Of a stretch of 32,000 nt of DNA, positions 1-32,000 are shown piece after piece. Under the pieces are notes generated by a model that did not search any database, was not told the DNA's origin, and saw only the letters and a list, made by a program, of their open reading frames with translations. The number at the start of each line of letters is the position of its first letter. Position 1 is the first letter of the stretch. Origin of the DNA: Opitutia bacterium KCR 482 (lineage in GTDB: Bacteria > Verrucomicrobiota > Verrucomicrobiia > Opitutales > Intestinicryptomonadaceae); contig CP149973.1 of the NCBI GenBank assembly GCA_029269845.2, positions 690,001 to 722,000 on the forward strand, given 5' to 3'. The position numbers and the translations under genes are program-made.

Positions 1-540
1 GAAGAAAAGCTCAAAACGCTCGAAACGAATTTTTCGTCGAACGACGAGGCAATGCAAAAGGCGTACAGGTTTGCGACAAGCCGCAAATACCGCATGATAT
101 TTTTGGAGTCGAACATCTGCGTGCCGCTCTCAAACGAAGAGCTGTCCACGCTCAAAGACTCCGACGGCAACGCGCTCGACCCGATGAAAATTCTCACGCG
201 CGGGGGGAAGTCGCTGTACGTCAAAAAAACCGTTTCGGGAAGCGACGAAAACCAGAAACTGCAACGCATGATAGGCTTTGTTGTGGCAAGACGCGCAGAC
301 CTCGACAACATGCGCAAAAAACTCGCCGAAACGACAGACCCCGCCGCCCAGCTCGAAATTACCGCAAAACTCGGCGCGGGCGAAAAGGCTCTGGCGGAAG
401 CGGAAGACAAACTGCGCACCGAATACGGAATCAAGGCGAAGTCCGACTATGTTATAGAAACTTCAAAATCCAAAATGTACCTCATCTTGACGCCGGAGGA
501 AATCCTGAAAATAGAAGCCCAAAACAAACTGCAAAAATAG
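1..540 (+). CDS. hypothetical protein, 5' end probably outside window
   Basis: ORF track gives 52..540. The same frame is open back to nt 1 (EEKLKTLETNFSSNDEA before the first Met). A hairpin plus T-run follows at 562..587. No family motif recognised. Confidence 0.6.
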   Translation, partial: EEKLKTLETNFSSNDEAMQKAYRFATSRKYRMIFLESNICVPLSNEELSTLKDSDGNALDPMKILTRGGKSLYVKKTVSGSDENQKLQRMIGFVVARRADLDNMRKKLAETTDPAAQLEITAKLGAGEKALAEAEDKLRTEYGIKAKSDYVIETSKSKMYLILTPEEILKIEAQNKLQK

Positions 541-561
541 AAAACCCCGCTTCTTCAAAAA

Positions 562-587
562 AACGCCGCGACCGCGGCGTTTTTTTG
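562..587 (+). terminator. intrinsic terminator candidate
   Basis: AACGCCG(562-568) / CGGCGTT(575-581) GC-rich stem followed by a T-run (580-586), 22 nt after the stop at 540. Confidence 0.6.
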
Positions 588-717
588 CGCCCCGACAGGC
601 GCGGCAAGCCAAATAAATCCCCCGCCCGCAGACACACAAGCCGCGCGGCGACGCCGCCGCGAAAAAACCGCCGAATTATTGCGGCGAAAAAAATGAAAAA
701 ATTTTTCCGAAAAACGC

Positions 718-745
718 TTGACAAAAAATTTAACACTACCATAAA
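718..745 (+). promoter_or_regulatory. candidate sigma70-type promoter
   Basis: TTGACA (718-723), 16-nt spacer, CATAAA (740-745). Lies about 270 nt upstream of the 1018 start. Read by eye only. Confidence 0.3.
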
Positions 746-1017
746 GGTCATCATTATGTTTTTAAATTTTAACAACGGCGAATTTTTCGGAACACAGTGT
801 AGAAGCTGTCGAAGCCGCAACCGCAAACGAATGCGCGGGGCGGCGGTAATCGCCGTGTATTGAGGAATAGTGGGCTTAACGTTCAACCTAACCTTTTTCC
901 GTTCCGCTTTCCCCGACAAACGCAAAAACCGCACGCACCCTTTCCGCCGCCCGACGCCCCGACTCAATTTTAAACTTAAAGACTACTATTTTAATAATAT
1001 ATAAGGAAACCACTAAA

Positions 1018-2004
1018 ATGAAAAACAAAAAAGCACTTCTCGCATACGCGCTCCTCGCGCTTTCCCCCATTACCTACGCGGCGTCTTCGGAAGCCGCAGT
1101 CGAAGCAAACGCGGCTCCCGCAGAAAAAGCGGAAGCCCCCAAAGCCGCCCCCGAAAAGGGCGCGCCGCTCCCGCTTCTTACAATAGACGGCGTGGGAGGG
1201 GTAGTTCTCACGCCGATAGCGTACCTCGTAAATCCGGGGGCTGAGGGAACGGAAATCGGGCTTCCGTCAATCGGGGCGACATACGTCAACGCGCGGCAGA
1301 AAAACGTGGAAAGCTTCGGCATAACAGAAACGCTGTTCACGCGCGTCGAACTCGGCTACAACGCAAGCAGATTCGGCACAGGCTCGCTGCAAAGCGACGT
1401 TCTCGCCTACGCGGGGGCGAACATAGAGCGCAACGACGTTTGGCTGCACACGCTCAACGCCCGCGTAAACGTAATCCGCGAAAACGATTTCGACACAAAG
1501 TTCCTGCCCGCAATCACGCTCGGCGCGCACTTTAAATACAACGACGGAATCTCCGAAATAAACAAAAATCTCGGCGGACTCCTGACCAACATAGGCTACA
1601 ACCGCGACTGGGGCGTGGAATTCACCGCGACGGCGTCCAAAACTTTCGTCGTCTACGGACACCCGCTCATTTTCTCGATTACAGGCCGCGCGACCGACGC
1701 CGCAAACCTCGGCTACACGGGCTATTCGGGCAAGTACGAATTTTCGGCGGAGGGCAACGTGGTCTTCGGCATAACCGACTGGCTGTTTGCGGCGTTCGAA
1801 TACCGCCAGAAAATCAACCAGTTCGACGAAGTGTACGCGGGCGGCAAAGAGCTTATCGGCAACGAAAACGACTGGTGGACGGTCGGGCTTGCGGCGGTCG
1901 TCTCGCCCCACCTGACGCTGACGGCAGGCTACGGACACCTCGGCACGGTTCTGAACACGCGCGAAAATACCGCTTGGGCGGCGTCGATAAAGTACGAATT
2001 CTAA
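1018..2004 (+). CDS. secreted/outer-membrane beta-barrel-like protein, DUF3034-like
   Basis: N-terminal signal peptide (MKNKKALLAYALLALSPITYAAS). Alternating beta-strand-like pattern. C-terminal ...SIKYEF with terminal Phe, typical of OM beta-barrels. Blocks RVELGYNASRFGTGSL and FEYRQK...NDWW resemble DUF3034 as I recall it. Family assignment is from memory, not searched. Confidence 0.75.
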   Translation: MKNKKALLAYALLALSPITYAASSEAAVEANAAPAEKAEAPKAAPEKGAPLPLLTIDGVGGVVLTPIAYLVNPGAEGTEIGLPSIGATYVNARQKNVESFGITETLFTRVELGYNASRFGTGSLQSDVLAYAGANIERNDVWLHTLNARVNVIRENDFDTKFLPAITLGAHFKYNDGISEINKNLGGLLTNIGYNRDWGVEFTATASKTFVVYGHPLIFSITGRATDAANLGYTGYSGKYEFSAEGNVVFGITDWLFAAFEYRQKINQFDEVYAGGKELIGNENDWWTVGLAAVVSPHLTLTAGYGHLGTVLNTRENTAWAASIKYEF

Positions 2005-2007
2005 ACC

Positions 2008-2976
2008 ATGAAAAACAGTTTCGAAATTCCTACTACGAAAGCCGCGGCCTCGCAAGAGGCGCGGCGTTTTATTGAATCGCTCCCGCCCGACTTCGCGCAG
2101 GCGCAGTCGGACGCGCTCGACGAAGCCGTCGCGGGAAATTCGGCAAAACTCGACGCCGTGCGCGAGGGCAGAAAAACGCCAACCGACGTGCGCGACGATT
2201 TGTATATGCTCGAAATCCGCAAAAAATTCGGCGGCACAGATTCGAAAATCCGCGTCTACCTGCCGAAAAATTCTGAGGGCGACATGCCGATAGTTGTCTA
2301 CTATCACGGCGGCGGCTGGTGCATAAACTCGGTCGAAAGCTGCGCGAGAATCTGCCAAGACATAGCGGAGAAAAACAACGCCATTGTGGTCTCGCCCGAC
2401 TATCGGCTCGCGCCCGAACACCCATTCCCCGCCGCGAACTCCGACGCGACGGAAACGCTAGACTGGACAATTGCAAACGCCGAAAAATTCGGCGGCAACC
2501 CGCGCAGAATCTTCACCGCGGGCGACAGCGCGGGCGGACACCTCGCGGCGGTAGCCGCCCTTGCGCGACCGAAAGCCGTGCGCGGCGCAATCCTGATTTA
2601 CCCCGCGCTCGACCTCACCGCAAAAAGGCGGCCGTCGCGCTCGCTCTTCGCAAAGGGCTTCTGCCTCAACGGCGACCTCATGGACAAATTCACCGCCGCG
2701 TACATACCCTCGGAGGAACAACGCGCAACGCCCGAAGCGTCGCCGATTTTAGCCGACAAATCGAACTTCCCCGACGCCCTGATAATTTCGTCGCAATGCG
2801 ATATTCTGCGCGACGAAGCCGAAGAATTCGCCCGCTCCCTCGACGCCGCAAAACGCAACGTGCGCTACGTCTGCGTGGAGGGCGCAACGCACCTGTTCAT
2901 CACCCAAAAGGGAATGGACAAAGCGTACGCGCGGGCGCTGGCGGAAATCTCGGAATTCGTGGAGTCGGCGCAATAA
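2008..2976 (+). CDS. alpha/beta hydrolase, hormone-sensitive-lipase (Aes-like) esterase family
   Basis: HGGGW oxyanion motif, GDSAGG nucleophile elbow, DYRLAPEHPFP block, C-terminal His (GATHLF). No signal peptide. Starts 4 nt after the upstream stop, so likely the same operon. Confidence 0.9.
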   Translation: MKNSFEIPTTKAAASQEARRFIESLPPDFAQAQSDALDEAVAGNSAKLDAVREGRKTPTDVRDDLYMLEIRKKFGGTDSKIRVYLPKNSEGDMPIVVYYHGGGWCINSVESCARICQDIAEKNNAIVVSPDYRLAPEHPFPAANSDATETLDWTIANAEKFGGNPRRIFTAGDSAGGHLAAVAALARPKAVRGAILIYPALDLTAKRRPSRSLFAKGFCLNGDLMDKFTAAYIPSEEQRATPEASPILADKSNFPDALIISSQCDILRDEAEEFARSLDAAKRNVRYVCVEGATHLFITQKGMDKAYARALAEISEFVESAQ

Positions 2977-3014
2977 AAACTTCTCGACAAACACTTCCGA
3001 TTCGATAGAGTATA

Positions 3015-3449
3015 ATGGCAATGAAAATTTCCACAAGAGGTAGATACGGACTGCGAATCATGCTCGACCTCGCCCAGCACGACGGCGACCAGCCGCGCAT
3101 GATTGGCGACATCTGCAAGGCGCAGGACCTGTCGAAAAAATACGTCGGCAGACTGATTCTCAAACTGCGCAACGCGGGCATGATTGCCTCGGTTCGCGGG
3201 GCGAAGGGCGGCTATAAAATCAAGCGAATGCCCAAACACATCACATTGCTTGAAATCATCGAAACAATGGAGGGCCCGATTTCGATTGTCGATTGTGTGC
3301 GCTGCCCGCGCAAATGCAAACGCTCCGAAAACTGCATAGCCCGCGACATCTGGGGAGAGCTGAACGAAAAAATCAGAAAGACACTCGAATCGCTCACGCT
3401 CCAAGACATAATCAACCGCCACGCGGACATCGAAGACTACTGCATTTAG
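3015..3449 (+). CDS. Rrf2-family transcriptional regulator with Cys cluster motif
   Basis: N-terminus M(AM)KISTRGRYGLRIMLDLA is the classic Rrf2 wHTH start. Also GYKIKR and the Cys-rich stretch DCVRCPRKCKRSENC (possible Fe-S ligands). The start could be 3015 or 3021. Confidence 0.9.
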   Translation: MAMKISTRGRYGLRIMLDLAQHDGDQPRMIGDICKAQDLSKKYVGRLILKLRNAGMIASVRGAKGGYKIKRMPKHITLLEIIETMEGPISIVDCVRCPRKCKRSENCIARDIWGELNEKIRKTLESLTLQDIINRHADIEDYCI

Positions 3450-3531
3450 CGCGTTTTTTCGCCCCCCGCCCGCGGCAAACGCAAGAATGCCGCCGCTTAA
3501 ATAGAAAACAACAATCCCATTAAAAACATCG

Positions 3532-3560
3532 AAGCCCCGAAAAATTCGGGGCTTTTTCTT
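3532..3560 (+). terminator. intrinsic terminator candidate
   Basis: AAGCCCCGAA / TTCGGGGCTT perfect 10-bp stem, AAA loop, then TTTTTCTT. Confidence 0.7.
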
Positions 3561-3725
3561 TGCGCGGATAGGCGGAAAAATTATAACGGCATCGGAAAAA
3601 TAAACACCGAATAAAAGCCGCGCACTTTAACAAAAAATCGCGCGCGCCAACAAGCAAAAAACCCCGCGCGGCGCACAATCCAGAATAGAGCGCGGAAACA
3701 ATCCAACTCCAACACTACACGGCAC

Positions 3726-3754
3726 AAAAAAAGACCGCGCGGAAAGCGCGGTCT
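3726..3754 (-). terminator. intrinsic terminator candidate for cysK
   Basis: On the minus strand: AGACCGCGC-TTTC-GCGCGGTCT followed by T7. Lies about 35 nt after the cysK stop. Confidence 0.75.
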
Positions 3755-3789
3755 CTTAGCGGGACGGGGAATTGCCCGCTTTCGGGAAA

Positions 3790-4710
3790 TTAGTCGCTAT
3801 ACAGCCAAGTAGATAGGTAGCGCGTGCCCGTGTCGGGAACGATTGCCACAATCTTCTTGCCCGCGTTTTCGGGAAGTTTTGCGAGTTCGAGCGCGGCAAA
3901 AATCGCAGCCCCCGCCGAAATGCCCGAATGTATGCCCTCCTCTTTCGCGAGCCTGCGGGCGGTGTCGCCAGCATCGGCGTCCTTGACGCGAATTACGCCG
4001 TCAATGACCTTAGAGTCGTAGATTTTCGGGACAAAGCCCGCGCCGATACCCTGAATCTTGTGGGGGCCGGATTTTCCGCCCGAAAGAACGGGGGAAGAGT
4101 CCGGCTCTACCGCATAGATTTTGACGGAGGGTTTGAGGGGTTTGAGCGCCTGACCGATGCCGCTGATTGTGCCGCCGGTGCCGACACCCGCAACAACGAT
4201 GTCAACCTGACCGTCGGTGTCCTCCCAAATTTCCTTGCCCGTGGTGAGGCGGTGGATTTCGGAGTTCGCAAAGTTTTCGAACTGTTGTGGAATGAACGCG
4301 TCCGCGTTCTGCTCTTTGAGTTCGAGAGCCTTTTCGATTGCGCCCTTCATGCCCTTCGCGCCGTCGGTGAGGACGAGCTGCGCGCCGAGACTGAGCAGGA
4401 ATTTTCTGCGCTCTACACTCATCGTTTCGGGCATGGTGAGAATGAGCTTGTAGCCCTTGACCGCCGCGACGAGCGCAAGACCGATACCCGTGTTGCCGCT
4501 GGTAGGCTCGATAATCAGACCGCCTTTTTTGAGCAGACCTTTTTTCTCGGCGTCCTCGACCATGGCGAGAGCCGCCCTATCCTTAACGGAGCCGGAGGGG
4601 TTGAAAAATTCGAGCTTGGCAAGAACCTCGGCTTTCGAATCGTTGAGTTTGTTGAGTCGGACAAGGGGAGTCCCGCCGACAAGTTCAAGAATGTTGTTTG
4701 CAATTTTCAT
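3790..4710 (-). CDS. cysK: cysteine synthase A (O-acetylserine sulfhydrylase)
   Basis: Full-length match to CysK hallmarks: [28 protein letters not shown] (PLP lysine), [22 protein letters not shown], length 306 aa. Confidence 0.95.
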
Positions 4711-4878
4711 GTTTCTACTTTCTTTGTGTTTTAAATTGAATGATATTGTTTGTTGGTATTTTGCACCATCGATTTTCTTTTAATCTTCCGCGCCGTGCGC
4801 TCACTTTTTAGGGGCGTCAAAGTACTTTCATAAGAGTGCCTTTCACGCGCTTGCGGGGTGCGTGGCGTACGCGGCTGG

Positions 4879-4902
4879 AAAAAATCCGCGGTAGCTCGCG
4901 AA
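4879..4902 (-). terminator. short hairpin plus U6, terminator/attenuator-like, inside repeat copy 1
   Basis: Minus strand: TTCGCG-AGCTAC-CGCGGA followed by TTTTTT. The 6-bp stem includes one G.U pair. An identical copy lies at 5190..5213. Confidence 0.35.
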
Positions 4903-5189
4903 ACACCCTACTCCACTTTTCCCAGAAAACAACCTAAAATCTTCGTGCGCAAGCACTCTAATTTTAGGGGCGTCAAAGTGCTTTCATAAGAGTGGCTTTC
5001 CTGTGCGCGGAGGGCGCGTGGCGTATTAAAATTTTTCAAAGAACAGGGCAGCTTCAAAACAGCCAACCTAACTTTTCCACGAAAACAACCTTAAATCTAC
5101 GCGCCGTGCGCTCACTTGTTAGGGGCGTCAAAGTACTTTCATAAGAGTGCCTTTCACGCGCTTGCGGGGTGCGTGGCGTACGCAGCTGG

Positions 5190-5213
5190 AAAAAATCCGC
5201 GGTAGCTCGCGAA
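5190..5213 (-). terminator. short hairpin plus U6, terminator/attenuator-like, inside repeat copy 2
   Basis: Same sequence as 4879..4902, offset by 311 bp. Confidence 0.35.
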
Positions 5214-5277
5214 ACACCCTACTCCACTTTTCCCAGAAAACAACCTAAAATCTTCGTGCGCAAGCACTCTAATTTTA

Positions 5278-5400
5278 GGGGCGTCAAAGTGCTTTCATAA
5301 GAGTGGCTTTCCTGTGCGCGGAGGGCGCGTGGCGTACTTATCGTACGCGAGCGGTCTGCGCGTACAGGGAAACGCTCTTAGGGAAGTACTTTGACGCCCC
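5278..5400. repeat. 123-nt imperfect palindrome (fourth repeat core paired with an inverted partial copy)
   Basis: Left arm 5278..5320 and right arm 5359..5400 are about 80% complementary by eye. The first 13 nt (GGGGCGTCAAAGT) pair perfectly. The central sub-hairpin is GCGTAC(5332-5337)-TTATC-GTACGC(5343-5348). The palindrome ends 1 nt before the metY stop codon (5402-5404). Confidence 0.8.
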
Positions 5401-5401
5401 G

Positions 5402-6685
5402 TCAAAGGACGGAGTCAAGCGCTTCAATGATATCGTCGGAGTTTTCGAGACCTATCGAGAGTCGGATTAAGTCTTTCGTCAGTCCGCCCGAAACCTGTTC
5501 TTCGTCCGAGAGCTGCGAGTGCGATGTGCTCGCGGGGTGGAGAATAAGGCTTTTTGCGTCGCCGACGTTTGCGAGGTTGCTGAAAAGCGGAATGTTGTCA
5601 ACAACCTTTACCGCCGCGTCGTAGCCGCCCTTCAAGCCGAACACGACCATTCCGCCGTAGATTCCGCGTTTGAGGTATTTTGCTGCAAGCTCGTGCGAGG
5701 GGTCGTCCTCCAAGCCCGGGTAGCGAACCCACGCAACGTTCTTGTGCGACTTCAAATACTTTGCGACTTTCAGCGCGTTCTCGCCATGGCGTTCGATTCG
5801 CAGCGGCAGACTTTCGAGACCTTGCAGGAAGAGCCATGCGGCGTCGGGCGCGAGGGTCGGTCCGAGGTTGCGGAGTCCGACAGTGCGGAGTCTCAAAATG
5901 AACGCGAGGGAGTTGAGGTCGCCGAGGTCGTGGGCGAAGCGGAGTCCGTGGTAGCCGCCGTCGGGCTTGTTGTAAAGCTCGAACTTTTCGTCGGACCAGT
6001 CGAAGTTGCCAGCGTCGATTACAGCTCCGCCGATTCCCGTGCCGTGCCCGCCAATCCACTTGGAGAGCGAGTGGATTACGATGTTCGCGCCGTAGTCGAT
6101 GGGGCGAAAGAGTCCGGGAGGCGTGAACGTGGAGTCCACAATCAGCGGCAGATGGTGCTTCTGCGCGATTTTCGCGTAGCCCTCGATGTCGGCGAAGTCG
6201 AGCTTCGGGTTGCCGATTGTCTCTATATAAATGGCGCGGGTTTTGGAGTTTATCGCCGCTTCAACCTCGTCGAATTTGTTGACGTGCGTGAAGCGCGTGG
6301 TGATTCCGAACGACGGCAGAATGGACGCAAACTGCGTGTACGTTCCGCCGTAGAGGTTGTTGGCGGAAACAAGCTCGTCGCCCTGTTTGAGAATGTTGGT
6401 GATTGCAAAGGCAATCGCCGCCGTTCCCGACGAAAGCGAAATCGCCGCCGCGCCGCCTTCGAGAGCCGCCAAACGCTTTTCGAGAACGTCGTTCGTGGGG
6501 TTCATGAGACGCGCGTAAATGTTGCCGGGCTCGCGGAGCGCGAAGAGGTCGGCGCCGTGCTTTGCGCTCTTGAAGTTGAAGGCGGTCGTCCTGTAAACGG
6601 GGACGGCGCGCGCGAGTGTCGCGGGGTCGGGCACTTGACCCGCGTGGATTGCCAATGTTTCGTATCTGTAATTTTTTTCGCTCAT
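5402..6685 (-). CDS. metY: O-acetylhomoserine sulfhydrylase (PLP-dependent, Cys/Met metabolism family)
   Basis: 427 aa. MSEKNYRYETLAIHAGQ N-terminus, NPTNDVLEKRLAALEGG, HSLSKWIGGHG (PLP lysine), LANVGDAKSLILHPASTSH. All are typical of MetY/OAH sulfhydrylases. Confidence 0.93.
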   Translation of the reverse strand: MSEKNYRYETLAIHAGQVPDPATLARAVPVYRTTAFNFKSAKHGADLFALREPGNIYARLMNPTNDVLEKRLAALEGGAAAISLSSGTAAIAFAITNILKQGDELVSANNLYGGTYTQFASILPSFGITTRFTHVNKFDEVEAAINSKTRAIYIETIGNPKLDFADIEGYAKIAQKHHLPLIVDSTFTPPGLFRPIDYGANIVIHSLSKWIGGHGTGIGGAVIDAGNFDWSDEKFELYNKPDGGYHGLRFAHDLGDLNSLAFILRLRTVGLRNLGPTLAPDAAWLFLQGLESLPLRIERHGENALKVAKYLKSHKNVAWVRYPGLEDDPSHELAAKYLKRGIYGGMVVFGLKGGYDAAVKVVDNIPLFSNLANVGDAKSLILHPASTSHSQLSDEEQVSGGLTKDLIRLSIGLENSDDIIEALDSVL

Positions 6686-7053
6686 TTTTGTGTCTTTCTA
6701 AATTTTTTGTTTTTTCGGTTTTGAATTTGAAGTTGGGTTTGAGTGGTTCGGATTAGGCGGAAAGGCGACAACACCCGTCCGCCCCGCTCATTCGAGCCGT
6801 CCCGCCCGACGCGAAGCGGACTTCCGCAAGACGGCCGCCGTTCAACCCGCGAGCCGCCGCAATCTTTTTTATATCGACTGAATAAATGCGTTTCATAATC
6901 TTTATTGTTTCGGTAGTCTTTCATTGACTACCAAACCTGTCAAGTATTTTTTTCAAAAAAAATCGAAAAGTTTTTTTCCGGCGCAAAATTCGCCGCCCGC
7001 TCTCCCTATATTTACTTGACGCGCGGGCGGACGGCATTATTGCTTTAAAGATT

Positions 7054-8196
7054 ATGTATATGACTGGGAAATTACTAACATTTGCGGGAGTTCTGTCGCT
7101 CTCCATTCTGCTCTCGGCGTGCTTCGAAAAAAAGGGCAAGCAGACGGAGGCAACCCAATACAACACGGTCGAAGTGGCGAACCCCGAAGTCAAAAAAATC
7201 GAAATTTGGGACTCCTACACCGCGCGAATCGAGGGCGAAAAATCGGTCGAAATTCGCTCGCGCGTCAGCGGATACCTCGAAAAAATCTACTTCAAGGACG
7301 GCGATTTCGTCAAGGCGGGCGACATTCTCTTCGAAATAGACCCGCGCCCATTTCAGGCTCTCGTCGAAGCCTCGCAGGCGGAAGTCAAGGAGATTGAAAC
7401 GCGCATCGAGCTTGCGCAAAGCAACCTCGAAAGAGCCCGCAACCTCTACGAGGTAAACGCGATTTCCAAGGAAATTCTCGACACCCGCAAAAGCGAGCTT
7501 CTCGCCGCGCAGGCAGTGCTAAGCAGCGCGAAGGCGAAGCTCAAAGAGGCGACGCTCAACCTCGAATTCACAAAGACATACTCGCCGATTTCGGGCTATA
7601 TCAGCCGCAGGCGCGTTGACGAGGGCAACCTTATCGACGCCTCGTCCACCCTCATGGCGATGGTAGTCTCGCGCGACACCGTCTACGCGTATTTCGAAAT
7701 CAGCGAGCGCGACGTTATAAAATACACGAAAAACAAGCTCTTCGACTCAATCGACACCGCAAAGCACACAGGCCCCGCCGTGAAGCTCTTGCTGCTCGAC
7801 GAAACCGAGCCGTCGCACTTCGGCTGCGTTACATATGTGGACAACACCCTGAACGCGTCGTCAATAGAGCTTAGGGCGGAAATTTCAAACGACAAAAAGC
7901 AGCTCTACCCCGGAATGTTCGCGAAAATCCTCCTGCGGGCGGGCGAACCCGTCGAGCACATGCTCGTGCCCGAAGCGGCGGTAGGCACCGACCTCGTGGG
8001 CAGGTATGTGATGGTCGTAAACGACAAGGACATCGCCGAATACCGCGCGGTTGCGGTCGGCGAACTTTTCGGGAACAAGCGGATAATACTCGATGGGCTG
8101 AAAGCCTCCGACCGCGTTGTGGTAAGCGGGCTGCACAGGGCAACGCCGCACAGCAAAGTAAAACCCGTGAAAAGCGCGGAGTCCGAAAATAAATGA
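7054..8196 (+). CDS. RND efflux periplasmic adaptor (MFP, AcrA/MexA-like) lipoprotein
   Basis: Lipobox ILLSAC after a hydrophobic leader. Biotinyl-lipoyl-like block (VSGYLEKIYFKDGDFVKAGDILFEIDPRPF) and coiled-coil hairpin region. Its stop overlaps the RND start (ATGA at 8193-8196). Confidence 0.92.
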   Translation: MYMTGKLLTFAGVLSLSILLSACFEKKGKQTEATQYNTVEVANPEVKKIEIWDSYTARIEGEKSVEIRSRVSGYLEKIYFKDGDFVKAGDILFEIDPRPFQALVEASQAEVKEIETRIELAQSNLERARNLYEVNAISKEILDTRKSELLAAQAVLSSAKAKLKEATLNLEFTKTYSPISGYISRRRVDEGNLIDASSTLMAMVVSRDTVYAYFEISERDVIKYTKNKLFDSIDTAKHTGPAVKLLLLDETEPSHFGCVTYVDNTLNASSIELRAEISNDKKQLYPGMFAKILLRAGEPVEHMLVPEAAVGTDLVGRYVMVVNDKDIAEYRAVAVGELFGNKRIILDGLKASDRVVVSGLHRATPHSKVKPVKSAESENK

Positions 8197-11100
8197 AATT
8201 TTCGCATTTTTTCATAGACCGCCCGATTTTCGCTGGGGTAATATCGATTCTCATAACGTTCGTCGGCGCGCTCGCGTACCTCGGTCTTCCGATTACCCAG
8301 TACCCGAACATTTCGCCGCCGACAATCGTGGTCTACGGAACGTACAAGGGCGCGTCGCCCGAAGTCATCATGGACACGACAATCGCGCCGCTCGAACAGC
8401 AGCTCAACGGCGTGGAGGGCATGGCGTACATGAGCAGTCTGGCGCGTCCGAACGGCTCGTGGAACATCGTCATCACGTTCGAAACGGGCGTGGACGTCAA
8501 TCTTGCGCAGATTCTGGTGCAAAACAAGGTCATGCAGGCGCAAAACCGCGTGCCGAAGGAAGTGCGCGACATCGGCATAAACGTAAGGAAACGCTCGCCC
8601 GACATTCTGCTTACAATCAACCTGTTCTCGCCCAAGGGCACGCGCGACAAAGTGTACCTTTCAAACTACGCAATCACGCAGTTGCAGGACAGGCTCTCGC
8701 GCGTGTACGGCGTGAGCGAATTCACGACGTTCGGGTCGAAGGAATACAGCATGCGCATTTGGCTCGACCCAGACAGGCTCTCGGCGGTCAACCTCTCGCC
8801 CATGCAGGTGATTTCGGCGTTGCAGGAACAGAACAAGCAGGTCGCCGCGGGCAGCCTCAACAAGCCGCCGCTCGAAACGGGAGCGGCGTTCGAGCTTCTC
8901 ATCAACGCGCAGGGCAGACTTTCGACCGAAAAGGAGTTCGGCGACATCATCGTGAAATACCAGCCCGACGGGCGCATAGTGCATTTGCGCGACATCGCGC
9001 GGGTGGAGCTTGGCGCGTACGACTACGAAAACGAATCTTTCGTCAACTTGAAGCCGTCTGTGACGCTGGGCATGTACCAGCTCCCGGGGACGAACTCAAT
9101 CGAGACCGTCAAGAGAATCCGCGCCGAGCTTAAAGACATGAAAAAGGGCTTCCCCGACGACGTCGACTACGCAATCAGCTACGACGCGACGGAATATGTC
9201 AAGGACTCTATCGACGCGGTGTACCGCTCGATTTTCGAGGCTGTGCTGCTCGTAGTGGTCGTGGTGCTGCTGTTCCTGCAAAACTGGCGCGCGGCGGTGA
9301 TTCCGCTGTTCGCGATTCCCGTTTCGATTGTGGGAACATTCGCGGTTATGAAGGCGTTCGGGTTCACAATCAACAACCTGACGCTTTTCGGGCTGGTGCT
9401 GGCAATCGGGATTGTCGTGGACGACGCAATCGTAGTCGTCGAAAACGTGGAGCGCAACATGAAGGGCGGCACGCCCGTGAGGGAGGCTACGAGGCGCGCA
9501 ATGACGCAAATTCAGGGCGCGCTTGTGGCAATCGTGCTCGTGCTGAGCGCGGCGTTTATCCCGACAATGTTCCTGAGCGGCATTTCGGGGCAGTTCTACC
9601 GCCAGTTCGCGCTGACGGTGGCGTCGAGCACAATAATTTCGGGGCTTGTGTCCTTCACGCTGACCCCCGCGCTCTGCGCCCTCTTCCTCAAAGACGGACA
9701 CGCCGAAAAACGCGGAGTCTTCGACATCGTCTGGCACTACACAATAGGATACCCCCTGCGCTGGTTCAACGCGGGCTTCGACTTCACCGCGTCCGCATAC
9801 GGAAAACTCGTGAAGCTGCTGCTCAAATGCGCAATCCTCATGGTGCTTGTCTATTTCGGGCTTCTGTGGGCTACGGTAAACCTCTTCAAGGAAACGCCTT
9901 CGGGCTTCATTCCCAAACAGGACAGGGGCTTTTTCAGCGCAAGGTTCGAGCTTCCCGCGGGCGCAAGCTTCGAAAGAACGCTCAACGTGATGGACAGGGC
10001 GGGCAAAATTCTCGACAAAGAGATGAAGGGCACGCGGCTTCTGACGACAATCGCGGGCGACAATATGTCGAACTTGGGACGCGCCTCGTTCAGGCTCGAA
10101 GACAAGCGCGAGCGCGAGGCAAAGGGCGAAGACCTCGAAACGCTCATGAAGCTTGCCAACAAAATCCTCAACGAAAACATCACCGAGGCAAAAATCAACC
10201 TCTACACGCCCGCGGTAGTTCCCGGAATGGCGTCGGGCGGCGACATCAAGTTCCAGCTGCAAGACAGGGCGGGGCTTGGCTTCGGGGCAATCGAAAAATA
10301 CAAAAACATAATGATTGCCGAAATGGAGAAATTGCCGTGCATTTCAAGCGCATACTCCACATTCAAACTGACCAACCCGCAGCTGTACATCGACATCGAC
10401 CGCGAGCGCGCGCAAAAGCTCAACCTCTCGATTGGCGACATCTTCACCACAATGCAGTACAACCTCGGCGCGGTGTACGTCAACGACTTCAACATTCTCG
10501 GACGCGTCTACCGCGTAATGGCGCAGGCGGAGGGCGGAAGCAGGCGCGACATCGCCGACGTCTACAAGCTGAAAATCCCCAACACGCGCGGCGAAAACGT
10601 GCAGCTTGGGTCGCTTGCGAGCATTCGCAGATACGTCGGGCCGAACGGGCTTTCGCGCTACAACCTCTACCTTTCGTCGGACATTCTCGGAAACGTCGCA
10701 AAGGGCTACACCACGGGCGAGGCAATCGGCGAGATCGAGGCAATCGCCGCGCGGGTGCTTCCCCCCGGAATGGGCATCGAATGGACGGACATCGCATACG
10801 AAGAAAAAAAGGCGGGCAACACATCTGTCTACATCTTCGCGATTTGCGCAATATTCGTCTTCCTGCTGCTTTCCGCGCTCTACGAAAGCTGGACGATTCC
10901 GCTGTCGGTAATACTAATCGTGCCGCTCGTGATTTTCTTCGCGCTGCTCGGCATAAACTACCGCGGATTCGGCAACGACCTCATGGCGCAAATCGGCTTC
11001 GTGGTGTTAATCGGGCTTGCGTGCAAAAACGCGATTCTCATCGTCGAATTCGCAAAACAGCGCGAAGACAAGGGAGAAACGCTCCAACACGCCCTCGCGG

Positions 11101-11327
11101 CGGCGTCGCAAAACAGGCTAAGACCGATTATGATGACGTCGTTTGCGTTCATATTCGGCGTAGTGCCGCTCGCCTACGGAATGGGTCCCGGCTGCGAACT
11201 CCGCCAGCCGCTGGGAACGTCGGTAATGTTCGGAATGGTCGGGGTTACGCTCTTGGGCTGCATTATGACGCCCGTGTTCTACTACATAGTGCGCAGAATC
11301 TTCGGACACCCGAAGCTCGAAAAATAA
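8193..11327 (+). CDS. RND efflux transporter permease (HAE1/AcrB-like)
   Basis: 1044 aa. MKFSHFFIDRPIFAGVISILI N-terminus, 12-TM layout with two large periplasmic loops, conserved VVDDAIVVVENVERNM and ACKNAILIVEFA blocks. Confidence 0.97.
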   Translation: MKFSHFFIDRPIFAGVISILITFVGALAYLGLPITQYPNISPPTIVVYGTYKGASPEVIMDTTIAPLEQQLNGVEGMAYMSSLARPNGSWNIVITFETGVDVNLAQILVQNKVMQAQNRVPKEVRDIGINVRKRSPDILLTINLFSPKGTRDKVYLSNYAITQLQDRLSRVYGVSEFTTFGSKEYSMRIWLDPDRLSAVNLSPMQVISALQEQNKQVAAGSLNKPPLETGAAFELLINAQGRLSTEKEFGDIIVKYQPDGRIVHLRDIARVELGAYDYENESFVNLKPSVTLGMYQLPGTNSIETVKRIRAELKDMKKGFPDDVDYAISYDATEYVKDSIDAVYRSIFEAVLLVVVVVLLFLQNWRAAVIPLFAIPVSIVGTFAVMKAFGFTINNLTLFGLVLAIGIVVDDAIVVVENVERNMKGGTPVREATRRAMTQIQGALVAIVLVLSAAFIPTMFLSGISGQFYRQFALTVASSTIISGLVSFTLTPALCALFLKDGHAEKRGVFDIVWHYTIGYPLRWFNAGFDFTASAYGKLVKLLLKCAILMVLVYFGLLWATVNLFKETPSGFIPKQDRGFFSARFELPAGASFERTLNVMDRAGKILDKEMKGTRLLTTIAGDNMSNLGRASFRLEDKREREAKGEDLETLMKLANKILNENITEAKINLYTPAVVPGMASGGDIKFQLQDRAGLGFGAIEKYKNIMIAEMEKLPCISSAYSTFKLTNPQLYIDIDRERAQKLNLSIGDIFTTMQYNLGAVYVNDFNILGRVYRVMAQAEGGSRRDIADVYKLKIPNTRGENVQLGSLASIRRYVGPNGLSRYNLYLSSDILGNVAKGYTTGEAIGEIEAIAARVLPPGMGIEWTDIAYEEKKAGNTSVYIFAICAIFVFLLLSALYESWTIPLSVILIVPLVIFFALLGINYRGFGNDLMAQIGFVVLIGLACKNAILIVEFAKQREDKGETLQHALAAASQNRLRPIMMTSFAFIFGVVPLAYGMGPGCELRQPLGTSVMFGMVGVTLLGCIMTPVFYYIVRRIFGHPKLEK

Positions 11328-11349
11328 CCCCTACCGCAAAAGGCTTTCA

Positions 11350-11382
11350 AGACGCCGCCGTTTCGGGCGGCGTCTTTTTTTT
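11350..11382 (+). terminator. intrinsic terminator
   Basis: AGACGCCGCC...GGCGGCGTCT stem followed by T8, 23 nt after the RND stop. Confidence 0.8.
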
Positions 11383-11545
11383 GCGAAAAAAATGCCTCAA
11401 AACGCACTCAAACGATTTACCGCGCTAACAGTTATCGTAAAATTTTTCTAAAAAAAACCAAAAACGCAAAATATTCAAAATGGGCGTGTTCTAAAACACC
11501 AAGCCGCCGCCGAATGAAAAAAATCCACAAAAAGAGACTTTTACG

Positions 11546-11574
11546 TTGACACTTTGTACAAAATCCCTTGTCAT
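11546..11574 (+). promoter_or_regulatory. candidate promoter with embedded palindromic operator upstream of the TetR gene
   Basis: TTGACA (11546-11551), 17-nt spacer, TGTCAT (11569-11574). The spacer contains the perfect 10-bp palindrome TTTGTACAAA (11553-11562). By eye only. Confidence 0.35.
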
Positions 11575-11643
11575 AGATAACATTCCGATAGTTTTCACGG
11601 AAAAGAAATAAACTGCATATTATACAAGTACAAGGGAACTATT

Positions 11644-12366
11644 ATGACAAAAAACCATTCCGCGCGCAAGGGCGCGAATATTCAGGGCACAAGAAAAAGA
11701 AGACAACTCCTCGAAGCGGCGGGCAAGGCGTTCGCCAACGGAGGCTATGCGGGAACGACAATCCGCGACATCGCGGAAATCGCAAACGTACAGCCCAGTG
11801 CGCTCATCTACCACTTCGACAACAAGGAAAACCTCTTCCGCGCAACCCTCCGCTACCACATCATCGAAAACGCGAACCTCGAAAAAATCGGCGAAGAATT
11901 CGACAACATCGACGTCAACAATCCGCAGACTTTCTCGGACTCGCTCTACGCGGCGACAAAGCGCATAATCGGCGCGTTCCACGGCCCGCGCGGCAAAGTT
12001 CCGCATTTGCTAGGGCTCGTGATTGCAATGCTCACCGACGGCGACAAGGAAACGAGCAGAATGGTCATGAAGCTCGGCGCGGACGCAATGGAAAAGGCGT
12101 GCACGCTGCTCGCGAAAATCCGCCCCGAACTCACCGCAACCGACGTTTTCTGGTGGAGACACCTTTATTGGGGACAGATTTTCTATACGCTCTACGGCGA
12201 ACCAATTTTGCTCGCCCGCATGTCGGAAAAGAAATACCCTCGCGAATTCCTCGACGCTCTCGCGCTGAGAATAACGACGGCATGCTGCACGTGGTTGCAC
12301 CTGCCCGCCCCCAACGGCAGCGCGCCGTGGGAATTGGGCAAATCGGCGGAACAGTCCGAAGAATAA
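11644..12366 (+). CDS. TetR/AcrR-family transcriptional regulator
   Basis: N-terminal HTH block LLEAAGKAFANGGYAGTTIRDIAEIANVQPSALIYHFDNKENLF is canonical TetR_N. Lies downstream of the RND pair. Confidence 0.9.
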   Translation: MTKNHSARKGANIQGTRKRRQLLEAAGKAFANGGYAGTTIRDIAEIANVQPSALIYHFDNKENLFRATLRYHIIENANLEKIGEEFDNIDVNNPQTFSDSLYAATKRIIGAFHGPRGKVPHLLGLVIAMLTDGDKETSRMVMKLGADAMEKACTLLAKIRPELTATDVFWWRHLYWGQIFYTLYGEPILLARMSEKKYPREFLDALALRITTACCTWLHLPAPNGSAPWELGKSAEQSEE

Positions 12367-12390
12367 CCCCGCAATTTCCGCTTTGCAAAG

Positions 12391-12423
12391 ACGGACACCC
12401 CGCAAAGGGCGTCCGTTTTTTTT
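12391..12423 (+). terminator. intrinsic terminator
   Basis: ACGGACACCC-CGCAAA-GGGCGTCCGT stem (one mismatch) followed by T8. Confidence 0.75.
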
Positions 12424-12526
12424 GCGAAACGGGCGCGGGCGGGCGGATACTAATAATATTCGATAGAAAAAGCTTGAATACGGCGGGCAAAACTTGAATA
12501 GTCCGCATTAGATTTTTTGACTTATT

Positions 12527-13258
12527 ATGGCGAAAACTTCACCCAAACTTACGCGCTGCAAAATCAGACTCGGCAAAGACCTCAACTGGTGGGTTACCGA
12601 AACAAACGACAAAATCAACTGGGACATCGACGGACTCAGCGTCATCGACCCCCGACAGGCGGCGCATCTGCTCGACACCCTCGACGGACTCCGCGAATAC
12701 GGGCTTGACGACTCGCTCGTGGAAAAGGCGTTCATTCCCTTCGCAATCGAATCGAAAACCGCCGACAACGACGTGAAAATAGTCCGCACCGACGACTCCG
12801 TTTTCGACGCCGACGAACAGCAGCTCTTCCTCCTGCCCGACATCCTCGACGACGAACGCTCGGCATACGCGGAATTTCTCGACCACATCACAAAGTTGCA
12901 GGTCAAAATGCTCAACGACACATTCCATTTCGAAAAGGACGTGGCGATTGAAGACCTCGAAGAGGAAATCCGCGAAAACTATTCCAACGACTACATGGAA
13001 GGGCGGGCAATCCACGTCTTCCACGAAGTTATGGACATTCTCGAATATGTCCCCGAAGGCTATTCGCTCGACGATGACGACGAAGAGGAAGACAAGGACG
13101 AAGAGGACAACTACGACATCGACGACCTCCCCGAAGAAGAGGAAAATATCGAAGAGGACGACACCATGCACTGGGACGACGACGACAACGCCGACGACGA
13201 CTACATGAACAAGCCCTACGACGGCGACGATATCAATTTCCTCGACGACGACGAATAA
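12527..13258 (+). CDS. hypothetical, extremely acidic protein with poly-D/E C-terminal tail
   Basis: 243-aa ORF with its own flanking terminators. The C-terminal ~70 aa are almost entirely D/E with interspersed aromatics (…DDDDEEEDKDEEDNYDIDDLPEEEENIEEDD…DDINFLDDDE). No family recognised. Confidence 0.7.
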   Translation: MAKTSPKLTRCKIRLGKDLNWWVTETNDKINWDIDGLSVIDPRQAAHLLDTLDGLREYGLDDSLVEKAFIPFAIESKTADNDVKIVRTDDSVFDADEQQLFLLPDILDDERSAYAEFLDHITKLQVKMLNDTFHFEKDVAIEDLEEEIRENYSNDYMEGRAIHVFHEVMDILEYVPEGYSLDDDDEEEDKDEEDNYDIDDLPEEEENIEEDDTMHWDDDDNADDDYMNKPYDGDDINFLDDDE

Positions 13259-13289
13259 ACAACGCGCTCCCAACTTTTAGAGGCATTTG

Positions 13290-13317
13290 GGCGTCCCAAT
13301 TCGGGACGCTTTTTTTG
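13290..13317 (+). terminator. intrinsic terminator
   Basis: GCGTCCC-AATTC-GGGACGC stem followed by T7. Confidence 0.75.
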
Positions 13318-13515
13318 TGCCCGTGCATTCAAATTCAGCCGCAAAACGGCGCAAAGATGGGGCGCGAAAGCGTCGGCGGAGCGCAAAAATCGGTTGACAA
13401 TTCATGCGGCGGGGAAACAATATTGGAATCCTTGAACAAGAAAGCCGCGGCGACACGGCACAGCGCCCCACCCCGCGAACACAATCCTGGCGCGCAAAAC
13501 GCGAAAGGCGCGTTA

Positions 13516-14127
13516 ATGGACAAAATCAGAATCCTCTACACTTCAATGAACGTACTCGCAACAATTTCCGCCGCGTCGGCATTCGTCTTTTTTTTCGCAA
13601 TGGGAAAGCCCGAATGGGCGACGCCCGAAAGCGGCTGCCTTGAAATCACGCAGGCAGTCATTCTTACCGCAACGCTTGCGATTTTCATTGCCGCGCTCTG
13701 TCGAAAGGGAAGCAAAAACGAAAAATGGATTACCCTTTTCATGGCGGTGCTCTGCTACGCGTTCATTCTGCGCGAGGTCGATTTCGACAAAATGGGGCTG
13801 CCCGACGCCCTCGTTTTCATGCTCTACGGACACGGGAGAACGGCGGCGATAGTCGCGGGCTTCGCGGTCGCGCTGATAGGAGCGGCGCTCAGTTTCAAGA
13901 CATACGTCAGGTCGTCGCTGCGCCTGCTGTTTTCAAAACGCGGATTCCTGCTTGCGGCGTCCTGCGCCATGCTCTGGACGGGCTACTTTTTCGAACACCA
14001 TACAAAGCTCGAAACAAACGAACTTCTCGAAGAGTTTTTCGAACTGATAGGCTACATTCTGCTGCTAACGGAAGCCTACAAGACGGAGAGAATCGCCGAG
14101 GGCAAAGACACGCCGCAAAACGCATAG
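13516..14127 (+). CDS. hypothetical integral membrane protein (about 5-6 predicted TM segments)
   Basis: Preferred start is the internal Met at 13516 (MDKIRILYTSMNVLATISAASAFVFFFA…). The upstream 67 codons of the 13315 ORF are R/A/G-rich, non-protein-like, and overlap the previous terminator. Several hydrophobic segments. No family recognised. Confidence 0.65.
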   Translation: MDKIRILYTSMNVLATISAASAFVFFFAMGKPEWATPESGCLEITQAVILTATLAIFIAALCRKGSKNEKWITLFMAVLCYAFILREVDFDKMGLPDALVFMLYGHGRTAAIVAGFAVALIGAALSFKTYVRSSLRLLFSKRGFLLAASCAMLWTGYFFEHHTKLETNELLEEFFELIGYILLLTEAYKTERIAEGKDTPQNA

Positions 14128-14267
14128 ACGGCGAGCATGGTTCTTTCGCCCTGTGGGCCGATGAGGCGGCCGGCATACTGGCGACAATATGCCAAAAATC
14201 CACAGCGCAAACGCGCAAGCGAAGCCGACGAAGAATCTTCCACGGCGCGAATCGGCGGCATGCGGGC

Positions 14268-14300
14268 AAAAAAAAATCGGCGGAGCTTCGCGCTCCGCCG
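14268..14300 (-). terminator. intrinsic terminator
   Basis: Minus strand: CGGCGGAGC-GCGAA-GCTCCGCCG followed by ATTTTTTTTT. Lies 13 nt after the TAG at 14313-14315, not after the TAA at 14406-14408. Confidence 0.8.
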
Positions 14301-14312
14301 AAATGCGACCGG

Positions 14313-14405
14313 CTATTTTCTCCTGCGGCAAACCGCCAATCCGACGGCGATTGCCCCGAAGATTGCCGCCCATTCGGCGGGTTCGGGAATCGCCGTGGCG
14401 AAGTA
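14313..14405 (-). pseudogene. orphaned PEP-CTERM sorting-signal segment, in frame with the upstream CDS but behind a TAA stop
   Basis: Direct translation of the minus strand after the TAA (14406-14408) gives YFATAIPEPAEWAAIFGAIAVGLAVCRRRK, then TAG (14313-14315). PEP motif plus hydrophobic helix plus RRRK is the canonical PEP-CTERM architecture. Confidence 0.75.
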
Positions 14406-15347
14406 TTAGTTTTTGCCGTCTATCTCGGTTTTTCCGAATTTGAGCCTGTCGTCGCCCATTTTGTTGCCGTCGGAATCGATAAACGAAATCATCTGCGACT
14501 TTGACGCATGGGTTATCGTGATTGTACCGTCGGCAAAACCGTCGGACGTTACTATATTTTCGAGAAAATACACCGTGCCGTCGATATTTCCGTTAACTAG
14601 CGTTATGAAGCCTTCCTTTACCGTGTCAGGCAAGTAGCCGGTTGCGCCGTTTACGAACAGGGACGCGCCGTCCGTGATGGATAGGTTGAAGACGCCCTTG
14701 ATATTGGAGCGGATGTCGAGGTCAATCGTCTGGTTGGCGGACATGTTCAGGTTGAATTGCCCGCGGGCGTCGTTGACAAAAAGGCGCACCAATTTTGTGT
14801 AGGAAGAGCTTGAAACGGAAATGGCGTTTGCCTTGTTCAAGTTTAAAGTCACAACTCCGAATTGCCCCGCAATTGCATCGGAAACAATTGTTCCGAGATA
14901 CCCGCTATCGACATTTACCGTAAGATTTCCGGTGAAATTTGCCGTTTCCCCATAACTCGCCGAAAAACCGTTTTTCAAAGTCATGCCCGCCGTTGCGCCG
15001 TTTTGGAAGTTTATTACGGAAGTCCCTTTTGTGCCGAGCGCGTAATCGCCGCTTGCCACCTGTCCCGCCCCGCTAATGACAAGATTCTTGCTGTCCGTCG
15101 GAGTAAAGTTGAGGGTGATGTTTTCGAGAACCAAAGGGCCGTCGCTCGGATTCGTGGTTATACTGTCCACCGAACCGGTGTTTACGCCGTCCGTGCCTGT
15201 AAGGTAATAGCCTGTTATATACTGTTTGGGATTGGTATTGTACTTCCCGAACTGGCCTGCGGTTTCGGTAAAACGAAAGTCGTCCGCAAAAAGCGAAGCG
15301 ACCGATAACGCCGAAAGCGTTGCGAATATTAGTTTTTTCGTATTCAT
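14406..15347 (-). CDS. secreted repeat-rich (beta-helix-like) protein, apparent PEP-CTERM protein truncated before its anchor
   Basis: Signal peptide MNTKKLIFATLSALSVASLFA. AAGGAG lies 6 nt upstream of the ATG at 15347; the ORF-track start at 15353 sits directly against the SD. G/N/T/S-rich degenerate repeats. Ends ...EIDGKN-TAA. Confidence 0.8.
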   Translation of the reverse strand: MNTKKLIFATLSALSVASLFADDFRFTETAGQFGKYNTNPKQYITGYYLTGTDGVNTGSVDSITTNPSDGPLVLENITLNFTPTDSKNLVISGAGQVASGDYALGTKGTSVINFQNGATAGMTLKNGFSASYGETANFTGNLTVNVDSGYLGTIVSDAIAGQFGVVTLNLNKANAISVSSSSYTKLVRLFVNDARGQFNLNMSANQTIDLDIRSNIKGVFNLSITDGASLFVNGATGYLPDTVKEGFITLVNGNIDGTVYFLENIVTSDGFADGTITITHASKSQMISFIDSDGNKMGDDRLKFGKTEIDGKN

Positions 15348-15540
15348 GTGCATCTCCTTTTTTCAGAATGATAAATTTATAACAAGCGACAGTATAGTTG
15401 TCAACGAAAATCGCCAACATTTTTTAACATTATACAAAAATTTAAAAAACGAAATAAATCGAAATCGAATCGGTGCGCCAATTTGCGGCTTGCCGTCCGC
15501 ATCGGGCGGGCGCGGCGGAAAATATTTGGATATTTCGAGC

Positions 15541-15569
15541 TTGCCATATTTCCGCGGCGCGCATATAGT
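15541..15569 (+). promoter_or_regulatory. candidate sigma70 promoter directly abutting the esterase start codon
   Basis: TTGCCA (15541-15546), exactly 17-nt spacer, TATAGT (15564-15569). The ATG at 15578 lies only 8 nt after the -10. Confidence 0.45.
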
Positions 15570-15577
15570 GCAATGTT

Positions 15578-16813
15578 ATGGAACGGTATTTGTCTTCAAT
15601 TTTTGTTGCGTTTTTTATGCTATCCCTGCCTGTCTCTGCTTCAAACGCGTATTTTGCGGGTTCGTGCGACGGAGACGCTCTCGGCTACAAAATCGGCGAG
15701 AAAATGAAGTTCTCGCTCCGAATATTGGACGACAGGGGAAATGCCGTAAAAGGCCAAAAATTCAAATGGGTGCGGCGCGGCGACGACGGAATCACCGAAT
15801 CCGGCACGGCGGTATCAGGCAAAGAACCCGTGGTAATAGAAACGTCAATCGGGGTTGCGGGATTTGTCAGAATCACGGCCACGCCCGTGGACAACAGCGG
15901 CAAAAGGGCGAAGAATTGCGACGCCTTCGACGGCGGCGCGTGCGCGGGGTTCGGCGAAATCCGGCAAACCACGCCAGAGCCCCGCGATTTCGACGGATTC
16001 TGGCGGCGTCAGCTTTCGTACCTCGACAAAGTTCCGCCGAAGTGCAAAAAAGAACCCGTATTTCTCGTCCCCGGATTCAAAACGTACATATTGACAATCG
16101 ATTGCGTCGGCAAGCCCGCCAAGGCGTACCTTACGATTCCCGAAGGGGCAAAGGAAAAGTCGCTCCCTCTTTCCGTATTTTTCAGGGGATACGGAATCGG
16201 AAGAATTTACCCAAAATTTGACCGTTCCTGCATTTCGCTTTCTGTCGCCCGGCACAGCTACGATTTGGGACGCGACGACGACTATTACAAATCCCAATCT
16301 GTTCTTTTAAAAAACTTCGGTATGAAGGCGTCCGAAAACAAAAACCCCGAAAATTCCTATTTCAGGAACATGCTCTTGCGCGACCATCGGGCAATCGAAG
16401 TCGCAAAAAAACTTCCCGAATGGGACGGCAAAAACATCAAGGTTTCGGGCGGAAGCATGGGGGCGTTCCGTTCGATATTCGCCGCAATGCTCGACAAAGA
16501 CATCACGCTTTGCGATGTGTTCATTCCATGGCTTTCGAATTTGAACGGCGAAGCGGAGGGGAAAATGAAGTCTATTTGCATGCCCGAATATGTCCCCGAA
16601 CTTCTTTACTACGACATATCGAACGCAATCAAGCGCGTGGAATGCCCCGTAAAAATCTCGGCAAGACTTGGCGACTACGAATGTCCGCCCTCGGGGATTG
16701 CGATACTTTACCACAACACAAAGGGGCGCGTCGAGCTGAATTTTAGCCAAAACGGAACGCACGGATACACTTCGCCGTGGAAAGACAATCCCACTTATTC
16801 GAGGAGCAAATAG
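15578..16813 (+). CDS. secreted acetyl xylan esterase / cephalosporin-C deacetylase family (CE7, AXE1) with ~110-aa N-terminal extra domain
   Basis: Signal peptide. RDFDGFW (compare KDFSEFW of B. subtilis Cah). YFRNMLLRDHRAIEVAKKL…IKVSGGSMGA (GxSxG nucleophile). YYDISNAIKRVECPVKISARLGDYECPP (Asp). GTHGY (His). Confidence 0.85.
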   Translation: MERYLSSIFVAFFMLSLPVSASNAYFAGSCDGDALGYKIGEKMKFSLRILDDRGNAVKGQKFKWVRRGDDGITESGTAVSGKEPVVIETSIGVAGFVRITATPVDNSGKRAKNCDAFDGGACAGFGEIRQTTPEPRDFDGFWRRQLSYLDKVPPKCKKEPVFLVPGFKTYILTIDCVGKPAKAYLTIPEGAKEKSLPLSVFFRGYGIGRIYPKFDRSCISLSVARHSYDLGRDDDYYKSQSVLLKNFGMKASENKNPENSYFRNMLLRDHRAIEVAKKLPEWDGKNIKVSGGSMGAFRSIFAAMLDKDITLCDVFIPWLSNLNGEAEGKMKSICMPEYVPELLYYDISNAIKRVECPVKISARLGDYECPPSGIAILYHNTKGRVELNFSQNGTHGYTSPWKDNPTYSRSK

Positions 16814-17040
16814 CGCGCGCCCGTTCCGTTATGAATAGGCATTTAAAGTTTTATTCGCGCGAAATCGGAACAGCTTTATCCCTGTTTTATTAGCATCGCG
16901 GCAGACGAAGAAAAGCCGCTCCGCGACGCCGGCGTTTCCGGACGCCGGAGCGGGCGTAATCGATAACAATCAGCGAGGGCGGCATTTCCCAAAGCGGCGC
17001 AGCCTGCCCACCGCTTCCTGCAAAATCTTCGCGCGGACGC

Positions 17041-17072
17041 AAAAAAACGGAATCTTGCGATTCCGTTTTTTG
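17041..17072. terminator. bidirectional intrinsic terminator candidate
   Basis: A7-ACGGAATC-TTGC-GATTCCGT-T5. Lies 21 nt after the minus-strand dehydratase stop and between convergent genes. Confidence 0.75.
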
Positions 17073-17092
17073 TGTAGATTCCCCGCGGAATC

Positions 17093-18265
17093 CTATTTCT
17101 GGAAGTATCCGCCGACCGCTTCGCCAGCGGGGCGAATGTCGGTAAGGGTGCCCTCGTAGTGGCGCAGGTTGCGGCACTCGTAGGGGTGCTTTGCGATTTC
17201 CTCTTCGTTGATGTCCAAGCCGAGACCGGGTTTGTCGGGAATGAACATTTCGCTGTTTTCGAAACGCACAACTTCGGTCGTGATGTCCTTGCGGTACGGA
17301 ATGTCCGTCGCCATCGTTTCGAGCAGGTAGAAATTGGGCATGCAGGCCGCCAGCTGGAGTGTCGCCGCGTTCGCGACGGGGCCGCTCGGATTGTGCGGGC
17401 AAACCGCGATGTGGTGCGCTTCCGCCATTGCCGCAATCTTGCGGACTTCCGAAATGCCGCCCGCGTGGGAGACGTCGGGCTGCCAGAAGTCGGCGCATTC
17501 CATGCGGAGGAAGTCGAGGTATTCCCAGCGGCTGTAAAGTCTTTCGCCGCCCGAAACGGGGGTGTCGATTTTGCTGCGAACCCACGCGAGACCCTTTTTG
17601 TCGTCCGGCGGAATCGGCTCTTCGAACCAGAGAATGTCGAATTCTTTGAGGGCGTTGCCGATGCGGACAGCCGTCGGAATGTTGAAGCGTCCGTGCCCTT
17701 CGATGATGAGGTGCACTTGGTTGCCGACGGCGTCCTTAACCGCCGCGATGCAGTCGAGGGCTTCGTGGAGTTCCTTCGGGGCGATGTGCATGTATTCCTT
17801 GCCGAATGGGTCCCACTTCAAGCCGCTGAAACCGTTTTTGACGGCGATTTTCGCCATGGTCGCAAATTCTTCGGGCTTCTTTGCGCCCGCGAACCACGCG
17901 TTTGCGTAGCACTTGATGGAGTCGCGAACCTTGCCGCCCAGCAGCTGGTAGACGGGAACGCCCAGAGCCTTGCCCTTGATGTCCCACAACGCCATTTCGA
18001 CGCCAGCGAGCGCGCTCATGAGCACCACGCCGCCGCGCCAATAGGCGTCGCGGTAGACCCTGTGCCAAAATTCCTCGATGTTGTTCGGATCCCTGCCGAC
18101 GAGGTAGCGTTCGAGTTCCTTGATTGCCTGCACAACGGTCGGCTCTCTGTATTCGAGAGTCGCCTCGCCGACGCCGGTGATGCCTTCGTCGGTAAGAACC
18201 TTCACGAAAACCCAGTTCGTGCGGTATGCGTGGCAGATGAATGTTTTTATTCCTGTGACCTTCAT
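17093..18265 (-). CDS. enolase-superfamily sugar-acid dehydratase (mandelate racemase/muconate lactonizing family, galactonate-dehydratase-like)
   Basis: MKVTGIKTF…VFVKVLTDEGITGVGEATL…ALAGVEMALWDIKGKALGVPVYQLLGG parallels DgoD/ManD-type N-terminal domains. Barrel-domain acidic ligands are present (…EGHGRF…, FEEPIPPDD, GGERLYS, DVSHAGGI). Substrate not assignable. Confidence 0.88.
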   Translation of the reverse strand: MKVTGIKTFICHAYRTNWVFVKVLTDEGITGVGEATLEYREPTVVQAIKELERYLVGRDPNNIEEFWHRVYRDAYWRGGVVLMSALAGVEMALWDIKGKALGVPVYQLLGGKVRDSIKCYANAWFAGAKKPEEFATMAKIAVKNGFSGLKWDPFGKEYMHIAPKELHEALDCIAAVKDAVGNQVHLIIEGHGRFNIPTAVRIGNALKEFDILWFEEPIPPDDKKGLAWVRSKIDTPVSGGERLYSRWEYLDFLRMECADFWQPDVSHAGGISEVRKIAAMAEAHHIAVCPHNPSGPVANAATLQLAACMPNFYLLETMATDIPYRKDITTEVVRFENSEMFIPDKPGLGLDINEEEIAKHPYECRNLRHYEGTLTDIRPAGEAVGGYFQK

Positions 18266-18290
18266 TGTGTGTGTTATTTAGAATTGAAAT

Positions 18291-19016
18291 TTAGAAAACG
18301 CGCCCCTTGACCGACGGCTCTTCGGTCTCGACGCCGAGCTTTTTGACCGCCGCCATGAACGGGCGCGGGTCTTCCGTGTTGCGGGCAAACAGCCCGTAGT
18401 GCATGGGAATTGCGAACTTGGGCCTCAGCTCTTCGACGACTTTCACGGCGTCCTCCCACGGCATGTTGCCGAGCTTGCCGTTTATGCAAATGCATACGAT
18501 GTCGGGCGCGCCGCAGACTTTCTTGACGTCCGCCGACAGCGTGGGCTGGTAGAGGGAGTCGCCGCTGATGTAGAGCTTTTTGCCCGCGATTTCGAAAACG
18601 TAGCCGACCGCGAGGGGGTCGGAGTGGTATGCGGGAACGGCGGTGATTTTAAAGGTGTCGTCCTCGAAAACGTCGCCGATGTCGAGCTTGGTGAAGTTCG
18701 ACTTGTTGTAGCCGTCCTTTTCGAAATGGTTGAGCGTGCTCGTGGGGCCCGCGAACTTGCAGTCGGGGCAGACGCCGATTATTTCGCGCACCGATTCGGG
18801 GTCGTAGTGGTCGGCGTGGTCGTGCGTAAAGCAGACCAAGTCGGGGCGAAGTTCCTCGTAGGGGACGGGGTTGGGCATCATGCGGTTCATCTGCACGTCT
18901 TTGCGCGAAACTTCGTAAAGCCTGTTCGACATGTAGGGGTCTACAACAATGCGTTTTCCGTCGGCTTCGAGAAGGAAGCCCGCCTGACACAGCCAAGTGA
19001 TTTTAAGATTTCTCAT
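18291..19016 (-). CDS. MBL-fold metallo-hydrolase (UlaG-like), possible lactonase
   Basis: HDHADH metal motif, N-terminal KITWLCQAGFLLEADGKRIVVDPY, 241 aa. Its start overlaps the upstream stop (ATGA at 19013-19016). Confidence 0.85.
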   Translation of the reverse strand: MRNLKITWLCQAGFLLEADGKRIVVDPYMSNRLYEVSRKDVQMNRMMPNPVPYEELRPDLVCFTHDHADHYDPESVREIIGVCPDCKFAGPTSTLNHFEKDGYNKSNFTKLDIGDVFEDDTFKITAVPAYHSDPLAVGYVFEIAGKKLYISGDSLYQPTLSADVKKVCGAPDIVCICINGKLGNMPWEDAVKVVEELRPKFAIPMHYGLFARNTEDPRPFMAAVKKLGVETEEPSVKGRVF

Positions 19017-20203
19017 AATTCAAATTCCTCTATTTTCAGTCTGCCCGCGGAGTTGAAATATTCAAGTTTAATCTTTCCGACCGACTGCGGAATTTCCGCG
19101 GAAATTCTCGCGCCGCGTTCGGGAGAAACCTCGACAGGCTCGCAAAGCGCGTTGCCGAGTTCGTCGAAAACGCCGATTTTCCCAGCCGCGAACGCGCCCG
19201 CCGACGCGGTCGCAAACGCCGCGCCTCCGCGCCTTTCAACGGAAAGTTTTTCAGTCAGCACGCCAAGCCCGAACAGCGATTTCACCGTTGCGCCGCGGGG
19301 AACCGCGCACGCGCGGAGCTTGTAGGAAAAACCGAAGCTTCCGCCCGCGCCGATTTTCGTAAGCGGCGAAAGCAGCTCTATTTCCATGTAGGGCGGATTC
19401 CCGACGGGGTCGTCAGCCGCCGTCCGAAGCACCCCGCGCGAGAAAATCGAGCCTCTGCCCGAAGTCCAAACCTGCACGTTTGTGCCCTGCGGGTAGCGCG
19501 CCGATTGCGGGAAGTCGCACGACGCCACGAACGCCGTTCCGTTTGCGGTATCGGTGCACGCAACCCAGCCCGCATTTGTGTTCGCGCCTATTTTGCCCAT
19601 TATGTATTTGTATGAAACTTCGCAGTTTCCGCATTCGTCGATTCCGAACTGCGGGTTGTTCACAACGCCGTGCAACACACGGAATCCGTCGGGCGACGGG
19701 AATGTTATCGACGTATTCTCGTCGGCGCGAACCTGGACGACCGGCCAAATCGACCACTCGCCGCCCCCGCCCGAAACGTCCGTAAGCGACGCGTCGACAT
19801 TCACCCCCGACTGTCCGTCGAGCAGCGATATTGTGCGGTCTATGCGCAGGCCCGTTTTGGGATCGTCGGGGCTGCGCGTCGAAATTTTCTCCGAATCCGC
19901 CGCCAGAAGCGAAAAATATCCGCCGTCGAGCACGGGATCGGGCGGGCCCGCCCATTGCCCTTTGCCGTCCCAGCCCTGCGGAGCGACCCAAACCTTCTCG
20001 CCGCCGAAGTTCCGCCAAACGCCGTCCCACGCGGGAGTCGGCTGATCGTTTTCGACGCCCGCAAGCGCGGGATTTTCGAAAAGCAGATTCCGTCCGCAGA
20101 GCGAAAACTCCGCAATGCGTCCGCCGAGACGCGGGGCGACGACGACCTTCAACGCCCCGCGCGACAATTCGACGGTTTCGGTGCTATGCCTCGACATTGG
20201 CAT
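19013..20203 (-). CDS. DUF4380 / aldose-epimerase-like domain protein (function unknown)
   Basis: The N-terminal pattern …VVVAPRLGGRIAEFSL.GRNLL… NFGGEKVWVAPQ resembles DUF4380 / galactose-mutarotase-like folds as I recall them. No signal peptide. The start (20203 or 20197) lies inside the MFS gene's 3' end. Confidence 0.6.
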   Translation of the reverse strand: MPMSRHSTETVELSRGALKVVVAPRLGGRIAEFSLCGRNLLFENPALAGVENDQPTPAWDGVWRNFGGEKVWVAPQGWDGKGQWAGPPDPVLDGGYFSLLAADSEKISTRSPDDPKTGLRIDRTISLLDGQSGVNVDASLTDVSGGGGEWSIWPVVQVRADENTSITFPSPDGFRVLHGVVNNPQFGIDECGNCEVSYKYIMGKIGANTNAGWVACTDTANGTAFVASCDFPQSARYPQGTNVQVWTSGRGSIFSRGVLRTAADDPVGNPPYMEIELLSPLTKIGAGGSFGFSYKLRACAVPRGATVKSLFGLGVLTEKLSVERRGGAAFATASAGAFAAGKIGVFDELGNALCEPVEVSPERGARISAEIPQSVGKIKLEYFNSAGRLKIEEFEL

Positions 20204-21455
20204 GGGCGACTTCGTAGTCGCGCTTATAGAAGAATTTGTAGCCTACAAACAGCAGGAAGCTTCCGAAGACCCAAACCGCCGCAAGAAGCGAAATGCCCAG
20301 CGACAGCCCCAGCACGGGCTTGAGCATGCCCAAGACCAGCGGCGAAAGCGAGCCTACGCCGAAGCCCAAAAAGAGCATTACGCCCGCCGCCGAAGCGTGG
20401 AACTTCGGGGGAATGACGTCGTAGAGCACGGGGTATGTGTTTGCGTCGAAGAAAGCGCGCGCGAAGCCGAAGCCCGCCAAGCCAAGATAGACCGTCCACA
20501 TTTCGGAAGAGTAGCCCATCATCACGATGAACGGCGCGGCGGCGAGAAGCCCGCAGCTTTGCATCAAAATTCTGTACGCGGGCTTGAAGTGCGCAAGCTT
20601 GTCGGAAATTCTGCCCGCAAGGAGAATGCCAACGAACGCGGCAATGTGCGTGTAGAACATCGAGTTGAAGCCCGCGCGGGCCAAGTCCATACCGAACTTT
20701 TCGTGTAGGAATGTTGGCGTCCAAGTAAGGTAGCCCTGCAAAACGAAAATCAGGCAAGCGAACCCGATTGTGAGAATGAGGGCGGTCGGCGTCTTGAAAA
20801 GAATCGCCATGGAGTCGAGAAATTTGACTTCGTCCTTTTTCTTCTCGGCGGGAGCGGGTTCGGGCTTTTCGGAAACCTTGTCGTGCAGACGCCACATTAC
20901 GAGCAGTCCGTGCAGAACGCCGACCGCACCGAAGATGTAGAACGCGCTCCGCCAGCCCCAACGCTCGCCAATCCAGCCGGCGAGAAGCCCGCTTACGATT
21001 ACGCCGAAATAGTACGATGTCTGGTGGATGCTCATCGCCGTGCCGCGCGTGTCTTCGTCGTGGTAGTCGGCGATTGTCGAGTAGTTGGCGGGCCCGAAAG
21101 TCGCCTCGCCCATGCCCGTTGCGATACTGCGGAAGAGAATGAAAAGCAGAAGCCCGTGGCACGCGCCCGAGGCGATTGTCGCGCCGCTCCAAAGAATAAT
21201 GCTGAACACAATAATCCGCTTGCGGCTGATTCTGTCGGCGACGAAGCCCGAAATCGGCACGAGCAGCGCGAAGACGAGGCTGAATAGCGTCGCGATAAGC
21301 CCCGCCTCGCCGTCGGTCAGTTTTAGGGTTTCTTTAATCGGCACGAGCAGCGTGTTGTAAATCTGCCTGTCCGCCTGATTGAGGAAGAACGCCACCCACA
21401 GCAGCGCGAGAACCTCCCATTTATACCATTTATGATGATTTTTACGAATTTCCAT
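20184..21455 (-). CDS. MFS transporter, anion:cation symporter (ACS; DgoT/ExuT/GudP-like sugar-acid) family
   Basis: Preferred start MEIRKNHHKWYKWEVLALLWVAFFLNQADRQ… (ATG at 21455). 12-TM layout with a central loop. The FLNQADRQ and GFVADRISRKR motifs are typical of ACS-type MFS. Confidence 0.85.
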   Translation of the reverse strand: MEIRKNHHKWYKWEVLALLWVAFFLNQADRQIYNTLLVPIKETLKLTDGEAGLIATLFSLVFALLVPISGFVADRISRKRIIVFSIILWSGATIASGACHGLLLFILFRSIATGMGEATFGPANYSTIADYHDEDTRGTAMSIHQTSYYFGVIVSGLLAGWIGERWGWRSAFYIFGAVGVLHGLLVMWRLHDKVSEKPEPAPAEKKKDEVKFLDSMAILFKTPTALILTIGFACLIFVLQGYLTWTPTFLHEKFGMDLARAGFNSMFYTHIAAFVGILLAGRISDKLAHFKPAYRILMQSCGLLAAAPFIVMMGYSSEMWTVYLGLAGFGFARAFFDANTYPVLYDVIPPKFHASAAGVMLFLGFGVGSLSPLVLGMLKPVLGLSLGISLLAAVWVFGSFLLFVGYKFFYKRDYEVAHANVEA

Positions 21456-21514
21456 ATATAGTGTGTTGCGATTTAAAATATTAACGCCTCCGCGCGGCGG
21501 CGGAAGCATCTAAG

Positions 21515-21544
21515 AAAAAAAATAAACCGCCGTTTGCGGTTTTT
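21515..21544 (-). terminator. intrinsic terminator candidate after the third glycosidase-like gene
   Basis: Minus strand: AAACCGC-AAACG-GCGGTTT followed by A-T8. Lies about 75 nt after the stop at 21618. Confidence 0.6.
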
Positions 21545-21617
21545 GTAAAGCATATAAAGCGTTTTCGGGCAAAAAAATCGGGAGTCGGCGCGATTTGTCC
21601 GGCTCCCGAAGTTTCCG

Positions 21618-24600
21618 CTATCGCGGGCGTTCGACGATTTCGAAGAACAACCCGACGTGTTCGGACGTGTCCAGCTCAATCTTCATGACGCCGTTTTCGA
21701 TTTCGAAGGGGATTTTCTCCGCGCGCGCGCCGTTCATTTTCAGCCTGAAAAAGTCGAACTTTTTGGAGGCGTCGAGTTTCAGCTCGGCGGAAAGTTTCGC
21801 CGTCTGCACGAGAATCGGCGGCTTGCCCCACGCGTTGATTTTCCTGCGCGCGATCGACAAGCCCACCCCGCTCGTAACGGTGTCGGTCGCGAGCACAAGC
21901 ACCATGCGCGACGACCCGCGAATCGGTTTTCCGTCAATCGAGACCACCGCCACCGACGCGTCCGCCCCGCAGGACTTCACGTTGAAGTCGCCGAGGTTCG
22001 CGCCCTCGCCCGCGTTGAGCACCGCCGCCTGACTCTTCGGCGTGGAGACCGTAAGCCTGCGCTTTTTGACGTCCATGAGGATTTCGCCGGTGTCGCTCTG
22101 GTAGATTTCGTTGGCGGGGTCGGAGATGTTATCCGCGGGAAGGATTCCGCGCTTTTTGAAGTCGCCGACAATGTCGGCGGTTTTGAAGTCCGCGCCGATT
22201 GTCTTGCCGACCTCCGCAAAGTTCATGGCGACCTCGACCGCCGACGCCCCCACGGGCGACATCGCCATGTCGGGCGACTTTACCTCGACCGCCTTCGTCT
22301 CTTCGAGCTTGCGGCCGTCGGGGAAAGACAGCGCAAAGCCCGTCATCAGCGAAATCCTCGACTGCTGGTCGTTTACCGCGTACGCCACGTTCGGGCTTTT
22401 TTCGAAGAACTCCCTTCCGTAGACGACGTCTATTCTGTGCGGGGAACGCTTTACGTCGCCGCGCTTGAAGAGGAAGTTCGTGAGGAAGTCGTTGGCGCGG
22501 AACACGGGGTTTACGCCGATTCCGAAAAACGAGAGCCTTCGCGGGGCGAACGCTACGGGGCTGTCGAACGCAACGAGCGCGTTGTAGCCCTGCAAGGCGG
22601 AGTACGCGGGGAAGAGCACGCCCGCCTCGTGCGCGTATTTGTTGAAGTAGCAGTGCTGGTACTCCGTGACGGCGATGGGCATTCCAGAAACGCGCTTGAC
22701 GACCGTCCCGCGCCAGTATCCGCCCGCGTTGCCTATCGAGCTGTTCTGGTTCACGTCCGCGCCGAGCGAGTACGACGACGGGTGCGCGTGGTAGGTGTTT
22801 ACCGCCGTGTAGCTGCCGCCCTCGGAGCTAAGGTATGTCCAGAAGACGTTTTTTAGGCAGTTGTTCTGGTGCGTGGGAATTTTCATGCCGATTTCCCCGC
22901 GCACGACATTCTCGCAAAACGCCTGCATTTCCTCCATCGCGCCGATTAGGAACTGCGTGAAAACCGGATTCCCCGACCTGTTCGGATACGGCGAGACATC
23001 GACCTGTTCGAACTTGTCGAACGCGCCGTTGTATGTCCACGGCTTGCCGATTCCGTCGCAATATGCGAGAAATTCGGAAACGCTCTTGAAGCGTTTTGAG
23101 AGGTATTCCGCGAATTTCGCGTTGACGAGCTTTCTGCCTTCTTCGGTAATCGCGTTGTAGACTGCGATTCCGAGCTCAAACTCGTTCCAGTACTCGATTG
23201 CCGCAATCGACGGGTCGTCCTTCCACGCCTTGCCCGTGTAGGGGTTGACGTGTTCGAGCTGCATTTTGGCGAGCTTGCGCCACGCCTCGCGCACGGCGGG
23301 GTCGCCCAGCATCATCTTGACCTTCACGGTAAAGCGGTCGTTCCATGTGAACGACGGGTCGCCGGTGTCGTGGCTGCAAATGTAGAAGAACGAGTAAATG
23401 CCCTCGCGGCCGAGCGCGTGGAGGAAGTAGTCGTACAAATCGCGGTTGAGGGGCTTGAGCTTGTAGGGGGCTTCGAACTCGCCCTTGCCCTTCATCGCAA
23501 AACGCCAGCGGATTGCGTTGTAGCCCTGCTTTTTCAGCTCCGCAACGTACTTGTCGATTTCCTCGTGCGTATTGATGTTCCAGCCGAAGCCGCAAATCAG
23601 CTCGAAGAAGTTCGCGCTCTTGAAGCGGATTTCCTCGTCGGGTCTGTCCTCGAAAACGAAGCCGCCGTTTTTGCCGATTTTCACCCTGCCGTACTTCCCC
23701 GCGGGCGCGCCCCGCGCGACGGATTCCGACATGTCGAGAGCCGAGCCTTTCTCGATTGCAAAGGTGTCGATGTCGAGCGGCTTCCAAACGGCGGGGTCGA
23801 ATTTCAGGTTTTCGGTCGTGTTGACCTCGCGCGACGACACCGTCGCCGCGACGATTTCCCAGTGCGCGCTCCGCAGAAGCTCGAAGTTCACCGACGCGAT
23901 GTCGGCAAGTCCGTCGCCGCCGACGAGGTCGAAGCGGCTCATGTATAGCACGCCGGTTTTCGATTTTTTGTCGTTGACGAAAACGGGGAGCGCGTTGTCG
24001 AACACAGCGGGGTTTTCGGTAGCCCGCCAGATGTCGGTCTTGCAGGCGACGAGCAGCTTTTTGTCGCGCCCGTCGGCGAATTTTACGGTAATTCTGCCGA
24101 GGTTTCCGTTGGCGTCGCCGCCCGCCGTGTGCAGAACGTAGAGGTATTTTCCGCGCGGAAGCGCGCCCGAAAAGTCCACTTTCGCCGAATCGCCCTTGCG
24201 GGTGATGACAACCGCCGACGCCCCCTCGTTGCGGTCGGCGTTCAGAATTTTGAATTTCATGCCGCCGTAGACGCGCCCGAGTTTGGGGGCTTTAAGTTTT
24301 GAGAACGCGGGCAGAACACCGTCGCCCGCGCCCTCCTTGAAGTCGGAGTTCGCCGCTTTCGACAAATCGACGCAGAATGAGTCTTCCCAGCCGTCGCCGC
24401 AAGACACCCGCGCGGAAAATTCCGTGCGCACGCCCTTGACGAGCCTTATTTTGTGCGAAATGCGCTTCGAGCGCGTAGTCTCCGCGCACATTCCGCCACC
24501 GCTTTCGACGGGGTTCGGCACTATCGCCACCCTGCCCGTCGGCTTCCAGCCGCCAAGACCGTCCTTGAAGTCGAAGCCCGCCGCGCCTTTGATGTCTGTA

Positions 24601-24908
24601 AAATAGACCGCCAGCGGCTTTTTGCCCTCGCCCGCGCGGAGTTCCAGCACGGCGTCGCCGTCGGCTTCGGGCACAAGCGCGAATTTCATTTCGCGGAACT
24701 TGTTTGAGGACGCCTCGCGAGCGAAGACTTTTACGCCCGCTCCGCCCGACACTTTGCAGTTCGTGCCCTCTGCGTCGATTTTAACGGGGACTGCCGTGCG
24801 CAGCACGGCCTCCGCAGGAATTTTTTTCGCGGGGATTTTCGTCTGCGAAAAAAGCGCGGATACCGTTGCCAGTATCCACGCCGTTGAAATTGCAGCATAT
24901 CTTAACAT
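21618..24908 (-). CDS. secreted multidomain protein, putative clan GH-A (GH42/GH5-like) TIM-barrel glycoside hydrolase, paralog 3
   Basis: Signal peptide. Central region carries a GH-A-like strand motif series: GYNAIRWR, FFYICSHD, IEYWNEFE (Glu codon 23181-23183), NTYHAH, IAVTEYQ (Glu codon 22662-22664). The two Glu lie 173 aa apart. Flanked by beta-sandwich-like N- and C-terminal modules. Family not assigned. Confidence 0.6.
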   Translation of the reverse strand: MLRYAAISTAWILATVSALFSQTKIPAKKIPAEAVLRTAVPVKIDAEGTNCKVSGGAGVKVFAREASSNKFREMKFALVPEADGDAVLELRAGEGKKPLAVYFTDIKGAAGFDFKDGLGGWKPTGRVAIVPNPVESGGGMCAETTRSKRISHKIRLVKGVRTEFSARVSCGDGWEDSFCVDLSKAANSDFKEGAGDGVLPAFSKLKAPKLGRVYGGMKFKILNADRNEGASAVVITRKGDSAKVDFSGALPRGKYLYVLHTAGGDANGNLGRITVKFADGRDKKLLVACKTDIWRATENPAVFDNALPVFVNDKKSKTGVLYMSRFDLVGGDGLADIASVNFELLRSAHWEIVAATVSSREVNTTENLKFDPAVWKPLDIDTFAIEKGSALDMSESVARGAPAGKYGRVKIGKNGGFVFEDRPDEEIRFKSANFFELICGFGWNINTHEEIDKYVAELKKQGYNAIRWRFAMKGKGEFEAPYKLKPLNRDLYDYFLHALGREGIYSFFYICSHDTGDPSFTWNDRFTVKVKMMLGDPAVREAWRKLAKMQLEHVNPYTGKAWKDDPSIAAIEYWNEFELGIAVYNAITEEGRKLVNAKFAEYLSKRFKSVSEFLAYCDGIGKPWTYNGAFDKFEQVDVSPYPNRSGNPVFTQFLIGAMEEMQAFCENVVRGEIGMKIPTHQNNCLKNVFWTYLSSEGGSYTAVNTYHAHPSSYSLGADVNQNSSIGNAGGYWRGTVVKRVSGMPIAVTEYQHCYFNKYAHEAGVLFPAYSALQGYNALVAFDSPVAFAPRRLSFFGIGVNPVFRANDFLTNFLFKRGDVKRSPHRIDVVYGREFFEKSPNVAYAVNDQQSRISLMTGFALSFPDGRKLEETKAVEVKSPDMAMSPVGASAVEVAMNFAEVGKTIGADFKTADIVGDFKKRGILPADNISDPANEIYQSDTGEILMDVKKRRLTVSTPKSQAAVLNAGEGANLGDFNVKSCGADASVAVVSIDGKPIRGSSRMVLVLATDTVTSGVGLSIARRKINAWGKPPILVQTAKLSAELKLDASKKFDFFRLKMNGARAEKIPFEIENGVMKIELDTSEHVGLFFEIVERPR

Positions 24909-24911
24909 AAA

Positions 24912-27704
24912 CTATTCCGAAACGATTTCGAAGAACACCGCCGTGTGCTTTGCCGTGTCGAGTTCCAACTTCATCACGCCGTCGGCGGAGACTTCGCAGG
25001 GGATTTTTTCGACGCGTTCGCCGTTCATTTTCAGCGAATACACCGCGTACTTTTTGTTCGGCGCAAGCTTCAATTCGGCGGAAAGTTTGCCGGTTTCGAT
25101 AAGCACGGGCATGCCGCCCCAAGCCGTTACGAACAGCCTGTTTTTCGACACGCCGAAGCCCTTCATGACGGCGTCGGTGTTGTATGTGAGAACGAGCCTG
25201 CCCGATTCGGCAATCGGCTTGTCGTCAACCGCCGAGACCGCGATTGCCGCGTTCGCCGTGGACGATTTCACCGTGAGCCTGCCTAACTTTTCGTTTTTGA
25301 GCGTCGAGCGCATTACGATAGCCTCCGACTTCGGGCTTACGACTTTCATCATGTTCTCCTTCGAGCGCATTGTGATTTCGCCCGTGTCGCTCTGGTAGAC
25401 GCCGTTTGCGGGGTCGGAGATGTTGTCGGCGGGGAGTATTCCCTTTGCCTTCAATTCCTTTGCGAATTCGGCGATGTTGAATTTGCCGTCGGGCGAAATC
25501 GACATCGTGGCGGGCTTTACCGACACTTTTTTAAGCTCGTCGATTTTCCTCGCCGTCGGGAAGTTGAGGGCAAAGCCCGTCATGAGCGCGATTTTCGTGC
25601 GGTCGGCGGCGGCTGGCATTCCGATTGCCTGACTCTTTTCCATCGCCTCCTTGTCGAAGAGAATGTCTACGCGGTTCGGCGAAGTTTTGACGTCGCCGCG
25701 GTAGAAGAGGAAGAAGTTGATGAAGTCGTTTGCGCGGAATACTGGGTTTTCGGCGACGTTGAAGTAGCCCAGCTCTCCGCCGCGCGGGGCTACCGCCGCG
25801 TCGAATACCACGAGCCCGTCGTAGTCGTTTAGAGCCGAGTACGCGGGGAATGTCAGCGCCGCCTCGTGCTTGAAGCGGTTGAAGTGGCAGTGCTGGTATT
25901 CGGTGATTGTCATGGGCATTCCCGCAACTTTTCGGTTGATTGTGGAACGCCAGAAGTTGGTTTCGTCGGCGAATTCGCTGGTGTCGTTGACTATGCCGCC
26001 GATGAGGTAGGACGACGGGTGAACGAAGTATGTGTTGCACGCAATGTAGCTGCCTCCCTCCGCGCCGATGAACGACCAGTACAGACGCTTGTTGCAGTTG
26101 TTCTGGTGGGTGGGAACTTTCATGCCGATTTCCTTGCGGACGAAGTTTTCCCAAAACGCCTGCGTTTCCTCCATCGCCTTGATTACGAAGTGCGCGTACG
26201 CCTTTGAGCCGCGGTTGCCCCAGACGGAGAGGTCGGCGTCGGCGAAGGTTTTAAGAGGCTTTTTCTGTTTCCACGCGGGGTTGTCGGCGAGGAACTTTTC
26301 GACCGTTCCGTATTTTCCCTTCAAAAACTCCGCGAACTTCGAGGCTATCAACGCCTTGCCCTCGGCCGTGAGGTTGGGGTAGTTTTCCGCGCCGATTTCA
26401 AACTCGTTCCAGTATTCGAGCGTCGCCACTACGGGGTCGTCTTTGAGAGCCATGCCCGTGTAGGGGTTGACGTGTTCGAGCTGCATGCGGGCAAGCTTCT
26501 TCCAGTTGTCGCGCACTTTTTCGTCGCCGAGCATCATTTTGACTTTCAGCGTTCCGCGTTCGTCCCAGCGGAATTCGGGACTGCCGTCGTCGTTGCTGCA
26601 AAGGTAGTAGAAAATATAGACGCCCTCGCGTTTGAGCGCGTAGATATAGTAGTCGTACATATCCTGAATTTCGGGCTTGAGCCGGTAGGGGGCGTCGTAT
26701 TCCGCCGCTCCGCGCATTGCGGGACGCCAGCGCACGGCGTTGTAGCCCTGCTTTTTGAGGATTTTCACGTATTCGTCGATGTCCTCGTGCGTGCGCACAA
26801 GCTCGCCCGTCACGCGCGGAGCCGACGGGTCTACAACCTCGTTTTTCACGGGGAAGCGGTTTGCAAGGCGCAGGTTTGTGCCCTTGAATTTAATCGGCAC
26901 TCCCGGCTTCTTTTCGAACTCGAACTTGCCGCTCTTGCCGATTACCACCCTGCCGTCTATTCCGCACGGCGCGCCGAACATCATTTTGGAGACATCGAGA
27001 GCCGAGCCCTCCTTGATTGCGAGGTCGGCGGTGTCGAGGGGCTTCCAGACTTCGGGGTCGAAAACGTAGTTTTGGGTTGTCTGCACTTCCTCCGAGGAAA
27101 CCGCCACGCCCGCGATTTTCCAATCGCCCTTGCCAAAGCTTTTGAATCCGATTTTCGAAATCGGGGCGGGGTCTTTGCCGGGAACCGCCCCATAGTTTAC
27201 GATGAAGCGCGACAGGTACAAAACGCCCGTCTTGCTCTTTTCGTTTTCCACATAGACGGGAAGCGCGTTGTCGAGCACGTCGGCGGATTCGTCCGCGCCG
27301 CCGATGTCGCGGCCGCCCTTAACCCAAACGGTGCGCTTGCGGCCGTCGGCAAAAACAATCTCCATTTCGCCGCCGAAAACCTTGCCCTTGGGCTGGTTTT
27401 CGAACGCGTGGAGAAGGAAGACGTAGTTCGCGTTTCGGTTGACGTATTTGGAAACGTCCACTTCGGGCACGTTCTTTTCGTTGCTTGCCGAAATTACCCA
27501 GTTGCCGCCGTGCTTCGACGGATCGGCGACGATGAACCCCATTCCGCCAAGCTCCATGCCTCCCGACTTGAAGTTTTTGACCGACGCCATCTTTCCGTTG
27601 ACCGCCTCCGAGATGTCGGCAACCTGCGTATTTTCCCCGTCGCAACCCGCCGCAAAAAGCGCGAGAATCGACGCCGATAGTAGTAGTAGTTTTTTCATTC
27701 CCAT
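24912..27704 (-). CDS. secreted (possibly lipoprotein) putative clan GH-A glycoside hydrolase, paralog 2 (lacks first N-terminal module)
   Basis: MGMKKLLLLSASILALFAAGC leader. Motifs LEYWNEFE (Glu codon 26403-26405) and MTITEYQ (Glu codon 25899-25901), 168 aa apart. Collinear with paralogs 1 and 3, including the shared GILPADNISDPA…YQSDTGEI block. Confidence 0.6.
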   Translation of the reverse strand: MGMKKLLLLSASILALFAAGCDGENTQVADISEAVNGKMASVKNFKSGGMELGGMGFIVADPSKHGGNWVISASNEKNVPEVDVSKYVNRNANYVFLLHAFENQPKGKVFGGEMEIVFADGRKRTVWVKGGRDIGGADESADVLDNALPVYVENEKSKTGVLYLSRFIVNYGAVPGKDPAPISKIGFKSFGKGDWKIAGVAVSSEEVQTTQNYVFDPEVWKPLDTADLAIKEGSALDVSKMMFGAPCGIDGRVVIGKSGKFEFEKKPGVPIKFKGTNLRLANRFPVKNEVVDPSAPRVTGELVRTHEDIDEYVKILKKQGYNAVRWRPAMRGAAEYDAPYRLKPEIQDMYDYYIYALKREGVYIFYYLCSNDDGSPEFRWDERGTLKVKMMLGDEKVRDNWKKLARMQLEHVNPYTGMALKDDPVVATLEYWNEFEIGAENYPNLTAEGKALIASKFAEFLKGKYGTVEKFLADNPAWKQKKPLKTFADADLSVWGNRGSKAYAHFVIKAMEETQAFWENFVRKEIGMKVPTHQNNCNKRLYWSFIGAEGGSYIACNTYFVHPSSYLIGGIVNDTSEFADETNFWRSTINRKVAGMPMTITEYQHCHFNRFKHEAALTFPAYSALNDYDGLVVFDAAVAPRGGELGYFNVAENPVFRANDFINFFLFYRGDVKTSPNRVDILFDKEAMEKSQAIGMPAAADRTKIALMTGFALNFPTARKIDELKKVSVKPATMSISPDGKFNIAEFAKELKAKGILPADNISDPANGVYQSDTGEITMRSKENMMKVVSPKSEAIVMRSTLKNEKLGRLTVKSSTANAAIAVSAVDDKPIAESGRLVLTYNTDAVMKGFGVSKNRLFVTAWGGMPVLIETGKLSAELKLAPNKKYAVYSLKMNGERVEKIPCEVSADGVMKLELDTAKHTAVFFEIVSE

Positions 27705-27735
27705 ATATATTGTGGTTATTGTGTGTTGTTGAATA

Positions 27736-30700
27736 TTATTCGGCGACGATTTCGAAGAAGGGCGAGAACTCCTTGAGCTTCGACGTGTCGATTTCTATTT
27801 TCAGCATGCCGTCCGACTCTTCGAGCGGGATTTTTTCGAGGCGTTCGCCCGTGATTTTAAGCGCGTAAAGCGAGAATTTTTTGCCCGCGCCGAAAAGCGA
27901 AGCCACGTCGTCGAAGAATCCCAAGCTCGGCTTTTCGAGCGTAGCCGACACTTTGCCGACCTGCATGAGAATAGGCGTCGTGCCTTTCGAGATGAACGTC
28001 GTTTCGTCGCGCGAAACTTTGAAGTTCGTAGAGATGTTGTTGGTGTTGAAAATGAACACAATTCTCCCCGACTCCGCAAGCGGGTTGCCGTCAACCGACG
28101 ACGCCGCAACCGCCGCGGGAACCGAAACCGACTTCACCGTAAGCTCGCCCACCTTCTCGTTTTTCGTGGCGGGCTTGAGCGCGACAGCCTCGGTATTTGC
28201 GGTCGCAACTTTCACAAGCTCCTCTTTCACGCGCATCGTGATTTCGCCGGTGTCGCTCTGGAAGACGCCCTTTGCGGGGTCTGTCGCGTTGTCGGCGGGA
28301 AGTATGCCTGCCTCGCGCAGGCGTTTTGCGGCTTGGGAAATGTCGAACTTTTTGTCGCCCGCGCCAGTTCCCGCGACGTTCGACGCAGCCCACGACGCCG
28401 AAGAGCCAATCGGCTCGAACTGCAAGTCGGCGGGCTTCGTTTTGATTTTCGCGGCGGCGGGCGATTTGCGGGCGGTCGGGAACTCGATTCCGAAGCCCGT
28501 AAGCAGCGCGAGTTTCGACTGCTCCGTGTTCATGGCGTTGCCGACTTCGCGCGAGTTTTCAAGGTATTTGTCGTCGTAGACAATGTCCACGCGGCGGTCG
28601 GAAGTTTTGACGTCGCCCCTGAAAAACAGCACGGAGGTCAAAAATTCGTTTGCGCGGAACACGGGGCTGCCCGCCACTTCGAAAGGTCCGAGCGCGCCGC
28701 GCGATTTAAGAACCGCAACATCGTGGACTGTGAGGTTGTCGAAGCCCTGCAACGCCGAGTACGACGGGAACAGCACGCCGCCCTCGTGTTTGTAGGGATT
28801 CCAGTGGCAGTGCTGCCATTCCGAAAGCATCATGGGCCTTCCCGCCACGCGCTTCGCGGCGGCGGCTCTGAAATATTCGCCGAAGTCGGACACAGACGAC
28901 TCCGAGCCCACTACCGAGCCCTCCGACATGAACGCGCTGGGGTGTTTGTGGTAGACGTTGAGCGCGGTGTAATCGCCCGCCTCCGCGCTTAGCAGCGCAA
29001 ACGATGTTGCCCTCACGCAGTTGTGCTGGTGGAGCGGAACGTTGAAGCCCTCCTCGCCGCGCACGACGCCCTCGCAGAAGCGTTGGAGGTCGCGCCCGTT
29101 TTCGATTATGAACAGGGCGATGTCGCGCTGTGAAATGCCTTCGTCGGATATTTTCACGTCGTCGAAGCTTTTGAGGTTGCGGCGGGCTTTCCATTCGGGC
29201 TCGTTCCAGTTTTCGAAAGTCTTGTACTTGTTTTTGAGGAACTCCACGAACTTTGCGTTTACAAACTTCTTCACGCGCGGCGACGCGTTGCGAAGCCCGA
29301 CGGGGCCAAGCTCGATTTCGTTGAAATACTCGGTGGAGACAATGGAGGGGTCGTCCTTCCACTTTTTGCCTGTGTATTTGTTGACGAGGTTAAGCTCCCA
29401 CTTGACGAACTTGCGCCAGTCGGCGCGGGTTTTTTCGTCGCCGAAGAACATGAGAATTTTCACGTCGAACCTGTCGGCCCAATTGAAGTCGGGGTTGCCG
29501 AGGTCGTGGCTCGAAAGGTTGAAGTGCGAGTACACGCCCTCGCGCGCCATGGCGTAGAAGAAGTAGTCGTACATGTCCTTGTTGTACTCCCTGAGAGTGT
29601 ACGGCGCGGAGAATTCCTTGTTGCCGCGCATGGAAATGCGCCAGCGAACGAGGTTGTAGCCCTGCCTGCGCATCATTTTTGCAAGCTCGTCGATGTCGGC
29701 GTGCGTCTTGATTGTCGTGCCGAAGCCGTCGCCGGGACGCCAGTTCGTGCCCTGAAACTTCACGGGAACTCCCGCGCGGTTTTCAAATTCGAAACGCCCG
29801 TTTTCGGAGACTCTCATTTTGCCGAAGCTGCCCGCGGGCGCGCTTTCAACCTGCTTGGAGAGGTCGAGAGCCGTGCCCTCTTTCACCGCCAAGTCGGAGA
29901 TGTCCACGGGCTTCCACTGGCTCAAATCGTACTGTTTGGGAACGATTGTATCGAGGCTTTCGCTCGAAACCGTAATCGCGAAAACGTTGAGCTTTTCGCC
30001 GTCGATTCTTATGCTTTTGATTGCTCCGGCGTTTTCCTTAAACACGAATTTTGTGAAGTAAAGCACTCCGCCGTTCTTGCCCCCCCCGAAAACGGGAATG
30101 CACTTGGAGTTAAATTTTGTAGTGCCGGCGGAGTCGCCGAAATCCCTGTCTTTGCGAATCCAGAAATGCTCCGACCCGCCGTTTTCGAAAGAAACGAGCA
30201 TGCTTGCGCAGGCGTGGTCGGTATACTTCAAGTCGTTCGAGACCGCGCCCAAAACGTAGACGTATTTGCCGCGAATACCTTTGCCCGACAAATCGGCTTT
30301 CAGCGGCGTCGATACAGAAACAGCCGCCGCGCGGTTGACGCCCGACTTCGGGAAATCGTACTTCATTCCGCCAAGCTCTACAACTCCCTCGGGGAGGTTT
30401 TTATACGCCGAAATGCCGCCCTTCGAGCCGTCGGCCGGAATGTTTGCGCATTCGGAAATGTCGACCGTGTACGTGCCGTCCCACTTGGCGGGGACTTTCG
30501 CCTCTACCGACACCGACACCGGCACGCCTTTTTTCACACTGATTTTGGCGGGTATGCCGCGCGCGTATGTAGCCTCATGCCCGCTTTGCCCCGCAAGCTC
30601 GGCTTCGGGCTTGCCGTCGAATGCGAGGTTTCTGAACAGAGTGCGGTTTGAGAGCACCGCGCCGTTTTTGTCGCGCGCAAAATTGCTGCGCAGAAGAATG

Positions 30701-30969
30701 TTGAGCGTTGCGTCGGAATCGGGCACAACGGTGAAGCCCATTTTACTCCATTCGGAGTCCGACACTTTTTTTGTGGCGGTTATCGTTTTCGGGGCGTCGC
30801 TGCGCCAGTTTGCGTGGCCCGCGCCCGTGCCTTTTATCTTGGCGACGACCTTTACGTCGGCGTCCGACCACGAGAAGATTTCCGCAACGTGCGATTTTAC
30901 CGCGTCCGCCGCAAACAATGAAGCCGCCGCGAGTGTTGACAATAGTATTATAGGTGTTTTTCCAAACAT
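27736..30969 (-). CDS. secreted putative clan GH-A glycoside hydrolase, paralog 1
   Basis: Preferred start MFGKTPIILLSTLAAASLFAADA (ATG at 30969; the ORF-track start at 31023 adds 18 non-signal residues). Motifs TEYFNEIE (Glu codon 29317-29319) and MMLSEWQ (Glu codon 28819-28821), 166 aa apart. Confidence 0.6.
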   Translation of the reverse strand: MFGKTPIILLSTLAAASLFAADAVKSHVAEIFSWSDADVKVVAKIKGTGAGHANWRSDAPKTITATKKVSDSEWSKMGFTVVPDSDATLNILLRSNFARDKNGAVLSNRTLFRNLAFDGKPEAELAGQSGHEATYARGIPAKISVKKGVPVSVSVEAKVPAKWDGTYTVDISECANIPADGSKGGISAYKNLPEGVVELGGMKYDFPKSGVNRAAAVSVSTPLKADLSGKGIRGKYVYVLGAVSNDLKYTDHACASMLVSFENGGSEHFWIRKDRDFGDSAGTTKFNSKCIPVFGGGKNGGVLYFTKFVFKENAGAIKSIRIDGEKLNVFAITVSSESLDTIVPKQYDLSQWKPVDISDLAVKEGTALDLSKQVESAPAGSFGKMRVSENGRFEFENRAGVPVKFQGTNWRPGDGFGTTIKTHADIDELAKMMRRQGYNLVRWRISMRGNKEFSAPYTLREYNKDMYDYFFYAMAREGVYSHFNLSSHDLGNPDFNWADRFDVKILMFFGDEKTRADWRKFVKWELNLVNKYTGKKWKDDPSIVSTEYFNEIELGPVGLRNASPRVKKFVNAKFVEFLKNKYKTFENWNEPEWKARRNLKSFDDVKISDEGISQRDIALFIIENGRDLQRFCEGVVRGEEGFNVPLHQHNCVRATSFALLSAEAGDYTALNVYHKHPSAFMSEGSVVGSESSVSDFGEYFRAAAAKRVAGRPMMLSEWQHCHWNPYKHEGGVLFPSYSALQGFDNLTVHDVAVLKSRGALGPFEVAGSPVFRANEFLTSVLFFRGDVKTSDRRVDIVYDDKYLENSREVGNAMNTEQSKLALLTGFGIEFPTARKSPAAAKIKTKPADLQFEPIGSSASWAASNVAGTGAGDKKFDISQAAKRLREAGILPADNATDPAKGVFQSDTGEITMRVKEELVKVATANTEAVALKPATKNEKVGELTVKSVSVPAAVAASSVDGNPLAESGRIVFIFNTNNISTNFKVSRDETTFISKGTTPILMQVGKVSATLEKPSLGFFDDVASLFGAGKKFSLYALKITGERLEKIPLEESDGMLKIEIDTSKLKEFSPFFEIVAE

Positions 30970-31127
30970 AGTAATCCGTGTGTGTGTTAAAGGGTTTGAC
31001 GTTAACCGATTTCCGCCGCGCATGCAAACATTTTTTCCCGCGCTCCCCGCCGATTCTTTCTTTCCGTGAAAATTGTGTTGCGCGAAGCGATTTTGATGTT
31101 TTCATTGTCTTCCGATTTTTAAAATTT

Positions 31128-32000
31128 ATGAACGGAGTAAAAAGACCTGTAATATTAGTAATTAGGGACGGCTGGGGCGAAAACCACGACTCCTCCCTCG
31201 ACAAATACAATGCGGTAAAACTGGCGGACGCGCCGTTTTGCAAAATGCTCTCGAAAAAATGGCCGCGCACCGAAATTTCGGCTTGCGGGCTTGAAGTCGG
31301 TCTCCCCGAAGGAATCATGGGCAACAGCGAAGTCGGACACCAGAACATCGGCGCGGGCAGAATCGTTGACCAGGAAATCGTAAGAATCGACAAGGGCTTC
31401 CAGACTGGCTCGGTGCTCGAAAGCCCCGTACTCAACGAAGTCTTCAAGAAGCTCGACAACGGCGGCGCGCTCCACCTCTTCGGGCTTTGCTCAGACGCCG
31501 GCGTGCACTCGATGCTCCGCCACCTCTACGCGCTCCTTAAAATCTGCGCCGACAAAAAGTACGACAAGGTTTTCCTCCACGCTTTCACCGACGGACGCGA
31601 CACCCCGCCCACGAGCGGACTCGGATTTATCCGCGAAGTCGAAGGCAAGATGAAGGAATACGGCGTCGGACAGGTTGCGTCGGTAATCGGCAGATTCTGG
31701 GCGATGGACAGAGACAAACGCTGGGACAGAGTCGAAAAAGCCTACGACTGCCTCGTCGGGACAAAGGCCGAAGCCGCGGTCTCCAACGCCGAAGACGCGT
31801 TCAAAAACTACTACGAAAAACCCGCCGCCGACAACATGCAGGGCGACGAATTCATCGTCCCCACTTGGATTGAAAAGGACGGAAAGCCCATCGGCAGAAT
31901 CGCCGACGGCGACGCCGTCATATTCTTCAACTTCCGCGGCGACCGCCCGCGCGAGCTTACAAGCGCGTTCATCGACAAAGGCTTCGACGGCTTCGACCGC
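31128..32000 (+). CDS. gpmI: 2,3-bisphosphoglycerate-independent phosphoglycerate mutase, 3'-truncated by window edge
   Basis: Absent from the ORF track because it has no stop in the window. My translation from the ATG at 31128 reads [19 protein letters not shown]…[27 protein letters not shown]…FTDGRDTPP…, which are hallmark iPGM motifs. Confidence 0.9.

Follow-up and report, generated by a model that had tools for sequence, protein, structure and literature searches.

REPINs are pairs of inverted REPs that are mobilised by RAYT transposases, and BIME-2 elements vary in copy number through tandem amplification. MIRUs are 40-100 bp long, with small ORFs reported to overlap the flanking stop and start codons, and the attC sites of integrons are palindromes that end in R'' (RYYYAAC) and R' (GTTRRRY) boxes and sit in a cassette context with an integrase. 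In the pneumococcal BOX element the number of boxB modules differs between strains, and BOX supplies the stop codon of 36 genes in strain ATCC 700669 (PMC3049150). Many enterobacterial REPs lie 15 nt or less from a stop codon and are reported to stall ribosomes (PMC12306157, citing its ref. 17). In this paper we describe a repeat family of one uncultured gut Opitutia (Verrucomicrobiota) lineage, itself found in assemblies from many different samples, and compare the family with these systems. The family is new, lineage-specific and previously uncatalogued. The repeat block between a metY-like and a cysK-like gene is very probably a locally amplified copy of this non-coding, modular interspersed repeat, which resembles REP, BIME and BOX elements.

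The window is the whole stretch of DNA analysed, 32,000 nucleotides of Opitutia bacterium KCR 482. The metY-cysK spacer measures 691 bp in the window and is laid out as follows, in window coordinates.

3015-3449: Rrf2-family regulator gene, a conserved neighbour of cysK, sister lineages included
3790..4710, minus strand: downstream gene, cysK-like PLP enzyme (Pfam PALP, E=2.7e-73)
4711..4756, minus strand: locus-specific sequence ahead of the cysK start codon, common to most alleles of the lineage
4757..4868, minus strand: unit 4, B type, the last unit (nhmmer 4868 to 4757, model positions 1-110)
4869..5024, minus strand: unit 3, A type, 156 bp (nhmmer 5024 to 4904; second hairpin with T6, 4902 to 4885)
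5025..5179, minus strand: unit 2, B type, 155 bp (nhmmer 5179 to 5060)
5180..5335, minus strand: unit 1, A type, 156 bp (nhmmer unit HMM 5335 to 5215; terminator-like site 5213 to 5196)
5338..5400, minus strand: 'leader', a single inverted ~60-nt core copy (nhmmer leader HMM 5400 to 5338, E=5e-18; inverted repeats I1-I4)
5278..5400, minus strand: ~123-nt imperfect hairpin of the leader and the unit 1 core, the conserved structural module of the family
4789..5025, no strand: copy 1 of the latest duplication (A-B dimer, 311-bp offset), 2 mismatches per 237 bp against copy 2
5100..5336, no strand: copy 2 of the latest duplication (A-B dimer), from the repeat search and base-by-base comparison
5402..6685, minus strand: upstream gene, metY-like, an O-acetylhomoserine sulfhydrylase family enzyme (Pfam Cys_Met_Meta_PP, E=6.5e-126)

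The metY stop codon is the TGA at 5402-5404, and the element begins 1 nt past it. A protein identical to the window metY is named at NCBI 'O-acetylhomoserine aminocarboxypropyltransferase/cysteine synthase family protein [Opitutia bac...'. For the cysK protein an exact-sequence search had no match. The longest ORFs of the repeat block are 43-55 aa, so that none reaches 60 aa, in agreement with an earlier reading of the DNA made from its letters alone (the sequence-only reading).

The same reading had described a 237-bp direct repeat with two mismatches, and base by base 4789-5025 and 5100-5336 indeed differ at 4807/5118 and 4873/5184 only. The repeat search gives 4780-5025 against 5091-5336 (98% identity, 311-bp offset), with a further four mismatches at 4784-4788, outside the 237-bp stretch. 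Tandem Repeats Finder reports a period of 156 and 3.4 copies over 4806-5336. The core GGGGCGTCAAAGTRCTTTC is present on the plus strand at the four claimed positions, 4811, 4967, 5122 and 5278, where 0.02 matches would be expected by chance. Four direct units of 155/156 bp thus occupy the spacer as described, but a fifth, inverted copy of the core was overlooked (5382-5400, minus strand, 1 mismatch by pattern match). Read in gene orientation, the leader containing this copy is the 5' arm of a long hairpin. The sequence-only reading had also proposed that A and B subunits, though different in sequence, keep the potential for a hairpin at corresponding places; these segments are better read as one arm of the long hairpin, with the inverted copy as its partner. 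Unit 1 consists of the core, a conserved trailer and a weak terminator-like hairpin with T6, and unit 3 is nearly identical to it; homology to the family stops near 4757. The hairpins with U6 reported for the A-type spacers were recovered as T6 sites on the minus strand (4902 to 4885 and 5213 to 5196). They are the only two sites in the terminator scan, no more than in shuffled sequence. A CRISPR array was rejected, as the 'spacers' between cores are themselves repeated and are homologous between units and between loci.

Structural conservation resides in the long hairpin. For the window copy, the RNA minimum free energy is -66.6 kcal/mol (z=-9.3) when the sense strand is folded and -93.0 kcal/mol (z=-12.6) for the antisense strand. 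Across 15 loci it has 42 pairs with 95.7% of cells paired, and in 21 of the pairs both partners have changed; the observed pairing was not reached in any of 500 shuffles, and slid controls were at most 52% paired. The antisense fold is the more stable one at all 15 loci (mean -81.6 against -63.1 kcal/mol for sense), and the mismatches are asymmetric, with 97 cells A.C on sense, which are G.U on antisense, against 6 cells G.U on sense. This asymmetry is not predicted by a simple model of a sense-strand 3'-UTR hairpin. In at least one allele of the metY-cysK locus (L066) the leader is of type 2 and its partner core of type 1, so the hairpin is not always intact. This argues for weak selection at the locus and also weakens any functional claim. 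Compared with shuffled sequence, the whole 691-nt spacer has the better fold (z=-4.3), but the A-unit hairpin has no advantage in stability (z=+0.8). A single unit shows no conserved secondary structure in RNAalifold on 29 units (consensus -1.4 kcal/mol, no covarying pair), which led us to reject the single unit as a riboregulator.

When 185,579 species genomes were scanned for the exact pattern, Opitutia bacterium UBA4654 alone gave matches, on three contigs: at the metY-cysK locus, downstream of hisB and at a third locus. A literature search for UBA4654 found no paper, and the plasmid and phage collections contain no match. A metagenome scan followed by nhmmer confirmed 16 further loci, 13 of them on 12 different contigs of one assembly, OGFM01. 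The OGFM01 metY locus is 98% identical to the window, and we infer that these contigs come from the same organism. The element is thus present at no fewer than 17 loci, a lower bound since the count starts from exact-pattern seeds. At the other loci the arrays hold 1-3 units each, and at most of them the ~95-nt trailer ends in a canonical intrinsic terminator.

The position of the element relative to stop codons is precise. Intact leaders were found in 15 arrays, and the start of each falls between -1 and +7 nt of a TAA, TAG or TGA, at a distance of +1 or +2 in 10 of them. Two thirds of the abutted stops (10 of 15) end Pfam-confirmed, functionally unrelated genes: metY, IGPD/hisB, DHO_dh (pyrD-like), Gly3P_dh (gpsA-like), H_PPase, Zn_peptidase_2, a GFO/IDH/MocA oxidoreductase, an Asp-Al_Ex transporter, a periplasmic binding protein and a LysM/TPR protein. 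The orientation of the element relative to the upstream gene is identical in every case examined. The sequence-only reading had said beforehand that a core at many unrelated intergenic sites would refute the regulatory readings, and this is what was found.

In two sister lineages, with metY 95% and 88% identical, the metY-cysK spacers are only 87 bp and 21 bp long and unrelated in sequence to the window spacer, and nhmmer found no leader, core or module 2 at these loci; the element is therefore dispensable there. Within the lineage, unit number ranges from 1 to 4 even between strains with the same or almost the same metY protein. One-unit alleles have a spacer of 206-265 bp (8 contigs), two-unit alleles 369-387 bp (5 contigs), three-unit alleles 487-535 bp (6 contigs) and four-unit alleles 691 bp (4 sequences including the window, the others being the independently assembled contigs L001, L003 and L008). 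The 1-, 2- and 3-unit forms differ in unit order and SNPs. Unit numbers taken from short-read assemblies may be wrong for near-identical repeats of 311 bp.

One of the closest known systems is the BOX element (boxA-boxB(n)-boxC) of Streptococcus pneumoniae, which like the Opitutia repeat is a dispersed, modular, non-coding sequence. Both have an internal module in tandem whose copy number varies between strains and terminal modules that pair into a stem, and both often overlap the extreme 3' end of genes, supplying or abutting the stop codon (PMC3049150). The resemblance is one of architecture, probably without a relationship in sequence, and the hosts belong to different phyla. The Opitutia module of 155/156 bp is a palindrome arm plus trailer, whereas BOX has an independent 45-nt boxB. 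For the Opitutia element, moreover, no evidence of terminal inverted repeats or target-site duplication and no candidate IS partner was found, and its orientation to the upstream gene is fixed in every case examined. With the REP/BIME sequences of Enterobacteria it shares extragenic palindromes clustered in mosaics with other motifs, a 3' untranslated or intercistronic location, often close to a stop codon, and hairpins maintained by compensatory change. However, its arms are ~60 nt (hairpin ~123 nt) against 20-40 nt for a REP, and the loci number in the tens so far, in one species-level lineage. The length of the arms and the lack of a 5' GTAG tetranucleotide at their ends exclude it from the REP/REPIN class proper. 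It does not have the structure of a MITE either, because the inverted arms span only the 5' ~125 nt with the trailer outside them, and its two flanks, TGA/TAA/TAG to the left and TAAAA or locus-specific sequence to the right, form no direct repeat.

Two further systems share some aspects. Like the MIRU-VNTR loci of Mycobacterium tuberculosis, the array has tandem intergenic units inside operons, in strain-polymorphic numbers usable for strain typing, but MIRUs lack the long palindrome. Integron attC sites are likewise imperfect palindromes directly past the upstream stop, with fixed orientation and a better-folding bottom strand, and the 5' end of the Opitutia element often reads ..AAC or ..GAC. 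An attC assignment was rejected since the 3' end is ACGCCCC followed by TAAAA or TAACA, without GTT, so that the R' box (GTTRRRY) is missing; moreover, the upstream genes are scattered housekeeping genes, not cassettes, and the window has no integrase.

The location of the block between two sulfur-assimilation genes raises the question whether its units are tandem riboswitch, attenuator or sRNA-gene modules that sense sulfur status and govern cysK; the sequence-only reading had considered cis-regulatory RNA, attenuator or small-RNA modules for cysK. The hairpin with U6 in the A units and the better-than-shuffled fold of the spacer (z=-4.3) would agree with this. The identical unit family, however, lies behind the hisB, DHO_dh, Gly3P_dh and H_PPase genes and others, at least 10 unrelated host genes in all, the orthologous spacers of the sisters are 21-87 bp of unrelated sequence, and unit number varies from 1 to 4 among strains. 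A single unit has neither a consensus structure nor a covarying pair, and the A-unit hairpin at z=+0.8 does not stand out from shuffled sequence. The Rfam comparison which that reading proposed gave no match for the block or the related loci: the whole window at gathering thresholds left the block without a match, 4600-5500 at E<=10 returned only sub-threshold plant and animal miRNA-precursor models, which simply pick up a long hairpin, and the 16 related loci gave tRNAs only. A sigma-70 promoter scan of 4400-5700 found 0 sites on either strand. The riboswitch/attenuator class was rejected on these grounds, sulfur sensing at metY-cysK is largely refuted and now highly improbable, and the block is not a cysteine- or methionine-specific regulator. 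It is just as improbable that the repeats are an array of operators bound by a transcription factor such as the Rrf2-family regulator at 3015-3449. The Rrf2 gene is a conserved neighbour of cysK and the type-1 core contains the palindrome AAAGTACTTT, but type-2 cores at the same locus have CGCCTGAACGGCACTCTAAC, so the palindrome is not conserved, the Rrf2 gene is kept in sister lineages whose spacers lack the repeats, and many repeat loci are unlinked to sulfur metabolism. The third candidate, a REP/MITE-like element growing by tandem duplication, is the reading that the evidence supports.

It could also be argued that the family is a structured element used by the host and not a selfish repeat, and that the metY-cysK array would tune cysK output. 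The hairpin would then govern the termination of translation, the decay of mRNA or the polarity of operons; alternatively, the element would give rise to an antisense-transcribed structured RNA. Strong covariation of the hairpin and tight abutment of the stop codon would fit a host-selected function: compensatory changes in 21 of 42 pairs across paralogous copies, a precise position and fixed orientation at the stops of at least 10 unrelated genes, strongly asymmetric mismatches with the more stable antisense fold at every locus, and the ribosome stalling reported for REPs near stop codons (PMC12306157). Nevertheless we consider this unlikely, because sister lineages do without the element at metY-cysK, unit number and even the matching of leader and core are free to vary among strains, and the block has no promoter-like site on either strand. 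Compensatory change in inverted repeats can also arise from recognition by a transposase or as ssDNA, or from arm-to-arm conversion. There might also be a technical reason for the array or its copy number, a mis-resolved repeat in short-read assembly: the A-B dimers show 99% identity along a stretch of 237 bp, longer than typical k-mers, many contigs end inside the element, and L060 and L069 join metY to other genes through it. This is very unlikely given that the 691-bp form is found in four independent assemblies, each with small private differences, that the unit orders and SNPs of the shorter forms go beyond what collapse or expansion alone would produce, and that an identical metY is present on a 2.30-Mb contig.

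The amplified interspersed repeat remains our preferred explanation, with many unrelated extragenic copies, a non-coding sequence of less than ~500 bp per element with a stable stem-loop, and polymorphism in presence and size, as in other small interspersed repeats. The basic element consists of an imperfect palindrome of ~123 nt, in which two arms of ~60 nt face each other and whose first base lies at the upstream stop codon or 1-2 nt from it, and of a ~95-nt trailer. It probably entered, or replaced, a short ancestral metY-cysK spacer. Head-to-tail copies of the 'core + trailer' module (155/156 bp) would then have accumulated; unequal homologous recombination between units, or slippage during replication, is the most likely cause, with duplication of the 311-bp A-B dimer as the presumed most recent step. 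Unit number is unstable, strains differing between 1 and 4 units. A strand-specific, site-preferring mode of spread is suggested by the unequal stability of the hairpin on the two strands and by its exact placement at stop codons. None of the 19 window ORFs scanned against Pfam encodes a transposase, and no target-site duplication was found, filled spacers (window, L007) and empty ones (L044-L049) not being alignable. We infer a mobile element from the dispersal of the family, as no transposase or other mobilising gene, target-site duplication or defined 3' end was found.

Any effect on cysK expression would probably be generic, like those of REP, BIME and BOX elements. A hairpin of such stability next to the stop codon could affect protection or processing of the mRNA 3' end, or interfere with terminating ribosomes. 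The weak hairpin with U6 in each A unit could attenuate read-through from metY to cysK, the effect being proportional to A-unit number. A more far-reaching idea, which we regard as doubtful, is that the family is a strand-specific element whose insertion or retention is directed exactly to stop codons, its first bases ACGG coinciding with the last base of TAA or TGA or with the base after TAG. The antisense-strand hairpin would be its active form, serving as ssDNA substrate of an HUH-type enzyme or as antisense RNA, and the tandem unit number would be a dial of operon polarity. If true, the element would couple to translation termination or mRNA 3'-end fate in dozens of housekeeping genes, and the dial, here from metY to cysK, would be fast-evolving.

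Our results remove a false lead, as there is no cysteine or O-acetylserine riboswitch in the metY-cysK spacer. The combination of stop-codon abutment and a strand-asymmetric hairpin offers a compact system for questions of site choice in REP/BOX-like elements, and for asking whether such elements alter termination or operon polarity. The repeats also break short-read assemblies and may produce chimeric joins in MAGs.

Many short contigs break off within the element, and the L060 and L069 assemblies connect metY to other genes via it. The metY-cysK array is a ready VNTR marker for tracking strains. Sequence 4711..4756 is not alignable with the sister-lineage spacer, and the final ~35-45 nt before cysK are common to the alleles, L056 and L064 sharing only about the last 35 nt.

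Taken together, our results best support reading the 691-bp metY-cysK spacer as a tandemly amplified interspersed repeat, non-coding and modular, that is specific to this lineage and of the REP/BIME/BOX kind. The element is dispersed, is an insertion relative to sister lineages, is polymorphic in copy number, conserves a hairpin and abuts stop codons. The near-identical repeat described in the sequence-only reading was confirmed, with 4789-5025 and 5100-5336 differing only at 4807/5118 and 4873/5184, and a repeat search gives a 246-nt pair (4780-5025 and 5091-5336) of 98% identity at an offset of 311 bp. TRF reports a period of 156 bp and 3.4 copies for the block. The four direct copies of a 19-nt core at 4811, 4967, 5122 and 5278 (0.02 chance matches expected), the lack of ORFs of at least 60 aa in the block and the minus-strand hairpins followed by T6 (4902->4885 and 5213->5196) were likewise confirmed. 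That reading overlooked a fifth core copy, which is inverted (5382-5400) and belongs to a longer inverted arm, here called the leader. Each unit is composed of a core of ~60 nt, a sequence-conserved trailer of ~50 nt and a variable tail of ~45 nt; at other loci the tail resembles, by eye, a terminator hairpin in degenerate form. A pattern and nhmmer scan of the 32-kb window found only this array.

Features of the metY-cysK locus, in gene orientation
5402-6685, minus strand: metY-like gene, Cys_Met_Meta_PP enzyme (Pfam)
5338-5400, minus strand: leader (inverted arm in full, ~63 nt), beginning 1 nt after the metY stop codon TGA (nhmmer)
5335->5180, minus strand: unit 1, A type
5179->5025, minus strand: unit 2, B type
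5024->4869, minus strand: unit 3, A type
To near 4757, where family homology stops, minus strand: unit 4, B type (nhmmer)
46 nt ahead of the cysK ATG, minus strand: locus-specific stretch
3790-4710, minus strand: cysK-like gene, PALP enzyme (Pfam)
3015-3449: Rrf2 regulator gene (Pfam)

An exact-pattern scan of one genome for each of 185,579 species gave hits in a single one, Opitutia bacterium UBA4654 (Verrucomicrobiota), where three contigs matched.

Arrays in UBA4654
Array 1: metY-cysK locus, two units
Array 2: directly after hisB, two units
Array 3: at a contig start

Metagenome contigs, searched with a second pattern, yielded 30 loci, 16 of which were confirmed by nhmmer with the unit HMM; the others are chance matches. 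Thirteen of the 16 lie on 12 separate contigs of one assembly, OGFM01, which at its metY locus shares 98% identity with the window; we infer that these contigs come from the window organism. These metagenome arrays have 1-3 units each, and in some the leader is also repeated. As the searches were seeded by pattern scans, the copy number of the element is a lower bound. Nothing similar was found in Rfam or in the plasmid and phage collections.

Where the leader is intact (15 arrays), its start lies -1 to +7 nt from a TAA, TAG or TGA, and in ten of these arrays the distance is +1 or +2. With the start of the element taken as ACGG, its first A is either the last base of the stop codon (TA|A, TG|A) or follows directly on it (TAG|AC). 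The orientation to the upstream gene is identical in every case. Ten of the stops end Pfam-confirmed genes of unrelated function: metY, IGPD (hisB), DHO_dh, Gly3P_dh, H_PPase, Zn_peptidase_2, a GFO/IDH/MocA oxidoreductase, an Asp-Al_Ex transporter, a periplasmic binding protein and a LysM/TPR protein. The sequence-only reading had listed control of cysK among its candidate explanations and named occurrence at many unrelated sites as a result that would speak against a regulatory role. Since the element follows unrelated genes, a sulfur regulator is not what the block represents; the observation is genuine, but an amplified interspersed repeat is nothing unusual as a kind of element.

Comparison with sister lineages shows that the element at metY-cysK is an insertion. 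Next to a metY homologue of 95% identity (P0052, five contigs) the spacer is 87 bp of unrelated sequence, and next to one of 88% identity (P0080) it is 21 bp; in farther relatives the gene order differs. Neither leader, unit nor module 2, a second conserved module described below, was found by nhmmer in the metY loci of sister lineages and distant relatives. The genes for metY, cysK, the Rrf2 regulator and a DUF3034 protein occur together in the window lineage (2008-6685) and in the 95% sister lineage (L044-L048). The 83% relatives (L050-L051) keep metY, Rrf2 and DUF3034, with no cysK called and with ThiS and ThiF genes after metY; L050 has a ThiG gene upstream.

Within the window lineage the array varies. 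The exact metY protein of the window is found on at least 20 contigs of the collection, with near-identical variants on dozens more.

Units at metY-cysK and spacer length
1 unit: 206, 215, 223, 223, 232, 250, 264, 265 bp (8 contigs)
2 units: 369-387 bp (5 contigs)
3 units: 487-535 bp (6 contigs)
4 units: 691 bp (window and 3 contigs)

Unit numbers from short-read assemblies might be misjudged, but four assemblies made independently share the 691-bp form. Units are ordered A-B, B-A-B or A-B-A-B, and the core is of a two-state type (type 1, CACTCTTATGAAAGYACTTTGACGCCCC; type 2, CACCGCCTGAACGGCACTCTAACGCCCC). The amplification probably arose by recombination or slippage between units, and unequal recombination would be one such route. 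A one-unit allele (L066, 2785-3007) with a type-2 leader, a type-1 core and a hairpin with many mismatches looks like the product of a between-unit deletion. Some alleles (L058, L059, L061-L064, L071) carry a 9-nt duplication (CGGGGCTTACGGGGCGTCATAG) at the leader start, exactly at the stop-codon junction. In two assemblies, L060 (2785-3250) and L069, the metY hairpin runs into the canonical trailer of the family, a terminator and module 2 instead of cysK; the genes beyond the element in L060 are a P-II gene and those of ribosomal proteins L36/L31. Either copies of the element have recombined here, or the assemblies are chimeras joined at the repeat. Numerous short contigs also end within the element. 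Variable unit number, contig ends and joins together indicate that the array is a VNTR and that recombination or assembly breaks concentrate there.

Leader and first core form a hairpin of ~123 nt. RNAalifold on 15 loci gives 42 pairs, 21 of which are changed on both sides, for example GGGGCGT/ACGCCCC, GGCGCGT/ACGCGCC and GGCATGT/ACATGCC. In the pair count 95.7% of cells are paired, against at most 52% in slid controls, and the covariation was matched by none of 500 shuffles. Units without the leader (n=29) show no consensus structure (-1.4 kcal/mol, 0 covarying pairs), and for the A-unit hairpin with U6 stability does not exceed that of shuffled sequence (z=+0.8). Of the two strands, the one antisense to the flanking genes gives by far the stabler leader-core hairpin, in the window and at 14 other loci.

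Predicted minimum free energy of the hairpin
Window (5278-5400), RNA: antisense (window plus strand) -93.0, sense -66.6 kcal/mol
Window, ssDNA: antisense -50.6, sense -35.7 kcal/mol
Mean of 15 loci, RNA: antisense -81.6, sense -63.1 kcal/mol

Mismatches in the inverted-repeat register are biased likewise, with 97 cells A.C on the sense strand (G.U on the antisense) versus 6 G.U on the sense. Because most copies share about seven of these positions, far fewer than 97 events are independent, and the bias is suggestive but unproven. The asymmetry hints that recognition is strand-specific, with either an antisense RNA or ssDNA bound by an HUH-type enzyme as the form recognized. Neither strand of the block showed a promoter-like site. 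The motif GAAAGCAC is retained on the same strand in both hairpin arms.

The closest analogue in architecture is the pneumococcal BOX element, whose boxB module number differs between strains and which provides 36 genes with their stop codon (PMC3049150). Ribosome stalling has been reported for REPs located no more than 15 nt from a stop codon (PMC12306157). The element does not fit the definition of a MITE (TIR plus TSD), a REP (short palindrome with GTAG) or a riboswitch, it has no R' box as attC requires, and the block is not a CRISPR. We therefore regard it as belonging to a known kind of element but as a new family within it, outside any named one. The family may be mobile now or may have been formerly. 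The hairpin or the weak A-unit terminators might affect metY or cysK expression. The exact stop-codon placement and the strand-asymmetric hairpin would be worth following up.

Module 2 (~210 nt) is conserved after most arrays at other loci, occurs also alone and sometimes in tandem, and is absent from the window.

Module 2 sites
L013: 482-692 and 721-875
L016: 6666-6880
L023: 3316-3525
L024: 4204-4414
L025: 683-898
L034: 1862-2060
L040: 263-475
L041: 169-524
L042: 9434-9604

It contains a terminator hairpin of canonical form (AAGCGGAGATTCC..GGGATTTCCGCTTTTT) with CGCGCAAAGCGCG after it, and three more hairpins that seem by eye to covary (ATTGGCGAAGCCAAT/ATTGCCAACGGCAAT, GGCGCGGGTATACCCGCGCC/GCGGCAAGTATACTTGCCGC, GGAACGAAGTTCC/GGAGCGAAGCTCC). 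It has no match in Rfam; a further repeat family and a structured RNA are both candidates. A 13-nt stretch, TATCCGCGCAAAG (reverse complement of ~3559-3571), resembles part of it. This stretch lies in the convergent Rrf2/cysK intergenic region (3450-3789), which is strongly A-rich on the plus strand (AT skew up to 0.49) and holds two hairpin plus T/A-run sites (~3530-3556 and ~3727-3760) that look like canonical terminators by eye, so the organism appears to use ordinary hairpin and U-run terminators. Elsewhere in the window, Pfam gives no match for the ORFs at 12527-13258, 13315-14127 and 14406-15353, and three consecutive large ORFs (1096, 930 and 1095 aa) occupy the minus strand at 21618-31023.

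Follow-up and report, generated by a model that had tools for sequence, protein, structure and literature searches.

Three long, consecutive minus-strand genes in a gut Verrucomicrobia (Opitutales) bacterium raise the question of what enzymes they encode, to which family these belong, and on what glycan they might act. The genes lie within a 32,000-nucleotide stretch of DNA, here called the window, and their products are referred to as A, B, and C. The original prediction described them as a tandem triplication of secreted proteins resembling an unclassified clan GH-A glycosidase family. In our analysis, the paralogs A, B, and C are probably exported clan GH-A ("4/7") glycoside hydrolases of a large, unstudied family, which has no Pfam or NCBIfam model and is a candidate for a new, or as yet unassigned, family of clan GH-A.

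The gene triplet and its products

Paralog A (positions 21618 to 24908, minus strand; 1096 aa) and paralog B (positions 24912 to 27704, minus strand; 930 aa) were delimited by open reading frame (ORF) calls and alignment. Paralog C (positions 27736 to 30969, minus strand) is 1077 aa long when read from Met19 of the longest ORF, which extends to position 31023 and would encode 1095 aa; this internal start at 30969 was the one chosen by gene callers on two near-identical contigs. The gaps recomputed from the ORF coordinates, 31 nt between C and B and 3 nt between B and A, equal those given originally. The three proteins are collinear paralogs, with BLASTP identities over approximately 1,000 aa of 49% for A and B, 36 to 37% for A and C, and 40 to 43% for B and C (E = 0 for each pair), and the tandem triplication was thus correctly recognized. 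All of the shared blocks quoted in support of it, namely, KQGYNA(I/V)RWR, HVNPYTG, FRAN(D/E)F, GILPADN...QSDTGEI, and FFEIV, were found in the alignment of A, B, and C.

Inspection by eye and hydropathy revealed hydrophobic segments at all three N termini. B has a lipoprotein-like ...LFAAG-C21, and the segments of A and C resemble Sec-type signals, so that all three proteins are predicted to be exported, B as a putative lipoprotein. An extra N-terminal module is present in A (approximately 165 aa) and in C and is absent from B.

Predicted fold and candidate catalytic residues

The (β/α)8 barrel that had been proposed from motif order was recovered in AlphaFold2 (AF2) models of full-length B (pLDDT, 93.2; pTM, 0.92) and of its catalytic domain (pLDDT, 91.9). 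From the N to the C terminus, the models contain a β-sandwich, a (β/α)8 barrel, and C-terminal β domains, and DSSP resolved the barrel into eight alternating strand/helix units. In B, the barrel comprises residues ~265 to 670 (positions 25695 to 26912, minus strand), as delimited by DSSP, Foldseek, and the profile match to PDB structures described below. The N-terminal β-sandwich of the AF2 model comprises residues ~26 to 203 (positions 27096 to 27629, minus strand) and may be carbohydrate binding, because a few homologs contain PF02018 (CBM_4_9). Alignment and the AF2 model place an α/β domain and a β-sandwich C-terminal to the barrel at residues ~678 to 930 (positions 24915 to 25673, minus strand), and the conserved blocks GILPADN..DPA..QSDTGEI and FFEIV lie within these domains. 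The N-terminal β-sandwich and the C-terminal β domains that flank the barrel are conserved family-wide. When the models were searched with Foldseek, as had been suggested as a check, every top match was a clan GH-A enzyme.

Both glutamates named as catalytic candidates occupy the expected strands. The candidate acid/base, E434 of B (codon at positions 26403 to 26405, minus strand), corresponds to E576 of A (23181 to 23183) and E569 of C (29317 to 29319), and the candidate nucleophile, E602 of B (codon at positions 25899 to 25901, minus strand), corresponds to E749 of A (22662 to 22664) and E735 of C (28819 to 28821); the residue numbers of C follow the long ORF of 1095 aa. All six codon coordinates had been given correctly, as had the spacing between the two glutamates of 166 to 173 aa (173 in A, 168 in B, and 166 in C). 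DSSP of the AF2 models places strand 4 of B at residues 426 to 430, followed by N433-E434, and strand 7 at residues 598 to 605, with E602 of the T/S-E motif inside it. In phmmer/HMMER alignments, the EYWNE motif of B falls on ELANE of the GH5 mannanases, where GH5 enzymes carry the acid/base glutamate.

Conservation was assessed in an alignment of 103 homologs with identities down to ~21%. E434, E602, Y559, N413, and T416 (B numbering) are invariant in all 103 sequences; R325, N433, and H562 are kept in at least 90%, N433 in 102 of the 103. Two residues before the invariant strand-6 tyrosine, the window proteins have asparagine and most family members have histidine. One element of the predicted motif series, an S/H-D pair after strand 3, did not hold up, as it is not conserved across the family.

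Enzymes of clan GH-A act by a retaining double displacement that involves two carboxylates approximately 5 Å apart. By analogy with characterized GH-A families, A, B, and C would hydrolyze an equatorially (β-) linked glycoside by double displacement, retaining the configuration, with the N-E glutamate after strand 4 as the candidate general acid/base and the T/S-E glutamate in strand 7 as the candidate nucleophile. Alternatively, the proteins might be transglycosylases, or their GH-A scaffold might be catalytically inactive and part of a glycan-binding or surface protein. Retaining GH-A scaffolds do include dedicated transglycosylases, a β-1,2-glucosyltransferase (7vkx) is among the fold matches, and A, B, and C carry large noncatalytic β domains. 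However, both glutamates, the asparagine before the acid/base, the strand-2 arginine, and the strand-6 tyrosine show little or no variation among the 103 divergent homologs, which is not the pattern expected of pseudo-enzymes, and we regard a nonhydrolytic role as highly improbable.

Distribution of the family and the downstream cassette

The family to which these hydrolase candidates belong comprises 3243, 1904, and 754 representative clusters (50% identity) at E values of ≤1e-3, ≤1e-10, and ≤1e-30, respectively, and at least 518 loci in species-representative genomes, in which it occurs several times per genome. It is multicopy in gut Opitutales, Victivallales, and Planctomycetes and is expanded in gut and environmental bacteria of the PVC group. 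The order C-B-A is kept in four genomes, that of the window and three other assemblies, and a fifth, the metagenome-assembled genome (MAG) SIG75, contains only a B-A pair. A, B, and C define ortholog classes with identities of 49 to 97% within and 33 to 50% between classes. Because the gene order is conserved across genomes, the triplication must be old, with all copies retained, which argues for complementary, nonredundant roles. The three enzymes may act together on one glycan, for example, on differing linkages or chain lengths or at different cell locations. The lasting retention of the three ortholog classes lends indirect support to the original suggestion that each paralog may be specific for a different linkage.

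Directly downstream of A is a same-strand cassette of four genes that is possibly associated with the triplet (positions 17093 to 21509, minus strand). Its genes, all on the minus strand, encode an MFS anion-sugar-type transporter (20184 to 21509), a DUF4380 protein (19013 to 20203), an MBL-fold hydrolase (18291 to 19016), and a galactonate-dehydratase-type enzyme of the enolase superfamily (17093 to 18265). The dehydratase scores 353 bits against the NCBIfam galactonate dehydratase cutoff of 311, and the subfamily nearest to the transporter is that of D-galactonate transporters. The triplet might therefore feed this cassette, releasing an acidic sugar (uronic or aldonic) or an oligosaccharide bearing one, which the MFS protein would import and the lactonase-like MBL hydrolase and the dehydratase would process. 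Such a reading would resemble the β-glucuronidase-like specificities that exist in clan GH-A, and the cassette follows the triplet in three of the four triplet-bearing genomes (the window, UBA4654, and HGM23545). In MAG SIG75, moreover, genes for a TRAP DctM transporter and a lactonase-like β-propeller protein come before the B-A pair, and a 26%-identical homolog has another MR_MLE enzyme two genes away and both GH28 and a Pel9A-like protein in its vicinity.

Several observations weigh against such coupling. Two terminator-like hairpins with U tracts (~21609 to 21571 and 21542 to 21515; positions 21515 to 21609, minus strand) separate A from the MFS gene; the region folds at −30.4 kcal/mol (z = −2.9 versus shuffles), which bears out, at the level of pattern, the terminator candidate originally placed after the third gene. 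In the SI.O52 bin, GH16, an antiporter, and GH43 take the place of the cassette after the triplet, no cassette match was found in the genome with the B-A pair only, and none of the other ~70 family loci contains it. A sugar dehydrogenase, kinase, or aldolase was likewise not seen in the cassette block. On balance, we consider it rather unlikely that the triplet supplies the cassette. The carbohydrate neighborhoods of distant homologs include GH78-like, GH29, GH141, GH92, GH5, GH10, GH28, GH127, and GH43 proteins and LacI/AraC regulators, and this family-wide context is heterogeneous and indicates no one substrate.

A bolder and, in our estimation, doubtful proposal is that of a genuinely new GH-A family with a specificity absent from GH5 and GH42, possibly for a β-linked glycan of the diet or host that bears or yields acidic sugars, in which C-B-A would form a three-enzyme depolymerization module coupled in gut Opitutales to a cassette for aldonate/uronate-type uptake and dehydration.

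Relationship to named glycosidase families

The description of the three proteins as unclassified was upheld in that A, B, and C had no match in Pfam or NCBIfam, even at E ≤ 1, and no close solved structure: identity to all solved GH-A structures matched by Foldseek was 10 to 15%. Remote relationships were nonetheless detectable. A phmmer search of the PDB with B found the GH5 mannanase 3pz9 (E = 6e-4), and a profile of 103 family sequences matched the GH5 β-mannanases 6tn6, 3pz9, and 8gf3 at E values of ~1e-16, over barrel strands 1 to 4 only. With the full-length model, Foldseek returned GH50, GH5, GH42, and GH35, and with the catalytic domain it returned GH5 mannanases and mannosidases, GH42, GH164, and GH5_18.

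The GH5 β-mannan-active enzymes thus give both the best sequence-profile match and the best catalytic-domain fold match (target TM, 0.57 to 0.63; E, 1e-9 to 1e-10). The structures compared include the endo-mannanases of Thermotoga petrophila (3pz9 and 6tn6), BlMan5_7 (8gf3), and tomato (1rh9), the exo-mannosidases CmMan5A (1uuq) and RmMan5B (4lyp), and GH5_18. They share with the window family a (H)VNxYTG..(Y/W)KDDP....E..NE stretch leading into strand 4, together with the arginine of strand 2, the Asn-Glu of strand 4, the (His/Asn)-x-Tyr of strand 6, and the glutamate of strand 7. The sequence match, however, ends past strand 4, identity is 10 to 14%, and A, B, and C are two to three times larger than GH5 enzymes, with conserved N- and C-terminal β domains. 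In most GH5 enzymes, the two glutamates are ~100 to 130 aa apart, which is shorter than in A, B, and C. Membership in GH5 by family model was rejected, since none of the three matched PF00150, which stood as proxy for the CAZy GH5 HMM.

It is possible, though we think it the less probable outcome, that the same biochemistry belongs to a known family and that CAZy would file the proteins as very divergent GH5 ("GH5_dist," outside the subfamilies) or GH42-like, in which case the triplet is an ordinary multicopy CAZyme. Besides the profile match to GH5 mannanases, several homologs exceed the Pfam gathering score in partial matches to GH42 (PF02449; 25 to 47 bits, cutoff 21) or GH5 (PF00150; 25 to 31 bits, cutoff 23.5). 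Helbert et al. (2019; PMC6442616) reported that the "GH5_dist" protein ZP_06241352.1 of Victivallis vadensis is active on pNP-β-D-mannopyranoside; this protein may be a relative, and Victivallis genomes are rich in the window family. Against such a filing, the GH5 and GH42 matches are partial and fall on complementary halves of the barrel: PF00150 scores of 20 to 31 bits in some distant homologs cover the N-terminal half only, and the PF02449 matches (model positions ~122 to 310) cover exactly the segment from the acid/base to the nucleophile, ending at the nucleophile-equivalent glutamate or a few residues beyond it. The latter agrees with the GH42-like spacing that had been noted from the sequence. 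The failure of A, B, and C to match any Pfam or NCBIfam model and their low identity to every solved GH-A structure also weigh against it.

The GH42 β-galactosidases (4uzs and 8ibt) and the GH42-like GH164 β-mannosidase Bs164 (6t5o and 7oms) are fold matches at E values of 1e-7 to 1e-8 and have a similar spacing between the glutamates and the same succession of barrel, α/β domain, and β domain. GH42 was rejected as the family of A, B, and C, which lack a PF02449 match and have 10 to 15% identity to GH42 folds; neither the GH42 trimerization domain (PF08532) nor the C-terminal domain (PF08533) was detected by Pfam in the window proteins or homologs. A, B, and C also differ in having an N-terminal β-sandwich, a module that is not known from GH42. 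GH164 was set aside in turn, as Bs164 was missing from the PDB sequence searches and was matched only by Foldseek (E, ~1e-7; 10% identity).

In the Foldseek search with the full-length model, GH50 β-agarases (4bq2, 5z6p, and 6xj9) ranked first (E, 1e-13 to 1e-11), which probably reflects their own pairing of an N-terminal β-sandwich with a GH-A barrel. Identity is 11 to 13%, the full-length TM is 0.25 to 0.36, and the catalytic domain alone ranks GH50 below GH5 and GH42. Among PDB chains, none of GH50 was hit by phmmer at E ≤ 10 or by the profile at E ≤ 1, and GH50 was rejected; no agar-related genes (GH117 or anhydrogalactose pathway) were seen near the triplet of this gut organism. GH165 has a five-bladed β-propeller fold (PMC8602953) and was rejected because the AF2 models are TIM barrels.

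By sequence and fold, the family of A, B, and C would therefore be placed between the GH5 β-mannan-active enzymes on one side and GH42 and GH164 on the other, and these nearest neighbors make a β-mannoside or a β-galactoside the leading guesses for its substrate.

The paralogous triplet and its conservation across genomes

Three neighboring minus-strand genes in the window, here designated A, B, and C and arranged in the order C-B-A, encode collinear paralogous proteins. A (21618-24908) is an ORF of 1096 aa, B (24912-27704) is one of 930 aa, and C (27736-31023) is one of 1095 aa in its longest form, with gaps of 31 and 3 nt between the genes, as originally described. Gene callers on two near-identical metagenome contigs chose Met19 (position 30969) as the start of C, giving a protein of 1077 aa; the original prediction had set the upper limit of the triplet at this same position, although the longest ORF runs to 31023. 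Pairwise identity over ~1000 residues is 49% for A-B, 36 to 37% for A-C, and 40 to 43% for B-C (BLASTP E=0), which bears out the proposed triplication, and every shared motif block quoted for the three proteins was found in their alignment. The candidate catalytic Glu pairs, whose six codons had been located exactly, are E576/E749 in A, E434/E602 in B, and E569/E735 in C (in the numbering of the 1095-aa ORF), spaced 173, 168, and 166 residues apart, respectively. At the N terminus of B, a hydrophobic segment ending in LFAAG-C21 looks lipoprotein-like, and the hydrophobic segments of A and of C, if C begins at Met19, resemble Sec-type signals.

A divergent phosphoglycerate mutase gene lies upstream of the triplet. 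On the 3' side of A, where a terminator had been proposed, there are two terminator-like hairpins, each followed by a U-tract (~21609-21571 and 21542-21515), and the 106-nt stretch containing both folds at -30.4 kcal/mol (z=-2.9 versus shuffles). A scan of the whole window against Rfam gave no match.

The C-B-A order is kept in three other assemblies, making four genomes with that of the window, a genome also covered by contigs L001 and L002, which are near-identical to the window. Identities to C, B, and A are 97, 92, and 96% in Opitutia bacterium UBA4654; 66, 84, and 68% in Verrucomicrobiota bin SI.O52; and 65, 75, and 61% in the human gut metagenome-assembled genome (MAG) HGM23545. A fifth genome, MAG SIG75, contains a B-A pair. 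In an all-against-all matrix, identity is 49 to 96% within class A, 59 to 93% within B, and 64 to 97% within C, and 33 to 50% between classes. Together with the conserved order, this indicates that the duplications predate the five genomes and that each copy has been kept. The retention of all three copies fits non-redundant roles and, indirectly, favors the original suggestion that each paralog may be specific for its own linkage. An ordered triplet conserved across species also provides a ready set of three diverged enzymes for tests of subfunctionalization.

Gene context and the acid-sugar cassette

Beyond the two hairpins, four genes on the same strand (17093-21509) form a cassette 3' of A. 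They encode an MFS transporter whose nearest subfamily is that of D-galactonate transporters; a UPF0173/UlaG-lactonase-like MBL-fold hydrolase; a DUF4380 protein of 396 aa (19013-20203, minus strand), which lies between the MFS and MBL genes; and an enolase-superfamily enzyme (17093-18265, minus strand) that scores above the NCBIfam galactonate dehydratase cutoff (353 versus 311 bits). The DUF4380 protein had no match in NCBIfam and no meaningful sequence match in the PDB, a literature search found no paper on the domain, and comparison of the MBL protein with the PDB returned nothing informative.

In the window, UBA4654, and HGM23545, the triplet is followed by this cassette. In SI.O52 it is absent, and GH16, antiporter, and GH43 genes come after the triplet. 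No other family locus retrieved had the cassette; its association is with the triplet alone, and in three closely related genomes. Two other loci also hint at a connection with acid sugars: the B-A pair of SIG75 is preceded by genes for a lactonase-like beta-propeller protein and a TRAP DctM transporter, and a homolog with 26% identity has GH10, GH28, and Pel9A-like genes around it and a further MR_MLE enzyme encoded two genes away. We regard a link between the triplet and acid-sugar metabolism as no more than possible. Neighbors of distant homologs are typical of carbohydrate utilization and are heterogeneous, including GH78-like, GH29, GH141, GH92, GH5, GH127, and GH1 genes and LacI/AraC regulators. 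A Pfam scan of 84 neighboring ORFs at 21 loci for a consistent gene partner yielded no substrate signal (AraC, 4; LacI, 3; FAD oxidoreductase, 3; GH127, 2; GH1, 2).

Between the window (17093-18265) and HGM23545 (16751-17923 of its locus, L006), the dehydratase shares 97% identity. Conservation of its operon neighbors between these two genomes is much lower, at 84% (MFS), 76% (MBL), 55% (DUF4380), and 61 to 75% (the glycosidases). This comparison suggests unusually strong constraint on the dehydratase or a recent exchange of that single gene. Convergent to the cassette is a gene for an AXE1/CE7-like acetyl esterase (15578-16813, plus strand), kept on contig L001, whose product could deacetylate the same glycan.

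Several ORFs of 240 to 315 aa within 12527-15353 had no Pfam or NCBIfam match: 12527-13258 (plus strand) or 12539-13273 (minus strand), 13315-14127 (plus strand), and 14406-15353 (minus strand). At least the last of these is annotated as a gene on one of the near-identical contigs. The ORF at 13725-14504 (plus strand) had no match in Pfam. Farther away are an RND efflux pair (HlyD-type adaptor, 7054-8196; AcrB-type pump, 8193-11327) and, after it, a TetR regulator (11644-12366). Genes for a DUF3034 protein, an alpha/beta-hydrolase esterase, a PALP-family (cysteine synthase-like) protein, and a Cys/Met metabolism PLP enzyme (1018-6685) appear unrelated to the triplet.

Sequence relationships, predicted structure, and proposed mechanism

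A, B, and C matched no family in Pfam-A or NCBIfam, even at E<=1. When B was compared as a single sequence with all PDB chains, the sole match was a weak one, between its residues 350-446 and GH5 endo-mannanases (3pz9, E=6e-4); here EYWNE of B lies opposite ELANE of the mannanase. A homolog search returned 146 relatives, of which those with names are all "hypothetical protein" and a minority have precomputed partial Pfam matches to GH42 (PF02449) or GH5 (PF00150). In an alignment of 103 family sequences with identities down to ~21%, the invariant residues (B numbering) are G320, G361, Y363, N413, T416, E434, F506, Y559, E602, and G895, and those nearly so include R325, N433, H562, and P563. 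Position 557 of B (within window region 25899-26405), which lies two positions N-terminal to the invariant strand 6 residue Tyr559 and corresponds to the GH5 H-x-Y motif, is Asn in A, B, and C versus His in 71 of the 103 members, which may be a specificity-related substitution.

Searched against the PDB, the profile of this alignment matched GH5 mannanases (E, ~1e-16; 6tn6, 3pz9, and 8gf3; also 1rh9, 1uuq, and 4qp0), with the match limited to barrel strands 1 to 4. The Pfam GH5 matches of homologs (20 to 31 bits) likewise cover the N-terminal half, and the GH42 matches (25 to 47 bits; model positions ~122-310) cover the segment from acid/base to nucleophile. By sequence, the family therefore lies between GH42 and the mannan-active enzymes of GH5. 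These partial matches are what a family already classed in CAZy as distant GH5 or GH42 might display; with A, B, and C themselves outside every Pfam and NCBIfam model, we consider such a prior classification possible but less likely than not. The A/B/C family might include ZP_06241352.1, a Victivallis vadensis "GH5_dist" protein reported to act on pNP-beta-D-mannopyranoside (Helbert et al. 2019, PMC6442616). A homolog search started from a Victivallis sequence of the family brought up no V. vadensis protein by name, and a literature search found no mention of ZP_06241352.1 in other papers.

AlphaFold2 modeling of full-length B with the family alignment as input (pLDDT 93.2, pTM 0.92) predicted an N-terminal beta-sandwich (residues ~26-203), an eight-fold strand/helix barrel (~265-670), a small alpha/beta region, and C-terminal beta-sandwiches (~770-930). 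N433-E434 directly follow strand 4 (426-430), and E602 lies inside strand 7 (598-605). When the full model was compared with the PDB by Foldseek, GH50 exo-agarases ranked first (E, 1e-13 to 1e-11; 11 to 13% identity), followed by GH5 mannanases, GH42, and GH35. With the catalytic region modeled by itself (B 205-765; pLDDT 91.9), GH5 mannanases and mannosidases ranked first (8gf3, 4lyq, 1uuq, and 1rh9; E, 1e-9 to 1e-10; TM on target, 0.57 to 0.63), with GH42 (4uzs), GH164 (7oms and 6t5o), GH5_18, and GH35 next. All of these families belong to clan GH-A, and identity to any is at most 15%. The models thus contain the predicted (beta/alpha)8 barrel, its Glu pair occupies the GH-A catalytic positions, and no sign of an adhesin family was found, so none of the outcomes that the original prediction had named as refuting the glycosidase reading was observed. 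On all three structural tests, the models point to membership of clan GH-A.

An acid/base and a nucleophile are universal in clan GH-A. On the basis of GH-A homology and of the conservation and placement of the Glu residues, we propose that A, B, and C would be exported retaining beta-glycosidases acting by double displacement, with E576 (A), E434 (B), and E569 (C) as putative acid/base, E749, E602, and E735 as the respective putative nucleophiles, and flanking beta domains that would bind the glycan or hold it in place. Beta-mannan-active enzymes predominate among the nearest neighbors in sequence and fold, with beta-galactosidases next, which makes the beta-mannoside and beta-galactoside types the leading guesses for the substrate.

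Family distribution and relation to known glycoside hydrolases

A full HMMER scan with B, covering 1.84 billion representatives of clusters formed at 50% identity, gave 3243 matches at E<=1e-3, 1904 at 1e-10, and 754 at 1e-30. B residues ~215-930 make up the core that is conserved, and N termini vary. With a 19-sequence alignment as the query, at least 518 family loci were confirmed in a scan of one genome per species. Among the matches listed, the closest was from UBA4654 (92% identity), which assigns the window to a gut Opitutales (Verrucomicrobiota), and other carriers were Victivallales/Lentisphaeria, Planctomycetaceae/Thermoguttaceae, and one Spirochaetes MAG. Genomes contain several loci each, such as the at least six of HGM23545. 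Tandem arrays of two or three members occur independently in other Opitutales, Victivallaceae, Lentisphaeria, and Planctomycetaceae (L029, L034, L037, L038, L039, L063, and L066), making tandem multiplication a recurrent habit of the family. One member of 1272 aa (P0346) is fused to a sulfatase domain (PF00150+PF00884), and in another (P0224) the core lies within a 5383-aa protein; these fusions may point to sulfated glycans as substrates, and to giant surface proteins, in some branches.

With at least 750 clusters (50% identity, E<=1e-30), apparently intact GH-A machinery, and no model in Pfam or NCBIfam, the family leaves a considerable gap when CAZymes are profiled in metagenomes from the gut and the environment. 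Many copies are present in gut Verrucomicrobia (Opitutales), Lentisphaerae (Victivallales), and Planctomycetes. If even a single member were matched to an activity, thousands of proteins would gain an annotation, and it could become clear which glycans are harvested by poorly cultured PVC bacteria.

The tests run do not support membership in GH5, GH42, GH50, GH164, or GH165. GH164, GH50, and GH35 were set aside because their likeness is at the fold level only (Foldseek). GH148 was also set aside, as its enzymes have a CBM4 insertion within the barrel, which was not seen in the A/B/C family. GH165 has a beta-propeller fold (PMC8602953) versus the barrel predicted here. Mechanistically, A, B, and C hold no surprise in our view: the catalytic machinery is of the usual kind, and the family that carries it is large, lacks annotation, and has its own domain architecture.
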